Part shown: positions 1-64,000 of the stretch, piece by piece
How positions within the stretch are numbered: position 1 is the stretch's first letter
How the letters are laid out: the number at the start of each line of letters is the position of its first letter
Source of the DNA: Alphaproteobacteria bacterium
GTDB taxonomy: Bacteria > Pseudomonadota > Alphaproteobacteria > UBA828
Assembly: GCA_963667785.2 (NCBI GenBank)
Contig: CAXXMU010000001.1
Location: 352,001 to 416,000 of the forward strand
Reading direction: 5' to 3'
Length of the DNA: 64,000 bases
Translations under genes and position numbers: made by a program
Notes under the pieces: model-generated
The model's input: only the letters and a program-made list of their open reading frames with translations
Databases searched by the model: none
What the model was told of the DNA's origin: nothing

Positions 1-2
1 CG

Positions 3-296
3 GGCGGTCAGCAGCAGCAGCTCGCGATCTCGCGGGCGCTCGCGACCGACCCGAAGATCCTGCTGCTGGACGAGCCGACGGAGGGTATCCAGCCCAACAT
101 CGTGCAGGAGCTCGAAGCCACGATCATGCGGCTCAACACCGAGGTCGGGCTCACGCTCGTGCTCACCGAGCAGCACATCAAGGTCGCGCGCGAGCTCTCG
201 CACGAGTTCGTCATCATGGACAACGGTCTGGTCGTGGAGGGTGGCCCCATCGACCAGTTGACCGACGAGGTCGTCGACAAGTACCTGACGATCTAG
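3..296 (+). CDS. ABC transporter ATP-binding subunit, UrtE/LivF family (5' partial)
   Basis: Frame from nt 3 reads GGQQQQLAISRALATDPKILLLDEPTEGIQPNIV..LTEQH: ABC signature, Walker B with the UrtE-type DEPTEGIQP, H-loop. Confidence 0.88.
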   Translation, partial: GGQQQQLAISRALATDPKILLLDEPTEGIQPNIVQELEATIMRLNTEVGLTLVLTEQHIKVARELSHEFVIMDNGLVVEGGPIDQLTDEVVDKYLTI

Positions 297-339
297 GCAT
301 TCGAGGGCCGAGGGTGAACACGCGAGGGGGAGACCCAGA

Positions 340-780
340 ATGATCCGCATCCCGCCGAAAGGTAGTCCCGAACGGGACCGTCTCATCGAAGAGCACCAGG
401 CGTGCATCGAGTCCATGAAGGGCGTCGCCGGATGCTCGATCCTGCGTTGCGCGACGCAGGGCGACACCACCGAGATCAGCGGCGGCATCCACGAGGACTT
501 CCAGCTCAACCGCGTGCTGCTGCGGATGCGGGCACAGCCGGCGAAGGGCAAGCTCGTGGTGGTCTGCACCAAGATCGAGAAGGAATGGCGCATCGCCCGC
601 TGTTCCGGCATCCGCGGCGTGCCGCCGGAGTTCGTCTCCGACAAGGTGTACGACAACGAGCAGGACCCGCAGCACGACATCTTCCTGATGCGGCTGGACG
701 AGTTCCCGGAGACCGACGGTTTCCCCGAGCACTTCCACCAGGGCTGGAAGCGTCGCGACGACAACTGGGCCGCATCCTAG
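340..780 (+). CDS. dmfA1: N,N-dimethylformamidase small subunit-like protein
   Basis: RLIEEH...RMRAQPAKGKLVVVCTKIEKEWRIARCSGIRGVPP...QHDIFLMRL resembles the DMFase small subunit; GGAG RBS; directly upstream of the large subunit. Confidence 0.75.
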   Translation: MIRIPPKGSPERDRLIEEHQACIESMKGVAGCSILRCATQGDTTEISGGIHEDFQLNRVLLRMRAQPAKGKLVVVCTKIEKEWRIARCSGIRGVPPEFVSDKVYDNEQDPQHDIFLMRLDEFPETDGFPEHFHQGWKRRDDNWAAS

Positions 781-868
781 GACGCGCCCCGACGCGAGGA
801 CCCCACGCGGTAACCGAACACGGCGCGCGAGCGGCCGATCAAGCCCGCGCGATAAGGAGACACAGTCG

Positions 869-3274
869 ATGGCTTGGATGAGACTGACGGGATATGCGGA
901 CAAGTTCGGCGTCCATCCCGGCGATACGATCCGCTTCTACGTGAATTGCGACGGGCCGAAGAAGTACGACGCCCAGCTCGTGAAGATGATCAACGGCGAC
1001 ACCAACCCGCGCGGGCCGGGCCTGATCGAGCGCAGGCGGCGGGCGGCGCTCAACGGCACCTACAAGGGCCGCCGTCAGGTCATCCACAGCGGCTCCTACG
1101 GCTTCGTGGAGGACTGCTCCCAGCTCCGCGCGCAGAGCTTCACGCTCCAGTGCTGGGTGTGGCCGACGACGCCGAAGACTCATCCGAAGTACTGGAAGCA
1201 CGGCGCCCAGGGCCTGGTCACCAAGTGGCACAGGAACAAGGGCTACGGCCTCTTCATCAACGAGGACGGCTGCGCCGAGCTCCGCATCAACGGGAAGAAG
1301 GTCACGACCGGCGCGCCGCTCCGCGACCATGCCTGGCACTTCCTCGCCGCGACCTACGACGCCGAGTCCGGGCAGGCGATCCTCTATCACGAGCCGCAGG
1401 TGGTCTACGCCCTCGACCCGGTGATCAGACCCGCGAAGGAGAAGATCGCAGGGCCGGTCCGGCACGACGCGAGCCCCGCGGTCATCGCAGGCTATACCGG
1501 CGCGCACAGCGACGATCCCACCGCGCGGTCGTCGGTGCCGGCGGGCATCGTCATCAACGGCCACTACAACGGGAAGATCGACGGCCCGCGCATCTGCAAC
1601 CGCGCGCTCAGCCGCGAAGAGATCGAGACCATGAAGCTCGGCGCCCAGCGCGGCATGACCGAGCGGCGCAACTCCGGCCCCACCGGCGCGCTCTCCGAGA
1701 CGATCGTCGCCGCCTGGGACTTCTCCGACGGCATCGACACCATCGTCGGCAAGGACCACGGGCCCTATCTGCTGGATGCGCAGATCGTCAACTGCCCGAC
1801 CCGGGCCATGACCGGCCACAACCACTCGGGCGACAACTTCGACTGGAAGCACGCGCAGAGCGAGTACGGCGCCATCCACTTCCACGACGACGACGTGGAC
1901 GATGCGCGCTGGGAAGTCGACTTCGAGTGGACCGTCCCGGCGAACTACGAGAGCGATTCCTACTGCGTGAAGCTCACCACGGACGAAGGCGACGAGGACT
2001 ACATCCCCTTCTTCGTGGTGCCGCGCCCCGGCGAGGAGCAGGCCAAGATCGCGGTGATGATGCCGACGATCAGCTACATGGCCTACGCCAACGAGCATCT
2101 CGCCAACAACGCCGGCGGGGCGGAGCTGCTGGTCTACCGCGTGCCGATCATGCAGCACCAGAACATGTTCCTGGCCGAGCACCGCGAGTATGGCGGCTCG
2201 ATCTACGACACCCATACCGACGGCAGCGGCCTCTGCCTCTCGTCCCGGCTCAGGCCGATCCTCAGCATCCGGCCGCAGTACGACCACTTCCTGATGCAGG
2301 CGCCGTGGCAGTATCCCGCCGACCTGCACCTGATCTACTGGCTCAATCAGCTTGGCTACAAGTACGACGTCATCACCGACGAGGACGTGAACTATGACGG
2401 CCTCGCGCGGCTGGAGAACTACAACGTCGTGATCACGGGCTCGCATCCGGAGCACAACTCCGGCCCGCAGCTCGACGCGATCCACGACTACACCCAGCGC
2501 GGCGGCCGCTTCATGTACATGGGCGCGGACGGCTTCTACTGGATCCACTCCTACCATCCGGCCTACGACCATCTCGGCCGCGGCATCATCACCGAGATGC
2601 GCCGATGCGAATCCGGCATCAGGACCTGGCGTGCCGATCCCGGCGAGTACTACCACCAGTCGACCGGCGAGCTCGGCGGCATGTGGCGCTATCGTGGGCG
2701 CTACCTGCACTCGGTCGCCGGCACCGGCATGTCGTCGGAAGGCTTCGACATCTCCAGCTACTACTCGCGCACGCCGGAGAGCAACGATCCGCGCGTCTCG
2801 TGGGCCTACGAGGGCATCGGCTACGACGAGAAGATCGGCAACTTCGGCCTGGTCGGCGGCGGTGCCGCCGGCACCGAGCTCGACATCGTCGACACCCTGC
2901 TCGGCTCGCCGCCGCACACGCTGATCACCGCGACCTCGGCGGGCCGCCACACCGAGGGCTACCTGCTGGTGATGGAGGACTTCGGCTTCAACCAGCAGGG
3001 CCTCGACGGCACCCAGCACCCGCGCGTGCGCTCGGACATCGCCTATCACGAGACGCCCAACGGCGGCGCCTGCTTCGCCTTCAGCTCGATCGCCTTCTGC
3101 GGCTCGCTGCCGTGGAACAACGGCGATCCCGAGAAGAACAACATCTCGCGGCTGGTGAAGAACGTGCTCGACCGCTTCTCGCAGGACGGCCCGCTGCCGC
3201 CGCCGCCGCGCAGTGCCATCCAGCATCGCGGTCGCGCCGATTACGATCCGCCGCTCAACAAGAAGCGGAAATAG
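869..3274 (+). CDS. dmfA2: N,N-dimethylformamidase large subunit
   Basis: 801 aa; GDTNPRGPG, LamG-like N-terminal region, AIHFHDDD, YMAYANEH, SIYDTHTDG, GSHPEH, GLVGGGAAGTELD; AAGGAG RBS. Confidence 0.9.
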   Translation: MAWMRLTGYADKFGVHPGDTIRFYVNCDGPKKYDAQLVKMINGDTNPRGPGLIERRRRAALNGTYKGRRQVIHSGSYGFVEDCSQLRAQSFTLQCWVWPTTPKTHPKYWKHGAQGLVTKWHRNKGYGLFINEDGCAELRINGKKVTTGAPLRDHAWHFLAATYDAESGQAILYHEPQVVYALDPVIRPAKEKIAGPVRHDASPAVIAGYTGAHSDDPTARSSVPAGIVINGHYNGKIDGPRICNRALSREEIETMKLGAQRGMTERRNSGPTGALSETIVAAWDFSDGIDTIVGKDHGPYLLDAQIVNCPTRAMTGHNHSGDNFDWKHAQSEYGAIHFHDDDVDDARWEVDFEWTVPANYESDSYCVKLTTDEGDEDYIPFFVVPRPGEEQAKIAVMMPTISYMAYANEHLANNAGGAELLVYRVPIMQHQNMFLAEHREYGGSIYDTHTDGSGLCLSSRLRPILSIRPQYDHFLMQAPWQYPADLHLIYWLNQLGYKYDVITDEDVNYDGLARLENYNVVITGSHPEHNSGPQLDAIHDYTQRGGRFMYMGADGFYWIHSYHPAYDHLGRGIITEMRRCESGIRTWRADPGEYYHQSTGELGGMWRYRGRYLHSVAGTGMSSEGFDISSYYSRTPESNDPRVSWAYEGIGYDEKIGNFGLVGGGAAGTELDIVDTLLGSPPHTLITATSAGRHTEGYLLVMEDFGFNQQGLDGTQHPRVRSDIAYHETPNGGACFAFSSIAFCGSLPWNNGDPEKNNISRLVKNVLDRFSQDGPLPPPPRSAIQHRGRADYDPPLNKKRK

Positions 3275-3294
3275 CGGCTCGCTTCGGGCGCGGA

Positions 3295-3319
3295 CGGGGC
3301 GGGTGGCGCACCCGCCCCG
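3295..3319 (+). other. GC-rich stem-loop between dmfA2 and the Rieske-like gene
   Basis: cggggcgggtg-gcg-cacccgccccg, 11-bp perfect stem, no U-tract; possible mRNA-stabilising or attenuating hairpin. Confidence 0.4.
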
Positions 3320-3346
3320 GCGCGGCGCGGCCGAGGGTCTGGCCCG

Positions 3347-4468
3347 ATGACGATGCGGCCCGATCTCGACTACATGGACGAGGGCGTCGATCTCCAGGAT
3401 CCCGCCCTCTACAAGCCGTCGCGCGGACCCTTCGGCAGGGCCCGCATCCTCACGCCCATCGCCTATCGCTCCAAGGTCTTCGCCGACCTTGAGGACGAGA
3501 AGATCTGGACGCGGAGCTGGATCTGCATCGGCTCCCATCGCGACATTCCGAACGTCGGCGACCTCCTGCCCTACACCGTCGGCAATCACGGCGTTCACGT
3601 GCAGCGCGGCGGCGACGGGCTGATCGGGCGCTACAATCTCGCCCAGCACGGCGGCTGTCGCTTCGTGCCGGCGCAATGCCAGACCGGCTCCAAGACCAGG
3701 TGCTCGTTCACCTCGTGCGGCTACAGCCGCGATCGCGGGGTGATCGCGGCCGACGAGCTCGGCGACGACACGCCGACCATGCGTCAGTATCTCGGCTTTC
3801 GGCCCGAGCGCCTGCTGCCGGTCACGGTGGAAAGCGAGGGGCCGCTCCTCTTCGTCAATCTCGACCCGGAGGCCGCCCCGCTCGCGGCCCGGCTGGGCGA
3901 CATCGCCGAAACTCTCGCCCTCGAAGACGCGGAGCCCCGGGACGACGCCGAGAGCTTCCGGGCGGAGTATGGCGCCAACTGGAAGCTCCTCGGCCGCGCG
4001 CTGCTGCGTTCCCTCGCGCCCGAGGCCAGGCCTGCGAAGAAGGGAAATGCCGACGCGATTGTTCTCGACGCGGCCTCCGATTTTTCCGGCGCGCCCGCGA
4101 CCGTCCACTGGCTCCTGCCTAACCTGATCCTGCTGCGGGGCGAGGGCCATCTGTTGAGCATCGTGCTGCAGCCCACCGCGCTCGAGGAGACGCTGGCCCG
4201 GGTCAGGCTCGCCGCCGCAGGGCCCGTCGATTCCGGCACGCTCGCGGCCTTGCGCGCCGCCCTCGACGAGGCCGACGCCACGGCGGCGGCGCTGCAGGAG
4301 GAGCTGGGGCGCTTCGGCACGCCGTCGCGGCCCCGCACCAGCCTGAAGAAGCTCCCCCTCGAGCGGGACCGCGCCGCCCTTCTGTTGCAGGCCTACGTGA
4401 TCGGGCGCGTGCTGAAGCGTCACGAGCTCCACTGGTCGGGCCCGCTCTACGCGGCCGCCGCGCGCTGA
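3347..4468 (+). CDS. Rieske oxygenase alpha-subunit-like protein with non-canonical cluster ligands
   Basis: EDEKIWTRSWICIG..DIPNVGD, GPLLFVNLDP and ANWKL match the ring-hydroxylating oxygenase scaffold; Rieske CxH/CxxH boxes are altered. Confidence 0.7.
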   Translation: MTMRPDLDYMDEGVDLQDPALYKPSRGPFGRARILTPIAYRSKVFADLEDEKIWTRSWICIGSHRDIPNVGDLLPYTVGNHGVHVQRGGDGLIGRYNLAQHGGCRFVPAQCQTGSKTRCSFTSCGYSRDRGVIAADELGDDTPTMRQYLGFRPERLLPVTVESEGPLLFVNLDPEAAPLAARLGDIAETLALEDAEPRDDAESFRAEYGANWKLLGRALLRSLAPEARPAKKGNADAIVLDAASDFSGAPATVHWLLPNLILLRGEGHLLSIVLQPTALEETLARVRLAAAGPVDSGTLAALRAALDEADATAAALQEELGRFGTPSRPRTSLKKLPLERDRAALLLQAYVIGRVLKRHELHWSGPLYAAAAR

Positions 4469-4773
4469 TGGTCTACAGCGTTCAGCAGATCAAGTACGAG
4501 ATCCTCGCCTACATCAGGGAGTTCGGCGGGGACTTCGGCGACTACTACGTGGGAATAGCGGCCGACCCTAAGAAGACCCTTCTCGACGTCCACAAGGTGG
4601 ACGAGGCCGCCGATCCCTGGCTCTACAAGCAGGCGCTCACCTTCTACGCCGCGCAGACGGTCCAGGACTACTTCCTGCGCCGGCTCAAGGCCGACGGCGA
4701 GCCGGTGCGCGACGGCGACGAGGATATGGACTGCGTCTATGTCTACAAGAAGAGCGAGCGGACCGTCCCGTAG
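4468..4773 (+). CDS. Hypothetical protein (101 aa), coupled to the Rieske-like gene
   Basis: TGATG stop/start overlap; host-like codon usage; YYVGIAADP...CVYVYKK. Confidence 0.75.
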   Translation: MVYSVQQIKYEILAYIREFGGDFGDYYVGIAADPKKTLLDVHKVDEAADPWLYKQALTFYAAQTVQDYFLRRLKADGEPVRDGDEDMDCVYVYKKSERTVP

Positions 4774-4807
4774 CGGGCGGCGCCGGGCGAAGGCCGGCGA
4801 GGCCGGC

Positions 4808-5500
4808 GTGAGGGCGGCGCGCGCGGAGCGCGAGGCCGAAGCGATCGAGGAGGGGCGCCGCGCCTACATGGCCCGCGACTTCGAGCGGGCGCGGGCTCTC
4901 TGGCTGCCGCTCGCCGAGGCGGGCAACGCCGAGGCCCAGGCCTGGGTCGGCTCGCTCCATGCCAACGGGGACGGCGTCGAGGCCGACGCGGCGGCGGCCT
5001 TCGCGTGGTATCTCAAGTCGGCCGAGGGCCGGAACGTGCTGGCCCAGAGCAACGTCGGCGCGATGTACGCCATGGGCAGCGGCGTCGCCCAGGACATGGC
5101 GGAGGCGGTACGCTGGCTGCGCCGCGCGGCCCGCGGCGGCGACGCCAACGCCCGCTTCAACCTCGGCGTGCTCTACGGCCAGGGCAACGGCGTGCCCCGG
5201 AACAACGCCCGCGCCGCCGAGTGGTACCGCAAGGCGGCGGAAACGGGGCACTACCAGTCCCAGGCCCGTCTCGGCCACATGTACCTGGCGGGCGAGGGCG
5301 TGAAGAGGGACCGCGTGCAGGCCTTCCTCTGGCTCTCGCTCGCCGCCCGGCACGGCATCGGCAGCGCGCTCACCGCCCTCGAAGCGGTGGTCAAGGAGAT
5401 GTCCTCGGACGAGAAGGCCGCGGGCATGCGTCTCGTCGCCCAGTGGCGCGGCAGGGCGGACGGCGAGGCCGACGTGCTCATCGATCCGGTGCCCGTCTGA
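4808..5500 (+). CDS. Sel1-like repeat (TPR) protein
   Basis: Four repeats of the type AxAGNAEAQ..LG.LY..G.GV..D...A..WY.KAA; GTG start uncertain. Confidence 0.88.
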   Translation: MRAARAEREAEAIEEGRRAYMARDFERARALWLPLAEAGNAEAQAWVGSLHANGDGVEADAAAAFAWYLKSAEGRNVLAQSNVGAMYAMGSGVAQDMAEAVRWLRRAARGGDANARFNLGVLYGQGNGVPRNNARAAEWYRKAAETGHYQSQARLGHMYLAGEGVKRDRVQAFLWLSLAARHGIGSALTALEAVVKEMSSDEKAAGMRLVAQWRGRADGEADVLIDPVPV

Positions 5501-5520
5501 CGGGACGGCGGCCGGTATCC

Positions 5521-6018
5521 TCAGCCGGCCGGCGCCGGCGCGGCGCAGGCGAAGCGGTCGATCACCCCGGTCTTGTCGTTCACCTCGATCTCGAAGGTCC
5601 GCTCGGCGAGCTCGCCCCAGAGGCCCGATTCCCCGGTCGGGCAGGCATTGTGCGGCCCGATCTCGCCGGGCCGTGCCGCCTCGCCGTGGCGGCGGGAGCG
5701 GATGCCGGGGGAGAAGTGGAGCGTCACCTCCGCCGCGCCCGTCTCGCCGCGGACGATGTCGCCGGTCTCCCAGCCGCCCGGCAGGTCGTGGCTCCGGTAA
5801 TAGCGCTTGAGCCGGCGCAGGGTGTCCGCGGGATCGGCTGCCTCTTCGGCGCCGGTCTCCGTCGTCTGCCCCTCGGTGCCTGCGCCGCCGCGGCGGAGCT
5901 GCTGCCCGGTCTCGTAGACGATCACGAACAGCAGAAGAATCCCGACGATGATGCCGTAGCGGAGCCACCGCCGCTTCGATGGCGCCTTGGCCGCGCCGCG
6001 TCCGCCGCGTCGTCCCAC
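5521..6018 (-). CDS. Hypothetical membrane-anchored protein
   Basis: Basic N-terminus, one TM helix (YGIIVGILLLFVIVY), soluble domain with two Cys. Confidence 0.65.
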   Translation of the reverse strand: MGRRGGRGAAKAPSKRRWLRYGIIVGILLLFVIVYETGQQLRRGGAGTEGQTTETGAEEAADPADTLRRLKRYYRSHDLPGGWETGDIVRGETGAAEVTLHFSPGIRSRRHGEAARPGEIGPHNACPTGESGLWGELAERTFEIEVNDKTGVIDRFACAAPAPAG

Positions 6019-6094
6019 GATGTTTCCGTCGCTTTCGAGTAAGATCGCCGTCTCTCGGGCGCAGGATAGCGGTCGCGGTCAGGGGAGTGAAACG

Positions 6095-6370
6095 ATGCCG
6101 ATTCCGCGGAACATTCAGGAGGAGCTCGACAAGAGGGACGAGCTGATCCTGGCTCTGGAACTGCTGGTTGTCGATCAGGCCTGCCGCCTGCTCGCTGCGG
6201 AGGCGGTGCTGCGCGAGCTCGTCCCGGCCAAGCGGAAGCCCTCGCAGGAAAAGATCGAGGCCCACATCGCTGAAGCCGCCGAGCGCTTCCGTCAGCGCTT
6301 CGAGGGCGAGAGCGTGGCGGGCTTCACCGACCGCGCGAAGCGCATCGCGGCCGATCTGGTCGGGCGATAG
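6095..6370 (+). CDS. Hypothetical helical protein (91 aa)
   Basis: GGGGAG RBS before ATG 6095; MPIPRNIQEELDKRDELILALELL...; non-shadow composition. Confidence 0.65.
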   Translation: MPIPRNIQEELDKRDELILALELLVVDQACRLLAAEAVLRELVPAKRKPSQEKIEAHIAEAAERFRQRFEGESVAGFTDRAKRIAADLVGR

Positions 6371-6403
6371 CGCGCTCCGCCCGCTCGCCCGCGCCGCCCT
6401 GCC

Positions 6404-7156
6404 TCAGGGCGCGCGGCGCGCCGCGATCAGAAACTCGGTGTTGCCGTCGCGTCCCGTGATCGGGCTTTCGACGAGGCCCGTGACCGGCCAGGCTGCTGCC
6501 GCGAGCCAGTCGCGGATCGTGGCGCAGACCTCTTCGTGAACGGACGCGTCGCGAACGATGCCGCCCTTGCCCACGCGGCCCCGGCCCGCCTCGAACTGCG
6601 GCTTGATGAGGGCGACGAGGCGAGCGCCCGGAGCGGCCAGCGCGAGCGCGGCCGGCAGCACCGTGCGCAGGCCGATGAAGCTCGCGTCGCAGACGATGAG
6701 GTCGACCGGCTCCGGCACGTGGGCGGCGGTGAGGTGGCGGGCATTGGTCCGCTCCAGCACCGTGACGCGCGAATCGTTCCGCAGGCTGTCCGCGAGCTGG
6801 CCGTAGCCGACATCGACCGCGTAGACCCGCCGCGCCCCGCGCGTACACAGCACGTCGGTGAAGCCGCCGGTCGACGCGCCGATATCGAGCGCCGTGAGCC
6901 CTTGTGGATCGATGCGGAAGCAGGTGAGCGCGTGATCCAGCTTCACCCCGCCGCGCGAGACCCAGGGGTGCGCCGCGCCCCGCACCGTGAGCGCTAGGTC
7001 GGACTCGACGCGGAGGCCGGGCTTGTCGAGGCGCCGCTCGCCCGAGAACACCCGGCCTGCCAGCAGAAGCGCCTGCGCCTTGGTCCTGGTCTCGGCCAGG
7101 CCGCGCGCCACCATCAGGGTGTCGAGCCGCTCCTTGACCTGCGTCTGGCGGCTCAG
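6404..7156 (-). CDS. tlyA: TlyA family rRNA (cytidine-2'-O)-methyltransferase
   Basis: KERLDTLMVARGL S4 domain, WVSRGGVKL, LDIGASTGGFTDVL, VDVGYGQL, LIKPQFE, SPITGRDGNTEF; start placed at a CTG overlapping the ispA stop (first ATG is at 7114). Confidence 0.9.
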   Translation of the reverse strand: MSRQTQVKERLDTLMVARGLAETRTKAQALLLAGRVFSGERRLDKPGLRVESDLALTVRGAAHPWVSRGGVKLDHALTCFRIDPQGLTALDIGASTGGFTDVLCTRGARRVYAVDVGYGQLADSLRNDSRVTVLERTNARHLTAAHVPEPVDLIVCDASFIGLRTVLPAALALAAPGARLVALIKPQFEAGRGRVGKGGIVRDASVHEEVCATIRDWLAAAAWPVTGLVESPITGRDGNTEFLIAARRAP

Positions 7157-8040
7157 TGGCGCCGTTCCACGATGTAGCGGGCGACGGCGCGGAGCGGCTC
7201 GGCCCTGTCATCGAAGCGGCCGAGCGCGGCGATGGCGTCGTCCGCCAGAGCGCCCGCCCGCCGGCGTGCCTCCTCGGCACCGAGCAGGCCGACGAAGGTC
7301 GCCTTGCCGGCGGCGGCATCCTTGCCCACGGCCTTGCCGAGATCCGCCTCCGAGCCCTCGTGATCGAGCAGGTCGTCGGCGATCTGGAACGCGAGGCCGA
7401 TGCGGGCGGCGTAGTCGCGAAGCGCCGCGCGGGCCGCACCGTCCTCGCGCGCGAGAATGGCGCCGGCCTCGCAGGAGAAGCCGAACAGCGCCCCGGTCTT
7501 GAGCTGCTGCAGGCGGACGATCTCGTCGAGGCCGAGCTCGCGGGTCTCCGCCGCCAGGTCGATCGCCTGGCCGCCGGCCATCCCGTCCGCGCCGGCGGCG
7601 CGTGCGAGCGCGCAGGCGAGGGCCGCGCGCACGCCAGCGTCCGGATGGCCCGAGGGCGCCGTGACCGCCTCGAAGGCGAGCGTCAGCAGCGAATCGCCGA
7701 CCAGGATCGCCGTCGCCTCGTCGAAGGCGATGTGGCAGGTGGGCTTGCCGCGCCTGAGGTCGTCGTCGTCCATTGCCGGCAGGTCGTCGTGGACGAGGGA
7801 GTAGGTGTGCACCATCTCGATGGCGGCGGCGGTGTTGACCGACCAGGCGCGCGGCACGTCGAAGAGGTCGGCGCCCGAGAGGACCAGGAAGGGGCGCAGC
7901 CGCTTGCCGCCGGCAAAGAGCGAATAGCGCATCGCCTCGTAGAGGCGCCCGTTCTCGCCGTTGGTCAGGGGAACCAGTGAATCGAGCGCCGTGTCCACGG
8001 CCTCCGCGGCCTCGCGGAGCGCTTCTTCCAGCGTCGTCAC
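7153..8040 (-). CDS. ispA: Geranyltranstransferase / farnesyl diphosphate synthase
   Basis: GGKRLRP, SLVHDDLPAMDDDDLRRGKPT, KTGALF, FQIADDLLD. Confidence 0.95.
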   Translation of the reverse strand: MTTLEEALREAAEAVDTALDSLVPLTNGENGRLYEAMRYSLFAGGKRLRPFLVLSGADLFDVPRAWSVNTAAAIEMVHTYSLVHDDLPAMDDDDLRRGKPTCHIAFDEATAILVGDSLLTLAFEAVTAPSGHPDAGVRAALACALARAAGADGMAGGQAIDLAAETRELGLDEIVRLQQLKTGALFGFSCEAGAILAREDGAARAALRDYAARIGLAFQIADDLLDHEGSEADLGKAVGKDAAAGKATFVGLLGAEEARRRAGALADDAIAALGRFDDRAEPLRAVARYIVERRH

Positions 8041-8051
8041 CCGGGCGCCTC

Positions 8052-8300
8052 TCAGCCGGTCTCGAACGGCTCGGTCTGGACGGCGCCGGCCGCATCGCCG
8101 TCGATCTTCTCGACGCGGAGCTCGGCCTGCCGGAGCTTCTCCTCGCAGAACTTCTTCAGCCGGACGCCGCGTTCGTAGGCGGCAATTGCCGCTTCGAGGC
8201 CGGTATCGCCGGCCTCCAGCTCGTGCACGATCCCCTCAAGCTCGCTCATCGCGCTCTCGAAGGTCTGTGCCTCGCCGTCCTTCTCGTCGCCCTCGCCCAT
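8052..8300 (-). CDS. xseB: Exodeoxyribonuclease VII small subunit
   Basis: TFESAMSELEGIVHELEAG..LEAAIAAYERG..L...CEEKLRQAELRV; upstream of ispA. Confidence 0.95.
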   Translation of the reverse strand: MGEGDEKDGEAQTFESAMSELEGIVHELEAGDTGLEAAIAAYERGVRLKKFCEEKLRQAELRVEKIDGDAAGAVQTEPFETG

Positions 8301-8361
8301 GGGCCGAGTCTAGGGTGTGCCCGCACCCGCGGCAAGCAGGGCGCCCGGCCGCCGGGCGCGG

Positions 8362-8512
8362 CTAGCGCGTGTCCGCTTTACACGGAAACGCTCCAGCCTC
8401 TTTGTCGCTCACGGCAGCCGGCCTGTGGCCGGCGCCTCCGCGAGGGCGCCGCATAAGCGGCGGGCCGCAGTCGCGGCCTGTCGCGTATCCGTCAAAGACG
8501 GATACGCTCTAG
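8362..8512. repeat. CTAG-bounded miniature inverted-repeat element with hairpin ends
   Basis: Left end ctagcgcgtgtccg vs reverse complement of right end ctagagcgtatccg (12/14); right end holds the perfect hairpin gcgtatccgtc-aaa-gacggatacgc. Confidence 0.55.
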
Positions 8513-9138
8513 CGCGCGATACTGGGGCGGGCGGAGACCTCCGCGTGCCAGCGCGTCGCGTTGGCGCAGTCCTCCGGCAGCCCTGCCTTGGCGGCCTTGG
8601 TCGCGAAGTCGACGACGCAGAGCGCGGTAATGTCGGCGACGCTGAAGCGCGGCCCGGCGATGAAGCGGTTGTCCGCAAGCTGACGGTCGATGCGTCGATA
8701 GAAGCGGGCGAGGCGTTGCCTGCCGCGCTCGACCAGGGCCGGAATCTGTTCGATCGGCTCCTCGAAGGCCGGCAGGCCTCGGCCGGCGAAGGCGGGAGTG
8801 GAATTGCGGAACACTTCGGCCGCGCCGGCGAAGCCCTCGGTCTCCGCGCGCCGCTCCCACATGTCGACGCGGGCGCGGTCGACGCGGTTCACGCCGAAGA
8901 GCGGCGGCGCCGGGTACGCCTCCTCCAGATAGCGGCAGATCGCCATCGCCTCGCCGATCTGCGTGCCGTCGTCGAGCTCCAGCATCGGCACCATCCGGCC
9001 CTCGTAGCGGGCGAGATAATCGTCGTTCAGGTGTGCGCCTTCGCCGGCCTCCAAGACCTCGAGCTCGATGTCCTTCTCGGCGACGTAGATCAGAACCCGG
9101 CGCGGATTGGGCGCGCGCCCCCACGTGTAGAGCTTCAT
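8509..9138 (-). CDS. Glutathione S-transferase
   Basis: MKLY..APNPRRV, VPMLELDDG..IGEAMAICRYLE, FIAGPRFSVADIT. Confidence 0.92.
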   Translation of the reverse strand: MKLYTWGRAPNPRRVLIYVAEKDIELEVLEAGEGAHLNDDYLARYEGRMVPMLELDDGTQIGEAMAICRYLEEAYPAPPLFGVNRVDRARVDMWERRAETEGFAGAAEVFRNSTPAFAGRGLPAFEEPIEQIPALVERGRQRLARFYRRIDRQLADNRFIAGPRFSVADITALCVVDFATKAAKAGLPEDCANATRWHAEVSARPSIAR

Positions 9139-9155
9139 CGGAACGCCTCTGTCGT

Positions 9156-10583
9156 CTAGATCGCGGGCCGCCGGTCGCGCCAGGGCTGCGTCGCGCCCTC
9201 GAAGGCGGCGGCGGCGCGGAACACGGCGTGATCGTCGTAGGGTCGGCCCACGATCTGCATGCCGGTGGGCACGCCATAGGAGGAGAAGCCGGTCGGCACG
9301 CTCATAGCCGGACACTGGCTCATCAGGTTGAAGGGGTTGGTGCAGACCCAGCCGACATAGGCCGGCAGGCGGACGCCGTTGATCTCGAAATCGGGGTCCG
9401 CGTCGTCATGGTCGGCCTTGACCGCCGGCACCGCGAGGGTGGGGCAGATCAGGATGTCGTAGGACTTGAGGATCGGCTGCAACTGCTGCCACATCCAGCC
9501 GCGGAACACCTGGCACTGGTAGAGGCGCGCGGCGCTGTGCCCCAGCCCGCTCTCGAGCAGCCTGACGACGAACGGATCCATCTCGTAGCGCCAGCGGGGC
9601 AGCAGATGGCCGGCGATTCCGGCGAAGAGGCCTTCCCACCAGGTCATCCAGCAATCGAGGACACCGAAGTTCCAGCCGATGTCGACCTCCTCCACGGTGC
9701 ACCCGAGCGAGCGCAGCGTCTCGGCCGCGCGCCGCGTGTTCGCCTGCACCTCCGGGTCGATCTGCAGGTAGCCGAGGTCCATGGAGAAGGCGACCTTCCA
9801 GCCGCGAATGTCGTCGTAGGTGGTCGGCAGCCGCACCTTGTTGGGGAGGCTGCTGAGATCGTCCGGATGCGGCCCCGACATGACGTTCTGCATGAGCGCG
9901 GCGTCGGCGACGCTACGGACCATGGGGCCGTAGTGGAGGATCGTTTCCAGCGGATGGTCCCGGTCGAGCGGATTGCGGCCGAAGGGGGGCTTGTAGCCGA
10001 AGAGACCGCAGGCCGACGAGGGGATGCGGATCGAGCCGCCGCCGTCGGTGCCGTCGGCGAGCGTGGTCATGCCGCCGGCGACCGCCGCGCCTGCGCCGCC
10101 CGATGAGCCGCCGGACGTGTACTCCAGGTTCCACGGATTGGGCGTGATCCCCCAGAGCGGGCTGTGGGTGGCGCCGGAATAGGCGAACTCCGGCGACGTC
10201 GTGCGCATGTGCATGATGGCGCCGGCGCGCAGCAGCCGGTCCACCGTCGCAGCGGTGTAGTCGGGGCGGAAGTCCTCGAAGATTTTCGAGCCGAAGGTGG
10301 TGATCTCGCCCTTGACCGGGTGGAAGTCCTTGATCGCCACCGGCACGCCCTCGAGCGCGCGCAGCCGGCCGTCGGTCTTTCCGTACTTGGCCTCGGCCTT
10401 CTTCGCCTGCTCGCGCGCCCGGTCGAAGAAGTCGTAGGTGATGGCGTTGACCCTGGGATTGATCGCCTGCGCGCGCGCGATCTGCGCGTCCAGCAGCTCC
10501 ACCGGCGATAGCGTGCGCGCCTTGAAGCGTGCTAGCGCCTCGCTCGCCGTCAGGTAGCAAAGCTCGAGATCGGCCGATGCCAT
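9156..10583 (-). CDS. Amidase signature (GatA-like) family amidase
   Basis: GVPVAIKD, GGSSGG, GTDGGGSIRIPS (Lys-Ser-Ser triad motifs); GGAG RBS. Confidence 0.92.
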   Translation of the reverse strand: MASADLELCYLTASEALARFKARTLSPVELLDAQIARAQAINPRVNAITYDFFDRAREQAKKAEAKYGKTDGRLRALEGVPVAIKDFHPVKGEITTFGSKIFEDFRPDYTAATVDRLLRAGAIMHMRTTSPEFAYSGATHSPLWGITPNPWNLEYTSGGSSGGAGAAVAGGMTTLADGTDGGGSIRIPSSACGLFGYKPPFGRNPLDRDHPLETILHYGPMVRSVADAALMQNVMSGPHPDDLSSLPNKVRLPTTYDDIRGWKVAFSMDLGYLQIDPEVQANTRRAAETLRSLGCTVEEVDIGWNFGVLDCWMTWWEGLFAGIAGHLLPRWRYEMDPFVVRLLESGLGHSAARLYQCQVFRGWMWQQLQPILKSYDILICPTLAVPAVKADHDDADPDFEINGVRLPAYVGWVCTNPFNLMSQCPAMSVPTGFSSYGVPTGMQIVGRPYDDHAVFRAAAAFEGATQPWRDRRPAI

Positions 10584-10653
10584 GATGTGTCTCCCCTTGG
10601 GCTCCCTTGGCCTTCCCATGAACGTCCCGTCGAATCGCTGCGCCCGTCAGGCG

Positions 10654-11730
10654 TTAGGCGAGATGCACGACCTCCCGCCGCTTGATGCTCTCGTCGGCCG
10701 CGATGACGATGCGCAGGCTGTTGACCGCGCTATCCATGTGCTCCGAGAGGTCGAGGTCCTCGCGGATCGCCTTGAGCAGGAACGCCTGCTCCCGGTCGCA
10801 CAGCTCCTGATGGCTCGGCTCGTCGGCCATGTCGACCCACTCGTCCTCGTGCACGAAATTGTTGGCCTCGTCGATCTCGCTCGAGTGGCAGAGCAGCGCG
10901 TTGGTCTTGGTGTGGGAATCGATGTCGTCAGAGGCGGCGTGGTCCTGCCCCTCCTGCGGCATGACGATGCTGACGCAGCCCTTGGGTCCGACCACGTCCT
11001 TCACGAAGAAGGCGACCTCGCTCATCATCGGACCCCAGCCGGCCTCGTACCAGCCCACCGAGCCGTCGTCGAACTCGACGTGAAGGTGGCCGTAGTTCTG
11101 CTGCTTGGTCTGGTCCGAGAGCCTGGCGCCGATGCCGTGCACGCGGACCGGCTGTGCGCCGGTCATCTGGCACATGACATCCACGTAGTGGACCCCGCAG
11201 TCGACGATGGGCGTCAGCGAATCCATCAGGTTGCGGTGCCAGTTCCAGGCCGGCCCCCGGCTCTGCTGATTGAGGTTCATGCGCATGACCAGCGGCTTGC
11301 CGAGCGTGCGCGCACGCTGGATGAACTCCTGCCAGGCGGGGTGCACCCGCAGGATGTAGCCGATGACGAGCTTCTTGCCGGTGGCCCGCGCCTTGTCCAC
11401 CACGGCTTGCGCGCCGTCCACGGTGGTGGCCAGCGGCTTCTCGACGAAGACGTGGGCGCCGGCGTCGAACGCCTTGAGGCAGAGCTCCTCATGGGTGTTC
11501 GGGTAGGTGTTGATGGAAACCACGTCCGGGCGACTCTCGGCCAGCGCCGCATCGAAATTCTCGTAACGGGGCAGGGATACGAGGGCGGCGGGCAGGTCGT
11601 TGCGCCCGCGGATGCTGCGGCTGCACAGGCCTGCGAGTTCGAAGCCATCGATCTTGTCATAGGCGAGCGCGTGGCTCAGTCCCATGTTGCCGACGCCCAC
11701 CACGAGCACTCTGAGCGCACCGTTCTGCAT
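10654..11730 (-). CDS. Gfo/Idh/MocA family NAD(P)-dependent oxidoreductase
   Basis: VVGVGNMG, HVFVEKPLA, DCGVHYVD. Confidence 0.92.
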   Translation of the reverse strand: MQNGALRVLVVGVGNMGLSHALAYDKIDGFELAGLCSRSIRGRNDLPAALVSLPRYENFDAALAESRPDVVSINTYPNTHEELCLKAFDAGAHVFVEKPLATTVDGAQAVVDKARATGKKLVIGYILRVHPAWQEFIQRARTLGKPLVMRMNLNQQSRGPAWNWHRNLMDSLTPIVDCGVHYVDVMCQMTGAQPVRVHGIGARLSDQTKQQNYGHLHVEFDDGSVGWYEAGWGPMMSEVAFFVKDVVGPKGCVSIVMPQEGQDHAASDDIDSHTKTNALLCHSSEIDEANNFVHEDEWVDMADEPSHQELCDREQAFLLKAIREDLDLSEHMDSAVNSLRIVIAADESIKRREVVHLA

Positions 11731-11835
11731 GACAGCCTCCCGTTCTCCGCCCGCCCGGCGGCGGGCGCTCCTCCCCATCGTCGTCGCTCATTGTGCCGCC
11801 GCCCGCAGGGCGGATCAAACCGCCCGGCGGACCGT

Positions 11836-12270
11836 TCAGCCGCCGAGCGGCGTCGCCACCATGCCCTCGATCTCGATCAGCATCTTGGGGTGGGCGAGCT
11901 CGGTCACGCCGACGAGCGTGCGCGGCGGCGGGTTCGCCGGGTCGAAATGGCGGGCCGATATGTCGTTCAGCACGTCCTGGCCCGACATGTCGGTCAGGTA
12001 GATGTTGAGCTTGACGATCTGGGAGAAGTCGGCGTCCGCAGCCTCAAGGATGGTGCCGATGTTGGCGAAGGTCTTCTCGGCCTGCTCGCGGATGCCGCCG
12101 GCCAGCCACTCGGCCTCGGCCACAGGGTCGTGCGGGTGCGCGTGGTAGATGGGGATCGGGCCGCAGCCGGAGAACAGCAGCAGGCGGGCGTTCTCGACCG
12201 CGAAGGCGGCGCTGAACGGGCTCTTGTATTCCGGCTTGAGCGGGATGTGGTGGATCGGCGTGATCGGCAT
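11836..12270 (-). CDS. RidA/YjgF family protein
   Basis: FANIGTILEAA...IVKLNIYLTD...PPPRTLVGV...IEIEGM. Confidence 0.88.
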   Translation of the reverse strand: MPITPIHHIPLKPEYKSPFSAAFAVENARLLLFSGCGPIPIYHAHPHDPVAEAEWLAGGIREQAEKTFANIGTILEAADADFSQIVKLNIYLTDMSGQDVLNDISARHFDPANPPPRTLVGVTELAHPKMLIEIEGMVATPLGG

Positions 12271-12389
12271 GACGGCGCGCCCCGTGGTCGGCGATGGGCC
12301 GTCATGCTATCCCATCACGCAGGCGGCCGGAACGGCACGCGCCCGCAGCAAGCGGGGCCCCCGGTTGCGCCGATGGTCCGCCGCCGAAA

Positions 12390-12490
12390 GCAAAATAGCT
12401 GGGGCGGTCACAAGGACCGCCCCAGCCAGGAGGATCGACCAGTCGTGTTGGGGACAGCGGGAGGGACGAAGCGCTTCACCGTCACCCATG
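12390..12490 (-). ncRNA. Candidate small regulatory RNA with C/U-rich anti-Shine-Dalgarno motifs
   Basis: Minus strand carries CCCUCCC, UCCCC and UCCUCC just upstream of an intrinsic terminator; no convincing ORF; 5' end unknown. Confidence 0.4.
12391..12426 (-). terminator. Rho-independent terminator
   Basis: 12-bp perfect stem gctggggcggtc/gaccgccccagc with 5-nt loop, followed by UAUUUUG on the minus strand. Confidence 0.65.
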
Positions 12491-12521
12491 GGCTAATCTA
12501 GGGGCCGATTGTGGCATTGAT

Positions 12522-13385
12522 ATGGCAGGAATTGCCGTGACAGGGCCGCGCCCCGCCGCCCGCGAGCTCGCCCTGCGGGCTGCGTCCGCGGCGATACTCG
12601 CGCCCGCGGCGCTCGGCGCGGCCTATCTCGGCGGCCCCGTCTTCATGGCTGCGCTCGGGGCGGCAGGACTGCTCGCGTGGCGCGAGTGGCGACGGCTTCT
12701 CGGCCGGCCGCTGGCGGACGCAGCGGGCCTCGCCGGCATCGCGGGCCTTGCGGCCGTCTGCGCGCTCTTCGCCACGGTCGGGGCGGAGGCTGCCGCCGCC
12801 GCAGCCGCCGCAGCCGCGGCGGCGGTCTCGGGCGCGGAGCGCGGCGCGCTGCGCGACCGCGCCGCGGGTCTTGCCGGGGCGGGGCTGATCCTCTTCCTCG
12901 TCGTCGCGACGCTCGCGCTGCGCGGCGACGATGCGTCGGGGCGGGCGACGATCTTCTGGCTGTTCGCCGTGGTCTGGGCGAGCGATTCCGGCGCCTTTGC
13001 AGCCGGGCGGACCCTTGGCGGCCCCAGGCTCGCGCCTCGCATCAGCCCGGCCAAGACCTGGGCCGGCGCCGTCGGCGGCGTGGCCGCGGCGGTCGGCGCG
13101 AGCATCCTGCTCGGCTGGTTGATGCCGCTCGCCGGCTGGGTCGCGGAGAGACCGTCGCTCGCGCTGCTGGCAGGCGCCGGCGCGCTCGGCTCGGTCACGG
13201 GCCAGTGGGGGGACCTCGCCGAATCCGCCTTCAAGCGACGCGTCGGCGCCGACGATTCGGGCCGGCTCATCCCCGGTCACGGCGGCATTCTGGACCGCGC
13301 GGACGCCTACACCGCTGCCGCGTTCGCGCTGATGCTGGCGACGCTCGCCAGCGGCGGGACGCCTCCCTGGACCTATTCGCCCTGA
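12522..13385 (+). CDS. cdsA: Phosphatidate cytidylyltransferase
   Basis: VWASDSGAF, RISPAKTWAG, GDLAESAFKR..DDSG.LIPGHGGILDRAD; start uncertain (ATG 12522 or GTG 12537). Confidence 0.9.
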   Translation: MAGIAVTGPRPAARELALRAASAAILAPAALGAAYLGGPVFMAALGAAGLLAWREWRRLLGRPLADAAGLAGIAGLAAVCALFATVGAEAAAAAAAAAAAAVSGAERGALRDRAAGLAGAGLILFLVVATLALRGDDASGRATIFWLFAVVWASDSGAFAAGRTLGGPRLAPRISPAKTWAGAVGGVAAAVGASILLGWLMPLAGWVAERPSLALLAGAGALGSVTGQWGDLAESAFKRRVGADDSGRLIPGHGGILDRADAYTAAAFALMLATLASGGTPPWTYSP

Positions 13386-13420
13386 GGGGTGCGCCCGTCG
13401 CCCTGCCGCCGGCCGAGCCC

Positions 13421-13692
13421 CCAGCCCGCACTTCTCACCATGGTCATGGTCTGCGCGGCACTGTCCGACCGACAGGGTAGGAGAGGCGCGCAGCGCGATG
13501 CAGGGACATCGGGCAAGCGTCTCGACGCACACTGTCGGCCGGAGAGCGCCGCCCTTCGGGTCGCCCCCAGGCGCCCGTCCGCGGCGTCGCGGGCCTCAAC
13601 CGTAGTCCTCGCTACGCTTTTCGGCCCGCTCCTGGCGGATCAAACGCCTGAGCGCGACGCAGGCCGTGACCATGGTGAGAAATGCGGGCTAG
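13421..13692. mobile_element. MITE-like element (272 bp) with 35-bp terminal inverted repeats
   Basis: 13421-13455 ccagcccgcacttctcaccatggtcatggtctgcg vs reverse complement of 13658-13692 ctagcccgcatttctcaccatggtcacggcctgcg, 31/35 identical; no transposase inside. Confidence 0.75.
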
Positions 13693-15273
13693 GGCGAGCG
13701 CGGCCGCGGCGGCGAGGCCGAGCAGAATGGCCAGCGGCCACTGGCCGAGCTGCGCCACCGGCGTGCGTCCGGCCAGCGCCGGCGGCAGCCGGGCGTCGAG
13801 TACCCCGGCCACGCCCAGCCCGAGGCGGCCCACCACCCGGCCGTGGGCATCGACGACGGCGGAGATGCCGGTGTTCGCCGCGCGCACCAGCGGCAGGCCC
13901 TCCTCGACGGCGCGCAGCCGGGCCGCCTGAAAGTGCTGGTAGGGACCGGCCGTCTGCCCGAACCAGGCGTCGTTGGTGACGTTGAGCAGCCACGCCGGTC
14001 GCATCCCTCCCGGTATATCGTCGGCCACCACCTCGCCCGGAAAGATCGCCTCGTAGCAGATCAGCGGGCTGAAGGGCGGCAGGCCGGGCAGGCTCACGGT
14101 GCGCGGCCCCGGCCCGGCCGAGTGATCCGCGCCGCCGTAGGCCAGTGCCTGCAGAGGCAGGACCGCGCGCAGCGGGATGTACTCCCCGAAGGGCACCAGG
14201 TGGTGCTTGTCGTAGGTGGCGGCGATAGCGCCTGCCGGGGTGAGCGCGTGCAGGCTGTTCCAGTAGGCGATCGTGCGCCCCGCCGAGACGGTGCGCCGGG
14301 GTGCGCCGGTGAGCAGGCGGCCGCCCGGCGGCACCGCCCGCGCCAGGAAGTCGCGGACCGGCCGGCTCTCGTCCACGTAGAAGGTCGCGGCCGATTCCGG
14401 CCAGATCACGGCGTCGATCGCCGCGAAGCCCTCTCCCTGCGACAGGAAAACGTGGCGGGCCAGCGCCGCGGCGCGCTCCTCCTCCTTCCACTTGAGGGTC
14501 TGCTCGATGTTGGCTTGCACCAGACGCAGGCGGATGTCGGTGGGCGCCTGATCGGGTGCGAGCGCGAGCCGTGCCTGCCCGCCGATCCAGATCGCCGCCA
14601 GCAGCCCGAACGCAGCCGCCGGCAGGAGCCAGGCCCGGCGCCTCGGTCGCTCGCCGGGCGATGATGGCGCGGCGAGTGCTGCCGGAGCCGCCGCGGCGAA
14701 GACGGTGACGAAGCTCAGCCCATAGGCCCCGGTAAGCGCCGCGGCCTGAATCATGCCGATCGACGGCGCCCAGACAGTGCCCATGAGGTTCATCGGGAAC
14801 CCGGTGAGGATGGTGCCGCGCAGCCACTCCGCGGCGGTCCAGGTGACGGCGAGGGCGAGCACGCGGCCGCCGATCGGGAGCGCAGGCAGGCGCGCCACGA
14901 AGGCGGCAAGCGCCGGGAATAGCGCAAAGCCTGCGGAAAGCCCCAGGATGGCGGGAACGACCATCCAGCCGTAGCGCGAGGGATCGGTGAGCAGGGCGGA
15001 GCCGATCCAGTAGATGCCGGCGATGAAATGGGTGAGGCCGAACCACCAGCCGGCGATCGCCGCGCGCCAGGGGGAGCGGCTGGCGTGGATCAGCCAGGCA
15101 AGGCCGGTGAAGGCGACCAGCAGGAGCGGCAGCGCATGGACGGGCGGTAGCGCCGTCGCCGCAAGAGCGCCGAGGGCGGCGGCGAGCGCCGAGCGGCGCC
15201 AGCCGGACAAGGCGCCGAGCGTCTCCGCGAGCGCCGCAAGCCGCGCCGAAACGGAGCGACCGGAGCTGCTCAC
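13612..15273 (-). CDS. lnt: Apolipoprotein N-acyltransferase
   Basis: Multiple TM helices, [46 protein letters not shown]. Confidence 0.95.
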
Positions 15274-16196
15274 GGCCGGCCGTGCGCCGGGCGTGGCTCG
15301 CTGCGGCTGACCCGCAGCCTCTTGATGCGCCGCGGGTCGGCCTCCAGGACCTCGAAGGTGAATCCGGCGGGGTGGGGGATCCGCTCGCCCCCGTGCGGCA
15401 CCCGCTCGGCGAGCACGAACACGAGCCCGCCGAGGGTGTCGACCTCGTCCTCGATCGCGCCGTCGAGCAGCGGGACCCCGAGATCGCGCTCCAGCTCGTC
15501 CACGCGCACGCGCGCGTCCGCCTCCACGGCGCCGTCGTCGAGGTGGACGAGGGCAGGGGTCTCGATCTCGTCGTGCTCGTCCTCGATCTCGCCGACGATC
15601 TCCTCCACCAGATCCTCGATCGTGACCAGGCCGTGGGTGCCGCCGTACTCGTCGACGACCACCGCCATGTGCAGGCGGGTCTCGCGCATCTCCTTGAGCA
15701 GCGCGGGGATCGGCATGGCCTGCGGCACGAACAGGATATCGCGGCGGATCGTGTTCAGATCGAAGGGGCCGTTCCCGCCCCAGTGGCGCATGACGTCGCG
15801 GATGTGGATCATGCCGACCACGTCGTCGAGATTGTCGCGGTAGAGCGGCATGCGGGAATGCCCCTCCGCCTTGATGGTGGCGACGACCTGGTCGAGCGAG
15901 GCCGTCACCTCGACGGCGGTGATGTCGTTGCGGGGCACCATCGCGTCCTCGGCAGTGAGCGCACCGAAGCGCAGCAGGTTGCGCAGCAGGTCGCGCTCGT
16001 GAGGGCTGATCTGCTCGGCGATCTCCTCCTCGGCGAGCACCTCGCCGATGAAGTCGCGCCAGGATGCGCCGTTGCCGCGGCCGAGCCCCTTGCGCAGCCA
16101 GCGGCCGAGAAGGCGGACGAGCGACGAGCGGTTTCGCCCGTTGCGGTCGCCCCCGGTACTGTCGCCGCTAGATGGAGGTTTGTCGTCTTCGCTCAT
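15270..16196 (-). CDS. corC: CorC/YbeX-like CBS-domain protein
   Basis: [50 protein letters not shown]; between ybeY and lnt. Confidence 0.88.
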
Positions 16197-16239
16197 CGTT
16201 CCGCCGCCGCGGCCGCGAATCGCGGGGCACGTGTCACCC

Positions 16240-16728
16240 TCACAGGGTAGCGTAGGGATCGCATAAGCCAAGCCCCAATAGCGTGCGGGATTCGAGCGCG
16301 CGCATGCGCCGCTCGGCGTCCGGCTCGTCGTGGTCGTGGCCGAGCAGGTGAAGCACGCCGTGGACGACGAGATGGCTCACCTGCTGGGCGAGGCCGACGC
16401 CGGCCGAGGCACTGTCGCGCTGCACGGTCTCGCGGGCCAGCACCACGTCGCCCAGCATGAGCGGCGCGTCTGCCTGGCGCGGTGCGTCGCCGGGCCGCTC
16501 GTGCATCGGGAAGGAGAGCACGTCGGTCGCTCGATCCTGCCCGCGCCAGTCCCGGTTGAGCGAGCGCACGAAGGAATCGTCTGCCAGCACCACCGCGAGC
16601 TCCACGTCCTCCGGCAGGGCGGGCGCGGCCTCCAGGGCCGCGGCGGCGGCACGGCGGGCCACGGCGGCGGCGTCAGGAAGAGCGGTCGACCACGCCGAAT
16701 CGCGGAGTCGGATCTCGATCTCGATCAT
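16240..16728 (-). CDS. ybeY: rRNA maturation endoribonuclease YbeY
   Basis: LNRDWRGQDRATDVLSFP, LGDVVL, HLVVHGVLHLLGHDH; alternative start at 16758. Confidence 0.93.
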   Translation of the reverse strand: MIEIEIRLRDSAWSTALPDAAAVARRAAAAALEAAPALPEDVELAVVLADDSFVRSLNRDWRGQDRATDVLSFPMHERPGDAPRQADAPLMLGDVVLARETVQRDSASAGVGLAQQVSHLVVHGVLHLLGHDHDEPDAERRMRALESRTLLGLGLCDPYATL

Positions 16729-17746
16729 CGCCCGTGGCTGTCGCCTCGCCCGCGTCATAGGCCTCGAGGATGCGCGTCACCAGCGAGTGGCGCATGACGT
16801 CGGCGGTGCCGAAGCGGACGAAGGAGACCCCGCCCAGCCCCTCGAGCGTCGTCACCGCGTGGCGGAGGCCCGAGCGCGCGCCCGCCGGCAGGTCCACCTG
16901 GGTGAGGTCGCCAGTGACCACCATGCGCGAGCCCTCACCGAGCCGCGTGAGAAACATCTTCATCTGCAGCGGCGTCGTGTTCTGCGCCTCGTCGAGGATG
17001 ATGAAGGCCTGGGAGAGAGTGCGGCCGCGCATGAAGGCGAGCGGCGCGATCTCGATCTCCGCGGCTTCCAGGCGGCGCGCCACCAGGTCCGCCGGCAGCA
17101 TGTCGTAGAGCGCGTCGTAGAGCGGGCGGAGGTAGGGGTCGACCTTGTCCTTGAGGTCGCCGGGCAGGAAGCCCAGCCGCTCGCCCGCCTCGACCGCAGG
17201 CCGCGAGAGGATGATCCGCTCCACCCTGCCGGCGAGGTAGAGGGAGACCGCCATCGCCACCGCGAGATAGGTCTTGCCGGTGCCGGCGGGGCCGAGCCCG
17301 AACACCAGGTCGTTCGCCAGCATCGCACGCACGTAGTCGGCCTGGCGCGGCGAGCGCGGGCTGACCGGGCGCTTGCGGGTGCGGAGCACGAGCTGGGACT
17401 CGGGCTCGGCCAGCGCAGCGCCGGCGCCGCCGGTGCCCGGCGTGTCGCCTGCGCCGGGCCCTGTCGCCATGCGGATCGCGCCCTCGACCTCGCCGCCGCC
17501 CATGGGCAGCCCCCGCTTCAGCTTGTCGTAGAGAGTACGCAGCACCGCCTCGGTGGCCGCGACCGAGGACGGCGGCCCGCTGATGGCGACCTCGTTGCCG
17601 CGCGAGCGCAGCACGACGCCGAGCGCGCTCTCGATCCGCACCAGGTGGCGGTCATGGTCGCCGAAGAGGAGCGGCAGCAGCGTGTTGTCGTCGAAGCGAA
17701 TCTGCGCGCCCGCCTCCGCCGGCGCCCCGCTGCGCGGACCGCTCAC
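16673..17746 (-). CDS. phoH: PhoH family protein
   Basis: [42 protein letters not shown]; GTG start overlaps the miaB stop. Confidence 0.93.
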
Positions 17747-19173
17747 GCGGAAACGCCTCCCATGGCGCCATCCGGCATGCGCAGGCCGGCACGGGGCCTC
17801 GTCCCGGGCGGGCGGGCATCGCCGGCCAGCACGCCGCCGAGGCCGTTGGCGGAGGCCTCCGTCACGGTCGCCTCCGCGACAGTGCCGATCAGCGCGTCCC
17901 GGCCGTCCACGTGGAGCCACTGCATGTACGGCGTGCGGCCTGCGATCTGGCCGGGATGGCGGCCGCGCCTCTCGAACAGGACGGGCAGCGTGCGGCCGAT
18001 CATGGCGTCGTTGAAGCGCCGCTTCGGCTCGTCGAGCAGGCGTTGCAGCCTGCCGAGCCGCTCGGCCTTGACTTCGTCCGGTACGGCGTCGTCGCGATCT
18101 GCCGCCGGGGTGCCCGGCCGGGGGCTGTACTTGAAGGAGAAGGCCTGCGCGAAACCGACCTCGCGCACCAGCGCCAGCGTCGCCTCGAAGTCCGCCTCGC
18201 TCTCGCCGGGAAAGCCCACGATGAAGTCGCTCGAGAGCGCGATGTCCGGCCGCGCCGCGCGCAACGCCTCGATCAGGCCGCGGTAGTGATCCGCGCCGTG
18301 CCCCCGGTTCATGGCGGCGAGGATGCGGTCCGAGCCCGACTGCACGGGCAGATGCAGGAAGGGCATGAGCTTGGGCTCCGCGCCATGGGCGTCGATCAGC
18401 GCCGGCGTCATGTCGCGCGGATGCGAGGTCGTGTAGCGCAGCCGCTCCAGCTCCTCGATCGCGGCGAGCCGGCCGATCAGCGCCGCCAGGTCGGTCTCGC
18501 CCCCCGCCGCGCCGTCGTCCGCGCCGTGGTAGGCGTTGACGTTCTGCCCGAGCAGCACGATCTCGCGGGCGCCGGCCGCGACGAGGCGGCGGGCCTCGGC
18601 CTCGATGGCAGCCGCCGGGCGCGAGTCCTCGGCGCCCCGCGTATAGGGCACGACGCAGAAGGTGCAGAAGCGATCGCAGCCTTCCTGAATCGTGAGGAAC
18701 GACGAGACGCCGCGCCCCGGCTGCGGGCCCGCCAGCTCCTCCGGCAGGTGGTCGAAGCGCGAATCCGCCGGCATGCTGGTATCGACGGCGGGCCGCCCGG
18801 CGCGGGAGGCCTGCGTCACCATCGCCGGCAGGCGGTGATAGGCCTGCGGCCCCACCACGATATCCACGAAGGGAGCCCGCGCCGCCACCTCGTCGCCCTC
18901 GGCCTGCGCGACGCAGCCGGCGACGGCGAGCAGCATCTCGCCGCCTTTCCGCGCGCGCGCCTGCTTCAGCGCGCGCAAGCGCCCGAGCTCGGAATAGACC
19001 TTCTCCGCGGCCTTCTCGCGGATGTGGCAGGTGTTGAGAACGACCAGATCGGCGTCGTCGGGCTCCGTCGTCGTCATGTACCCGAGCGGCGCCAGGACAT
19101 CCGCCATGCGCGCGGAGTCGTAGACGTTCATCTGGCAGCCGAAGGTCTTGACGTAGAGCTTCTTTTTCGCCAC
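17743..19173 (-). CDS. miaB: tRNA-2-methylthio-N6-dimethylallyladenosine synthase
   Basis: [34 protein letters not shown] radical-SAM motif, C-terminal TRAM. Confidence 0.96.
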
Positions 19174-19255
19174 TGCCTCGCCGCGCGGCGGAGCCTCCCC
19201 GGTGATCGCGCGGTGCGCCAATCGCGCCGCTACCCGCCCCGCTCGCAGGCCGTCG

Positions 19256-19283
19256 ACCCTAGCACCCGCCCTGCCCCTGTCAA
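19256..19283 (-). promoter_or_regulatory. Putative sigma70 promoter of the miaB operon
   Basis: TTGACA-N16-TAGGGT on the minus strand. Confidence 0.45.
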
Positions 19284-19328
19284 GCAGGCGCCGCTTCGGA
19301 TTCCTCGGTCGCCGGGCGGTGTGCGACT

Positions 19329-20384
19329 TCAGAGCGCCTGTGCGATGGCCGCGCCGACGTCCGAGGTCGACGCGCTGCCACCGAGATCGGGAGTCAGCGG
19401 GGCGCCGCCGTCCAGCACCCTCTCGATGGCGCCCTCGATGGCCCGCGCGGCATCGGCGTGGCCGAGATGGTCGACCATCATGGCGCCGGTCCAGATCATG
19501 GCCACCGGGTTGGCGATGGCGCGGCCGGCGATGTCCGGCGCGGACCCGTGCACCGGCTCGAACATGGAGGGGAGCTTGCGCTCCGGATTGAGGTTGGCGG
19601 CGGGCGCGAGCCCCATGCCGCCGGCCACCGCGGCGCCGAGGTCGGAGAGGATGTCGCCGAAGAGATTGCTGCCCACCACCACGTCGAACCAGTCGGGATG
19701 GGCCACCAAGTGGGCGCTCAGGATGTCGATGTGGTAGCTCTCGGTCGCGACGTCCGGGTAGTCGGCGGCGATGGCGGCGAAGCGCTCGTCCCAATAGGGC
19801 ATGGTGTGGATGATGCCGTTGGACTTGGTGGCCGAGGTCACCCGGCCTTGCCGCCTGCGCGCGAGCTCGAAGGCATACCGCATCACCCGGTCAACGCCCT
19901 GGCGGGTGAAGACGCTCTCCTGCACCACCGCCTCCTGCTCGGTGCCGGCGTAGATGCGCCCGCCCATCTCCGAGTACTCGCCCTCGTTGTTCTCGCGGAC
20001 GATGACGAAGTCGATGTCGGCGGGGCTGCGGTCCGCGAGCGGCGTGGAGACCCCCTTGAGCAGCTTGATCGGCCGCAGGTTGACGTATTGCCGGAAGGCC
20101 CGGCGCAGCGGGATCAGGAGGCCCCACAGCGAGACGTGGTCCGGCACGCCGGGAAAGCCCACCGCGCCCAGCAGGATCGCGTCGAACGGGCGCAGCACCT
20201 CCATGCCGTCCTCCGGCATCATCCGGCCGGTTTTGCCGTAGGTCTCGCAGCTCCAGTCGAAGTGCTGCCAGTCGAAGCCGATGTCGAAGCGCCGGCCAGC
20301 GGCCTCCAGCACCCGCATGGCCTCGGGCATGACCTCCTTGCCGATGCCGTCGCCGGGAATCACCGCGATCCGATAATGCGCCAT
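19329..20384 (-). CDS. Tartrate dehydrogenase / D-malate dehydrogenase (decarboxylating)
   Basis: [61 protein letters not shown]. Confidence 0.9.
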
Positions 20385-20492
20385 GGGCTGGGCCTCCGCT
20401 CGCCGGCGGTCGACCCTGGCCGGCGCCGGCATGCTAGCCGAAACGCCCCGGCCCGGCGAGAGCGAGCGCGGGGAAGGGCCGCGACACGGCAT

Positions 20493-20521
20493 TTGACTCT
20501 GGCGCGGGCGCGGTGGTAATC
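20493..20521 (+). promoter_or_regulatory. Putative sigma70 promoter of the rpsM operon
   Basis: TTGACT-N17-GTAATC about 65 nt upstream of rpsM. Confidence 0.5.
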
Positions 20522-20586
20522 AGTCGCGTCCAAGGCGCGCGGCGCGGGTATCGGCGCGCGCCTTTCCCCCATGCGGAGGCTGCAAC

Positions 20587-20955
20587 GTGGCGCGCATCGC
20601 CGGCGTCAACATCCCGACCAACAAGCGGGTCGAGATCGCGTTGACCTACATCCACGGTATCGGGCGTACCAAGGCCCGGCAAATCCGCGAAACGGTCGGC
20701 CTGCCGGCCGAGAAGCGGGTGAGCCAGCTGAGCGACGCCGAGGTCATCCGCATCCGCGAGGTGATCGACCAGAGCTATGTGGTCGAGGGCGACCTCCGCC
20801 GCGACGTCGCGATGAACATCAAGCGGCTGATGGATCTCGGCACCTATCGCGGGCTCAGGCACAGGCGGGGGCTGCCGGTGCGCGGCCAGCGCACCCACAC
20901 CAACGCACGCACGCGCAAGGGCCCGGCCCGGCCGATCGCGGGCAGGAAGAAGTAA
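20587..20955 (+). CDS. rpsM: 30S ribosomal protein S13
   Basis: [41 protein letters not shown]. Confidence 0.98.
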
Positions 20956-20967
20956 GGGGCAGCGAGT

Positions 20968-21354
20968 ATGGCGAAGCCGACGCGCACGCGGCGCCGCGAA
21001 CGGAAGAACATCTCCTCCGGCATCGCCCATGTCAGCGCCACCTTCAACAGCACGATGATCACCATCACCGACGTCCAGGGCAATGCGATCGCTTGGTCGT
21101 CCGCCGGCAGCATGGGCTTTCGCGGCTCGCGCAAGTCGACCCCCTACGCCGCCCAGATGGCGGCCGAGGAGGCCGGCCGCAAGGCTGCCGAGCACGGCGT
21201 CAAGTCGCTCGAAGTCGAGGTCAAGGGTCCCGGGTCCGGGCGCGAATCGGCGCTGCGGGCGCTGCAGAGCGCGGGCTTCGTGATCACCGCGATCCGCGAC
21301 GTGACTCCGATCCCTCACAATGGATGCCGGCCGCCCAAGCGGCGGCGCGTCTGA
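20968..21354 (+). CDS. rpsK: 30S ribosomal protein S11
   Basis: [40 protein letters not shown]. Confidence 0.98.
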
Positions 21355-21436
21355 CGGCACCGTTCCGGCGCGCGGCCGCGCGCCACATCGCTCATCCGGC
21401 GGGCGAGCAACCCATCACACGGGGACAGTCTGCGTC

Positions 21437-22450
21437 ATGAAGAAGAACTGGCAGGAACTCATCAAGCCGTCCCAGCTTGAGGTGACGCCCGAGGGCGATG
21501 GCTCCCGCCATGCCCGCATCATCGCCGAGCCGCTCGAGCGCGGCTACGGCATGACGCTCGGCAACGCGCTCCGGCGCATCCTGCTGTCGTCGCTCCAGGG
21601 TGCCGCGGTCACGTCGATGCAGATCAACGGCGTGCTGCACGAGTTCTCCTCGCTCCAGGGTGTGCGCGAGGACCTCACCGACATCGTGCTCAACATCAAG
21701 CTGCTCGCGCTGCGCATGCACGGCGAGGGGGCCAGGCGGATGACGCTCACCGCGAGCGGTCCGGGCGAGGTGACGGCGGGGCAGATCCAGGCCGGCCACG
21801 GCATCCAGATCGTCGACCCGAACGTGGTGATCTGCACCCTCGACGAGAACGCCAAGATCGACATGGAGTTCACGGTCGAGACCGGCAAGGGCTACGTCCC
21901 CGCCGCGCAGAACCGGCCCGAGGATGCGCCGATCGGGCTGATCCCGGTGGATGCCCTCTACAGCCCGGTGCGGAAGGTCGCCTACAAGGTGGAAAACACC
22001 CGCGTCGGCCAGCGCACCGACTACGACAAGCTGACCATGCGGGTCGAGACCAACGGCACCGTCTCGCCCGAGGATGCGATCGCGCTCGCCGCCCGTATCC
22101 TCCAGGACCAGCTCCAGCTCTTCATCAACTTCGAGGAGCCGCGCGAGCTGCCGCGCCCGGAAGAGACGGTCGAGCCCGAGTTCAACCCCAACCTGCTGCG
22201 CAAGGTCGACGAGCTCGAGCTGTCGGTCCGCTCGGCCAACTGCCTCAAGAACGACAACATCATCTATATCGGCGACCTGGTGCAGCACACCGAAGCGGAA
22301 ATGCTGCGGACGCCCAATTTCGGACGCAAGTCGCTCAACGAGATCAAGGACGTGCTCGCAGGCATGGGCCTCTATCTCGGCATGGAGCTCACCGACTGGC
22401 CGCCCGAGAACATCGAGGAGCTGGCCAAGAGGCTGGACGAGCCCTACTGA
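21437..22450 (+). CDS. rpoA: RNA polymerase alpha subunit
   Basis: [44 protein letters not shown]. Confidence 0.98.
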
Positions 22451-22490
22451 GCGCCGAGCCGGCCCAGCGCACACCGCAGGGAGAGAAGCC

Positions 22491-22925
22491 ATGCGCCATC
22501 GCCATGGCCGCCGCAAGCTGAACCGCACATCGAGCCACCGCCGCGCGATGTTCCGCAACATGGCGACGGCGCTGCTCAAGCACGAGCAGATCGAGACCAC
22601 GCTGCCCAAGGCGAAGGAGCTGCGCGGCGTCGTCGAGCGCATGATCACCCTCGGCAAGCGCGGCACCCTGCATGCGCGCCGGCAGGCGCTCGGCTATCTC
22701 GAGGACGACGCCGTCGTCCGCAAGCTCTTCGACACCCTCGGCCCCCGTTATGCCGAGCGGCCCGGCGGCTACACCCGCGTGCTCAAGGCCGGCTTCCGCT
22801 ACGGCGACGCAGCACCGATGGCGATCATCGAGCTGGTCGACCGGGACGAGGACGAGAAGGGCAAGGATTCGGGCCCCGTGCCGGGCGACGACGAGGAAGA
22901 GATCGAGGAGGAAGAGGCCGCCTGA
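22491..22925 (+). CDS. rplQ: 50S ribosomal protein L17
   Basis: [41 protein letters not shown]. Confidence 0.98.
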
Positions 22926-22970
22926 GCGGCCCGGTCTCCGTCACGCAGCCGACAACGGGCGACCCCCGGC

Positions 22971-23603
22971 TCAGGTCGGGAATACCTCTCTCAACTCGGC
23001 GACCTGATCCTCCGTAAGCAGCCGCACCGGCGCGCCGCGCAGCAGCAGGTGCAGCTTCGCCGTCTCCTCCAGCTCCTCGGCGGCGTAGACCGCCGCATCC
23101 AGCGCCTTGCCTGCTACCACCGGGCCGTGATTGGCCAGCAGCACCGCGTGATGGGTGCGTGCCATGCCCTCCACGGCGCCGGCCAGCGCGCAATCGCCCG
23201 GCCGGTAGTAGGGGATCAGCGGCAGCCGGCCCACGCGCATCACGTAGTAGGCGGTGAGCGGCGGCAGCACGTCGGCGGGGTCCACGTCGGCGAGGCAGGA
23301 GACGGCGACCGAGCAGGTGCTGTGCAGATGCACGATGGCCCGCGCCTCCGGCCGCGCCCGATACATGGCGAGGTGGAGGAAGGCCTCCTTGGACGGCGCG
23401 TCGCCCGAGAGATGGCTGCCGTCCGGCCCCAGCTTCGCGATGCGCGCGGGCTCCAGCCGGCCGAGGCACGAGTTGGTCGGCGTGACCAGCATGCCGTCCT
23501 CCAGCAGCGCGCTGATGTTCCCCGACGCGCCGCAGCCATAGCCGCGGGTGAAGAGGGATTCACCGTGGCGGGCGATCTGCTCGCGCAGCGCGGCTTCGCT
23601 CAT
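22971..23603 (-). CDS. otnC: 3-oxo-tetronate 4-phosphate decarboxylase (class II aldolase family)
   Basis: GNISA, TPTNSCLG, PSKEAFLH, VHLHS, LTAYYVMRVG, LLANHGPVV; downstream of otnK. Confidence 0.85.
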   Translation of the reverse strand: MSEAALREQIARHGESLFTRGYGCGASGNISALLEDGMLVTPTNSCLGRLEPARIAKLGPDGSHLSGDAPSKEAFLHLAMYRARPEARAIVHLHSTCSVAVSCLADVDPADVLPPLTAYYVMRVGRLPLIPYYRPGDCALAGAVEGMARTHHAVLLANHGPVVAGKALDAAVYAAEELEETAKLHLLLRGAPVRLLTEDQVAELREVFPT

Positions 23604-24898
23604 GGCAGGACGGCGAAGGCCCTGGTGAAGAAGTCGGGCCCGCCGAAGTTGCCCGATTTCAGCGCGAGGTGCAGCCTGGGGCGGCCGACGCTCATGGTCC
23701 ACGGCACGCCCGGGTCGATCTCGGCTCCGATGCGGAGCGCCCGGAGGCCCAAGGCGCCCACCACCGCGCCGGCCGTCTCGCCGCCGGCCACCACCAGGCG
23801 GCCGACGCCGGCATCGACCAGGCCGTGCGCGATGCGCGCGAGGCAGCGCTCGATCATCGCGCCGGCCCTCTCGGCCCCGAGCCTCTTCTGGATGCGCCGC
23901 ACCCGTGCCGGGGCGGCGCTCGCGTAGATCAGCACCGGGTCGTCGCCGAGCCGGGGCACGGCCCAGGCGAGCGCGTCTGCCGCGACGCGCCGGCGCCCGG
24001 CGAGCGCGTCGGCATCGACGAAGAAGGAGGGGCACGACGCGCCCATGTGCTCGATCTGCCCAAGCGTCGCCGGAGAGCAGCTGCCGGCGATTACCGCCGC
24101 AAGGCCCGAGGCGGGCGGCAGCGCCGCCGCCTGCCCGGCCTCTCCGAGCAGGCCGCTCTCCCGAAAATTCGCCGGCAGGCCCAGGGCGACGCCGGAGCCG
24201 CCGGTGACGAGCGGCAGGCGGGCCGCAGCCTTGCCGATCGCCGCGAGGTCGCGGTCGGCGATGGCGTCGACCACGGCATGGCGCACGCCGCCCTCGCGCA
24301 GCGCATCGAGCGACCGCCCGATGGCGCGGGCGCCCCGACGCACGGTCTCGTGCCCGACCAGACCCACCGGATGGGGCGTCTGGGCACCGAGAACCGCCAC
24401 GAGATCGGAGTTGCGCATCGGGGTGAGTGGGTGGTCGCGCATGCCCGAGTTCTCGAGCAGCACGTCGCCGACGAAGAGGTGGCCCTTGTAGACCGTCCGC
24501 CCGTTGGTGGGGAAAGCGGGGCAGGCGATGGCGAGAGCGCCGCCGAGATCGTCGAGCAGCGCGTCCGCGACCGGCCCGATGTTGCCGCGCGGCGTCGAAT
24601 CGAAGGTCGAGCAGTACTTGAAGAAGATCTGGCGCGCCCCGCCCTGCCGCAGCCAGGCCAGCGCCGAGCGGGACTCGCGCACGGCCCTCGCAGGCGGCAC
24701 CGTGCGCGACTTGAGTGCCACGACCACCGCGTCGGCGTCGGGAACGGCGGTATCGGCGCGGGGGACGCCGATCACCTGGACCGTCCGCATGCCGCCGGCA
24801 ACCAGCGTGTTGCAGAGGTCGGTGGCGCCGGTGAGGTCGTCGGCGATGGCACCGAGCAGGAGCCCCGATCCGCGCTCCTTCCCGCCGCGCCGCGCCAT
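23600..24898 (-). CDS. otnK: 3-oxo-tetronate kinase (four-carbon acid sugar kinase family)
   Basis: GAIADDLTGATD, ALKSRT, FKYCSTFDST..GNIGP, AGGETAG, LKSGNFG. Confidence 0.88.
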   Translation of the reverse strand: MARRGGKERGSGLLLGAIADDLTGATDLCNTLVAGGMRTVQVIGVPRADTAVPDADAVVVALKSRTVPPARAVRESRSALAWLRQGGARQIFFKYCSTFDSTPRGNIGPVADALLDDLGGALAIACPAFPTNGRTVYKGHLFVGDVLLENSGMRDHPLTPMRNSDLVAVLGAQTPHPVGLVGHETVRRGARAIGRSLDALREGGVRHAVVDAIADRDLAAIGKAAARLPLVTGGSGVALGLPANFRESGLLGEAGQAAALPPASGLAAVIAGSCSPATLGQIEHMGASCPSFFVDADALAGRRRVAADALAWAVPRLGDDPVLIYASAAPARVRRIQKRLGAERAGAMIERCLARIAHGLVDAGVGRLVVAGGETAGAVVGALGLRALRIGAEIDPGVPWTMSVGRPRLHLALKSGNFGGPDFFTRAFAVLP

Positions 24899-24903
24899 GG
24901 TCC

Positions 24904-26118
24904 TCAGGCGAAGGCCTGAATGCCGGTCTGCGCCCGCCCGAGGATCAGGGCGTGGACGTCGTGCGTGCCCTCGTAGGTGTTGACCGACTCGAGGTTCATG
25001 ACGTGGCGGATCACGTGGAACTCGTCGCTGATGCCGTTGCCGCCGTGCATGTCGCGGGCGGTGCGCGCGATCTCGAGCGCCTTGCCGCAGGAGTTGCGCT
25101 TGATCAGCGAGATCATCTCGGGCGTCGCCCGGCCCTCGTCGAAGAGCCGGCCGACGCGGAGACAGGCCTGCAGGCCGATGGCGATCTCGGTCTGCATGTC
25201 GGCGAGCTTCTTCTGGATGAGCTGGGTGGCCGCGAGCGGCCGGCCGAACTGCTTGCGGTCCAGCGTGTAGTCGCGGGCGGCCCGCCAGCAGAACTCGGCG
25301 GCGCCGAGTGCACCCCAGCCTATGCCGTAGCGTGCCCGGTTGAGGCAGCGGAAGGGGCCCGAGAGCCCGCTCGCGCCGGGCAGCTCGTTCTCCGCCGGCA
25401 CGAACACCTCGTCCATCTGGATCATGCCGGTGACCGAGGCGCGCAGCGAGAACTTGCCCTCGATCTTGGGCGCCGCCAGCCCCTTCATGCCCTTCTCGAG
25501 CAGATAGCCCCGGATCGTGCCCTCGTCGTTCTTCGCCCAGACGAGGAACACGTCGGCGAGCGGCGAGTTGGAGATCCAGTTCTTCGCGCCCGAGAGGAGG
25601 AAGCCGCCGTCGACCGAGCGGGCGCGCGTCGTCATGCTGCCGGGGTCGGAGCCGGAATCCGGCTCGGTCAGCCCGAAGCAGCCGACCGCCTCGCCGGCAG
25701 CCAGCCGCGGCAGCCAGGTCTCCTTCTGCGCCTCGGTGCCGTAGGCGTCGATCGGATACATCACCAGGCTGGACTGCACGCTCATCGCCGAGCGGTAGCC
25801 GGAATCCACCGCCTCGATCTCGCGCGCGGCAAGGCCGTAGCAGACGTAGCTGACGCCCGCGCAGCCATGGCCGCGGATGGTGGAGCCCAGCAGGCCGAGG
25901 GCGCCCATCTCGTTCATGATCTCGCGGTCGAAGCGCTCGTGCCGGTTCGCCTCGATGACGCGCGGCATCAGCTTCTCGCGGGCGTAGGCGCGGGCGGTCT
26001 CGCGCACCAGGCGCTCGTCCTCGCCGAGTTGGTCGTCGAGCAGGAACGGATCGTCCCACTGGAAGACCGGCTTCGTGCGGGGCGGAGCGGCCTTGGCGGC
26101 CGCGGCGGTTTGGCCCAT
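24904..26118 (-). CDS. gcdH: Glutaryl-CoA dehydrogenase
   Basis: [63 protein letters not shown]. Confidence 0.92.
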
Positions 26119-26219
26119 GCTTCCCTCCCGAGCGATGCGCCGTTCTAGCATTCGGGCCGAGGCGCACCAAGGCCGCCCCGCGCCGCTGCCACAACCGCGA
26201 TCCGAGAGAGGCGCCACCG

Positions 26220-27161
26220 ATGCCCGTCGATCCGCGCGCTGCGGAGAAGCCCGTCGCCGACGTCCTCCCGAGCCCGGTCACCATCGCGATGCTCTTCGCC
26301 CTCGGGCTCTCGTTCGCGCTGGCGATATCCCTCAACCGCTTCGCGGCGGACGGCGGCGTGCCCTTCCTGCCCTACGTGTTCTGGCAGTCGTTCGGCGGGG
26401 GTGTCGCGCTCATGCTCGTGGCCGCCGCCCTGCGCCGCCTGCCGCCGATCGACCTCCCCCATGTCCGCATCTTTCTCTCGACCGGGGCGCTCAACCTCTC
26501 CTTCCCCTACATGCTGCTCGCCTATCTCGCGCCGAAGGTGCCGGCGAGCCTGCTCACGCTCGGGCTCGCGCTGGTGCCGGTGATGATCTATGCGCTGGCG
26601 CTGACGCTCCGGCAGGAGCGGTTCCACACCCTTCGCTTCGGCGGCATTCTGCTGGGGCTGGCCGGCATCCTTCTGGTGCTGGTGCCGCAGGCGAGCCTGC
26701 CGGCGCCCGGCATGGCCGGCTGGGTGGCGCTCGGCCTGGTGCCGTCGCTCTCCTATGCGGTCAACGCGGTGCTGGTCGCGCGCTGGCGGCCGCAGCAGAC
26801 GGGCTCGCTGCCACTCGCCGGCGGCCTGATGCTGGCGTCTGCCGGCTACGTCCTCATCGTGATGGCCGCAAGCGGGGAGTGGTGGGCCTTCGGCGGCGCC
26901 TTCGGGATCGGCCACTGGGCCACCATCGGCGCGATGGCCAACAACTGCGTGTCGTTCTATCTGGTGTTCGAGGTGATCAGGCGCGCCGGCCCGGTGATCT
27001 TCTCGACCGTCAACTACGTGGCCACGCTCTCGGGCATGGGGTTCGGCATGTGGTTCTTCGGCGATGCCCCGTCGGCGTGGATCTGGGGTGCGGTCGTGCT
27101 GATGTTCGCCGGGCTCTTCCTCGTCACCACCACCGGCCGCAGGGATGGTGCGACGCGCTAG
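26220..27161 (+). CDS. DMT/EamA family transporter
   Basis: About 10 hydrophobic helices in two EamA-like halves. Confidence 0.85.
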
Positions 27162-27167
27162 CGCGGC

Positions 27168-27659
27168 TCAGCCGACGCCGCCTCCGGCGGATGACGCGCC
27201 TTCGCTGCCGGAGGCGGAGGTGCCGCCTTCTGCGGTGTCGCCCCGTCTCCGCTTCTGGCCGAGGCCGATCTGCTTCGCGAATTCCGAGCGCCGTCGCGCG
27301 TAGTTGGGCGCGACCATCGGGTAGTCGGGGTCGAGCCCCCATTTCGCCCGGTATTCGTCAGGGGTCATGCCGTAGGTCGTGCGCAGATGCCGCTTCAGCA
27401 TCTTCAGCTCGCGGCCGTCCTCGAGGCAGATCAGGTAGTCCGGCGTGATCGACTTCTTGATCGGCACGGCGGGCTTCGGCGGCGGCGCGGCGGCGGCCTC
27501 GCCGGCCTGCGCCTGCCGCAAGGACGCATGAACAGTACGAATGACTTCCGCAAGCTCCGTAGGGGCCACTGTATTATTGCCGACATAGGCCGTCACGACA
27601 TCGGCAGTCATACGTAACAGATCATGGTCAGAGATCGGCGCTTCTGTCTGGTTACTCAT
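27168..27659 (-). CDS. mucR: MucR/Ros family transcriptional regulator
   Basis: PAVPIKKSITPDYLICLEDG..LKMLKRHL..YGMTPDEYRAKWGL..DYPMVAPNY. Confidence 0.93.
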   Translation of the reverse strand: MSNQTEAPISDHDLLRMTADVVTAYVGNNTVAPTELAEVIRTVHASLRQAQAGEAAAAPPPKPAVPIKKSITPDYLICLEDGRELKMLKRHLRTTYGMTPDEYRAKWGLDPDYPMVAPNYARRRSEFAKQIGLGQKRRRGDTAEGGTSASGSEGASSAGGGVG

Positions 27660-27698
27660 TTCAGTTGCTTTATCGTTGACGAGTAGATAGTTGACCTA

Positions 27699-27729
27699 AC
27701 TATATCGGTGAAACGACAAGAAATGTCAA
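27699..27729 (-). promoter_or_regulatory. Putative mucR promoter in an AT-rich intergenic region
   Basis: TTGACA followed 17-19 nt later by GATATAGT on the minus strand. Confidence 0.45.
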
Positions 27730-27797
27730 ACGCTACCTTTCATCTCTAGTCTTCAATACAGTCAACGGACCGTCCCCACCGCTCCGGAGTTCCCGCC

Positions 27798-29201
27798 ATG
27801 ATGCACGTGCCCGCGACCCGGGATGCGCCCGCCTTCGAGGCGCTCTATGCCCAGGTGCGCGAGAGTCTCGACCCCGGCGCCGCCGATATCCCGGTCGACC
27901 GGCTCATGCAGGTCTTCCGCCGCCTCTCCGACCTCCACGACAGCGATGTGAACAGCCCGCTCAACATGGGCTACTACTGTATCGACGCGGATGCGGCGTC
28001 CATCGCCGCCATGGACGAGACCAACCGCCGCGGTGCGAACGTCGCGGTCAGGGGCCAGCACCCGGCGTCCGCCGCCTTCGAGCAGTACGCCGTCGACCTG
28101 ATCCTCGACACCTTCGGCATCGATAAAGCGAGCGGGGCCGGCCACTTCACCTCCTGCGGCACCGAGGCGAATCTGACCGCCATGATCGTCGCGCTGACCG
28201 ACAGGCTCTCGCACCGCAACCCGCGCTGCCGCGCCTACGATGCCGCGCTCTGCACCGACGAGACGGGCCGCGAGGAGGCTTACGAGTACTGGCGCCACGG
28301 CGCCATGCCGCTCGGCGTACGGCCCGCTCTCTATGTCTCGCCCCAGACGCACGTCTCGATCACGAAGAACGCCCGCAGCCTGATCGGCACGGCCTCGGTG
28401 CGTACCGTGCCGGTGGACCGGGACTTGCGCATGGACACGGGCGCGCTCGCCGACGCGATGGCGGCGGACGCGGCTTCGGGCGCCTTCCTGCCCTTCCTCG
28501 TCATCGGCTCGGTGGGCGCCACGCCGTCCGGGATCGTCGATCCGCTCGCCGAGATCGGCGAGGTCTGCCACCGGCACGGTGCCTGGTTCCACGTCGATGC
28601 GCCCTGGGGCGGGATCGCGGCCTTCTCGCCCGGCCTGCGCGATGCCTGCCTCGCCGGCCTCGACGCGGCGGATTCGCTCATATTCGACCCTCACAAGACG
28701 CTGGTGCCGCTCGGAGCGGGGGGCTGCGGCATGTTTCTCTGCCGCCATCGCGAGGCGGTGGAGCGCGCCTTCAACGTCGCGGGCCGGCCGGTTGCGCGCC
28801 AGGAATTCGCCTATCTCTCGCTCCAGGGCTCCCGCGCCAACGCAGGGCTCAGGGTGCTCACGGCGGTCCTCCGGCCGGCGGCGCTGGCGCGGAGGATCGA
28901 ACGGGAAGCGGCGCTCGGCGATACGTTGCGCCGTTTGCTGACGGAGGCGGGGTGGGAGATCGTGAACCGGTCGCCGCTGCCGGTCGTCTGCGCCGTTCAC
29001 CCGTCGATGCGCGCGGGCGCGTTCGATGCGGCCGACGCCGTCGGGCACCTGAGAGGGGAGGGCGTCCTCGCCTGGCCGGAAGCGCTCAGGCCCGGCGAGC
29101 CCGAGGCCGTCCGCCTCGGGATCATCAGCCGCAGGACGACGGAGGAATCGATCCGCTTCGTCGTCGACCGCCTGTCGGACTTCGCCGCCGAGCGCAGCTA
29201 G
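27798..29201 (+). CDS. Group II PLP-dependent amino acid decarboxylase
   Basis: GHFTSCGTEANLTAM, HVSITK, GATPSGIVDPL, WFHVDAPWGG, DSLIFDPHK (PLP lysine). Confidence 0.85.
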   Translation: MMHVPATRDAPAFEALYAQVRESLDPGAADIPVDRLMQVFRRLSDLHDSDVNSPLNMGYYCIDADAASIAAMDETNRRGANVAVRGQHPASAAFEQYAVDLILDTFGIDKASGAGHFTSCGTEANLTAMIVALTDRLSHRNPRCRAYDAALCTDETGREEAYEYWRHGAMPLGVRPALYVSPQTHVSITKNARSLIGTASVRTVPVDRDLRMDTGALADAMAADAASGAFLPFLVIGSVGATPSGIVDPLAEIGEVCHRHGAWFHVDAPWGGIAAFSPGLRDACLAGLDAADSLIFDPHKTLVPLGAGGCGMFLCRHREAVERAFNVAGRPVARQEFAYLSLQGSRANAGLRVLTAVLRPAALARRIEREAALGDTLRRLLTEAGWEIVNRSPLPVVCAVHPSMRAGAFDAADAVGHLRGEGVLAWPEALRPGEPEAVRLGIISRRTTEESIRFVVDRLSDFAAERS

Positions 29202-29243
29202 ACCGCGTCCGTCGCCTAAGCCGCGAGCCGGGCGAGAAGTCCC

Positions 29244-30560
29244 CTAGTCCTCGGGGCGCAGGTCGAAGACGCGCCTGGCCTTGCCGACGGAGCGTTCGAT
29301 CGTGCCGGGCTCCGAGACCGTGACGGCGCTGCTGATGCCGATCCGCGACTTAATCTGGTCGGCCAGCGCGTGCCCGGCTGCCGCACGCGTGGCCTCGTCG
29401 CCCGCGTCGGTCTTGGCCTCGACCACGACTGTCAGCTCGTCAAGACGGCGCGGCCGCCGCACCTCGAGGTAGTAGTGCGGCGAGAGGCGCTCGTCCTCGA
29501 GCAGGATCTCCTCCACCTGGGAGGGGAAGAGGTTGACCCCGCGGATGATCAGCATGTCGTCGCTGCGGCCTCTGATCCGCTGCATCCGCCGCATGGTGCG
29601 CGCCGTGCCCGGCAGCAGCCGGGTGAGATCGCGCGTGCGGTAGCGGATGATGGGGCACGCCTCCTTCGTGAGGGAGGTGAGGACCAGCTCCCCCATCTCG
29701 CCGTCCGGCAGGATGGCGCCGGTCTCGGGATCGACGATCTCGGGGTAGAAGTGGTCCTCCCAGATGTGGGGGCCGTCCCTGGTCTCCATGCACTCGACCG
29801 AGACGCCCGGACCGATGGCCTCGGAGCAGCCGTAGAGGTCGACCGCCATCATGGCGAAGCGGGTCTCGATCTCGTGGCGCATCGCCTCGGTCCACGGCTC
29901 GGCGCCGTGCAAGCCGATCTGCAGCGAGGAGCGGCGCGGATCCAGGCCCTGGCGCTCGAACTCGTCGGCGATCGCCAGCATGTAGGAGGGCGTGACGGCG
30001 ATCACGTGGGGCTCGAAGTCGCAGATCAGGCGCACCTGGCGCTCGGTGTAGCCGCCGGACGCGGGTATCACGGTGCATCCGAGCCGTTCGGCGCCGCTGT
30101 GGAGGCCGAGACCGCCGGTGAAGAGGCCGTAGCCGTAGGCGACGTGCACCAGATCGCCCGAGCGTGCGCCGGCGGCGCGAAGGGAGCGGGCCATGAGGTG
30201 CGCCCACATGTCGAGGTCGTTCCGGGTGTAGCCGACGACGGTGGGCACGCCGGTGGTGCCGCTCGACGCGTGGATTCGGATCACCTGCGAGCGCGGCACC
30301 GCGAACATGCCGAAGGGGTAGTCGCGGCGGAGGTCGTCCTTCACGGTGAACGGGAAGCGCGCGAGGTCGTCGAGGGAGGCGAGGTCGGCCGGGTCGACGC
30401 CGGCCTCGTCGAAGCTCGCCCGGTAGTGGGCGACGTTCCCGTAGGCGCGCTGCAGGGTGGAGCGGAGGCGCGCGAGCTGGAGCGCCGCTATCTCGTCGCG
30501 GCTCGCCGTCTCGATGGGTTCGAGCTCGTCCGGGTCAGGGGGGCGAGCGGGGTCGTTCAT
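29244..30560 (-). CDS. paaK: Phenylacetate-CoA ligase
   Basis: RIHASSGTTG, YGYGLFTGGLG, GAEPWT, IWEDHFYPE, RYRTRDLT, GRSDDMLIIRGVN. Confidence 0.93.
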   Translation of the reverse strand: MNDPARPPDPDELEPIETASRDEIAALQLARLRSTLQRAYGNVAHYRASFDEAGVDPADLASLDDLARFPFTVKDDLRRDYPFGMFAVPRSQVIRIHASSGTTGVPTVVGYTRNDLDMWAHLMARSLRAAGARSGDLVHVAYGYGLFTGGLGLHSGAERLGCTVIPASGGYTERQVRLICDFEPHVIAVTPSYMLAIADEFERQGLDPRRSSLQIGLHGAEPWTEAMRHEIETRFAMMAVDLYGCSEAIGPGVSVECMETRDGPHIWEDHFYPEIVDPETGAILPDGEMGELVLTSLTKEACPIIRYRTRDLTRLLPGTARTMRRMQRIRGRSDDMLIIRGVNLFPSQVEEILLEDERLSPHYYLEVRRPRRLDELTVVVEAKTDAGDEATRAAAGHALADQIKSRIGISSAVTVSEPGTIERSVGKARRVFDLRPED

Positions 30561-30618
30561 GGCGACTCTCCTGCAGCGCCGCACAATAGCGCATCGCGCG
30601 GCGGTGCCGTCACCCTCG

Positions 30619-30647
30619 TTGACAGCGCTCTGCCAGGCGCGGATAGT
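30619..30647 (+). promoter_or_regulatory. Putative sigma70 promoter of pheA
   Basis: TTGACA-N17-GATAGT. Confidence 0.45.
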
Positions 30648-30706
30648 CGGGCCTCGTCTGCACGCTCACCGGCACCGGCCGCCCGCACCCGTCGGTCGTT
30701 CAACCC

Positions 30707-31609
30707 ATGCCCCACGCGAACACCAGCAAAGACAGCGGCGACAAGGCCGCGGACCCCGCCGCCGTCATCGCCTTCCAGGGGAAGCACGGCGCCTACTCCG
30801 AGGCCGCCTGCGTGGCGCGCTACCCGGCGATGGCGACGCTCCCCTGCAATACCTTCGGCGATGCCTTCGCCGCGGTCGCCGAAGGCCGCGCGGCGCGCGC
30901 CATGATCCCGATCGAGAACTCGGCGGCGGGCCGCGTGGCCGACATCCACCAGCTCCTGCCCGAGGCCGACCTCCACATCGTCGCCGAGCACTTCGAGCGG
31001 GTCCGGCACAACCTCCTCGCCTGCCCGGGCGCCGACCCGGCGGCGCTCGAGACCGTCCGCTCGCACGTCCACGCGCTCTCCCAGTGCCGCAGGCTCATCC
31101 GCCGCAGGGGGCTGCTGCCGGTCGTACACGCCGATACCGCCGGTGCCGCCGCGGACGTGGCGGCGGCAGGCGATCCCACCCGGGCGGCCATCGCGTCCGC
31201 GCTGGCGGCCGAGACCTACGGGCTCGACATCGTAGAGGCGGATGTCGAGGACGAGGACGACAACACGACGCGCTTCGTGGTGCTGGAGCGGGAGCCGTTC
31301 AATCCCGACCCGGACGAGGGGCCGATCATCACCTCCTTCCTGTTCGAGTGCCGCAACGTGCCGGCGGCGCTCTACAAGTGCCTCGGCGGCTTCGCCACCA
31401 ACGGCGTGAACATGACCAAGCTCGAGAGCTACATGGTGGGCGGCTCCTTCTCGGCGACGGTCTTCTTGGCCGAGGTCGAGGGCCATCCGTCCGAGCTCGC
31501 CCTCGGCCGCGCGCTCAGCGAGCTCGACTACTTCTCGAGGGACGTCCGGATCATGGGCGTCTATCCGGCCCACCCCTACCGCCGGGAGGCGGCCTCCAAC
31601 AAGCGCTGA
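30707..31609 (+). CDS. pheA: Prephenate dehydratase
   Basis: AFQG..GAYS, PIENS, SHVHALSQC, NTTRF, ACT domain with NMTKLESY. Confidence 0.93.
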   Translation: MPHANTSKDSGDKAADPAAVIAFQGKHGAYSEAACVARYPAMATLPCNTFGDAFAAVAEGRAARAMIPIENSAAGRVADIHQLLPEADLHIVAEHFERVRHNLLACPGADPAALETVRSHVHALSQCRRLIRRRGLLPVVHADTAGAAADVAAAGDPTRAAIASALAAETYGLDIVEADVEDEDDNTTRFVVLEREPFNPDPDEGPIITSFLFECRNVPAALYKCLGGFATNGVNMTKLESYMVGGSFSATVFLAEVEGHPSELALGRALSELDYFSRDVRIMGVYPAHPYRREAASNKR

Positions 31610-31630
31610 CCGGGGCGCCCGGCTCGCGCT

Positions 31631-32401
31631 CTATTCCCAGCGCGGGTCGCGGCCCTCGCGGTAGGCCGCCATGGCCTCGGCGAAGTCGGGCGCGGAGACG
31701 GCCCGGTCCTGCAGCACCAGGTACTTGCGGAAGAAGTCGTCCCAGCCGAGGTCGAAGCAGTCGAGCAGCATCTGCTTGGAGGCCCGGCACCCGGCCGAGT
31801 TGGTGCTGGCATACTCGGCGAGCAGCGCCTCGTACTGCTCGAACGCGGTCTCCTCGGCGACCAGGTGATCGACCATGCCGATGCGCTCGGCCTCGGTCCC
31901 GTCGATCATGTTGCCGCGGATGATCAGCGACTTCGCGCGGCCCAGCCCGATATAGCGCGCGAGCCGGAAGGTGCCGAGACCGGGGATCAGCCCCTCCTTG
32001 ATGGCCGGCAGGCCGAGCTGGGCCGAGGGCGTGCAGGCGCGGATGTCGCAGGCCAGCGCGAGCTGGAGGCCGCCGCCGACGGCGTAGCCGTGGATCAGGC
32101 AGAGCACCAGCTTGTCCATGGTCTCGAACGCCCTGAGCGCCGTATCCCACATGTGGAAATAGCTCGGGTCGATCTGCCCGGCGGCGAGGTCCTTGAGGTC
32201 GATGCCGGTGGAGAACGCGCGGCCCGCGCCCGTGATCGACACCATGCGCAGGCTCTCGTCGTCGGCGATCTGCCGGGCGGCATCGAGCATCTCGCGCGCG
32301 CCTGTCATGGCGACGGCGTTCAGCCTCTCCGGCCGCCGCAGCTCGAGCCGGGCGAGGCTGCCGTCGCGGGTGAGCGAGATGGTTTCGTAGTCGGCGGTCA
32401 T
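31631..32401 (-). CDS. Enoyl-CoA hydratase/isomerase family protein
   Basis: RPERLNA, FSTGIDLK, GYAVGGGLQLALACDIR. Confidence 0.88.
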   Translation of the reverse strand: MTADYETISLTRDGSLARLELRRPERLNAVAMTGAREMLDAARQIADDESLRMVSITGAGRAFSTGIDLKDLAAGQIDPSYFHMWDTALRAFETMDKLVLCLIHGYAVGGGLQLALACDIRACTPSAQLGLPAIKEGLIPGLGTFRLARYIGLGRAKSLIIRGNMIDGTEAERIGMVDHLVAEETAFEQYEALLAEYASTNSAGCRASKQMLLDCFDLGWDDFFRKYLVLQDRAVSAPDFAEAMAAYREGRDPRWE

Positions 32402-32603
32402 GGCGGATATCCCTGGCAGCGATGCCGGCCGGGCCTAGAGCGCGCGGGCGGATCGGCTCGAAGAGGCCGCGCAGCATATCGTCGAACCTCCCGACGCGGA
32501 ACCCGCGGGCCCCGAAGCCAGGGTCTCAGGCCGGGCGCGGCTCCCGGCTACGCGCGTCGCCGGGAAGAGTGCATAATCCGCGCAGACACCGGGACCGACG
32601 CCC

Positions 32604-34754
32604 ATGGCCGAGCGATCGTTCGCCAAGGAAGTTCAGGACCTGCGCCTCGGCGCGGGCCAGGAGTTCCGCGGCGAGGGCATCCTGGCGATCACCAAGGCTC
32701 TGCTGGAATGTGGCGTCGGCTATGTCGGCGGCTATCCGGGCGCTCCGGTCTCGCATCTGATCGACGTTCTTTCCGACGCCGAGGAGATCCTGGACGAGCT
32801 CGGCGTGCACTTCGAGGCCAACGCCAGCGAGGCCGCCGCCGCCGCCATGCTCGCGGCATCCGTCAACTATCCGATCCGCGGCGCGGTCACGTTCAAGGGA
32901 CCGGTCGGCGCCAATGTCGCGGCCGACGCGCTGGCCAATCTCTCCTCCGGCGGGGTGATGGGCGGCGCGCTGGTGATCCTCGGCGAGGACTACGGCGAAG
33001 GCTCCTCGATCATGCAGGAGCGCACCCATGCCTTCGCCACCAAGTCCCAGCTCTGGCTGATGGACCCGCGGCCCAACCTTCCCTCGATCGTCAAGGCCGT
33101 GCGGGACGGCTTCGCGCTGTCGGAGGCGTCCAACACGCCGGTGATCCTGGAGGTTCGCATCCGGGCCTGCCATGTCTACGGCGCGTTCGAGGCAGGGGAC
33201 AACCGCCCGCCCCAGCTCACGGTGCGCGAGGCGCTCGATAACCCGCAGCGCCGGACCGACCGCATCGCGCTGCCGCCCAACACCTACCGTCACGAGATCG
33301 AGAAGGTCACCCGGCGCATGCCCGCGGCGCTCGACTTCATTCGCGAGCGCGGGCTGAACGAGCGCTTCGGCGAGGGCGGCGAGGTCGGGATCATCCTGCA
33401 GGGCGGCATGTACAACGGCGTGATCCGGGCGCTGCAGCGGCTGGGGCTGGCCGATGCCTACGGCGAGACGCAGATTCCGCTTCTCGTCCTCAACGTCACC
33501 TACCCTCTGGTCGACTCCGAGGTGCTCGAGTTCTGCCGGGACAAGAAGGCGGTTCTGGTGGTGGAGGAGGGCCAGCCCGCCTACATCGAGGATGCGATCG
33601 CCGCCGCCCTCTACCGGGCCGGCGCCGGCTGCAAGCTCGAGGGCAAGGGCACTCTGCCAATGGCCGGCGAATACACCGGCTCCGTGCTGATGGAGGGGGT
33701 GACGCGCTTCCTGCGCGAACACGGGGAGCGGCATCTGCCGGACGCGGAGCGCGCGCCCGGCGACGGCGCGCCGGAGACGGCGCCTCCCGATCTCTCGGAT
33801 ATCGTCCCGATCCGCCCGCCCGGCTTCTGCACCGGCTGTCCGGAGCGTCCGATCTTCGCCGCCACGAAGCTGGTGGAGGAGGAGCTGGGCGTCCACCACA
33901 TCGCGAGCGACATCGGCTGCCACCTCTTCTCGATCCTGCCGCCTTTCGAGATCGGCTCCACCACCATGGGCTACGGCCTCGGGCCGGCATCTGCGGCCGG
34001 GCTCGGCGTCAAGGGAGGCCGGCGCTCGATCAGCTTCATCGGCGACGGTGGGTTCTGGCACAACGGGCTGACATCGTCGGTCGGCAACGCGGTCTACAAC
34101 CAGAGCGACGACGTGATCGTGGTGGTGGACAATTTCTACGCCGCCGCCACCGGCGGGCAGGACGTTCCCTCCTCTCGTGCCGCGCCCGCGACCAGGTCCA
34201 CGCAGCATTCGATCGCGGACGCGGTCAGGGGCCTCGGCGTCACATGGGTGCGGGAGATCGACCGGACCTACGACGTGGGACGGCTGAAGGAGACGCTGAC
34301 CGAGGCACTGACGACGCCGGAAGCCGGGCCGAAGGTGATCGTCGCCTCCTCCGAATGCATGCTGAACAAGCAGCGGCGCGAACGACCCCGGCGGGAGCAG
34401 GCCATCGCGGCCGGCGAGCGGGCGGTGGTGCCGCGCTTCGGCGTGGACGAGGACGTCTGCACCGGCGACCACGCCTGCATGCGGCTCTCCGGCTGCCCAT
34501 CGCTCTCGGTGAAGACTCTCGACGACCCGCTCCGCGACGATCCCGTCGCGGCGATCGACGAGAGCTGCGTCGGCTGCGGCAATTGCGGCGAGGTCGCGGA
34601 GGCCGCGGTGCTCTGCCCCTCCTTTCACCGGGTCGATATCGTCCGCAATCCGGGCCTCGCCGAGCGCATCGCCGCCCGGCTCGGCGGCGCGCTCATCGGC
34701 TGGCTGCAGGCCAGGCGCGACCGCCGACGGCTCGTGTTCGGAGAAGGCGGGTGA
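32604..34754 (+). CDS. iorA: Indolepyruvate:ferredoxin oxidoreductase alpha subunit
   Basis: GGYPGAP, RPPGFCTGCPER, DIGCH, GDGGFWHNG TPP motif, C-terminal ferredoxin CVGCGNC. Confidence 0.9.
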   Translation: MAERSFAKEVQDLRLGAGQEFRGEGILAITKALLECGVGYVGGYPGAPVSHLIDVLSDAEEILDELGVHFEANASEAAAAAMLAASVNYPIRGAVTFKGPVGANVAADALANLSSGGVMGGALVILGEDYGEGSSIMQERTHAFATKSQLWLMDPRPNLPSIVKAVRDGFALSEASNTPVILEVRIRACHVYGAFEAGDNRPPQLTVREALDNPQRRTDRIALPPNTYRHEIEKVTRRMPAALDFIRERGLNERFGEGGEVGIILQGGMYNGVIRALQRLGLADAYGETQIPLLVLNVTYPLVDSEVLEFCRDKKAVLVVEEGQPAYIEDAIAAALYRAGAGCKLEGKGTLPMAGEYTGSVLMEGVTRFLREHGERHLPDAERAPGDGAPETAPPDLSDIVPIRPPGFCTGCPERPIFAATKLVEEELGVHHIASDIGCHLFSILPPFEIGSTTMGYGLGPASAAGLGVKGGRRSISFIGDGGFWHNGLTSSVGNAVYNQSDDVIVVVDNFYAAATGGQDVPSSRAAPATRSTQHSIADAVRGLGVTWVREIDRTYDVGRLKETLTEALTTPEAGPKVIVASSECMLNKQRRERPRREQAIAAGERAVVPRFGVDEDVCTGDHACMRLSGCPSLSVKTLDDPLRDDPVAAIDESCVGCGNCGEVAEAAVLCPSFHRVDIVRNPGLAERIAARLGGALIGWLQARRDRRRLVFGEGG

Positions 34755-36253
34755 GCGCGCCGCAGGTGATCAAGCTCGCGATCCTCGCCGTCGGCGGGCA
34801 GGGCGGCGGCGTGCTGACGGGATGGATCGTGGCGCTGGCCGAGGCCAACGGCTGGCGGGTCCAGTCGACCGTCGTGGCGGGCGTCGCGCAGCGCACCGGG
34901 GCGACCATCTACTACCTCGAGATGTCGCCGGCGGCGGAGCGGGAGCCGGTCTTCGCGCTCGCGCCGTCGGCGGGCGACGTGGACATCCTGATCGCCGCGG
35001 AGCTGATGGAGGCGGGCCGCGCGGTGATGCGCGGCTTCGTGACACCCGACCGGACCACGCTGATCGCGTCCACCCACCGCACCCACGCGGTCTCGGAGAA
35101 GATCGCGCCGGGCGACGGGCGGGCGCCCGAGGCCGAGGTCTTCGCCGCCATGGAGGGGGCGGCGAAGCAGCTCGTCACGGCGGACTACCAGCGGGCGGCG
35201 GCGGACGCCGGCTCGGTGATCTCCGCAAGCCTCTTCGGCGCGCTCGCCGCAACGGACGCGCTGCCCTTCCCCCGCGCGAGCTTCGAGGACGTGATCAGGG
35301 CATCGGGCCGCGGGGTCGACGCGAGCCTGCGCGCCTTCGAGGCGGGCGCGGCAGGCAACCCACCGCCCACCGAAGAGGCGGCCCGCAGCGAGGCGGGGCC
35401 GCGCGGGCCGGCCCGGCTGATGGCGGAATGGCGGGCGCTGGAGACCCGGCTCGCGACGCTGCCCGACCCGGTCCGCGCCATGGCGGCGGCAGGCCTCAGG
35501 CATGTGGTCGACTTTCAAGACCCGGCTTACGGCCGGGAGTATCTCGACCGCCTGGACCGCGTCGTGGCGGCGGACGATGGCGACTTCGCGCTCTCCGTCG
35601 CCGCCGCCAAGCATGTCGCCAACGCCATGGCCTATGACGACGTGATCCGGGTGGCGGACCTGAAGACCCGCCGCTCCCGCTTCGAGCGGGTGCGCCGCGA
35701 GATGGGGCTCGGCCCGGGCGACGTGGCCCATATAACCGAGTTCATGCGTCCGCGGGTCGAGGAGCTGTGCGGCACGATGCCGGCAGGCCTCGGCGCCTGG
35801 ATCGAGGCCAGGCCCCGGCTTGTCCGCTGGATCGACGCCCGGATCAACAGGGGCCGACGGGTGCGCAGCGACGGGGTTCTCTGGTTCGGCCTGCTCTACG
35901 TCCTCGCCGCGGGGAAGCGGTGGCGCCGCAGCATGCTCCGCCACCGGGTCGAGACGGCGCATCTCGAGCGCTGGCTAGCGTTGGCGCTGGAAGCCGCGCG
36001 GACGGACCGGGAGCTCGCGGCGGAGATCGTGAACTGCCGCAGGCTGATCAAGGGATATTCCGACACCCGCGCCAGGGGCGAGGCCACGTTCGACAAGGTG
36101 CTCGCGGCGCTCTCCATGCTGGAAGGCCGCGCGGATGCGGCCGACTGGCTGCGCCGGCTGCGCGAGGCGGCGCTCCGAGACGAGAAGGGCGAGGCCCTGG
36201 AGGGCGGGCTGAAGACGATCGCCTCCTTTGCTGCGGAGGCGGCGGCGACCTAG
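34751..36253 (+). CDS. iorB: Indolepyruvate oxidoreductase beta-subunit family protein
   Basis: GTGA overlap with iorA; AVGGQGGGVL, VAGVAQRTGAT, MAYDDVIRVADLK, LIKGYSDT. Confidence 0.88.
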   Translation: MSAPQVIKLAILAVGGQGGGVLTGWIVALAEANGWRVQSTVVAGVAQRTGATIYYLEMSPAAEREPVFALAPSAGDVDILIAAELMEAGRAVMRGFVTPDRTTLIASTHRTHAVSEKIAPGDGRAPEAEVFAAMEGAAKQLVTADYQRAAADAGSVISASLFGALAATDALPFPRASFEDVIRASGRGVDASLRAFEAGAAGNPPPTEEAARSEAGPRGPARLMAEWRALETRLATLPDPVRAMAAAGLRHVVDFQDPAYGREYLDRLDRVVAADDGDFALSVAAAKHVANAMAYDDVIRVADLKTRRSRFERVRREMGLGPGDVAHITEFMRPRVEELCGTMPAGLGAWIEARPRLVRWIDARINRGRRVRSDGVLWFGLLYVLAAGKRWRRSMLRHRVETAHLERWLALALEAARTDRELAAEIVNCRRLIKGYSDTRARGEATFDKVLAALSMLEGRADAADWLRRLREAALRDEKGEALEGGLKTIASFAAEAAAT

Positions 36254-36412
36254 CCCGATAGCGGGCGCACGCGCCAACCGACCGAAACTTTTTCCCGAAG
36301 TCGGTATCACGGGCAAATAGGTGTTGCGACCCGCGGCTTGCGGGTATATGCCGCCGCTCCCGGGTTGGACCGTATTGTTTAGCCGGCCCCGCCACCCCAC
36401 ATCGGCATCGCC

Positions 36413-37663
36413 ATGACCACGACGCTTCGGCAGCTCGCCGCGCTGCTGCTCAGCACGGCGATCCTCTTCACCGGCAACGGGCTGATCAACACGTTGCTGC
36501 CCGTGCGCGCCGAGATCGAGGCGTTCTCCACGCTCGAGATCGGCCTGCTCGGCACGGTCTATTTCGCGGGCTTCATCCTCGGCTGCCTCAACGTGCCCCT
36601 GGTGGTGCGCCGGGTCGGCCACATCAGGACCTTCGCGGCGCTCTCCAGCGTGATCGCCGCGACGGCGCTGGCCCATGTCTTCTTCATCGACCCCATCGCC
36701 TGGGGGGTGCTGCGCTTCCTCGTCGGCTTCGCCTTCGCCGGCCTCTACGTGGCCATCGAGAGCTGGCTGAACGACCGCGCCGCGTCTGCCAACCGCGGTG
36801 CGATCATGTCGGCCTACACGTTCATCTGCCTGTGCGTGCTGATGGCGGGCCAGTTCCTGCTGACGGCGTACGATCCCGCCGGCTTCGAGCCGTTCGCGCT
36901 GGTCGCGATCCTGATCGCCATCGCGCTGGTGCCGGTGTCGCTGACCAAGGCGCCGGAGCCGCCCCGGCCCGTGACCATCGGCCTCGACATCGCGGGCCTC
37001 TGGCGGCTCTCGCCCGTGGGCTTCGTCGGCTGCCTGAGCGTCGGCCTCGTCAACGGCTCGTTCTGGTCGCTGGGGCCGGTCTTCGCCAGCCGCAGCGGGC
37101 TGGACATCGACGGCCTCGTCTACTTCATCGCCGGCGCGACCCTCGCCGGCGCCCTGCTGCAGTGGCCGCTGGGCCTCGTGTCCGACCGCATCGACCGGCG
37201 CTTCGTGATCGTCGGCGCAACGCTTTGCGCGGCGGCGAGCGGTGTCCTGCTCAGCACCTGGGCGGAGCCCTCGCGCCTCCTGCTGATCGCTCTCTCGGCC
37301 GCATTCGGCGGCTTCGCCATGCCGCTCTACGCCGTCTCGGTGGCGCATGCGAACGACCACGCGGCCGACACCCGCTTCGTGGCGACGGCGGGTGGGCTGC
37401 TGCTCGTCTACGGCATCGGCGCGTCGCTCGGGCCGCTGATCGCATCGACGCTGATGGGATACTACGGCAGCGGCGGGCTCTTCATGTTCACGACCGCCGT
37501 CCACGCGGCGCTGGCGCTGTTCACCATCGTCCGCATGACGCTGCGGCCGAGGCGGGCGGCGGAGGACCGCACCGGCTTTGTCGCCGTGCCGCGCACCTCG
37601 CCCACCCTCTACGAGCTGGACCCGCGATCCGAAGCGGAATCGGACGGCGACACGACGCGCTAA
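36413..37663 (+). CDS. MFS transporter (YcaD-like)
   Basis: 12 TM pattern, RVGHIRTFA, IESWLN, QWPLGLVSDRIDRR, AHAND. Confidence 0.9.
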   Translation: MTTTLRQLAALLLSTAILFTGNGLINTLLPVRAEIEAFSTLEIGLLGTVYFAGFILGCLNVPLVVRRVGHIRTFAALSSVIAATALAHVFFIDPIAWGVLRFLVGFAFAGLYVAIESWLNDRAASANRGAIMSAYTFICLCVLMAGQFLLTAYDPAGFEPFALVAILIAIALVPVSLTKAPEPPRPVTIGLDIAGLWRLSPVGFVGCLSVGLVNGSFWSLGPVFASRSGLDIDGLVYFIAGATLAGALLQWPLGLVSDRIDRRFVIVGATLCAAASGVLLSTWAEPSRLLLIALSAAFGGFAMPLYAVSVAHANDHAADTRFVATAGGLLLVYGIGASLGPLIASTLMGYYGSGGLFMFTTAVHAALALFTIVRMTLRPRRAAEDRTGFVAVPRTSPTLYELDPRSEAESDGDTTR

Positions 37664-37738
37664 TGCGGTCATGCTGGTAGGGTTCCGGCGGACGCCTGCG
37701 CGCGTCCCGGCCGCTCTCGCAGACCGTGAGGAGGCCTC

Positions 37739-38620
37739 TTGACCACGTTCTCCGGGCCCGATCGCGGCCGCATCACCGGCCGCCTGTGGGTGCTCGCGGC
37801 CGGGCTTTGCATGAGCCTCGGCGGGCCGATCATCCGGCTCGCCGATGAAAGCACCGCGTGGCAGTTCCTCTTCTACCGCTCCCTCGGCGCGGCGCTGGCG
37901 GTGCTCGTCTACCTGATCCTCACCCGTCGCCCCGTGCTCTCCACGATCCGCCGCGCAGGCCTGACCGGCGTGCTGGCGGGCGTCGGTCTCTCGATCGCCT
38001 TCACCGGCTACGTGTGGGGCGTCATGCACTCCACCGTGGCGAATGCGCTCCTCCTGATCAGCGCGTCTCCGTTGTTTGCGGCGTTCCTCGGCTGGGTGGT
38101 GCTGCGCGAGCGGGTGGCCCGTTCGATGTGGTTCGCCATGGCCGGCGTGATCGCCGGTGTCGCGATCATGATCGGGGAGGGTCTCGTCGAGGCCGATTTC
38201 CTCGGCGATCTGGCGGCGCTGGCGTCCGCGGTCGGTTTCGCCGGCTTCTCCGTCTGCATCCGACACGGCCGGCACACCGACATGAGCCCGTCGATCCTGA
38301 TCGCCGCCGCCATCACCATCGTCTTCAGCGGGACGATGGCGGCAGCCAGCGGCACCGGCCTCGCGCCGCCGATCGTGGACGTGGGCCTTGCCACGATGTA
38401 CGGCGTGCTGGTGATCGGCGCCGGCATCTTCATGCTCACCATCGGCGCGCGAAACGTCCCCGCCGCGGAGCTGCTCGTCCTGTCCTTGACGGAGGTGGTG
38501 TTCGCGTCGCTCTGGGTGGCGCTCGCCTTCGGAGAGGTGCCGAGCGTTCTTACCCTCGTCGGCGGCCTGATCATCCTCGGCAGCATTGGCGGCCAGGCCG
38601 CCGTCGGGATGCGCCGGTAG
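37739..38620 (+). CDS. DMT/EamA family transporter
   Basis: Two EamA-like halves, LGWVVLRERV, FGEVPS; TTG start after GAGGAGG. Confidence 0.85.
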   Translation: MTTFSGPDRGRITGRLWVLAAGLCMSLGGPIIRLADESTAWQFLFYRSLGAALAVLVYLILTRRPVLSTIRRAGLTGVLAGVGLSIAFTGYVWGVMHSTVANALLLISASPLFAAFLGWVVLRERVARSMWFAMAGVIAGVAIMIGEGLVEADFLGDLAALASAVGFAGFSVCIRHGRHTDMSPSILIAAAITIVFSGTMAAASGTGLAPPIVDVGLATMYGVLVIGAGIFMLTIGARNVPAAELLVLSLTEVVFASLWVALAFGEVPSVLTLVGGLIILGSIGGQAAVGMRR

Positions 38621-38838
38621 CCGCGCCACAAGAACGCGGCATCCAACCGCCGAGGGAGCCATAAGGAGGCGCTATCCGTCCGCAAAGAAAACGGTATTGG
38701 TGCGCGGCGCCCGGCGTCGGGCACCATGGTCCCCATCCTGCGCAGGTTGAGCGGGGGTGGGAGCGGAAGCCTCCCTGACCGTAGTCCCGCCTCGTCGCCG
38801 CCGGCGCCGGTTGTTGCCGGCGCCGGCGGCAAGGGGGC

Positions 38839-40128
38839 TCACTCCACCTTCGACGGCCCCTGGCGCACCAGCCGGGTGCCGAAGCCCCGGCCCTTGACGA
38901 TGGCGTCCTCGCCGAACCTCTCCCGCACCGCATCGAGCGCCCTGTCGATCCTGTCCTCGGCCGGCGCGGCGGTGCCGAAGAGATCGGGCTGCACCGTCTC
39001 CCCGGCCGGGGAGAGATCGTGGGCGCCGATGCCGATGAGGCGAAAGGCGCGGCCGTCGGCCTCGCGGTCGAGCAGCGGGGCTGCGGCGCGGAACATCTCG
39101 TCGGCAGACTGAGTGGCGGCGCCGAGCCGGCGCGCGCGGGTGATGATGCGGAAGTCGGCCGTCTTGAGCTTGAGCGTGACCCCGCCGCCGGCGAGCTCGG
39201 CCTTCTTCATGCGCCGCGCCACCGTCTCCGCGAGCCGCCACAGGATCGGCCGCAGGGCTGCGGCATCGGATAGGTCCTCGTCGAGCGTGATCTCCGAGGA
39301 GACGCTCTTGGTCTCGCGCGCGGGATCGACCGGGCGGTCGTCCTCGCCGCGGGCGCACCGGTGGAGCCGCGTGCCGATCTTGCCGTAGCGGGCGACGAGC
39401 GTGGCCTCGTCGATGCGGGCAAGCTCGCCGATGAGCGTGATGCCGTCGTCGGACAGGCGCTTCTGCATGGCCCGGCCCACGCCCCAGAGAAGGCCCACCG
39501 GCCTGTCGGCGAGGAAGGCCCGGGCCTCCTTCCTGCCGATCACGGCGAAGCCCCGGGGCTTCTCCAGGTCGGAGGCGATCTTGGCCAGGAACTTGTTGTA
39601 GCTGAGGCCGACGGAGACGGTGATGGCGAGAGCTTCCTCCACCCGCCGGGCCAGCAGCGCCAGGGTCGCGGCTGCGCTGGCGCGGTGCAGGGATTGGGTG
39701 CCGGAGAGGTCCATGAACGCCTCGTCGATCGAGAGCGGCTCCACCAGCGGCGTGCACGCCAGCATCATCGCCCGCACCTCGCGGCCGACGGCGGCGTATT
39801 TCTTCATGTCCGGCCTGATGACGACCGCATCGGGGCAGGCCTCGAGGGCCTTGAACATGGGCATGGCGGAGCGCACCCCGTAGCCGCGGGCGATGTAGCA
39901 GCAGGCGGCGACGACCCCTCGGTGCCGACCGCCCACGATCACAGGGCGGTCGCGGATCTCCGGCCGGTCCCGCTTCTCGATCGCGGCGTAGAAGGCATCG
40001 CAGTCGAGATGGGCTATGGCGAGATCGTGGAGCTCGGCGTGTCCGAGCACGCGCGCGGAGCCGCAGGCCGGGCAGGCGCCGGCATGGGCGAGCGGCCGAT
40101 GGCCGCAGTCGCGGCACAGGGTTTGCAC
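38839..40128 (-). CDS. dinB: DNA polymerase IV
   Basis: HLDCDAFYAAIE, CYIAR.YGVRSAMP, SIDEAF, KIASDLEKP; N-terminal CxxC..CxxC. Confidence 0.95.
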   Translation of the reverse strand: MQTLCRDCGHRPLAHAGACPACGSARVLGHAELHDLAIAHLDCDAFYAAIEKRDRPEIRDRPVIVGGRHRGVVAACCYIARGYGVRSAMPMFKALEACPDAVVIRPDMKKYAAVGREVRAMMLACTPLVEPLSIDEAFMDLSGTQSLHRASAAATLALLARRVEEALAITVSVGLSYNKFLAKIASDLEKPRGFAVIGRKEARAFLADRPVGLLWGVGRAMQKRLSDDGITLIGELARIDEATLVARYGKIGTRLHRCARGEDDRPVDPARETKSVSSEITLDEDLSDAAALRPILWRLAETVARRMKKAELAGGGVTLKLKTADFRIITRARRLGAATQSADEMFRAAAPLLDREADGRAFRLIGIGAHDLSPAGETVQPDLFGTAAPAEDRIDRALDAVRERFGEDAIVKGRGFGTRLVRQGPSKVE

Positions 40129-40194
40129 GGGCCGATCATAGGACTCGATCCGGACCGTGCGAAGCGACGCCTTCCGCTATGCCGCCGCCGACCG

Positions 40195-41424
40195 CTACTC
40201 GAAGCCGCAGGCCGCCGCGCTCGTGCCGATCGATGCCCAGCGGCCGTCCTGCGTGCCGAAGCAGCCGTCGCGCCACTCACCCTTGAAGGTAGTACCGTCG
40301 CCCTGGACGTAGGTCCCTTGCCCGTGTGGCTTGCCGTCGCGCCAGTTGCCCTCGTAGCGCTCGCCGCTGGCCTCGGTGAAGGTTCCGTAGCCGTGCTGCT
40401 TGCCGTCGCGAAGCTCGCCCTCGTAGCGGAAGCCGTTGGCCCAGGTCAGGACCCCCCGCCCGTGCATCTTGCCGGCCTCCATGCCGCCTTCGTAGACCCC
40501 TTCGCCGCCGCGGTACACCAGCTTCCCTTCGCCCGAGGCCTTGCCCTCGACACAGGCGCCCGTCCAGGTGAAGGGCTCGTAGTCCCGGTTGCCGTAGTTC
40601 CAGACTTCGCAGGGCTGGTTCTCGGTGATGGACCAGTCCGCGCCCACGCGCGGGGGCGTGTCCGCCGGCCGCGGCGCTGCGTCGTCCTCCTGCACCGCCT
40701 CCGGTACCGCCTCCTGCCGCGTCGCCCTCAGGAGCGGTGCGTAGATGAAGGCGGTGCCGCCCTGGAAGGCGACCCGCAGCCAGTCCCGCCCCCTGACCTC
40801 GCCGGTCACGCGCAGCTCGTCGCCGGCCCCCACCGTGCCGATGATGTCGTAGTCAGGGCTCGGGCCCGTCCTCAGATTGGCGGCTTCCGACGCCCTCATC
40901 AGACGGTTTGCCTGCTCGATCCTGTAGCGATCCGCCGGCGGGCCTTCCTGCGCCGGCTGCTCTCCCTGCTCGCTGGCGACCGGATCGTCCGGGCCGGGGC
41001 CGTCGGTGCCGCACTTGCCCCGCTCGTAGGAGAAATGGACGACGCAGGCTCTCGCCTGCTCCTCGAACAGCGGCAGGCAATCGGGGAACGCGCGATTGTC
41101 CGTCTCCGACAGGAACTCGGTGTTCTCCCTGCAGAGCGCGATCTTTCGGTCGATGGTGCCGAGGCATTGCTGGCGCTGCGCGGGAAGCTGTGTGTAGATC
41201 ACGCCCGCGATATCGCCGTGTCTGGGCTTCACGATCCGCCCGTCGGAGGCCTCGCACCCGAAGACGAAGTCTTCGATATGCGTCTCCGTCGCCTCGGCGC
41301 CCGACCAGACCATCGACGCGGCAAGCGCTGCCGTCGCGGCCGCGAACAGCGTGGCGCTGCCGCCGCGCGGCACGGTGCGCAGGAGCCGTGCCGGTCGCGC
41401 TATATCAAAAATGCGGGTCATCAT
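40195..41424 (-). CDS. Secreted protein: Cys-rich N-domain + SH3b domain + MORN repeats
   Basis: Signal-like hydrophobic stretch ending AEA; ANLRTGPS..Y.IIG...WLRV (SH3b); repeated YEG..RDGK.HG.G (MORN). Confidence 0.8.
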   Translation of the reverse strand: MMTRIFDIARPARLLRTVPRGGSATLFAAATAALAASMVWSGAEATETHIEDFVFGCEASDGRIVKPRHGDIAGVIYTQLPAQRQQCLGTIDRKIALCRENTEFLSETDNRAFPDCLPLFEEQARACVVHFSYERGKCGTDGPGPDDPVASEQGEQPAQEGPPADRYRIEQANRLMRASEAANLRTGPSPDYDIIGTVGAGDELRVTGEVRGRDWLRVAFQGGTAFIYAPLLRATRQEAVPEAVQEDDAAPRPADTPPRVGADWSITENQPCEVWNYGNRDYEPFTWTGACVEGKASGEGKLVYRGGEGVYEGGMEAGKMHGRGVLTWANGFRYEGELRDGKQHGYGTFTEASGERYEGNWRDGKPHGQGTYVQGDGTTFKGEWRDGCFGTQDGRWASIGTSAAACGFE

Positions 41425-41507
41425 GCGCCCACTATAGTACAGACAGACGCCCGGCTGTGTCGCTACCGTGACAAGGCGGTTGGCGGCGTGCGAAAGGAAG
41501 GCCGCCG

Positions 41508-41927
41508 ATGGATGCCGACGAGATCATCGCCCGCTACGCGCTCGCGCCGCATCCGGAGGGCGGCCACTACCGCGAGACCTATCGCGCCGTCGCCGAAGAC
41601 GGCGGCCGCGGGGCGGTGACCGCCATCTACTACCTGCTGAGGGAGGGCGAGGTCTCCCACTGGCACCGGGTCGACGCGGTGGAGATCTGGCACTACCACG
41701 CGGGCGCTGCGCTGATGCTGGAGCTCTCTCCCGACGGTGTCGGGATCACCCGCCACCGGCTGGGCGCCGGCGCCGGCGCGGAGCCCCAGGTGACGGTTCC
41801 CGCCCGCGCCTGGCAGAGCGCCCGGTCGGAAGGCGACTGGACGCTGGTCGGCTGCACTGTGGCGCCGGCCTTCGAGTTCTCGGGCTTCGAGCTTGCGCCG
41901 GCCGGCTGGCGCCCCGGACGCCGGTAG
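41508..41927 (+). CDS. Cupin domain protein (DUF985/YML079 family)
   Basis: LAPHPEGGHYRE, TAIYYLL, SHWHRVD..EIWH, LVGCTVAPAFEF. Confidence 0.9.
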   Translation: MDADEIIARYALAPHPEGGHYRETYRAVAEDGGRGAVTAIYYLLREGEVSHWHRVDAVEIWHYHAGAALMLELSPDGVGITRHRLGAGAGAEPQVTVPARAWQSARSEGDWTLVGCTVAPAFEFSGFELAPAGWRPGRR

Positions 41928-42084
41928 GGGTGCCGCGCAGCGCCGGGTCTGCTCCGCGTCTCTCGCCATCGTGACGAGTGGCGTCGCATTTTCCGTGGAT
42001 GAGGGGCGGGAACACGCCATATAGTCCGCCGAGCACACTCTGGAGCGGGGAGCGGCGGTCGCTGCCCGACGAACGGCGGGGACG

Positions 42085-43734
42085 ATGATCGACTTCCGGA
42101 CCCACCCGGACGACTATCGCCACTGGCGCCTCGCCACGTGTGGCGCCATAGCCACGCTGGCGCTCGACGTGGACGAGAACGGCGCCATTGCCGGCGACTA
42201 CGCGCTCAAGCTCAACTCGTACGATCTCGGGGTCGACATCGAGCTCAGCGACGCGATCCAGCGGCTGCGCTTCGAGCATCCGGAGGTGCGCGCGGTGGTG
42301 CTGGTCTCGGCGAAGGACCGCGTCTTCTCGGCCGGCGCCAACATCCCGATGCTCGCCGGGGCCTCGCACGTCGACAAGGTCAACTTCTGCAAGTTCACCA
42401 ACGAGACCCGCAACGCCATCGAGGATGCCTCGGCCAATGCGGGGCAGCGCTGGATGACGGTGATCGCCGGCACCGCCGCAGGCGGCGGCTACGAGCTGGC
42501 GCTGGCGACCGACCACATCATCCTGGTCGATGACGGCGCCACGGCCGTGTCGCTCCCCGAGGTGCCGTTGCTCGCGGTCCTGCCGGGCACCGGCGGCCTC
42601 ACCCGGGTCGTCGACAAGCGCCGCGTCCGCCGCGACCGTGCCGACTTCTTCTGCACCACAGGCGAGGGCGTGCGCGGGCGCCGCGCGCTGGAGTGGAAGC
42701 TGGTCGACGAGCTGGTGCCGCGCTCGGGCCTGGACGACGCCGTGGCCAGCCGCGCCGCCGCTCTTGCTGCAGGCTCCGACCGGCCGCCCGTTGCGCGCGG
42801 GATCGCGCTGCCCCGCCTCGAGCGCACGCTGGGCGAAGACGCCATCGCCTACAGCCACGTCCGCGTCACCCTCGACCGGGCGCGGGGCACGGCGACGCTC
42901 ATGGTCTCCGCCCCCGCTGCGCCGCCGCCGGCCGACCCTGCCGCGATCCACGCCGCCGGCGCCGATTTCTGGCCGCTGGCGCTCGCGCGCGAGCTCGACG
43001 ACGCGATCCTGCACCTGCGCTTCAACGAGCCGGGACTCGGCACCTGGGTCCTCGAGACCCAGGGCGCGGCCGACCATGTCGCGGCAGCCGACACCGCGCT
43101 CGCAGCTTTCGCCGACGACTGGCTGGTGCGCGAGATCACCCTCTACCTGAAGCGGACCCTCAAGCGCCTCGACGTGAGCGCGCGCAGCCTCGTCGCGCTG
43201 ATCGAGCCGGGCTCGTGCTTCACCGGCACGCTGCTGGAGCTCGCGCTCGCGGCCGATCGCAGCTTCATGCTGGACGGCACCTTCGAGGACTCGAATCTGC
43301 TGCCGGCCACGGTGCGGCTGACGGCGATGAACGCCGGCCCGCTGACGATGGCGAACGGCCTCTCGCGGCTCGCCAGCCGCTTCCTCGGCGACGATGCGGC
43401 GCTGGCGGCTGCGCACGATGCGCTGGGCGTCGACCTCGACGCCGCGGCGGCCGACGCGCTCGGCCTCGTCACCTTCGTGCCCGACGATATCGACTGGGAG
43501 GACGAGGTGCGCATCGCCATCGAGGCCCGCACGGCGTTCTCGCCCGACGCGCTGAGCGGCATGGAGGCGTCGCTCCGCTTCGCCGGGCCGGAAACGCTCG
43601 AGACCAAGATCTTCGGTCGCCTCTCCGCCTGGCAGAACTGGATCTTCCAGCGCCCCAACACCACGGGCCCAGACGGTGCGCTCAAGCTCTACGGGTCGGG
43701 CGTGCAGCCGACCTTCGACCGCAACCGCGTCTAG
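42085..43734 (+). CDS. boxC: 2,3-epoxybenzoyl-CoA dihydrolase
   Basis: YALKLNSYDLGVDIEL, RFEHPEV, KVNFCKFTNETRN, ETKIFGRLSAWQNWIFQRPN. Confidence 0.93.
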   Translation: MIDFRTHPDDYRHWRLATCGAIATLALDVDENGAIAGDYALKLNSYDLGVDIELSDAIQRLRFEHPEVRAVVLVSAKDRVFSAGANIPMLAGASHVDKVNFCKFTNETRNAIEDASANAGQRWMTVIAGTAAGGGYELALATDHIILVDDGATAVSLPEVPLLAVLPGTGGLTRVVDKRRVRRDRADFFCTTGEGVRGRRALEWKLVDELVPRSGLDDAVASRAAALAAGSDRPPVARGIALPRLERTLGEDAIAYSHVRVTLDRARGTATLMVSAPAAPPPADPAAIHAAGADFWPLALARELDDAILHLRFNEPGLGTWVLETQGAADHVAAADTALAAFADDWLVREITLYLKRTLKRLDVSARSLVALIEPGSCFTGTLLELALAADRSFMLDGTFEDSNLLPATVRLTAMNAGPLTMANGLSRLASRFLGDDAALAAAHDALGVDLDAAAADALGLVTFVPDDIDWEDEVRIAIEARTAFSPDALSGMEASLRFAGPETLETKIFGRLSAWQNWIFQRPNTTGPDGALKLYGSGVQPTFDRNRV

Positions 43735-43752
43735 CGCCGGGGAACGAGTCCG

Positions 43753-45164
43753 ATGCAGGTCGACTACAACGAACGCATTCCCAACAATGTCGGCCTGGCC
43801 GACGACCGCCGCCTGCTGCGCGCGCTGGAGCGCTGGCAGCCTGCCTATCTCGACTGGTGGCGCGAGCTCGGCCCCGTCGGCGCGCACGAGCACGCGGTCT
43901 TTCTGCGGACCGCCATCGGCGTCGACACCGACGGCTGGGCGCACTTCGACTTCGTCAGGATGCCCGACTACCGCTGGGGGATTTTCCTGTCGGAGCCCGC
44001 ACCCGACCGGCGCATCAACTTCGGCATCCACAAGGGCGAGCCGGCCTGGCAGGAGCTGCCCGGCGAGTACCGCGCGGAGCTGCGGCGCCTCATCGTCACC
44101 CAGGGCGATACCGAGCCGGCGTCGGTGGAGCAGCAGCGCGGTCTGGGCCTCACCGCGCCCTCGCTCTACGACCTGCGCAACCTCTACCAGGTCAACGTCG
44201 AGGAAGGCCGGCACCTGTGGGCGATGGTCTACCTGCTGCACGCCTATTTCGGCCGCGACGGGCGCGAGGAGGCGGAGGAGATGCTGGCCCGCCACGCCGG
44301 CGACGCGGACAAGCCGCGCACGCTCGAAGCCTTCAACGAGCCGACCGACGACTGGCTCTCGTTCTTCATGTACACCTTCTTCCAGGATCGCGACGGCAAG
44401 TTCCAGCTCCACGCGCTCTCGGAGTCGGGCTTCGATCCGCTCTCCCGCACCTGCCGCTTCATGCTGACCGAAGAGGCCCACCACATGTTCGTGGGCGAAT
44501 CCGGGGTCATGCGCATCGTGCAGCGCACCTGCGAGAAGATGCGCGAGCACGACACCGACGATGTCGGACGCTTCGGCGCGATCCCGCTGACGCTGCTCCA
44601 GAAGTGGATCAACTTCCACTATTCGATCTGCCTCGACCTGTTCGGCTCCGAGGACTCCACCAATGCCGCCAACTACTACGCCATGGGCCTCAAGGGCCGT
44701 TATCGCGAGACCAGGATCGACGACGACCATGTGCTCGCCGGGAGCACCGTCACGGTGCCTGCGGTGGAGGAGGGGAGGCTGGCGTCGAAGGAGGTGACGG
44801 CGCTGAAGGCGATGAACGAGACGCTGCGCAACTCCTACGTGGACGACAGCCAGCGCGGCATCGACCGCTTCAACAAGGTGATCCGCTCATTCGGCATCGA
44901 CGCCGAGCTGCGCCTGCCGCACCGCGCCTTCCACCGCAATATCGGCGCGTTCGCCGGCATTTGCGCGGCGCCGGACGGCACCCTCATGGGCGAGGCGAGC
45001 TGGAAGCGGAAGCGGGACGAGTGGCTGCCGAACGCCGACGACCACGCCTTCGTCCAGTCCCTGATGATCCCGGTGAGCGAGCCCGGCGCCATGGCGGGCT
45101 GGATCGCTCCGCCGAAGCGCGGCATCCACGGCCAGCCGCTCGATTACCGCTACGTCGAGTTCCA

Positions 45165-45168
<4 letters not shown>
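43753..45168 (+). CDS. boxB: Benzoyl-CoA 2,3-epoxidase di-iron subunit
   Basis: IPNNV, QGDTEPASVEQQR, VEEGRHLWAM, DRDGKFQL, LTEEAHHMFVG (ExxH di-iron motifs). Confidence 0.94.
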
Positions 45169-46748
<1,580 letters not shown>

Positions 46749-46844
46749 GACGATCCTCCGCCATCCTGTGCGCGGGGTGCCCGACGCGAGGCTCGGTCGC
46801 GCGCGCCGGGCCAACGGGTGCGGTCCGGCAGATCGGTCCGACGT

Positions 46845-48377
46845 TCATCGGTCGAGCGCCCTGATGCGGGCGACCAGCCCGGCCGTCGACTGGTCGAGCC
46901 CAGCGTCGGCCCCGTCCTCGCCGCGCATGACCGGGACCAGACGCTGTGCGAGCGCCTTTCCCAGCTCGACACCGAACTGGTCGAAGGAGTTGATGCCCCA
47001 GATGGCCCCCATCGTCACCGTCTTGTGCTCGTAGAGCGCGATCAGCCGGCCGAGCGCGAAGGGGTCGAGCGCGCGGTGCAGGATGGTCGTGGACGGCCGG
47101 TCTCCGGGGAAGGCCAGATGCGGCGCGGGCCTGTCGGTCTCGGCCTGCGCGCGGCCGAAGGCCAGTGCCGCGCCCTGCGCCAGGCAATTGGCGAGCAGGA
47201 GCCGATGGTGCTCCGCGTCGGCGCCGCGCGGTTGGGCGGCGGCGATGAAGTCGACGGGGATCACGTCCGTACCCTGGTGCAGGAGCTGGAAGAACGAGTG
47301 CTGGGCGTCGGTGCCCGGCTCACCCCAGACGACCGGCGCGGTGGCGCAGGCGACGGGCGCGCCGTCCTGCGTGACGCTCTTGCCGTTCGATTCCATCTCG
47401 AGCTGCTGGACATAGGCCGGGAAGCGCTCGAGCCTCTGGTCGTAGGGGATCAGCGCCACTGTCGGCCAGCCCATGGCGTTGCGCCGCCAGATGCCGGCAA
47501 GCGCCAACAGCACCGGCAGGTTCTCTTCGAGGGCCGCCTCGCGGAAGTGCCGGTCCATCGCCGCGGCCCCCGCGAGAAAGGCCCGGAACCGGCTCGCGCC
47601 GATGGCGATGGCGAGAGAGAGCCCGATCGCGCCCCAGAGCGAGTAGCGCCCGCCGACCCAGTCCCAGAAGCCGAAGACCCGCTCCGCAGGCACGCCGAAG
47701 GCGGCGCAGGCCGCGAGATCGGTCGAGACCGCCGCCATGTTGTCTGCTGCGTGATCCCCCAGCCAGGCCCGGGCGGAGCGGGCGTTGGTCATCGATTCGA
47801 GCGTCGTGAAGGTTTTCGACGCGACGATGACTAACGTCGTTGCCGGGTCGAGCCCCCGGAGCGTATCGGCCAGATCCGCCCCGTCCACATTCGAGACGAA
47901 GTGCCCGCGAGGTCCGTCATGGTCGGGTGACAGCGCGCGTGCGGCCATGGCCGGGCCGAGATCGGAACCGCCGATGCCGATGTTGACGACGTCGGTGACG
48001 CTGCCGGCGCGCACATCCTCGGCGAAGGCGAGGACATCGGCGAGCGCTCCCTCGACATCGTCTCCCGGCGGTGCCGCCGCGCCGCCGCGAAGCGCCATGT
48101 GGAGCGCTGCCCGGCCCTCGGTCCGGTTGACCGCCGCGCCTGCGAACATCGCCTCGCGCCGGCCTTCGACATCGCCCGCCCGGGCAAGTGCGAGGAGCGC
48201 ATCGAGCGCCGCAGCGTCGAGCTTCTCCTTCGAGAGGTCGATGCTGAGGTCCTCGAAGGCGAAGGAAAGGCGCTCGAACCGTGCCGGATCGTCGGCGAAC
48301 AGGGTGCGCAGATGAGTGGGGCGCAGGCGTGCGGCCTCGCGGTGAACCCTCTCCCAGGCGGCTTCGAGCGGGGTCAT
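46845..48377 (-). CDS. pgi: Glucose-6-phosphate isomerase
   Basis: NIGIGGSDLGP, ASKTFTT, DWVGGRYS, QQLEMESNGK, FDQFGVELGK. Confidence 0.95.
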   Translation of the reverse strand: MTPLEAAWERVHREAARLRPTHLRTLFADDPARFERLSFAFEDLSIDLSKEKLDAAALDALLALARAGDVEGRREAMFAGAAVNRTEGRAALHMALRGGAAAPPGDDVEGALADVLAFAEDVRAGSVTDVVNIGIGGSDLGPAMAARALSPDHDGPRGHFVSNVDGADLADTLRGLDPATTLVIVASKTFTTLESMTNARSARAWLGDHAADNMAAVSTDLAACAAFGVPAERVFGFWDWVGGRYSLWGAIGLSLAIAIGASRFRAFLAGAAAMDRHFREAALEENLPVLLALAGIWRRNAMGWPTVALIPYDQRLERFPAYVQQLEMESNGKSVTQDGAPVACATAPVVWGEPGTDAQHSFFQLLHQGTDVIPVDFIAAAQPRGADAEHHRLLLANCLAQGAALAFGRAQAETDRPAPHLAFPGDRPSTTILHRALDPFALGRLIALYEHKTVTMGAIWGINSFDQFGVELGKALAQRLVPVMRGEDGADAGLDQSTAGLVARIRALDR

Positions 48378-48567
48378 GATCTCCTGGACGACGAGCGCGG
48401 CACCGGTTACCGCCGGGTCGACAGTGCGGCGGAAGACGGCAGAGAGCGCGCCCGATGCCGCAGGCACTGGCCGAGGGATCGGCCCGCCCGCCGCCGGCTC
48501 AGGCATGGCATGGATGGCCGCCGGGCGCAGGATCCTGTCGCCCAGACTCGCGTGCGCACCTTCGCGC

Positions 48568-48595
48568 TGTCAATCGGCATTCGATACTGACCCCT
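48568..48595 (+). mobile_element. IS21-family-like terminal repeat remnant at the island boundary
   Basis: TGTCAATCGGCATTCGATACTGACCCC: TGT start and ACTGACCCC at the same spacing as the end at 56470; followed by hairpin ccctgagtgga..tccactcaggg. Confidence 0.45.
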
Positions 48596-48681
48596 GAGTG
48601 GAGTGGAGCGGGCCACTTCCACTCAGGGTGGGTCTCATCCCCCCAGGTGAGCTGTTCGCGACTGTAGGGCAGCGGCTGCTG

Positions 48682-48738
48682 CTCCGATATTTACGAAAAA
48701 ACGATTATTTTCATTCAAATCAATACGCACAATTTATC
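48682..48738 (+). promoter_or_regulatory. Bipartite conserved motif, copy A
   Basis: CTCCGATATTTACGAAAAAA-N22-TACGCACAATTTATC; inverted copy at 51007-51063. Confidence 0.6.
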
Positions 48739-48839
48739 CAAACTTCCCGAAAATGGAAATTGAGAGACGGAGCGAGCAAGAGCTGGTTCGAAGCCCTAGC
48801 CGGATCGAGCCCATGAATGGTGAGCACCCGAACGAGTCC

Positions 48840-49760
48840 ATGCATCATCGCGGAACGTATCGGATTCCGCCCATGAGCACTCTGATCGCCTTCGAGAGTG
48901 CCGGGCGCCACGGCAGTTTCACGCGGGCGGCGATCGAACTCGACACGGCGCAGACGGCAATCAGTCGCCGCTTGGCACGTCTGGAAAAGCAGCTCGGCGC
49001 GCGGCTGTTCGAGCGCTCCAGAACCGGTGTTCGCCTGACAGAAGCCGGACGGCGATTTCGCGAAGCCGTACTCGTGGGTCTTGGAGCCCTTCGTTCGGGG
49101 GCGTCGGACATCGCAACCCTCTCGGACGACGGGCACACGGAGGTGACCGTCGCCTGTCCCGACGAGGTATCGCACCTGTTCCTGATGCCGCGCTATCAGG
49201 CGCTCAGGGAGGCGCTGGGCGAGCATGTTCGCATCCGAATCGTCGCTCATTCCGCCGCCAGTCGGGACTTTCCTCCCCTTCCGCCTGCCGACGTGGTCCT
49301 GGCCTGGGACGAGGGCCACTCCACGTCCGAGCACCGCGTCGTCGTCGCGAAAGAGGCGTTGCGGCCCTTCTGCTCAGCCGCCTATGCCGCCCAGCACGCG
49401 GAAACCCTGAACGGGCCGGTCGCGGGCTGGGGCGGCCTGAACTTTCTCTCCTTTGCGCGTCCCGGGGAGGGCAAGGCGTCGTGGAAGCGATGGTTCGCGG
49501 TGGCCGGCCGCCCCGGCGCCGGGCTGCGCTACGAGGACTTCGACCTGTATCTCTACGCGCTGGAGGCGGCCGTTGCCGGCCGCGGCCTCGTGCTGGGCTG
49601 GCGTCACCTGATCGAGCGGTACGTCGAGACCGGAGCTCTGGTGGCGCTGGGCGACGGCTTCGTCGAAACCCGCAGGTGCTTCACGGCGGCTCTTACGCCC
49701 ACGGGACGGCAAGAGCCGTTGGCACGTGCGTGCCTCGCCTTCTTCGACGGGAAGGGTTAG
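48840..49760 (+). CDS. LysR family transcriptional regulator (GcvA-like)
   Basis: PPMSTLIAFESAGRHGSFTRAAIEL...AISRRLARLEKQLGARLFER, EAAVAGRGLVLGW; start uncertain. Confidence 0.9.
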   Translation: MHHRGTYRIPPMSTLIAFESAGRHGSFTRAAIELDTAQTAISRRLARLEKQLGARLFERSRTGVRLTEAGRRFREAVLVGLGALRSGASDIATLSDDGHTEVTVACPDEVSHLFLMPRYQALREALGEHVRIRIVAHSAASRDFPPLPPADVVLAWDEGHSTSEHRVVVAKEALRPFCSAAYAAQHAETLNGPVAGWGGLNFLSFARPGEGKASWKRWFAVAGRPGAGLRYEDFDLYLYALEAAVAGRGLVLGWRHLIERYVETGALVALGDGFVETRRCFTAALTPTGRQEPLARACLAFFDGKG

Positions 49761-49789
49761 CGCCGCGTCAGCACCGTCGTCGGTTGCGG

Positions 49790-49830
49790 TTGACCGGGGA
49801 AGTCCAATCCCCTGGATTCCCCCCGGTCAA
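49790..49830. repeat. REP-like inverted repeat between convergent lysR and STAS genes
   Basis: ttgaccggggaagtcca..tggattccccccggtcaa imperfect stem. Confidence 0.4.
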
Positions 49831-49949
49831 TCACCTGCCGTGCCGATTGGCGTCCAACCCACGAGCCGGACGACGAATCCGATCCGGAAACGTGCCGCTC
49901 CCCGGTCACGAGAGCGCCGGCAGGGTCTCCGAGGCACAGAACGACCGCG

Positions 49950-50288
49950 TCAGCGCTCCAGTGCCGCCAGCGCGTCGGCCCTGGTCGGATGGATCGTGAT
50001 GATCTTGTCGAAGCCGCTCCTCTTGAACGCGGTGCGGACAACGTCGGGAAGGGAGCACAGCGCGAACGCGACGTCGCGGCTCCGGAGGTCCTTCGCGGTC
50101 ATGAGCACGGCCCGAAGTCCGGAGCTGCTGATGTAGACCAGCCGCTCGAAATCCATGATCACCGCGCGGTCACCGTCTTCGGTGGCGGATCGGACAGTCT
50201 CCATGAACCGCCGGACGTTGGTGCCGTCTATTCGCCCCTGCACGCGCACGGACAGGATGCCGTCCTGCCGATCGGCGCTCACCTCCAT
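49950..50288 (-). CDS. STAS domain protein (anti-sigma factor antagonist)
   Basis: VQGRIDG, IMDFERLVYISSSGLRAVL (phospho-Ser motif), SGFDKII; GGAGG RBS. Confidence 0.9.
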   Translation of the reverse strand: MEVSADRQDGILSVRVQGRIDGTNVRRFMETVRSATEDGDRAVIMDFERLVYISSSGLRAVLMTAKDLRSRDVAFALCSLPDVVRTAFKRSGFDKIITIHPTRADALAALER

Positions 50289-51006
50289 TGCCGTGACCTC
50301 CGCCGCTGAAGCTGGCCGCGGGCGAGAGGACCGCTACAGCCGACGGGCCGCAGGCGGAAAGGGCCTTCATGCTGGCCTCCTCCAAGAGAAAAGGGACCGC
50401 CCGCCCAAGCAGCACTACAGGACGTCACGAGGATAGGTCGGACGGGCGGCCCAAGGTTCGAAAGAAGCGATGAGGAACCGGGACTTGAGAAGGTGTCGCC
50501 CGCCCGCGCGGACGTTCCCGTCGCGAATTCAGGAACGTGGCGGACGACCCCGAAGGGCGGAGGCCGGGACCGGGATCGAGCCGAAGCTCCAAGGGCTCCT
50601 GCCCTTTCTCCGATGCTGTCGCTTCGTTTTTCTGAAGGGCCCGGCTTCCCGGGAGCAGGCCTTCCATGCGGGCAAGGCGTTGGCCGAACGAGCCCGGGTC
50701 CCTGTCGAAACCGTGCATGGTCCGGTACCCGCCCCGCTGTGGCCGCACGAACCGAACGGGACTCGACCGGAAACCGGCGAGCCAGACCCGCACCTGCGCC
50801 GGTGCACGAACGGCGTATCGGGACCGGCGACGTGGACCCACGTCGCTCTTCCTGCCTCTCGAAGCCGCTGGTCTGGCGTTCCCCGAGCCGGTCTCCGACC
50901 GTCGAACCAAAGTCAGCGAACACCGATGCATGGAGAGCTTCCTGCCATTCCTGCTGCGCGCGACGCCTGCGCAGCACGCACTGGCGGAAATTCTTATCGA
51001 ACTATT

Positions 51007-51063
51007 GATAAATAGTGCGTACCAAGCTCGGCCGGATTGGTGTTTTTTCCGTAAATACCGGAG
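51007..51063 (-). promoter_or_regulatory. Bipartite conserved motif, copy B
   Basis: Reverse complement CTCCGGTATTTACGGAAAAA-N22-TACGCACTATTTATC; 18/20 and 14/15 identical to the boxes of copy A. Confidence 0.6.
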
Positions 51064-51194
51064 TATGTCGGCCACGGCGCATTCGCGCCGCCGGCACGGC
51101 CGAAGCCTCGCCGAGCGTGCGTCCGGTGCGCCGCAGCGGTCGACCGGAGGCTGCGGGGGTTGGGGCGCGGACCGGGTCAGCGAAGGAGGAGGCC

Positions 51195-53549
51195 GTGAAC
51201 GAGGCCGGCGAACCGGGGCACGAGGTCGAGGCGCTGCGCGAGCGTATCTCCGCGCTCAGCGCTGCGATCCTGCGCATCAGCGCGAGCCTCGACGTCACCA
51301 CCGTCCTGCAGGAGGCCGTCGACAGCGCCCGCGTGCTGACCGCCGCGCGCTACGGCATCATCACCACCATCGACGAGGCGGGCGAGGTGCGCGAGTTCGT
51401 CACCTCGGGCTTTACCCCCGAGGAGAAGCATCAGTTCGTCGACTGGCCGGACGGGCCGAAGCTGTTCGCGCATTTCCGCGACCTGCCCGGCCCTGTCCGA
51501 CTCACCGACCTCCCCGCCCTGGTCCGCTCCCTCGGCTTCTCCCCGGACCTGATGCGCTCCAGGACCTTCCAGGGCACGCCGATGCGCCACCGGGGTGTCC
51601 ATGTCGGCAACTTCTTCCTCGCCGAGAAGGAGGGAGCGCCGGCGTTCACGGACGAAGACGAGGAGATCCTGCTCCTGTTCGCAAGCCAGGCGGCGACCGC
51701 CATCGTCAACGCCCGAACCCACCGCGACGAGCAGCGGGCACGGGCCGACCTGGAGGCGCTCATCGAGACCTCGCCGTTCGGCGTCGTGGTGTTCGATGCC
51801 CGGAGCGGCCGGCCGGTTTCCGTCAACCGCGAGGCGCGGCGCATCACAGAAGGCCTGCGCACGGCCGGTCGCCCGACGGAGGCGCTGCTGGAGGTGGTCT
51901 CCGTCCGCCGCGCCGACGGCCGCGAGGTGTCGCTCGGCGAGTTCCCCATCGCGGAGCGGCTCAACATCGGCGAGACGGTGCGTGCCGAGGAGATCGTGCT
52001 CTCGGTGCCGGACGGGCGCAGCGTCCGCACGCTGATCAACGCGACTCCGATCCATTCCGCCGATGACGGCATCGCCTCGGTCGTGGTCACCATGCAGGAC
52101 CTGGCGCCGCTCGAGGAGCTGGAGCGGCTGCGCGCGGAGTTCCTCGGCCTGGTAAGCCACGAGCTGCGCGCCCCGCTGGCGTCCATCATGGGCTCGGCCG
52201 CCACGCTTCTGGAAGAGGCGGCGGACCTCGATCCGGCGGAGATGCACGAGTTCCACCGCATCATCCGTGAGCAGGCCGGGCACATGCGCGGCCTCATCGG
52301 CGCCCTGCTCGACGCCGGGCGCATCGAAGCGGGCACGCTCTCGGTCTTGCCGGAGCCCTCGGAGGTTGCCGCGCTGGTGGACCGTGCGCGGAACACCTTC
52401 CTTTCCGGCGGCGGCCGGCACACCCTGCACATCGACCTGCCGCAGGACCTTCCCCGGGTGATGGCCGACCGCCGGCGCATCGTGCAGGTTCTGAACAACC
52501 TTCTGTCCAACGCCGCGAGGCACTCGCCGGAGTCCTCCCCGATCCGGGTCTCGGCCGAGCGCGACGGCGTTCACGTCGCCGTGTCGGTTTCCGACGAGGG
52601 CCGGGGCGTCGCGCCCGAGCAGCTGCCGCACCTCTTCCGCAAGTATGCCGACTCCGGCGGCGGCGAGCGCGCGACCGCAGGAACCGGCCTCGGGCTCGTC
52701 ATCTGCAGGGGTCTGGTGGAGGCTCACGGAGGCCGCATCCGCGCCGAGAGCGGTGGCACCGGCCAGGGTAGCCGCTTCACCTTCACCCTGCCGGTGGTCG
52801 AAGACATGGGTGAGGGCGAAGCCCCCCGTTCCGGCCGCCGCTCCGCCGCTCCGACGTCCGATCGGCGCGAGCCCACCCGCATTCTGGTGGTGGACGACGA
52901 CCCGAAGACACTTCGCTACGTGCGCGACATCCTCAGCGAAGCGGGCTACCCCCCCCTCGTGACGGGCGACCACGCGGACCTCTCCCACATCATCCGGACC
53001 GAGAAGCCATCCCTCGTCCTGCTCGACCTCATGCTGCCCGGCACCGACGGGATCGCGCTGATGGAGAGCGTGCCGGAGCTTGCCGACCTGCCGGTCGTCT
53101 TCATCTCCGGCTACGGACGTGACGAGACCGTCGCGAGGGCGTTGAAGGCGGGCGCCGCCGACTACATCGTCAAGCCGTTCTCACCCACCGAGCTCATCGC
53201 CAGGGTGGAGGCGGCGCTCCGACGCGTCGCACGCCCCGAACCCTTCGCGCTCGGCGAGCTCGCCATCCACTACGAGTCGCACCGGGTCACGGTCGCCGGG
53301 CGCGAGGTTATGCTCACCGCGACGGAGTACGAGCTACTGCGCGTCCTCTCGCTCAACGCGGGACGGGTCGTTACCTACGAGGCGCTGCTGCGCCAGGTCT
53401 GGGGCGGCCGCGAGGCCGGCGACATGGATCTCATCCGCAACTTCATCAAGAAACTCCGGGCGAAGATCGGCGAGGACGCGGCGAACCCGACCTGGATATT
53501 CAACGTTCGCGGGGTCGGCTACCGCATGGCCAAACCGGGCGAGGGGTGA
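51195..53549 (+). CDS. Soluble hybrid kinase: GAF-PAS-HisKA-HATPase-REC-OmpR/PhoB DNA-binding domain
   Basis: AAGGAGG RBS; FTDEDEEILLLFASQAA (GAF), VSHELRAPL, QVLNNLLSNA, GTGLGL, LVVDDD..LLDLMLP..DYIVKPF, LTATEYELL..LLRQVWG..NVRGVGYR. Confidence 0.92.
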   Translation: MNEAGEPGHEVEALRERISALSAAILRISASLDVTTVLQEAVDSARVLTAARYGIITTIDEAGEVREFVTSGFTPEEKHQFVDWPDGPKLFAHFRDLPGPVRLTDLPALVRSLGFSPDLMRSRTFQGTPMRHRGVHVGNFFLAEKEGAPAFTDEDEEILLLFASQAATAIVNARTHRDEQRARADLEALIETSPFGVVVFDARSGRPVSVNREARRITEGLRTAGRPTEALLEVVSVRRADGREVSLGEFPIAERLNIGETVRAEEIVLSVPDGRSVRTLINATPIHSADDGIASVVVTMQDLAPLEELERLRAEFLGLVSHELRAPLASIMGSAATLLEEAADLDPAEMHEFHRIIREQAGHMRGLIGALLDAGRIEAGTLSVLPEPSEVAALVDRARNTFLSGGGRHTLHIDLPQDLPRVMADRRRIVQVLNNLLSNAARHSPESSPIRVSAERDGVHVAVSVSDEGRGVAPEQLPHLFRKYADSGGGERATAGTGLGLVICRGLVEAHGGRIRAESGGTGQGSRFTFTLPVVEDMGEGEAPRSGRRSAAPTSDRREPTRILVVDDDPKTLRYVRDILSEAGYPPLVTGDHADLSHIIRTEKPSLVLLDLMLPGTDGIALMESVPELADLPVVFISGYGRDETVARALKAGAADYIVKPFSPTELIARVEAALRRVARPEPFALGELAIHYESHRVTVAGREVMLTATEYELLRVLSLNAGRVVTYEALLRQVWGGREAGDMDLIRNFIKKLRAKIGEDAANPTWIFNVRGVGYRMAKPGEG

Positions 53550-53673
53550 GGGTATCCCCCGATGCGAATGACGCGAGCGGCATTCGGCCGAATCCCGTCA
53601 GGAACCGTGCGCCCTCTCATTTCCCGGTAGGGCAATACGGAAACGACGGACACCGGCCCGGCGCCGGCCGCCT

Positions 53674-56235
53674 CTAGAACCGCCGGCTGTAGCGCGCGAG
53701 GATCGAGACTTCCCGTTCGCCCGCCACGTGTCCCGCGTCGTGCGAGGCGACCGCGGCCATGTGCGCCCGGCCGCCCGCCCAGGGACGCGAGTACGCGACC
53801 TCGAGGTCGAGTTGGCGGCCGGAGGGCTCGAGCCTCAGATCCGCCCGCTCGATCTCGACCCCTCCGCCGGGGCTCCGCCCGGACACCCACCGCAGCGCCG
53901 CGCGCCCCGCCTCGACGCGCAGCGGCTGCGACAGCCGGAACGCCAGCCGGTCGCCGCTCCGCCCGATATCCCGGCCCACGGCGCCCACCGCGAAGGCGCC
54001 GCTCCAGAGTCCCGATACCCCCCGCACGATGCCCTGGCGCAGACTGTCCGTCCGGTGCGTGCCGGCATGCGCGCTCCCCAACAGCGTCCAGTCCCCGCCC
54101 AGACGACGGGACGCCGTGAGGCCCGCGAGGATCGTCCCCGTCCCGAGCTCGCCGAAGGCGCCCTCGGGCCGGCTCCCCACCGCCCCGTCCGCTTCCGACA
54201 TCCATCCCGCCTGCAGTGCGAGGCCCGAATCGGCGAGCCCGCCGAAGCGGTACTCGGTGAGGGCGCCCGCGATCCCGTCGCTGCGCGCATCGGGCTGGCC
54301 GCCGTCCGGCCCCGTGGCCGCGAACGCCGCGATCCGGAGCGAGCCGGTGCCCAGGGGCGACGCCAGGCCGAGGCTGGTCCCGTCGCGGGCGAAGCCGAGA
54401 TACGGATTGGCGAATGCGCCGGCGTCGGCGAACGTGCCCGGCGCGAGCTCTCCCGCTTCCGGGCCGAACCGCGAGGCCAGCCGGCTGCGGTATCCGAACT
54501 CAAGTTGGCGGCTGCCGAAGTCGTGCATGACCGACAGCGACGCGAGCGCGGCCAAGCCGTCACCGACATCGGCACCGTGCGCGGCCGGGACGACATCGAG
54601 GCGCACCTGCAAGTCGTGCCCGTCCACCTCCCACGGCGTCCCCCGGGGATCGCGCCCCAATGCTCTCAGGCGGTCTGCGAGCGAGGAGCCGGCGAACCCC
54701 GCCAGCCGAAGGTAGTCGTCGAGGCGGCGGAAGAACGGTGCATCGAGCTCGTCGAAGCTCGCCACGTGCGCCGAGGCGAGTCCGCGTGCGAGCGAGTCCC
54801 CGAAGGCCGGGCCCAGGTAGAGCGCGCTCTGCGCCTCCGGCGACGATGCGCCGGAGAGCGAGACGCCGGTCAGCATCCGCTGTCCCCCGACCGGCCGGGT
54901 GGCCGTATCGAGGTCCAGGAAGCCTTGGCCGTACACGTCGGCGTCCGCGTACACGCCCGTCCTGTCGGCAGTGGCGAGAATGCGCTCCACGATCTCGTCA
55001 TTGCCGAGCTGATTGCGAAAATGCTGGGCGAGAAGCCCGATCCCGCCCGTCACGAACGGTGCCGCCGACGAGGTGCCGGCCTCTTCGACCGTAATGAAAC
55101 ACTGCGATGCGCCGGCCTCGCAGTGGAACGCCGGTGCCGGACCCGTGATGTCCACGCCGGGTGCCGCCAGACAGAACGCCTTGGCGATCCCGCAGCGGTT
55201 GGAGAAGTCGGCGATCGTGCCATCCGGGTTCGTCGCCACGACCGCCAGCGAATGGCCCCGTAGCTCCGGGAGCCGCACCGAAAGCCCGGGCAGGGGCTCG
55301 ACCGAGCTCGCCGACACCGGCGACCCGTCCGGTCCGATCTCGCCGTGGGCGTTGCCGGCCGCCCAGACGTAGATCGTGCGCTCGGCGGCCGCGGCATCCG
55401 CCTGCGCCATCGCCGCGATGGCGTTGGGAAAGCGTTCCCGCAGCTCCTGTGCGTCGAAGTCCTCGATGTTGCCGGGAACGCCGAAGCTGCAGTTGACCGC
55501 CGTCACCCGGCCGTTCAGCCGGGAGAAGGCAATCCCGGTGTCCCGCTCCAGTTCCCTCTCGAGCTGCGCTTCGACATCGAGGACCCGCGCCTGGAGCTCC
55601 TCGATCTGCTCGGGCGTGGGGTTCTCCGGGTACTCCGCAACGATCTCGTCGATGACCTCCTCCAGGTCGCGCGATCCCACGCCCACCGATATGACCCTGG
55701 CGTCGAACGCGACCCCGTGAACGGGCGGCCCGCCTGCCGCGTCCGTCTCCGGAGTCTCCTGCCGTGCGGCGGCCATGATGCCCGCGACCAGCGTTCCATG
55801 TCCCAGCCCGCTGAAGCACGTGCCGTCGGGGCCGACCTCGTCGCAGGTGCCGAAGTCGGGGTCGTAGTCCCCGACGTAGCTCGCTTCGAGCTTGCCTTCG
55901 AACTTGGGGTGATCGGGATCGACCCCGGTGTCGACGATCCCGAGCGTCACGCCCTCGCCGGTCGCGCCGCGGGCGTAGGCGTAGTGCGCCTTGATCCGGG
56001 CGAGCCCATCCTGGTTGCGGAACTCCTCGTGGCTGGCGTACTCCCCGCGCCGTTGCTCTTCCGTCTCGGGATCGGGGGTTCCGTCGACTAGGCGCACCGT
56101 CGTGCTGGTACCGCAACCCGCGAGCGCCAGGGCGAGAATCAGGACGACGGCGGGGGCTCCCGCCGCTCGGGCCGCCGCCCGGCGGGCTCGCGGTTTCGAA
56201 GCCGTGTGTCGGGTCGCCCACCCCACGCGTGTCAT
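53674..56235 (-). CDS. Lipoprotein S8 (subtilisin) serine peptidase with C-terminal beta-barrel-like domain
   Basis: Lipobox LALAGC; catalytic GIVDTG, GHGTLVAG, WAAGN, GTSSAAP; amphipathic strands ending ILARYSRRF. Confidence 0.88.
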   Translation of the reverse strand: MTRVGWATRHTASKPRARRAAARAAGAPAVVLILALALAGCGTSTTVRLVDGTPDPETEEQRRGEYASHEEFRNQDGLARIKAHYAYARGATGEGVTLGIVDTGVDPDHPKFEGKLEASYVGDYDPDFGTCDEVGPDGTCFSGLGHGTLVAGIMAAARQETPETDAAGGPPVHGVAFDARVISVGVGSRDLEEVIDEIVAEYPENPTPEQIEELQARVLDVEAQLERELERDTGIAFSRLNGRVTAVNCSFGVPGNIEDFDAQELRERFPNAIAAMAQADAAAAERTIYVWAAGNAHGEIGPDGSPVSASSVEPLPGLSVRLPELRGHSLAVVATNPDGTIADFSNRCGIAKAFCLAAPGVDITGPAPAFHCEAGASQCFITVEEAGTSSAAPFVTGGIGLLAQHFRNQLGNDEIVERILATADRTGVYADADVYGQGFLDLDTATRPVGGQRMLTGVSLSGASSPEAQSALYLGPAFGDSLARGLASAHVASFDELDAPFFRRLDDYLRLAGFAGSSLADRLRALGRDPRGTPWEVDGHDLQVRLDVVPAAHGADVGDGLAALASLSVMHDFGSRQLEFGYRSRLASRFGPEAGELAPGTFADAGAFANPYLGFARDGTSLGLASPLGTGSLRIAAFAATGPDGGQPDARSDGIAGALTEYRFGGLADSGLALQAGWMSEADGAVGSRPEGAFGELGTGTILAGLTASRRLGGDWTLLGSAHAGTHRTDSLRQGIVRGVSGLWSGAFAVGAVGRDIGRSGDRLAFRLSQPLRVEAGRAALRWVSGRSPGGGVEIERADLRLEPSGRQLDLEVAYSRPWAGGRAHMAAVASHDAGHVAGEREVSILARYSRRF

Positions 56236-56350
56236 CGGTTCCTTGCCCCTCGCCGTTTCGGAGTCAGTCCCGGACAATCCGTCGATGACCCACCCGCGCA
56301 GCGGTGTGCAGGAGCGTAGCCGCATACGGGGACAATAGGCGGAACAGTGT

Positions 56351-56397
56351 GAAAATTGTGTGCTATATCGACTAAAGTAAGTATCTTTTCCGTATAT
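56351..56397 (-). promoter_or_regulatory. Bipartite conserved motif, degenerate copy C upstream of the S8 peptidase
   Basis: Reverse complement ATATACGGAAAA...GCACACAATTTTC; box spacing 2 nt shorter than copies A and B. Confidence 0.4.
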
Positions 56398-56460
56398 TTC
56401 ATCGGCTCCGGGTAAGCGGTAAGAGCGCACCACCCTCGACGTCAAGTCGGACTTGAGGTG

Positions 56461-56497
56461 GGCGTAGGGTGTTGTTAAGCGTGGAAAACTGACCCCC
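56461..56497 (+). mobile_element. 37-bp inverted repeat, left copy (IS21-like terminus)
   Basis: ggcgtagggTGTTGTTAAGCGTGGAAAACTGACCCCC; 33/37 identical to the reverse complement of 59262-59298. Confidence 0.7.
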
Positions 56498-56529
56498 TAT
56501 TGGAGTGGGCCCCAGGGGCCCCCTCCAGT

Positions 56530-56665
56530 CTCGACGGTTGCGACGATCGCATCCTGTCGCTCTATGCGCGCGGCATGACGGTGCGCGAGATCCAGGGTCA
56601 CCTGCGGGAGCTCTACGGCGTCGCGGTCTCGCCTGACCTGATCAGCCGGGTGCCGAACGCGATTG
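56530..56665 (+). pseudogene. IS256-family transposase internal fragment
   Basis: DDRILSLYARGMTVREIQGHLRELYGVAVSPDLISRV, characteristic of IS256 (mutator) transposases; truncated at both ends. Confidence 0.85.
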
Positions 56666-56671
56666 TTACCT

Positions 56672-56735
56672 GCAACTCGCACGCACCGACGTGCGCGAAT
56701 GGATACGGCAGGCCTCGCCGGGTCGGCCCTCCTGC
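56672..56735 (+). repeat. Orphan fragment of the conserved leader
   Basis: caactcgcacgcaccgacgtg...cggcaggcctcgccgggtcgg matches 59576-59632 caacttgcacgcatcggcgtg...cggcaggcctcgccgagtcgg. Confidence 0.6.
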
Positions 56736-56739
56736 GCCG

Positions 56740-56876
56740 GCGGTGCGGCATCGCCACCAAGCACCTCGACAGCTATCTCAGGCGGTTCCATCTCATCGCT
56801 CTCGGCAATCCGCCCGCCGAGAGCGTGTCTCGAGGCGGCGATGACCAACCCAGGTCTACGTTTCGCAAACTGAGCC
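56740..56876 (+). pseudogene. IS1595-family transposase C-terminal remnant with probable terminal repeat
   Basis: GIATKHLDSYLRRFHL, then after a frameshift RACLEAAM...RFAN*; ends tttcgcaaactgagcc. Confidence 0.7.
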
Positions 56877-57239
56877 TAATTTTTGGCCAATTTCCCCAAA
56901 GTTGGGGACGCGAGAAAATCTGAAGTCTTCTAATACTTGTAATGACAGGGGCCCAGGCACTGCGCGGAACAATGTCTTGTCGTTTCCGCCGGGAGTTGAT
57001 GACAGCGAGTGTGCAAAGGAAGCCCATGAGGTGCGGCGTCGTCCCGGCCTTACGCGCCTACGTCGGAACCCGGCTGATGCGAAGAGCCGTCGAGGCGCCC
57101 GCACGGCGTGGCGCCGGACGCGATTCTTCCCGGCGACCCGCACGCGCTGTCGTGGGCGAACGGTTCCTGCAGGCCTTGCCGGGCCGGCTCTTCACCCATG
57201 CTGCCACCCCGGTCCCGGCTTCCGGAAAGGACGTGTGAA
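56861..57239 (+). repeat. Conserved 379-nt non-coding leader, copy 1
   Basis: Direct repeat of 59303-59681; includes identical ccaatttccccaaagttggggacgcgagaaaatctgaagtcttctaatacttgt; ends in GAAAGGA RBS. Confidence 0.85.
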
Positions 57240-57878
57240 ATGAAGACGCGACGATCGATTCTCGGCCTGTTGGCATTCGCAGCGATCATGGTCGTGGCGG
57301 GCGCAGCCCACGCTGACTGCTGGGGCGACAATAGAGTGACTTTTCATCATTCCGAGTGTCTGCACGGCTGGTGGGACAATAATGACTGGCCCAGAAAAAG
57401 TACTTTCGGAGCTCAAGTTCAAAACGATTGCCACCTATGGGGCACGGTGGTTGCTAAAGTTGACCTGGCGAGTTGCTCGGACAAGACGTGGCACCTCAAC
57501 AACACCAGTAAGAGAAGAGGCAGTGAAGCTTGTCGAGTCAACGGCATCCATTGCTGCAAAGATGTCGGAGACTTGTGCAACAAGAGCGATCTCGTGACCA
57601 TAGATGGGTGCACGAGCCAGTGGAACAGCAGTCCCGCAAGCGATACGTGCTACCTTTCAGGCGGTGAAACTACTGTGTTCGGCACGATAATGGGAACTGG
57701 TGTGCAATCCGTCACCGCGTCGAGCGCCAACTACACGTGCAGTTTCTGGGCCAAATGCCAGCAAATAGGACCCGACTGGACCCAGCAGGAAAACGCGACT
57801 TCGATCAAGGACGTGCACTGGCTCGATGCTGACGATGTGGTCAATTGCAATGGGGTGTTGAAGGAAGATTCGTGTTGA
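57240..57878 (+). CDS. Secreted cysteine-rich protein, paralog 1 (212 aa, 14 Cys)
   Basis: Sec signal MKTRRSILGLLAFAAIMVVAGAAHA; RBS; two paralogs downstream; codon usage less GC-rich than host. Confidence 0.88.
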   Translation: MKTRRSILGLLAFAAIMVVAGAAHADCWGDNRVTFHHSECLHGWWDNNDWPRKSTFGAQVQNDCHLWGTVVAKVDLASCSDKTWHLNNTSKRRGSEACRVNGIHCCKDVGDLCNKSDLVTIDGCTSQWNSSPASDTCYLSGGETTVFGTIMGTGVQSVTASSANYTCSFWAKCQQIGPDWTQQENATSIKDVHWLDADDVVNCNGVLKEDSC

Positions 57879-57941
57879 AGCAAGGGTGAAGACCACGTGC
57901 CTGACGGAAGTTCGTTCCTGGCAGGCGGGGTGGGGAGGGGA

Positions 57942-58084
57942 GCCCGCACGACGTGGCGCCGGACGCGATTCTTCCCGGCGACCCGCACGCGCCGTCGTGG
58001 GCGAACGATCCCTGCAGGCCTTGCCGAGCCGGCGCTTGACCTATGCCGCCACCCCGGTCCCAGCTTCCGGAAAGGACGCGTGAC
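57942..58084 (+). repeat. Conserved leader, partial copy 2 (3' 143 nt)
   Basis: Near-identical to 57097-57239 at a constant 845-nt offset. Confidence 0.85.
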
Positions 58085-58729
58085 ATGAAGATGCGACGAT
58101 CGATTCTCAGCCTGTTGGCATTCGCAGCGATCATGGTCGTTGCGGGCGCAGCCTACGCCTCCTGCACGGGCAGCAATAGAGTGAGTTTTCATCAGGCCGA
58201 GTGTCTGCATGGCTGGTGGGACAACAACCCATGGCCCGCGAAAAGCACCTTCGCAGTTCGAGTTAAAAACGATTGCCATCTATGGGGCACGGTGGTTGCC
58301 AAAATTGACCTGGCGAGTTGCTCGGACAAGACGTGGCACCTCAACGACACCAATAGGAGAAGGGGCAGTGAACGTTGTACAGTCAACGGCATCCATTGCT
58401 GCAAAGATGTTGGAGACTTGTGCAACAAGAGCGATCTCGTGACCATAGCGGGGTGCACGAGCCAATGGAACAGCAGCCCCGCAAGCGATACATGTGATCT
58501 CTCAGATGGGTCGACGTCGTCCGTCACTGCGGACACGGACGACCACACGTGCGATTTCTGGGCGAATTGCCAGTACACGGCGGACGACGGGACCACCCAG
58601 GAAAAAGCGACTTCGATCGGAGACGTGCACTGGCTCGATTCTGACAACCTGGTCAATTGCAATGGGGAGTTGAAGAAAAGTTACAATGATTGTACGTCAA
58701 CGGATGTAGTTCCGAATTGGCGACCATGA
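58085..58729 (+). CDS. Secreted cysteine-rich protein, paralog 2 (214 aa, 14 Cys)
   Basis: Signal MKMRRSILSLLAFAAIMVVAGAAYA; ECLHGWWDNN..W, TWHL, CCKDVGDLCNK, VNCNG.LK. Confidence 0.88.
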   Translation: MKMRRSILSLLAFAAIMVVAGAAYASCTGSNRVSFHQAECLHGWWDNNPWPAKSTFAVRVKNDCHLWGTVVAKIDLASCSDKTWHLNDTNRRRGSERCTVNGIHCCKDVGDLCNKSDLVTIAGCTSQWNSSPASDTCDLSDGSTSSVTADTDDHTCDFWANCQYTADDGTTQEKATSIGDVHWLDSDNLVNCNGELKKSYNDCTSTDVVPNWRP

Positions 58730-59261
58730 GAACCGCTTGCAAAACTCCCGGTCGCGATTGCCCATGAAGGTATCAATGCGAGAATTTGCCTAAGCTGCAA
58801 GCAAAACAGGGCGGAACTCTCTTCCGTCTCTCCAATGTCGAGAGCTGATCTGGCGACGGCGAGCCGATTCGACGGTGAGGGCCGTGTGCCAGGCGGATGA
58901 TGATGGCAACACCTTCATCGGGAAAGGAGCGACGCGCCATGGCAACCGAAAGTAGGATTCGCCGGAGGGGGGCCTGCGGGATTTCGCGGGATGGCGAGGG
59001 ATTCCGGCGGGACAGGCGGCCTTCATGTCCCACGCCGCCGCCGGCCTCCCCTCCCGCGCGCCGCTCCTTTCCGCTTGCCTGCGCCCTCGCCCATCATGCC
59101 GCCACTCTCGCACGACCGCCCCACGCTCTGCATCGCACCATGGTGCGGGGTATCCGGTCCTGTAAGCGCGCGCCAACCGACAAGAGGTCGGCCAAAGAGA
59201 GGGTCGGAAAGCAGGTCTGAAGCGCCCCCTGAATCAACCGCTCGATGTAGTCGCGGTCCTT

Positions 59262-59298
59262 GGGGGTCAATTTTCCATGCTTAACAACACACCACGCC
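59262..59298 (-). mobile_element. 37-bp inverted repeat, right copy (IS21-like terminus)
   Basis: Reverse complement ggcgtggtgTGTTGTTAAGCATGGAAAATTGACCCCC. Confidence 0.7.
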
Positions 59299-59302
59299 TG
59301 AA

Positions 59303-59681
59303 TTTCGCAAAATGAGCCTAATTTTTTGACCAATTTCCCCAAAGTTGGGGACGCGAGAAAATCTGAAGTCTTCTAATACTTGTGCTGACAGGGGTCGAGG
59401 CACCGCGCGGAACGACGTCTTGTCGTTTCCGCTAGGAGCCGTTGACAGCGAGTGTGCAAAGGGAGCCCACGAGGTGCAGCGTCATCTCAGACTTACGCGC
59501 CTTTGTCGGAACCCGGTTGGCGCGACGAGCCGTCGGTGCGCGCACGACCTGAGTGCCGGATGCGACTCTTCCCTTCAACTTGCACGCATCGGCGTGGGCG
59601 AACGAACGCGGCAGGCCTCGCCGAGTCGGTCCGCCGGACACGTCGCTACCCTGTTCCCAGCGTCCAGAAAGGAAATGTGAA
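59303..59681 (+). repeat. Conserved 379-nt non-coding leader, copy 3
   Basis: Direct repeat of 56861-57239, same length to the ATG. Confidence 0.85.
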
Positions 59682-60290
59682 ATGAAAACGCGATACCCAA
59701 TTCTCGGCTTGCTGGCATTCGTATTGATCGTGGCCATTGCGGGCGCAGCCTACGCCTCGTGCACAGGCAGCAACAGGATCACTCGCAGCAACGCCGAGTG
59801 TCTTTCAGGCTGGTGGAACAACAAGAGTTGGCCAAGTAACTCGACCTTTGGCGCGCAGAATCTGTGCCCGGACTGGGGAAAGGTCGTCGCGAAAGTGGAC
59901 ATCAAAAACGCCGGCGACAGGACGTGGCATCTCGCCGACGGCGGCAAGAGGCGCGGCAGCACCTCAAGCACGGTCCGTGACATATACTGCTGCAAGGATC
60001 TCGGCGACAAGATGTGCAACAAGGCTGACAGGGTCTCGGTGGATAGTTGCAAGACGCAGTTCGAGAAAAGCGCTGCCGACGACGACTGCGATCTCGACGG
60101 CGATCCGACCCTCGATGGTACTTCGTCTTGCGTGTTCGATATGACGTGCAACTATACAGGAAATGGTGGGGTAAACTACGAGTACGAGGGCAAACTCGGT
60201 TTATCCTGGCACCGCGCCGATGAGATCGTATTCTGCGGTGAACACATCGGAATACAACCGAGGATGTGGTTGACCACCGGCAGTTGCTGA
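59682..60290 (+). CDS. Secreted cysteine-rich protein, paralog 3 (202 aa, 12 Cys)
   Basis: Signal MKTRYPILGLLAFVLIVAIAGAAYA; ECLSGWWNN, WGKVVAKVD, TWHL, YCCKDLGDKMCNK. Confidence 0.88.
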   Translation: MKTRYPILGLLAFVLIVAIAGAAYASCTGSNRITRSNAECLSGWWNNKSWPSNSTFGAQNLCPDWGKVVAKVDIKNAGDRTWHLADGGKRRGSTSSTVRDIYCCKDLGDKMCNKADRVSVDSCKTQFEKSAADDDCDLDGDPTLDGTSSCVFDMTCNYTGNGGVNYEYEGKLGLSWHRADEIVFCGEHIGIQPRMWLTTGSC

Positions 60291-60405
60291 GCGCCTGACG
60301 ATGGCCGATAGCGGCGCGGCGGCATTCGCTGTTCGGCGTCGGCCGTCGCAGGGCGTTTCGTCCAGGCGAATCGCTGTCCGGACCGGATCGGTCCGGTTGT
60401 GAACG

Positions 60406-61872
60406 ATGAGCGAAGACGAACGGCGCCTAGGGTCCTGGCAGGGTGCCATCCTCCCGATGCGGCCCTGCATGCCCGCGTTCGTGCTGCTGCTCCTCGTGCC
60501 GCTGTTGGTGGCCTCCTGGTTGCCGGCGTCTGGACAGGCGCAGGAGGACGGCGGAGGGGCGGCACTCGAGCTGACGCTGGACGACGCGATCCGGCTGGCG
60601 CTGCATAACAACCGGGACCTGCTGGATGCGCGCCTCTCCCGCACCAACCAGGAGTTCTCCCTGGATGTGGCCGAGGACCGATACCGGCCGACGGCCGCCT
60701 TCAGCCCGGTCGTGCGGGCGGCGCGGGAGCGGGACACGACGGCGGAGCTTGCCGCCGAGACGGGGCTTCGGATCGAGACCGGCGGGCAGTTCTCGTTGCG
60801 CTTCTCGGAGCCCGTTGCGGGCCCGGACGACGCCGACGGGAGAGTCTCGCTCAGCTTCTCGCAGCCGCTGCTGCGGGGCTTCGGGATCGACATCGATACC
60901 GCCCCGCTGCGCATCGCCCGCCTCGGCGACAGGATCAGCGTCCTGGCGTTCCGCGAGACCATCGCCGGCGTCGTGGTCTCCACCATCAATGCGTGGCGCA
61001 ACCTGGTGCGGGCCAGGCGGCAGCTGGAGATCGGCGAGGCCTCGCTGGTGCGCGCCCGCCAGCAGCTCGAGACCAACCGCACGCTGATCGAGGCAGGCCA
61101 GATGGCGGCGCGGGAGATTCTGCAGAGCGAGGCGGACGTCGCGGACCGTGAGCTTGGCCTGGTGCAGACGCGGAACGGCGTGACGACGGCCAACTTCGGA
61201 CTGATCGACATCCTCGATATCGACAGCGCGACGGTGGTCCGCCCGATGGAGTTGCCCGCCGCGCCGCGGCCAACGCTCTCGCTGGCCGACGCGATCGAGA
61301 CGGCGCTCCGACAGTCGCCCCGCTATGCGCGCGCGCTGCTGAACAGGGAGATCGCGGAGATCGACCTGGAGTTGGCCGAGGACAACCAGCTCTGGGATAT
61401 GTCGCTGGATGCCGACGTGTCTCGGGGCGTGGGCGGGGGTGCCGGGGAGACGCACTATTCCGCGGGCCTGCGTCTGACCATCCCGCTGTGGGACCGCGAG
61501 CCCGAGCTCGGTCTCAGAGCGGCGCAGGCCGGGGTCACGCAGGCCGAGCGCGGGCTGGTGGAGCTGCGCCAGTCGATGGACATCCAGGTGCGCCAGGCAG
61601 TGCACGACGTTGAGGTGGGACTCAGGCAGATCGAGCTCGCCCGGCAGGCGCTCAGACTATCGGAGGAGAAGCTCGCGATCGAGCAGAGCAAGCTGCAACA
61701 GGGCCTGTCCTCCATCTTCCAGCTCGCCCGCTTCGAGGATGACCTGGTGCGGGCGCAGAACGCCGAGGTGGACGCACTCGTCGACTACGAGAACGCGCTG
61801 ACGGCGCTGGACCAGACGCTGGGCACGACGCTCGAGACCTGGGGCATCGCGGTGGAGCAGGTGGGGCGATGA
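60406..61872 (+). CDS. TolC family outer membrane efflux protein
   Basis: Signal peptide, LTLDDAIRLALHNN, FSQPLLRGFG, LSLADAIETALRQSP, two OEP-like repeats; start may lie slightly downstream. Confidence 0.88.
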   Translation: MSEDERRLGSWQGAILPMRPCMPAFVLLLLVPLLVASWLPASGQAQEDGGGAALELTLDDAIRLALHNNRDLLDARLSRTNQEFSLDVAEDRYRPTAAFSPVVRAARERDTTAELAAETGLRIETGGQFSLRFSEPVAGPDDADGRVSLSFSQPLLRGFGIDIDTAPLRIARLGDRISVLAFRETIAGVVVSTINAWRNLVRARRQLEIGEASLVRARQQLETNRTLIEAGQMAAREILQSEADVADRELGLVQTRNGVTTANFGLIDILDIDSATVVRPMELPAAPRPTLSLADAIETALRQSPRYARALLNREIAEIDLELAEDNQLWDMSLDADVSRGVGGGAGETHYSAGLRLTIPLWDREPELGLRAAQAGVTQAERGLVELRQSMDIQVRQAVHDVEVGLRQIELARQALRLSEEKLAIEQSKLQQGLSSIFQLARFEDDLVRAQNAEVDALVDYENALTALDQTLGTTLETWGIAVEQVGR

Positions 61873-63653
61873 CGGAGCCGCACACGGACGTCCACGGGCG
61901 CGTGCTGGAGAACCTGCTCGACGGGGTGATGGTGGTCGAGCTCGGCGGCACCATCGCGGTGTTCAATGCGGCGGCCGGCCGTATCCTGGGCATGGCGTCG
62001 GACGAGGTGCTTGGGAAGAGCTTCGCCGAGCTGTTCGTCCCGCACGAGGAGCTGGAAGAGTTCAGCGAGCTCGTGCTCGGCACCGTCGCGGGCGAAGGCG
62101 CGAGCGGCCGGCAGGTGGTGACGCTCGATCCCGGCGGCCAGCCGCGCTCGCTCTCGGTTGCGACCTCCTACATCAGGCAGACCGTCGACGGCGCGTCGGT
62201 GCCGATGGCGCTGGTCGCCGTCTTCAGCGACATCACCGAGCTCAGGGAGTTGCGCGAGACAGAGCTGCGCATGGCGAAGGAGGTGGAGGCGCAGCACACC
62301 GAGCTGCAGTCCGCCTACCGCCAGATCGAGGAGCGCAACGAGACCCTGGCCCGGATGCTGAAGAAGGTCCAGGTGGCGCGGATCATGGCGACGGTGTTGG
62401 TGATCGGCGTGTTCCTGGGGGCCGGCACCTACGTGTGGCAGCCGTTCGACCACGTCGATCTGCCGTTCATCGGCGACTCGTCGGGCTCGTCGATGATCGC
62501 CGAGGCCGGTGCCGATACCGAGAGCGGCCTCTACACCCTGACGGTGGAGCCCGAGCCGGTGCGCGAGACGATCTCGCTGTCTGGACGGCTCGAGCCGTGG
62601 CGGTCGGTCGCGGTGACGAGCCCGCTGGCGAGCCAGATCGCCGTCGTGCACTTCCGCCAGGGCCAGGAGGTGAAGGAGGGCGACCTTCTGATCGAGCTCA
62701 ACACGTCGGAGGCGGTCCGCCTGCACCGCGAGGCGCAGGTGAAGCACATCGAGGCGCTGAGAGCGTTCGAGACCGTCAGGGACTGGGAGAGCGGGTCCGA
62801 GATGGCCGAGGCCCGGCGCTCCTATGCGCGGGCGCGCATGGCGCTGGAGAGCCAGGAGAATCAGTTGAAGCGAGCCGCGTTTCTGCTGGAGCAGGGCCTG
62901 ATTCCCGCATCGGAGCACGAGGATGCGGAGCGCCAGTATCGGGGCCAGCTGCTGGACTTCGAGGCGGCCCAGGAGGATCTCGCCGCGGCGCGTGCCAGGG
63001 GCGGCGGGGAAGCGCTGGACAAGGCGGCGCTGGAGCTGAGGACCGCCGAGGAGGAGCTGCAGGAGCTGGCGCAGAGCCTGGGTCAGAGCCGCATCCATGC
63101 GCCGCTCTCGGGCGTCGTGCTGGCCCATTCCGGCACCTCGCGCCTGCAGGAAGGCAGGAACATCGGCAGGGGCGAGGTGCTGGCGACCATCGGCGACTTC
63201 AGCCGCATGGCGGCGACGGCCAAGGTCGACGAGGTGGACGTGGTGCGGATCGCGGTCGGCCAGCCAGTCTCGGTGACCGGCAATGCCTTCGGCGGCCTGC
63301 GCTTGCGGGGGACCGTGACCCACGTCGCTTCCCAGCCCGACCCCCGGTCGCGGGGCACGCCCCTGTTCGACGTGGCGGTGACGCTGGATCCGCTCGACGA
63401 GGAGCAAAAGGAGCGGATCCGCGCCGGCATGTCGAGCCGCCTCAGGATCGTCGTCTACAGCAAGGAGGCGGCGCTGATGGTGCCGCTCGAGGCGGTGGAG
63501 CAGCGGGGGCGCTCCTACTTGGTGAGCGTGGTCGACCCGTCGACCCGGGAGGTGGGCGAGCGGGAGGTGGTCATCGGACCGACCACCCAGGATTCGGTCG
63601 AGATCACGGCCGGGCTGCAGGCTGGCGACGAGATCGTGATTCGAGAACGATAA
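61869..63653 (+). CDS. PAS-domain-fused periplasmic adaptor (MacA/RND-type membrane fusion protein)
   Basis: ENLLDGVMVV..G.I..FNAAAGRILG...VFSDITE (PAS), coiled coil, one TM, then GQEVKEGDLL, IHAPLSGVV, VDEVDV, RAGMSS, GLQAGDEI; ATGA overlap with tolC. Confidence 0.88.
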   Translation: MTEPHTDVHGRVLENLLDGVMVVELGGTIAVFNAAAGRILGMASDEVLGKSFAELFVPHEELEEFSELVLGTVAGEGASGRQVVTLDPGGQPRSLSVATSYIRQTVDGASVPMALVAVFSDITELRELRETELRMAKEVEAQHTELQSAYRQIEERNETLARMLKKVQVARIMATVLVIGVFLGAGTYVWQPFDHVDLPFIGDSSGSSMIAEAGADTESGLYTLTVEPEPVRETISLSGRLEPWRSVAVTSPLASQIAVVHFRQGQEVKEGDLLIELNTSEAVRLHREAQVKHIEALRAFETVRDWESGSEMAEARRSYARARMALESQENQLKRAAFLLEQGLIPASEHEDAERQYRGQLLDFEAAQEDLAAARARGGGEALDKAALELRTAEEELQELAQSLGQSRIHAPLSGVVLAHSGTSRLQEGRNIGRGEVLATIGDFSRMAATAKVDEVDVVRIAVGQPVSVTGNAFGGLRLRGTVTHVASQPDPRSRGTPLFDVAVTLDPLDEEQKERIRAGMSSRLRIVVYSKEAALMVPLEAVEQRGRSYLVSVVDPSTREVGEREVVIGPTTQDSVEITAGLQAGDEIVIRER

Positions 63654-63667
63654 CCATAAGCTTCGCA

Positions 63668-64000
<333 letters not shown>

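Follow-up and report, generated by a model that had tools for sequence, protein, structure and literature searches.

Three paralogous genes, g1, g2 and g3, carried by a 64,000-nucleotide stretch of alphaproteobacterial DNA (hereafter the window), are best explained as members of a widespread, nameless family of extracytoplasmic proteins stabilised by disulfides. Regarding their role, the favoured reading, to which a probability of about 0.4 is given, is that of a binding module which leaves the cytoplasm by Sec, acquires its disulfides in the periplasm and acts at the cell surface or beyond it, with a surface or extracellular position being probable because relatives bear the same module on an outer-membrane barrel. 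If this reading is true, the bacterial repertoire gains a new extracellular recognition domain, from a family of at least 334 clusters that has a confident fold and no solved or curated relative. Within this family the module occurs in two settings, as a protein in its own right and as the N-terminal part of Calx-beta proteins anchored in the outer membrane. Should the proteins be periplasmic, the finding would be an ordinary new domain of unknown function.

The three genes are arranged as follows.
57240-57878, forward strand: g1, 212 aa (from the open reading frame listing and translation), with a signal peptide at residues 1-25, an N-domain at about 26-118 containing 8 Cys and a C-domain at about 119-212 containing 6 Cys
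58085-58729, forward strand: g2, 214 aa, the paralog used for the AlphaFold2 model
59682-60290, forward strand: g3, 202 aa, a divergent paralog with 12 Cys, lacking the accessory Cys pair

The coordinates and sizes agree with the open reading frames and translations, confirming the three paralogs of 202-214 aa with Sec signals described in the first-pass annotation, and the N-domain motif quoted there is present in the paralog and family alignments. Pairwise identity is 76% between g1 and g2 and 48% between g1 and g3. All three reading frames are intact, a conserved AGGA-type ribosome-binding stretch is aligned 5' of each, and the proteins end 0-11 residues past the last conserved Cys, the C-terminal tail of g2 being common to its own sublineage. 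Both Cys (14, 14 and 12 in g1, g2 and g3) and Trp (10, 9 and 7) are numerous, every Cys falling in the mature part, and the mature proteins are acidic, with 23-26 D+E vs 14-20 K+R.

The N-termini, as read in the translations, consist of a K/R-rich n-region, a hydrophobic core and A-x-A, the features of a Sec and signal peptidase I substrate, with the first conserved Cys two residues after the predicted cleavage site. Across the 166 family members whose first conserved Cys is preceded by 15 residues or more, a heuristic of our own, distinct from SignalP, finds a hydrophobic 10-mer in all 166 and small -3/-1 residues in 142, and the commonest cleavage pattern is A-x-A, then S, A or D, then Cys. 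A lipoprotein reading was rejected: the lipobox has G/A/S directly ahead of the Cys (-1) and L/V/I two residues earlier (-3), and g1 has D before the Cys, with H or Y at -3 in g1-g3.

Conservation of the cysteines is pronounced. Of the six core Cys of the N-domain, each is kept in 92-99% of the 181 N-domains compared. In the C-domain, conservation reaches 97-100% of 94 domains for five of the six Cys; the last one scores 50%, an effect of its shifting place in the alignment. An accessory pair co-varies (both present in 31, one only in 1, neither in 149) and is the sole pair resolved in the disulfide map drawn from Cys co-loss; in total, 6-7 disulfides are predicted per paralog. The acidic loop after the CC doublet may resemble the Ca2+-binding loops of other Cys-rich modules, with no such Pfam family being matched. 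As a mechanism, Sec would export the precursors, signal peptidase I would cleave after A-x-A and the 12-14 Cys would be oxidised in the periplasm, as their even and conserved counts suggest. The protein would then reach the cell surface or the medium, candidate routes being the adjoining pump, a type II system or none, and the module may bind a ligand there, possibly in a Ca2+-dependent manner, for example a glycan or matrix component.

The family comprises 334 cluster representatives at 50% identity (E<=1e-3). No match above cut-off was obtained for g1-g3 in Pfam-A, NCBIfam, PHROGs or PADLOC; among 78 diverse members no Pfam family occurs in more than 3, with DUF7666 reaching E>=0.012, below GA, and PDB sequence-profile searches with the family return noise only. 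Literature searches found no description of the family, which is nameless and so hard to search for, and a habitat search by the isolate labels of three MAG records gave nothing relevant. As leads from the Atlas, the nearest language-model neighbours of homologue P0023 are CVNH clusters (score 0.76, below the lead threshold), and homologue P0036 falls near unnamed clusters (0.75-0.77), with structure matches at TM<=0.35 on a poor model. A relation to CVNH lectins was rejected, as there is no CVNH Pfam match (PF08881) among the 78 members at E<=1 and no CVNH structure among the 50 Foldseek PDB matches listed.

The AlphaFold2 model of g2 is confident (mean pLDDT 88.2, pTM 0.76) and consists of a 7-strand N-domain and an alpha/beta C-domain. 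Foldseek gives 0 matches to the PDB at E<=0.001 (best 0.02, with TMq<=0.23 in all 50 matches listed) and, at the same threshold, none to the viral predicted structures of BFVD, leaving the model with no solved relative in the PDB and no predicted one in BFVD, and no lectin, adhesin or toxin fold is recovered in fold searches of family models. The description of the family as uncharacterised therefore holds across Pfam, NCBIfam, PHROG, PADLOC, PDB-sequence and Foldseek searches. Of 192 stored proteins, 36 have the N-domain by itself, and it is, as modelled, an autonomous seven-strand all-beta module. An internal duplication relating the N- and C-domains was rejected (hhalign probability 0.2%).

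The C-domain, with its six Cys, is the more variable of the two, as previously noted, its dN being about twice that of the N-domain. Domain-wide dN/dS against orthologues is 0.10-0.65, and values above 1 are confined to a small number of short stretches of the C-domain, where counts are low. The proteins had been called diversifying, which these values do not bear out: dN/dS is below 1 domain-wide and the C-domain is only faster-evolving, so that diversification of the family, as judged from its sequences, is weakly supported. Mosaic pS along g1 and g2 suggests gene conversion. One relative, at 655-1417 of locus L003, is a frameshifted pseudogene.

Longer relatives place the module in a membrane context. 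Their order is N+C module, one Calx-beta domain and then a C-terminal outer-membrane beta-barrel; the module is N-terminal to Calx-beta in 10/30, 8/9 and 13/15 longer relatives from three sets, and F, W or Y is the last residue in 12 of 20 long forms. Calx-beta domains are Ig-like, typically Ca2+-binding and often extracellular (PMC11670116). Searched by sequence profile against the PDB, the long relatives retrieve Calx-beta only. The model of one of these, P0222, contains about 19 long antiparallel strands at residues 435-835, with pLDDT mostly 70-93 across about 430-680, and is poor over the N-domain (pLDDT <50, residues 1-122) because the alignment holds 11 sequences. By Foldseek, its Calx-beta domain matches those of NCX and integrin beta4 (TMt of about 0.8), while its barrel matches the autotransporter beta-domains of BrkA (E 1.4e-5, TMt 0.56) and EspP (E 1.5e-4), with TonB-dependent receptors matching at similar E-values. 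Profile scores fall just under the cut-offs, at 24.6 vs 26 bits for Pfam Autotransporter in P0222 (E 0.029 in P0221) and 15.3 vs 16 for TIGR01414 (autotrans_barl) in the long relatives; the database annotation of P0222 lists PF03797. The fused relatives have, as modelled, the C-terminal outer-membrane beta-barrel expected of type Va proteins, and the polypeptides of g1-g3 include no barrel domain. With 12 strands and a pore helix, the classical type Va barrel has fewer strands than the P0222 model. Kinship of the long-relative barrel with the C-terminus of the neighbouring S8 protease was rejected (hhalign probability 0.2%), and this C-terminus gives no PDB sequence match.

The barrel bears directly on the alternative that survives best, although it is unlikely, namely that the proteins are envelope-resident. 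They would then be periplasmic, hung in the fused relatives on the periplasmic side of the outer-membrane barrel, with a structural, chaperone-like, inhibitor or ligand-sequestering role and with the neighbouring pump unrelated. In keeping with this, g1-g3 have a Sec signal and neither a dedicated secretion signal nor a barrel, the barrel in these fused forms does not clearly conform to the 12-strand autotransporter type and the pump synteny could be inherited. Furthermore, autotransporter passengers engineered to carry disulfide bonds stall in the outer membrane (PMC8419823), which leaves room for a periplasm-facing module in the fused forms. However, the Calx-beta fusions and the best barrel matches, the BrkA and EspP beta-domains, point outward. 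The family also has paralogs in arrays, a C-domain that evolves fast and members decaying into pseudogenes, traits seen more typically in proteins that are secreted or surface-exposed. In addition, the passenger of chlamydial PmpD has 18 disulfide-bonded Cys (PMC6005502), and therefore Cys-rich type V passengers exist. Of the earlier proposal of extracellular binding proteins or toxins, the extracytoplasmic location is supported by Sec signals, even Cys counts and Calx-beta/barrel fusions, while a binding or toxin role is plausible.

Directly downstream of g3 lie genes for a putative export pump.
60406-61872, forward strand: TolC-like outer-membrane factor (Pfam OEP) that may serve as export partner, starting 115 nt 3' of g3
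61869-63653, forward strand: periplasmic adaptor (HlyD/MacA-like) with an N-terminal PAS domain
63668-64000, forward strand: start of an ABC ATPase gene that runs past the window end, with Walker A read in the translation

The window ends within the ATPase gene, after OEP and PAS-HlyD. Its counterparts in loci L002 and L005 belong to ABC_tran. Next in L005 comes a MacB_PCD/FtsX permease, and this homologous locus contains all four of OEP, HlyD/MacA adaptor, ABC ATPase and MacB_PCD/FtsX. Pump genes are directly downstream on the same strand in four of six loci (the window, L002, L003 and L005), none are shown at L001 and L004, and a scan found no terminator-like site between g3 and the TolC-like gene. 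The four pump-linked loci stem from related genomes (TolC 48-73% and HlyD 66-81% identical), and the synteny may therefore be inherited rather than functional. On this adjacency in four of six related loci, g1-g3 are possible, putative cargo of the adjoining pump. MacB-type pumps export STII, a small two-disulfide peptide when mature, after its Sec- and DsbA-dependent maturation, Aat exports the 10-kDa dispersin, and MacB-family pumps protect against the disulfide-bonded SDP peptide; the same review takes the width of dispersin, about 20 A, as a likely upper size limit for MacB/TolC cargo (PMC5985334). A folded two-domain family protein of about 19 kDa may be too large to fit.

The pump also underlies a less likely alternative again, in which the proteins are secreted antimicrobial or cytotoxic (bacteriocin-like) agents and the MacB-type pump acts as exporter and/or for self-protection. 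The adjoining pump in four of six loci, the STII and SDP precedents (PMC5985334) and genes that are multi-copy, diverging and subject to birth-and-death turnover are consistent with it, but no toxin or bacteriocin family or fold is matched, no small immunity-like gene is evident between the paralogs in the open reading frame listing, and the mature proteins are acidic. A module at the N-terminus of membrane-anchored Calx-beta proteins moreover suits an adhesin better than a diffusible toxin. More speculative still is a composite, in which the stand-alone members would be folded disulfide-bonded cargo of a dedicated PAS-regulated MacB/TolC-type pump and the fused module would be displayed by an unusually large autotransporter-like barrel. 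If true, proteins secreted in two steps would here be roughly double the largest substrate known, the recognition domain would be Ca2+-linked and of a new fold, and heavily disulfide-bonded proteins would have a so far unrecognised route across the outer membrane.

Composition sets the genes apart from their surroundings. Gene GC is 0.54-0.57 in g1-g3 and 0.696 over the whole window, and GC3 is 0.64, 0.66 and 0.72 in g1, g2 and g3 vs 0.86-0.93 in the three neighbouring genes measured, in agreement with codon usage reported as less GC-rich than that of the host. The flanking and upstream features are the following.
56461-56497, forward strand: left arm of an inverted repeat of 37 nt, its two arms being 89% complementary
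56542-56661, forward strand: fragment of an IS256-family (Mutator) transposase, lying where the low-GC tract begins on the left
56861-57239, forward strand: conserved g1 leader, 81% identical to the g3 leader
57939-58083, forward strand: short g2 leader, corresponding to the proximal part of the g1/g3 leader and 92% identical to 57094-57238
59262-59298, reverse strand: right arm of the 37-nt inverted repeat, the arms bracketing g1 and g2
59303-59681, forward strand: conserved g3 leader

The core of the g1 leader also lies 5' of family genes in loci L002, L004 and L003. A structured RNA or riboswitch in the leader was rejected (nothing in Rfam at E<=1, an RNAalifold covariation term of +0.6 over 5 sequences and a single-sequence folding z-score of -0.65). 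The promoter/terminator scan yields a site count no better than shuffles and none within the leaders. Recognised mobile elements are the IS256 fragment in the window and an IS5 C-terminus in locus L001, with no others. The open reading frame fragments 56663-56923 and 59094-59342 have no match in the searches, and a resemblance of the former to the end of an IS1595-type transposase finds no support there. A tblastn search with g2 found no copy in 72,556 plasmids or 50,697 phages, no tRNA is located near g1-g3, and each of the three has a closer orthologue in another genome than within its own. The suggestion of horizontal acquisition is thus partly supported by sequence: low GC3 and IS debris fit acquisition, but a recent event is disfavoured by the lack of plasmid or phage copies and of a nearby tRNA, and by orthologues elsewhere that are closer than the paralogs. 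That g1-g3 are chance or decaying open reading frames within IS debris, as the IS fragments and repeats of the region and the frameshifted relative in L003 might suggest, is contradicted by intact frames with conserved ribosome-binding sites, dN/dS below 1 against orthologues, the 334 family clusters and the confident fold.

The favoured reading, a surface or extracellular binding module, can be placed beside several known systems. CVNH lectins, like the family, are small, secreted, disulfide-containing bacterial proteins. The wider question raised is how a module with 6-7 disulfides passes the outer membrane of Gram-negatives, whether by MacB/TolC, type II or an autotransporter-like barrel. 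Type II exoproteins undergo Sec export and fold in the periplasm with disulfides before crossing the outer membrane, to which the family may be likened by analogy; the T2SS exports folded proteins (PMC10128026, PMC5646246), and no T2SS genes are seen in the window or loci. With MacB-type cargo (STII via MacAB-TolC, dispersin via Aat) the family shares a Sec-dependent precursor and periplasmic disulfides, both predicted, and its genes adjoin OEP, adaptor and ABC components (with MacB_PCD/FtsX in L005). It differs in that its proteins, at about 19-20 kDa with 6-7 predicted disulfides, lie above the size limit suggested in PMC5985334, and the adaptor beside g1-g3 carries a PAS domain. The long forms resemble Calx-beta extracellular proteins in carrying one Calx-beta domain right after the module, whereas g1-g3 are without Calx-beta and the Cys-rich module is unrelated to it. 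Compared with type Va proteins such as PmpD, g1-g3 are without any barrel, the long-relative barrel is modelled with about 19 strands and scores just under the profile cut-offs, and a compact knotted module with Calx-beta takes the place of a beta-helix as passenger; what the long relatives have in common with them is a signal peptide, a Cys-rich module at the N-terminus, a spacer domain, a long helix and an outer-membrane barrel at the C-terminus.

Three intact, paralogous genes lie on the forward strand within a low-GC tract spanning ca. 56250 to 60300, encoding Sec-exported proteins rich in cysteine and tryptophan.

57240-57878, + strand: g1, intact gene, 212 aa
58085-58729, + strand: g2, intact gene, 214 aa
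59682-60290, + strand: g3, intact gene, 202 aa

The first-pass annotation described them correctly in every checkable detail (genes, Cys/Trp content, signals, codon usage). Proteins g1 and g2 share 76% identity, while g3 shares 48% with either. Each begins with a basic n-region, followed by a hydrophobic core and an A-x-A site, with the first conserved Cys two residues past the predicted cleavage. The sequences do not fit a lipobox, as illustrated by the Asp preceding the Cys in g1. All Cys residues (14, 14 and 12 in g1, g2 and g3, respectively) are located in the mature part, accompanied by 10, 9 and 7 Trp. GC content is 0.54–0.57 against 0.696 for the window, and GC3 is 0.64, 0.66 and 0.72 against 0.86–0.93 in the three flanking genes measured. 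Across the family, a hydrophobic 10-mer is present in 166 of 166 members and small -3/-1 residues in 142 of the 166, as counted by our own heuristic, not SignalP, on members whose first Cys is preceded by 15 or more residues. The proteins would leave the cytoplasm by Sec and probably be oxidised in the periplasm to 6–7 disulfides. An 11-residue C-terminal tail past the last Cys (window 58694-58726 and the end of the L001 gene) is conserved in the g2 sublineage (g2, homologues P0004 and P0005, and L001, one of five related loci from other genomes, L001 to L005); the other paralogs do not have it.

The family is extensive. A word-indexed search returned 45 relatives among 159 candidates, and an exhaustive profile search over 1.84 billion cluster representatives returned 334 representatives at E ≤ 1e-3, 249 at E ≤ 1e-10 and 72 at E ≤ 1e-30. 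The sole name given to members by any source is "hypothetical protein". Pfam and NCBIfam gave no match above cut-off for the three paralogs, no Pfam family was matched by more than 3 of 78 members in a diverse alignment, PHROGs and PADLOC gave no match, PDB sequence-profile searches returned only noise, and six-frame HMM scans of the window found no copy beyond g1–g3. No description of the family was found in the literature; since it has no name to look for, this silence is weak evidence of its being undescribed. The designation as an uncharacterised family stands, with no curated, PDB-sequence, Foldseek (PDB, BFVD) or literature match. These Sec-exported, cysteine-knotted proteins constitute a real, large and uncurated family.

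The mature protein has two halves, the N-domain and the C-domain, for which separate HMMs were built and scanned against 192 proteins. N+C was found in 94, N with a tail of more than 60 aa in 49 and N alone in 36, along with N+C with a further tail (11), N+C+C (1) and C alone (1); the 70–100 aa "tails" after the N-domain are mostly diverged C-domains. These counts establish a two-domain anatomy with the N-domain as an autonomous module. Kinship between the two domains was rejected (hhalign probability 0.2%). The six N-domain Cys are each present in 92–99% of 181 N-domains, while two accessory Cys (C79 and C98 in g2) occur together in 31, singly in 1 and not at all in 149; being kept or lost jointly, as in g3, which is without both, they are marked as a disulfide pair. 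In the N-domain, conservation of 80% or more extends to an Arg and an Asn, a strand of the form Gly-x-Val-Val-x-Lys-x-Asp, an Asp-x-Thr and the Asp right behind the invariant Cys-Cys doublet. All but the last of the six C-domain Cys, which shifts in the alignment, occur in 97–100% of 94 C-domains.

An AlphaFold2 model of g2, built from a 78-sequence alignment, has a mean pLDDT of 88.2 and a pTM of 0.76; 168 of its 214 residues reach at least 90, and confidence within the mature part is lowest in an indel-rich loop at ca. 141–150. Seven strands make up the predicted N-domain, while the C-domain is modelled as two short helices, a long hairpin, one helix and two short strands. Foldseek returned 0 PDB matches at E ≤ 0.001 (best E 0.02; query TM no higher than 0.23 in the 50 matches listed) and none in BFVD at that threshold (best 0.03), so that the model describes a confidently predicted fold without a solved relative. 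In the ESM Atlas, homologue P0023 gave CVNH lectin clusters (score 0.76), a sub-threshold lead, and P0036, whose Atlas model is poor, gave unnamed 122–130 aa clusters and beta-sandwich domains at TM 0.26–0.29, likewise sub-threshold.

The module is reused at the N-terminus of longer proteins carrying Calx-beta and an outer-membrane barrel. Calx-beta lies directly behind the N+C module in 10 of 30 longer representatives, and was found in 8 of 9 matches of a search for longer forms (of which P0222 is also annotated Autotransporter beta-domain) and in 13 of 15 long forms by domain scans. Autotransporter models fall just below cut-off (Pfam 24.6 against 26 bits; TIGR01414 15.3 against 16). In 8 of 9 long forms, all 12 Cys are confined to the first 215 residues, with 0–1 beyond. 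A terminal aromatic residue is a mark of outer-membrane barrels, and F, W or Y ends 12 of 20 long forms. P0222 is 37% identical to g2 over 196 residues (E 3e-34) and 44% to g3 over 131. Its AlphaFold2 model drew on 11 sequences only, averages a pLDDT of 64.5 and renders the N-domain poorly, yet contains a Calx-beta sandwich, a 26-residue helix and ca. 19 long antiparallel strands at 435–835, with pLDDT mostly 70–93 over ca. 430–680. Foldseek matched this model to Calx-beta domains (TMt ca. 0.8), the BrkA autotransporter beta-domain (E 1.4e-5, TMt 0.56, 240 columns) and EspP (E 1.5e-4), with 22-strand TonB-dependent receptors and LptD at similar E-values and lower TM. These strands and matches indicate that the long relatives are anchored in the outer membrane and carry the Cys module at their extreme N-terminus; "autotransporter" describes them best, though not cleanly. 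Engineered disulfide-bonded passengers get stuck in the outer membrane (PMC8419823), whereas in chlamydial PmpD the passenger contains 18 Cys in disulfide bonds (PMC6005502), which sets a puzzle for the fused forms.

Upstream of g1 on the opposite strand lies an S8 subtilase (53674-56445, - strand, 923 aa), whose protease portion shows a below-cut-off similarity to autotransporter serine peptidases. Its ca. 400-aa C-terminal extension ends in F and had no PDB sequence match; kinship with the long-form barrel was rejected (hhalign 0.2%).

A role for g1–g3 as an extracellular or surface binding module is the leading reading, with a probability of roughly 0.4; both the location and the binding role are inferred.

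A 45-row maximum-likelihood tree places g1, g2 and g3 in separate sublineages, with closer orthologues elsewhere (g1-P0009, 86%; g2-P0004, 94%; g3-P0195, 74%, or 73% by BLASTP), which points to three old lineages side by side and not to recent local duplicates. Nei-Gojobori dN/dS is 0.10–0.52 in the N-domain and 0.31–0.65 in the C-domain. The claim of diversification has partial support at most: C-domain dN is ca. twice that of the N-domain, but dN/dS stays below 1 save in a few short C-domain windows with small counts (138–156, 1.95 and 2.17; 181–203, 1.22). Synonymous divergence is mosaic along g1/g2, and dS of g1/g2 against g3 is 0.28–0.38 in the signal-peptide region while the mature part is saturated, a pattern that suggests 5' gene conversion or recombination. 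Birth-and-death turnover is evidenced by a second family copy in L003 (655-1417), a frameshifted pseudogene that has lost the first Cys.

Repeats and mobile-element remains surround the genes.

56461-56497 / 59262-59298: 37-nt inverted repeat pair, 89% complementary, bracketing g1 and g2
56542-56661: IS256 transposase fragment in the low-GC tract, just inside the left inverted-repeat arm
56650-56732, 57111-57193, 57956-58038, 59553-59635: 83-nt direct repeat, four copies, 73–80% identity
56861-57239, 59303-59681: ca. 380-nt leader upstream of g1 and g3, 81% nucleotide identity
57939-58083; L002 584-911; L004 55-365: further leader copies

The two matches of the inverted repeat pair were reached in 0 of 100 shuffles; no owner element was identified. 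Each leader holds one copy of the 83-nt repeat, the remaining copy adjoining the IS256 fragment, and a ca. 150-nt block matching this repeat region is missing from the L002 and L004 leaders. The leader also precedes family genes in L002 and L004, more weakly in L003, and gave no RNA-structure signal in Rfam, RNAalifold or single-sequence folding. Between g1 and g3, leader and signal-peptide codons are much more conserved than the mature coding region, for which a mobile-element end, a shared promoter or gene conversion at the 5' end are possible causes. An IS5 transposase end lies beside the L001 copy. GC3 is also low in g1/g2-type genes of L002 (0.60–0.63), and is 0.84–0.86 in g3-type genes of L003 and L004. 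The proposed horizontal acquisition has partial support, being favoured by low GC3 and IS debris; against a recent event, no plasmid or phage carried a relative, no tRNA was found near the locus and the lineages are old. A Ros/MucR-family regulator is encoded at 27171-27695 (- strand); PMC7710501 describes this family as conserved in alpha-proteobacteria and as a proposed xenogeneic silencer of AT-rich DNA there, making the low-GC g1–g3 tract a candidate target.

The window is chromosomal (rpoA, ribosomal proteins S13 and S11, pgi and a MiaB-like gene are present). It also encodes a Sel1-repeat protein (4559-5497) and a MORN-repeat/SH3 protein (40198-41523), of repeat families often noted in host-associated bacteria. 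A hybrid GAF-PAS histidine kinase with receiver and OmpR-type DNA-binding domain (51012-53546) is encoded two genes upstream of g1–g3. Adjacency to a MacB/TolC-type pump recurs, in 4 of 6 loci including the window. Of the other five, from species-representative genomes, three come from one Alphaproteobacteria-labelled MAG, one from a second and one from a Chloroflexi-labelled MAG.

Window: g3, 115-nt gap without terminator-like site, TolC-like OEP, HlyD/MacA-like adaptor with N-terminal PAS, start of ABC ATPase
L005: family gene, OEP, PAS-HlyD, ABC_tran, MacB_PCD/FtsX permease
L003: family gene, PAS-HlyD at locus end
L002: two tandem family genes, LuxR-type regulator, OEP, ABC_tran, ScsC/DsbA-like oxidoreductase
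L001, L004: no pump within the stretch examined
PAS adaptor: window 61869-63653; L003 6899-8599; L005 3281-5041

Across loci, TolC identity is 48–73% and HlyD 66–81%, against 52–57% for the family protein; with pump-linked loci from related genomes, the synteny may be inherited. The N-terminal, presumably cytoplasmic PAS on the periplasmic adaptor is found in all three genomes and suggests a signal-gated pump. The ScsC_N/DsbA-like thiol:disulfide oxidoreductase of L002 (5837-6859) lies right behind the pump genes, downstream of the tandem family genes. L003, the Chloroflexi-labelled locus, has protein identities of 57% (family gene) and 81% (PAS-HlyD) to the window, and its family copy is near-identical to one in L004, from an Alphaproteobacteria MAG; the contig may be mis-binned or transferred.

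According to PMC5985334, periplasmic STII matured by Sec and DsbA is a cargo of MacB-type pumps, and the 10-kDa dispersin is exported by Aat; the upper size bound of ca. 20 Å suggested there speaks against a folded protein of 19 kDa as cargo. For folded periplasmic proteins the orthodox way out is type II secretion (PMC10128026, PMC5646246), and no T2SS genes were seen in the window or loci. An envelope-resident role for g1–g3 is unlikely, and a secreted toxin or bacteriocin, which the first-pass annotation had offered alongside binding proteins, somewhat less probable still; explanations not considered take the rest of the probability.

The proteins amount to a new domain family, and possibly a new fold, in the familiar category of secreted or surface Cys-rich modules. 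Its links to a large autotransporter-like barrel and to a PAS-regulated pump of MacB type are both unusual.

Follow-up and report, generated by a model that had tools for sequence, protein, structure and literature searches.

A family of MacA-like periplasmic adaptors with an N-terminal PAS domain suggests control of tripartite export from the cytoplasm

Can a tripartite pump be switched from the cell interior through its periplasmic adaptor? The question is raised by a gene in the window, i.e. the whole stretch of 64,000 nucleotides analyzed here, that joins a PAS domain to a MacA-like adaptor. To our knowledge, the regulation described for tripartite pumps, in efflux as in secretion, acts almost wholly at the transcription level. 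We see even chances that this protein is the PAS-tagged adaptor of a four-gene tripartite exporter in which export is switched by a cytoplasmic cue through a signalling helix. The exporter genes are:

60406..61872, + strand, TolC-family outer-membrane factor gene (488 aa; Pfam OEP 1.1e-35)
61869..63653, + strand, PAS-tagged MacA-type periplasmic adaptor (whole gene including stop, 594 aa)
63668..64000, + strand, start of a MacB/LolD-type ABC ATPase gene (full gene 230 aa, extending past the window, L004 5669-6361)
L004 6368-7579, beyond the window and after the ATPase, MacB_PCD+FtsX permease

The adaptor ATG overlaps the TGA of the TolC-like gene in an ATGA, as read from the sequence, which bears out the operon coupling to tolC proposed in the initial annotation. 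The upstream protein matches PF02321 (OEP) in two stretches with 123.6 bits and thus has the two OEP repeats of the TolC family; its score against the TolC family model TIGR01844 (8e-24, 84.4 bits) lies under the cutoff of 225.15. Pfam assigned ABC_tran (3.1e-33) to the ATPase, and MacB_PCD (3.2e-34) and FtsX (4.5e-24) to the permease. For both proteins the best NCBIfam model is MacB NF007826, scoring under its cutoff because ATPase and permease are split genes. One operon hence provides the adaptor with the partners of a MacA-type protein, namely a MacB_PCD+FtsX permease, an ABC ATPase and an outer-membrane factor. A scan of positions 56400-62000 found promoter-like sites (1 versus 1.0 expected) and terminator-like sites (5 versus 3.9 expected) at chance level.

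Within the adaptor gene we distinguish the following segments, all on the + strand:

61899..62231, +, predicted cytoplasmic PAS domain, residues 11-121 (Pfam PAS, PAS_9 and PAS_4; TIGR00229; AF2)
62229..62240, +, D121-I-T-E124 motif at the junction where the PAS domain ends and the helix starts
62235..62369, +, signalling helix, residues 123-167 (AF2, conservation, heptad pattern)
62370..62438, +, the only TM helix, about residues 168-190 (hydropathy), continuing the signalling helix
62439..62531, +, disordered periplasmic tether, residues 191-221, variable
62532..63650, +, MacA-like adaptor body, residues 222-594, with membrane-proximal, beta-barrel, lipoyl and alpha-hairpin domains

Pfam, NCBIfam, hydropathy and AF2 thus confirm the anatomy described initially, i.e. 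a PAS domain with a DITE end, a helix, one TM segment and a full MacA-like adaptor in one frame. Such a fusion might arise from a misassembled contig, a miscalled start or a frameshift, the true adaptor then beginning at the TM helix; PAS-less adaptors of about 435 aa indeed exist, and a few shorter homologues are listed (P0073, 422 aa; P0075, 478 aa). Nevertheless, we hold such an artefact to be practically inconceivable. The frame 61869..63653 (+) is open over 594 aa without an internal stop, and a 2359-nt contig of run X2 spans 61441-63799 gaplessly. In alignment A1, the same architecture and the initial methionine M1 are found in 42/42 rows. Furthermore, the PAS domain is conserved as well as the adaptor body, and the architecture recurs in independent genomes and metagenomes.

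A family census refutes the artefact reading. The adaptor has 281 homologues at E<=1e-3, and among the best 120 of these, 116 carry a PAS Pfam accession at a length of about 590 aa. When residues 1-215 were searched against 1.84 billion representatives, 62 matches were obtained at E<=1e-30. The best 150 matches include 65 proteins of 544-634 aa with a single N-terminal match; HlyD-type adaptor domains are present in 65/65 and Pfam PAS at 1e-5 in 62/65. Clustered at 50% identity, proteins of this architecture fall into no fewer than 65 clusters. Uniqueness to this assembly, which the initial annotation had named as fatal to its reading, gives way to a large conserved family. PAS-tagged adaptors are a widespread, unstudied family, rare among genomes of the same class (3/400 sampled), and automatic names in the ESM Atlas read 'PAS domain-containing protein', 'efflux RND transporter periplasmic adaptor subunit' or 'PAS/PAC sensor protein'. 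In the open full-text literature, subscription journals and supplements aside, we found no description of the fusion. Where 'PAS domain' and 'HlyD' occur in one paper, the terms are unconnected, judged by the titles, and two that contain both, PMC2887384 and PMC13274458, are irrelevant to the fusion in their available parts. The whole word 'PAS' is absent from the first 300,000 of 747,818 characters of a 2021 Chem Rev review (PMC8277102) and from a 2026 adaptor review (PMC13328181).

The adaptor body matches Pfam HlyD_D23 over residues 245-496 (7e-14, 52 versus 30) and HlyD_3 over 409-520 (2.4e-16, 60.8 versus 22.2). With 134.9 bits (3e-39) against a cutoff of 94.9 for RND_mfp TIGR01730 it qualifies as a periplasmic adaptor, and with 59.7 bits (2.6e-16) it stays far under the cutoff of 342 for the MacA equivalog NF008606. 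The AF2 model of the whole protein has a mean pLDDT of 82.9, about 85-95 over residues 222-591, and shows the four-domain adaptor fold with hairpin helices 280-341 and 347-404. Its Foldseek top match is 9qgy_G (MacA; E=1.6e-25), followed by AcrA, MexA, EmrA and ZneB; sequence matches in the PDB are the MacA entries 4dk0, 3fpp and 5nik, and the best PDB chains are 9qgy_G and 5nik_D. Judged by these models, the adaptor is MacA-like in fold and partners, yet no MacA orthologue.

Like MacA of the E. coli MacAB-TolC system, a type VII ABC tripartite efflux pump, the adaptor has a four-domain body with MacA as best PDB sequence and fold match, an N-terminal TM helix rather than a lipid as anchor, and a MacB-type ATPase/permease and a TolC-family duct as partners. 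MacA itself forms a hexameric funnel that spans the gap from transporter to TolC. Unlike in the MacA system, ATPase and permease are encoded in separate genes. MacA, according to the available text of the 2026 review, has no cytoplasmic domain in addition to its membrane anchor and raises the ATPase activity of MacB (PMC13328181), whereas the PAS domain and helix here amount to about 167 cytoplasmic residues. A further difference concerns the hairpin tip, where in MacA an RLS motif, RxxxLxxxxxxS, binds TolC (PMC3391258, available part). In its published spacing this motif is absent from the hairpin of our adaptor, and the lone regex match lies outside it, at residue 434. Instead, the tip reads [R/K]335-x3-L339-x3-G343-L344-x3-S348, with position 346 being P in 48/118, A in 44/118 and S in 26/118 sequences.

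At the N-terminus, Pfam PAS covers residues 11-104 (2.1e-10), and PAS_9 and PAS_4 reach about residue 127. All scores exceed the curated cutoffs (PF00989, 41.0 versus 22.6; PF13426, 32.2 versus 27; PF08448, 31.7 versus 23.1), as does TIGR00229 (1e-12, 48.3 bits versus 22.9). The AF2 model has canonical PAS topology with strands 19-24, 28-32, 81-86, 93-106 and 109-121, and DSSP assignment of both models gave a five-stranded antiparallel sheet with flanking helices and the DIT at the passage from the last strand to a long helix. Foldseek neighbours, PAS domains of WalK, short LOV proteins, FixL and YF1, point to a generic PAS domain; matches in PDB sequences are weak (PYP, 2.4e-4; FixL, 5.7e-4) and lie in the N-terminal half. 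Neither sequence nor fold allows a cofactor or ligand to be assigned. As the 594-aa adaptor contains no cysteine, LOV- or PYP-type adducts are impossible. Helix 60-73, which we take to correspond to the haem-binding position of FixL, reads without histidine. The domain thus differs from short LOV proteins and FixL in lacking the flavin-adduct Cys and a recognizable haem His.

The domain shares with the modules of WalK, FixL, YF1, PpSB1-LOV and BvgS that it ends in a DIT directly followed by a long helix. Among 118 aligned family members, D121 is retained in 118/118, I122 in 113/118 and T123 in 109/118. The likeness to PAS-DIT-coiled coil linkers of sensor kinases noted at the outset thus holds, both in the DIT-helix layout and in the Foldseek PAS matches. 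Unlike in sensor kinases, the helix here enters a TM segment and a periplasmic adaptor and not a DHp/kinase, GGDEF or cyclase domain. Among the genomes of this class that were sampled, the profile of the PAS domain and helix also matches a PAS-GGDEF protein (G728) and a PAS-class III cyclase (G726); the adaptor therefore occupies the usual position of an output domain.

In the AF2 model, an unbroken helix spans residues 123-183 and runs into the TM segment. In its part 123-167, hydrophobic residues follow a heptad pattern, and the polar residues E132, Q142 and N157 are conserved. Outside the PAS core, strongly hydrophobic 19-residue windows occur solely at 163-191. This segment is flanked by K165, K166 and R171 on the N-terminal and by acidic residues on the C-terminal side, and its glycines G180, G184 and G186 are conserved. 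Since an N-terminal signal peptide is absent from the adaptor, topology rules predict that the PAS domain is cytoplasmic. The model drops to a pLDDT <50 over residues 182-219, and the stretch 184-221, with the periplasmic tether, is disordered.

In 117 full-length relatives, the helix between DIT and TM segment is the most conserved part of the protein and free of indels. The mean frequency of the commonest residue is 0.82 in helix 124-166, 0.73 in the TM segment, 0.70 in the PAS domain and 0.69 in the adaptor body. It is lowest of all segments in the tether (0.50), where indels occur, and no insertions were found within residues 108-202. Linker phasing was analyzed in 94 PAS-bearing adaptors, 91 of which could be aligned from DIT to TM. 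The DIT-to-TM length is unchanged in 74/91 and exactly 7 residues shorter in 10/91; the other 7/91 differ by -4 (3), -1 (2), -9 (1) and +2 (1). Because its length is quantised at 0 or -7 residues, we regard the helix as a phase-sensitive signalling helix. PAS-J-alpha and coiled-coil modules likewise have linkers of fixed or heptad-quantised length, for example in the BvgS kinase family, for which the available text reports a fixed distance from DIT to output (PMC4810494). Highest conservation and 0/-7 length steps of the helix thus lend new support, from sequence, to a mechanical link between PAS domain and adaptor.

How far is the PAS domain needed? In a quick IQ-TREE run with midpoint rooting, PAS-less adaptors (L019, L014 and L009-L011 with L013) nest inside the PAS-bearing clade. 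The adaptor of L019, for example, is 45% identical and has a 15-residue tail with the operon order unchanged. These PAS-less members of the clade argue that the pump as such can function without the module. PAS domains often serve mainly as dimerisation modules. A purely structural scaffold, in which the PAS-helix modules constitutively and without any signal oligomerise, position the adaptor ring or recruit the ATPase, would agree with this common role, with a domain where no cofactor signature was found, with a helix whose conservation, like that of a packing interface, exceeds that of the PAS core and with the operon layout shared by PAS-less relatives. We still consider it unlikely. A scaffold has no need for a DIT junction with an invariant D121, nor for the polar residues at core-like helix positions, and it leaves the heptad length steps unexplained, which are typical of signal-transmitting linkers. 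Moreover, outside the adaptors, the module has its nearest relatives in sensor-output proteins. Complex predictions of two PAS-helix segments (residues 1-170) with the ABC ATPase, run without controls, reached scores of 0.31, 0.01 and 0.20, the mark being 0.32, and bear neither way on binding.

With architecture, family conservation, linker phasing and operon as described above, it is plausible, on the evidence of sequence, that the PAS domain gates export. The exporter would consist of the TolC-like duct, the adaptor, the separate ATPase and the MacB-type permease. The PAS domain might take two states on a cytoplasmic cue, which could be a small ligand, the cell's energy or redox status, or a partner such as a neighbouring STAS protein. 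Through the phase-locked helix, this state would be passed on as rotation, piston or tilt of the adaptor TM helix, whose movement would act against the permease/ATPase complex. In consequence, either ATPase stimulation by the adaptor or the assembly of the pump might be turned on or off, and export would be controlled post-translationally from the cell interior. LapD-type inside-out receptors follow the same logic, with a cytoplasmic sensing domain controlling a periplasmic domain through TM helices; their domains differ (EAL/GGDEF-HAMP versus PAS-helix), the sequences are unrelated, and the output of LapD is protease sequestration instead of a pump adaptor.

Adaptors that couple to the cytoplasmic side have precedents in MacA, through its stimulation of MacB ATPase activity, and in HlyD of haemolysin type I secretion, where signals pass from cytoplasm to periplasm by way of the adaptor (PMC13328181). 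Like our protein, HlyD combines a TM helix with a cytoplasmic N-terminal part that has a function, being a small domain that senses substrate. Unlike here, this part is small and not a PAS domain, and the partner, an HlyB-type ABC exporter, takes its substrate from the cytoplasm. In sequence, our adaptor reaches 36.7 bits against the cutoff of 208.65 for TIGR01843.

Signals might also travel in the opposite direction. Cargo load in the periplasm or TolC engagement would then be reported through the TM helix to the PAS domain, which would bind or let go of a STAS-type partner in the cytoplasm and so tune gene expression, much as some transporters signal their flux to a kinase. STAS-domain genes lie a few kb from the pump in L005, L006, L016 and L031, a STAS gene adjoins the related PAS-GGDEF gene in G728, and the STAS protein of L006 scores 117.9 bits against TIGR00377, the anti-sigma-antagonist model with a cutoff of 53.45, all in keeping with such a reporter. 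We rate it as quite improbable nonetheless, as the pump operon of the window's genome is without a STAS gene, the best copy being on another contig, and no anti-sigma kinase or phosphatase was seen beside the pump in the loci examined. In addition, the signal in known PAS-DIT-helix proteins runs from PAS into the helix.

If gating of export by the PAS domain holds true, pump activity could come under the direct control of a signal in the cytoplasm. The family would also offer a natural and genetically simple system to study how an adaptor TM helix talks with MacB-type transporters, with the PAS domain, a heptad-extendable helix of 45 residues and existing PAS-less relatives as useful handles.

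Possible cargo is suggested by further genes around the pump:

57240..57878, + strand, cysteine-rich secreted protein, copy 1 (212 aa)
58085..58729, + strand, cysteine-rich secreted protein, copy 2 (214 aa)
59682..60290, + strand, cysteine-rich Sec-secreted protein, copy 3 (202 aa), ending 115 nt upstream of the TolC-like gene
L004 7604-9193, beyond the window and after the permease, HTTM/VKGC-like gene
about L004 9317-9628, minus strand, beyond the window, DCC1-like oxidoreductase

The cysteine-rich proteins have a signal peptide and 12 conserved cysteines and form a family of 30 clusters without Pfam match. Homologues adjoin the pump in L005, L006, L015 and L016. In loci with an adaptor at least 58% identical, they stand beside the pump in 5/6, and an HTTM gene follows the permease in 4 of these loci, with a remnant in a fifth. 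DsbA/ScsC-like and DCC1-like genes also occur in the pump neighbourhood of the window's sub-clade. The link to cysteine-rich and HTTM proteins is confined to this sub-clade and was not observed in L021, L022, L030 and L031; these are the four loci that hold more distant PAS adaptors and come with several kb of flanking sequence.

From gene neighbourhood, the adjacent 12-Cys proteins, or a product made from them, may hence be the pump cargo in this sub-clade. Size may be a limit, as such a protein, at about 19 kDa when mature and with six probable disulfides, might not fit through a TolC duct. MacB-type pumps with an adaptor and a secreted peptide or protein toxin are found in YknWXYZ/SDP of Bacillus and in MacAB export of small disulfide-bonded peptides (PMC4887032 and PMC5673888, available parts). 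Unlike YknX, the adaptor here has a PAS domain, and with about 175 aa in the mature form the cysteine-rich proteins are far larger than SDP or MacAB-exported peptides. The cargo would mature in the periplasm with HTTM, DCC1-like and DsbA/ScsC-like proteins and exit via the TolC-like duct. With somewhat more doubt than belief, we may speculate that this is a first sensor-gated tripartite pump, in which the PAS domain reads a redox, energy, metabolite or STAS state, switches the MacB-type exporter through the helix and times the release of disulfide-rich proteins, whose maturation would fall to the vitamin-K-carboxylase-like HTTM enzyme and to dedicated thiol-disulfide oxidoreductases.

SdpB is HTTM-like, and the HTTM protein presumably resembles it; an NCBIfam match was not found for the HTTM protein, so that membership in the SdpB family is unsupported. 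The neighbouring HTTM, DCC1-like, DsbA-like and 12-Cys genes are a lead to the function of bacterial HTTM proteins. A '+ strand' protein of about 200 aa after HTTM proved to be a wrong-frame artefact, the real gene being on the minus strand. This frame encodes a DCC1-like thiol-disulfide oxidoreductase (PF04134), with 61% identity between L005 and L006 compared with 42% for the other frame.

The PAS-adaptor gene (61869 to 63653, plus strand) is a single open frame of 594 residues; its ATG and the TGA of the gene before it share the sequence ATGA. This preceding gene encodes a 488-residue outer-membrane factor of the TolC family with two OEP repeats. Downstream, a MacB/LolD-type ATPase gene starts at 63668 and is followed, in the genome beyond the window end, by a MacB_PCD and FtsX permease. 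In the 594-residue protein, Pfam finds a PAS domain at residues 11–104 (2.1e-10), with PAS_9 and PAS_4 matches extending to about residue 127, and the adaptor domains HlyD_D23 (245–496) and HlyD_3 (409–520). With NCBIfam, the PAS S-box model TIGR00229 matches at 1e-12, and the general adaptor model TIGR01730 scores 134.9 bits, above its cutoff of 94.9. The sole hydrophobic stretch outside the PAS core, residues 163–191, is preceded by Lys/Arg and followed by acidic residues. The sequence has no N-terminal signal peptide and no cysteine, hence no lipobox. By the usual topology rules, these features would place the PAS domain in the cytoplasm and the adaptor in the periplasm. Modelled with AlphaFold2 from 42 relatives (mean pLDDT 82.9), the protein is predicted to have a canonical PAS fold, an uninterrupted helix from the DIT motif through the transmembrane (TM) segment (123–183), a disordered tether (184–221) and a four-domain adaptor. 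The initial annotation, which described a PAS domain ending in DITE, a coiled coil, one TM helix and a complete MacA-like adaptor in one frame coupled to tolC, was accurate on every point checked. A 627-residue antisense frame (61785–63668, minus strand) spans the whole adaptor gene, and more open frames lie in other phases; such frames are typical of DNA with 70% GC, and these have no family match.

Is the fusion real? A word-indexed search of 5.8 billion proteins returned 281 homologues at E ≤ 1e-3. Among the best 120, which reach down to 46% identity and are almost all 581–625 residues long, 116 carry a PAS Pfam accession (exceptions: P0073, P0075, P0077 and P0097). When residues 1–215 alone were searched against 1.84 billion representatives of 50% clusters, 62 matched at E ≤ 1e-30 and 1632 at E ≤ 1e-10. 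The best 150 of these matches comprise 65 proteins of 544–634 residues with a single N-terminal match, the remainder being multi-PAS proteins and short fragments. All 65 contain HlyD-type adaptor domains when scanned; 62 show a Pfam PAS domain at 1e-5, and the other three match the family PAS-helix profile at 1e-44 or better. The concern that the fusion might be an oddity of one assembly is thus removed by at least 65 representatives that combine the N-terminal module with adaptor domains. In addition, a 2359-nt contig of sequencing run X2, possibly not independent of the assembly, covers 61441–63799 without gaps and with 41 differing letters. The own genome holds one copy of the gene. That the fusion is an artefact is hence extremely improbable, and we regard the PAS-adaptor, rare but conserved, as a genuine variant of a known protein type. 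One database representative, P0146 (1064 residues), holds PAS, adaptor and MacB_PCD permease domain in a single frame; this is another fusion or else a gene call that reads through.

Rarity is evident from genome sampling. Among 400 other genomes of the phylum, only two (G317 and G136) matched the whole protein over residues 8–592; G210 matched from residue 133 on, and all other matches were to the adaptor part only. In 400 other genomes of the class, searched with the PAS-helix profile, G623, G136 and G688 carry the module in frames of 613–636 residues that continue into an adaptor and adjoin an outer-membrane factor gene. In the window's own family, from which three genomes were sampled, the same profile found no PAS-adaptor. 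The two relatives that have a name are MAGs of Alphaproteobacteria, and Pseudomonadota and Thermodesulfobacteriota are the groups given for the ESM Atlas clusters.

In fold and partners the protein resembles MacA. Its closest solved adaptor relatives are MacA chains, both by sequence (4dk0, 3fpp, 5nik) and by fold (9qgy_G at 1.6e-25, 5nik_D). However, the MacA equivalog, which covers residues 222–593, scores far under its cutoff, and the RLS tip motif does not have the published spacing. The PAS-adaptor is therefore not a MacA orthologue.

Folded alone, the PAS module reaches a pLDDT of 86.2. The solved structures closest to it in fold are those of WalK, short LOV proteins with J-alpha helices, FixL, the YF1 LOV-kinase, DosP and NifL, neighbours that mark the predicted module as the cytoplasmic signalling type but do not point to any particular ligand. 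Among the genomes sampled from the class, G728 has a PAS-GGDEF protein and G726 a PAS-class III cyclase that also match the PAS-helix profile. Modules of this type thus usually control an enzymatic output via the C-terminal helix; in the PAS-adaptor, the output position is taken by the TM helix and adaptor.

The connecting helix is the most conserved part of the protein. Conservation, as the mean frequency of the commonest residue among 117 full-length relatives, was as follows:

Helix 124–166: 0.82
TM segment: 0.73
PAS domain: 0.70
Adaptor: 0.69
Periplasmic tether: 0.50

Compared with the query, none of these relatives has extra residues between positions 108 and 202. Across aligned family members, D121 is found in 118 of 118; I122 occurs in 113 of them, T123 in 109. 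From L125 to the TM segment, hydrophobic positions recur at a 3–4 spacing, and E132, Q142 and N157 are conserved polar residues of the linker. Linker length was compared in 94 PAS-bearing adaptors (the query, 65 representatives, 17 members of the 42-row alignment and 11 locus proteins), 91 of which could be aligned from DIT to TM. The net length is unchanged in 74 and exactly seven residues shorter in 10; the remaining seven deviate by −4 (three), −1 (two), −9 (one) and +2 (one). Such heptad quantisation is a requirement of a helix that keeps its phase between two domains. The distance from DIT to the output is reported as fixed in the BvgS kinase family (PMC4810494).

Beyond the architecture, rule-based topology, conservation, linker phasing and operon, which are shown, we propose an inside-out switch in which the phase-locked helix would pass the PAS state on to the TM helix. 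The latter would pack against the MacB-type permease, and this contact would control either adaptor stimulation of the ATPase or pump assembly. MacA is reported to enhance the MacB ATPase (PMC13328181, supported also by PMC2613632), and the small cytoplasmic domain of HlyD to sense substrate (PMC13328181). A regulatory mechanism is plausible, and relay of the PAS state to the pump is the most likely reading, at roughly an even chance. The signal might also run outside-in, with the adaptor reporting to a STAS partner, which we consider improbable. STAS-domain genes of the anti-sigma-antagonist family lie near the pump in four loci (L005, L006, L016 and L031), which hints that a STAS protein may be a partner of the PAS domain; the best STAS and DsbA-like copies of the own genome are on other contigs. 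In G136, the STAS-domain gene adjoins the PAS-adaptor pump (L031, 7363–7755, plus strand), and in G728 one adjoins the PAS-GGDEF protein (L046, 565–897, minus strand, and 1474–2535, plus strand).

The PAS-helix module could instead be a constitutive scaffold with a structural role; we hold this to be unlikely, if less so than the reporter. Relatives without PAS bear on it. The adaptor of locus L019 (435 residues, 45% identical to the query over residues 171–591) has a 15-residue cytoplasmic tail without PAS, and the gene order of outer-membrane factor, adaptor, ATPase and permease is the same. In a quick maximum-likelihood tree of 103 adaptor domains (94 with PAS, nine without; SH-aLRT support, midpoint root), PAS-less L024, L025 and L027 fall outside the PAS-bearing clade. 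PAS-less L019 is nested within it (support of 98 with P0151 and P0157), as are L014 and L009–L011 with L013. Branches with good support imply at least three switches between PAS-bearing and PAS-less states. One gain and several losses are the simplest reading, because the PAS-helix module is homologous throughout; the thin sampling of PAS-less adaptors and the midpoint root make this reading provisional.

The four-gene core (outer-membrane factor, PAS-adaptor, ATPase and permease) keeps its order in L005, L006, L015–L017, L022 and L044. It is also seen in four further loci: L042 holds only the start of the ATPase gene, the outer-membrane factor gene of L021 lies elsewhere on the contig, and in L030 and L031 ATPase and permease diverge from outer-membrane factor and adaptor. 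In the window's sub-clade (adaptor at least 58% identical: own genome, L005, L006, L015, L016, L017), five of six loci carry genes next to the pump for Cys-rich proteins of about 200 residues that bear a Sec signal peptide and share 12 conserved cysteines. This family, with 30 database clusters, is matched by no model of Pfam or NCBIfam. In the own genome, three paralogous copies stand in tandem, and 115 nt separate the end of the last one from the tolC-like gene. Downstream of the permease, the own genome, L005, L006 and L015 encode an HTTM protein with a vitamin-K-carboxylase lumenal domain; L016 retains only a remnant of it, and the L017 contig stops short of this position. The own-genome protein (529 residues, L004 7604–9193, directly 3′ of the permease) matched no NCBIfam model. 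L005 and L006 also encode a DsbA/ScsC-like protein, as does L015 at an upstream position. A DCC1-like thiol-disulfide oxidoreductase with a CPFC motif is encoded antisense to the operon, between the genes for the HTTM and DsbA-like proteins:

L004 (own genome), about 9317–9628, minus strand
L005, 9383–9928, minus strand
L006, 8601–9110, minus strand

A plus-strand frame over this gene is a wrong-frame artefact. MacB-type pumps are described as taking their cargo from the periplasm, and a Sec-exported, disulfide-bonded cargo would fit such uptake; at about 19 kDa, however, such a protein may exceed what the duct can pass. The more distant PAS-adaptor loci whose flanks are long enough (L021, L022, L030 and L031) have no HTTM or Cys-rich genes; the HTTM and Cys-rich genes hence suggest, from gene content, a cargo of the sub-clade and not a general purpose of the PAS domain.

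Full-text literature searches gave no description of a PAS-adaptor fusion, and databases name such proteins only automatically. A June 2026 adaptor review (PMC13328181) describes MacA as having no cytoplasmic domain and does not contain the word PAS. The input module itself is a standard PAS-DIT-helix; its combination with a MacA-like adaptor is the new part.

The pump cassette may lie on a rearranged or mobile stretch, since transposase sequences are found on both sides. The own-genome cluster ends in a transposase gene (HTH_Tnp_1, L004 9894–10373, plus strand), and a Mutator-family fragment (56500–56844, plus strand; PF00872, 2.8e-8, profile positions 104–143 only) lies upstream of the Cys-rich genes. 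Around the latter (57094–60290), a 300-nt unit is repeated three times in upstream/5′ regions at 66–89% identity, along with an 83-nt unit (four copies) and a 219-nt unit (two copies); GC falls to 0.57–0.62 there, whereas the pump genes have about 0.70. On the minus strand at 53674–56445, immediately upstream of the cluster, lies the gene for a 923-residue subtilase (Peptidase_S8, 1.1e-34) with a long C-terminal extension.
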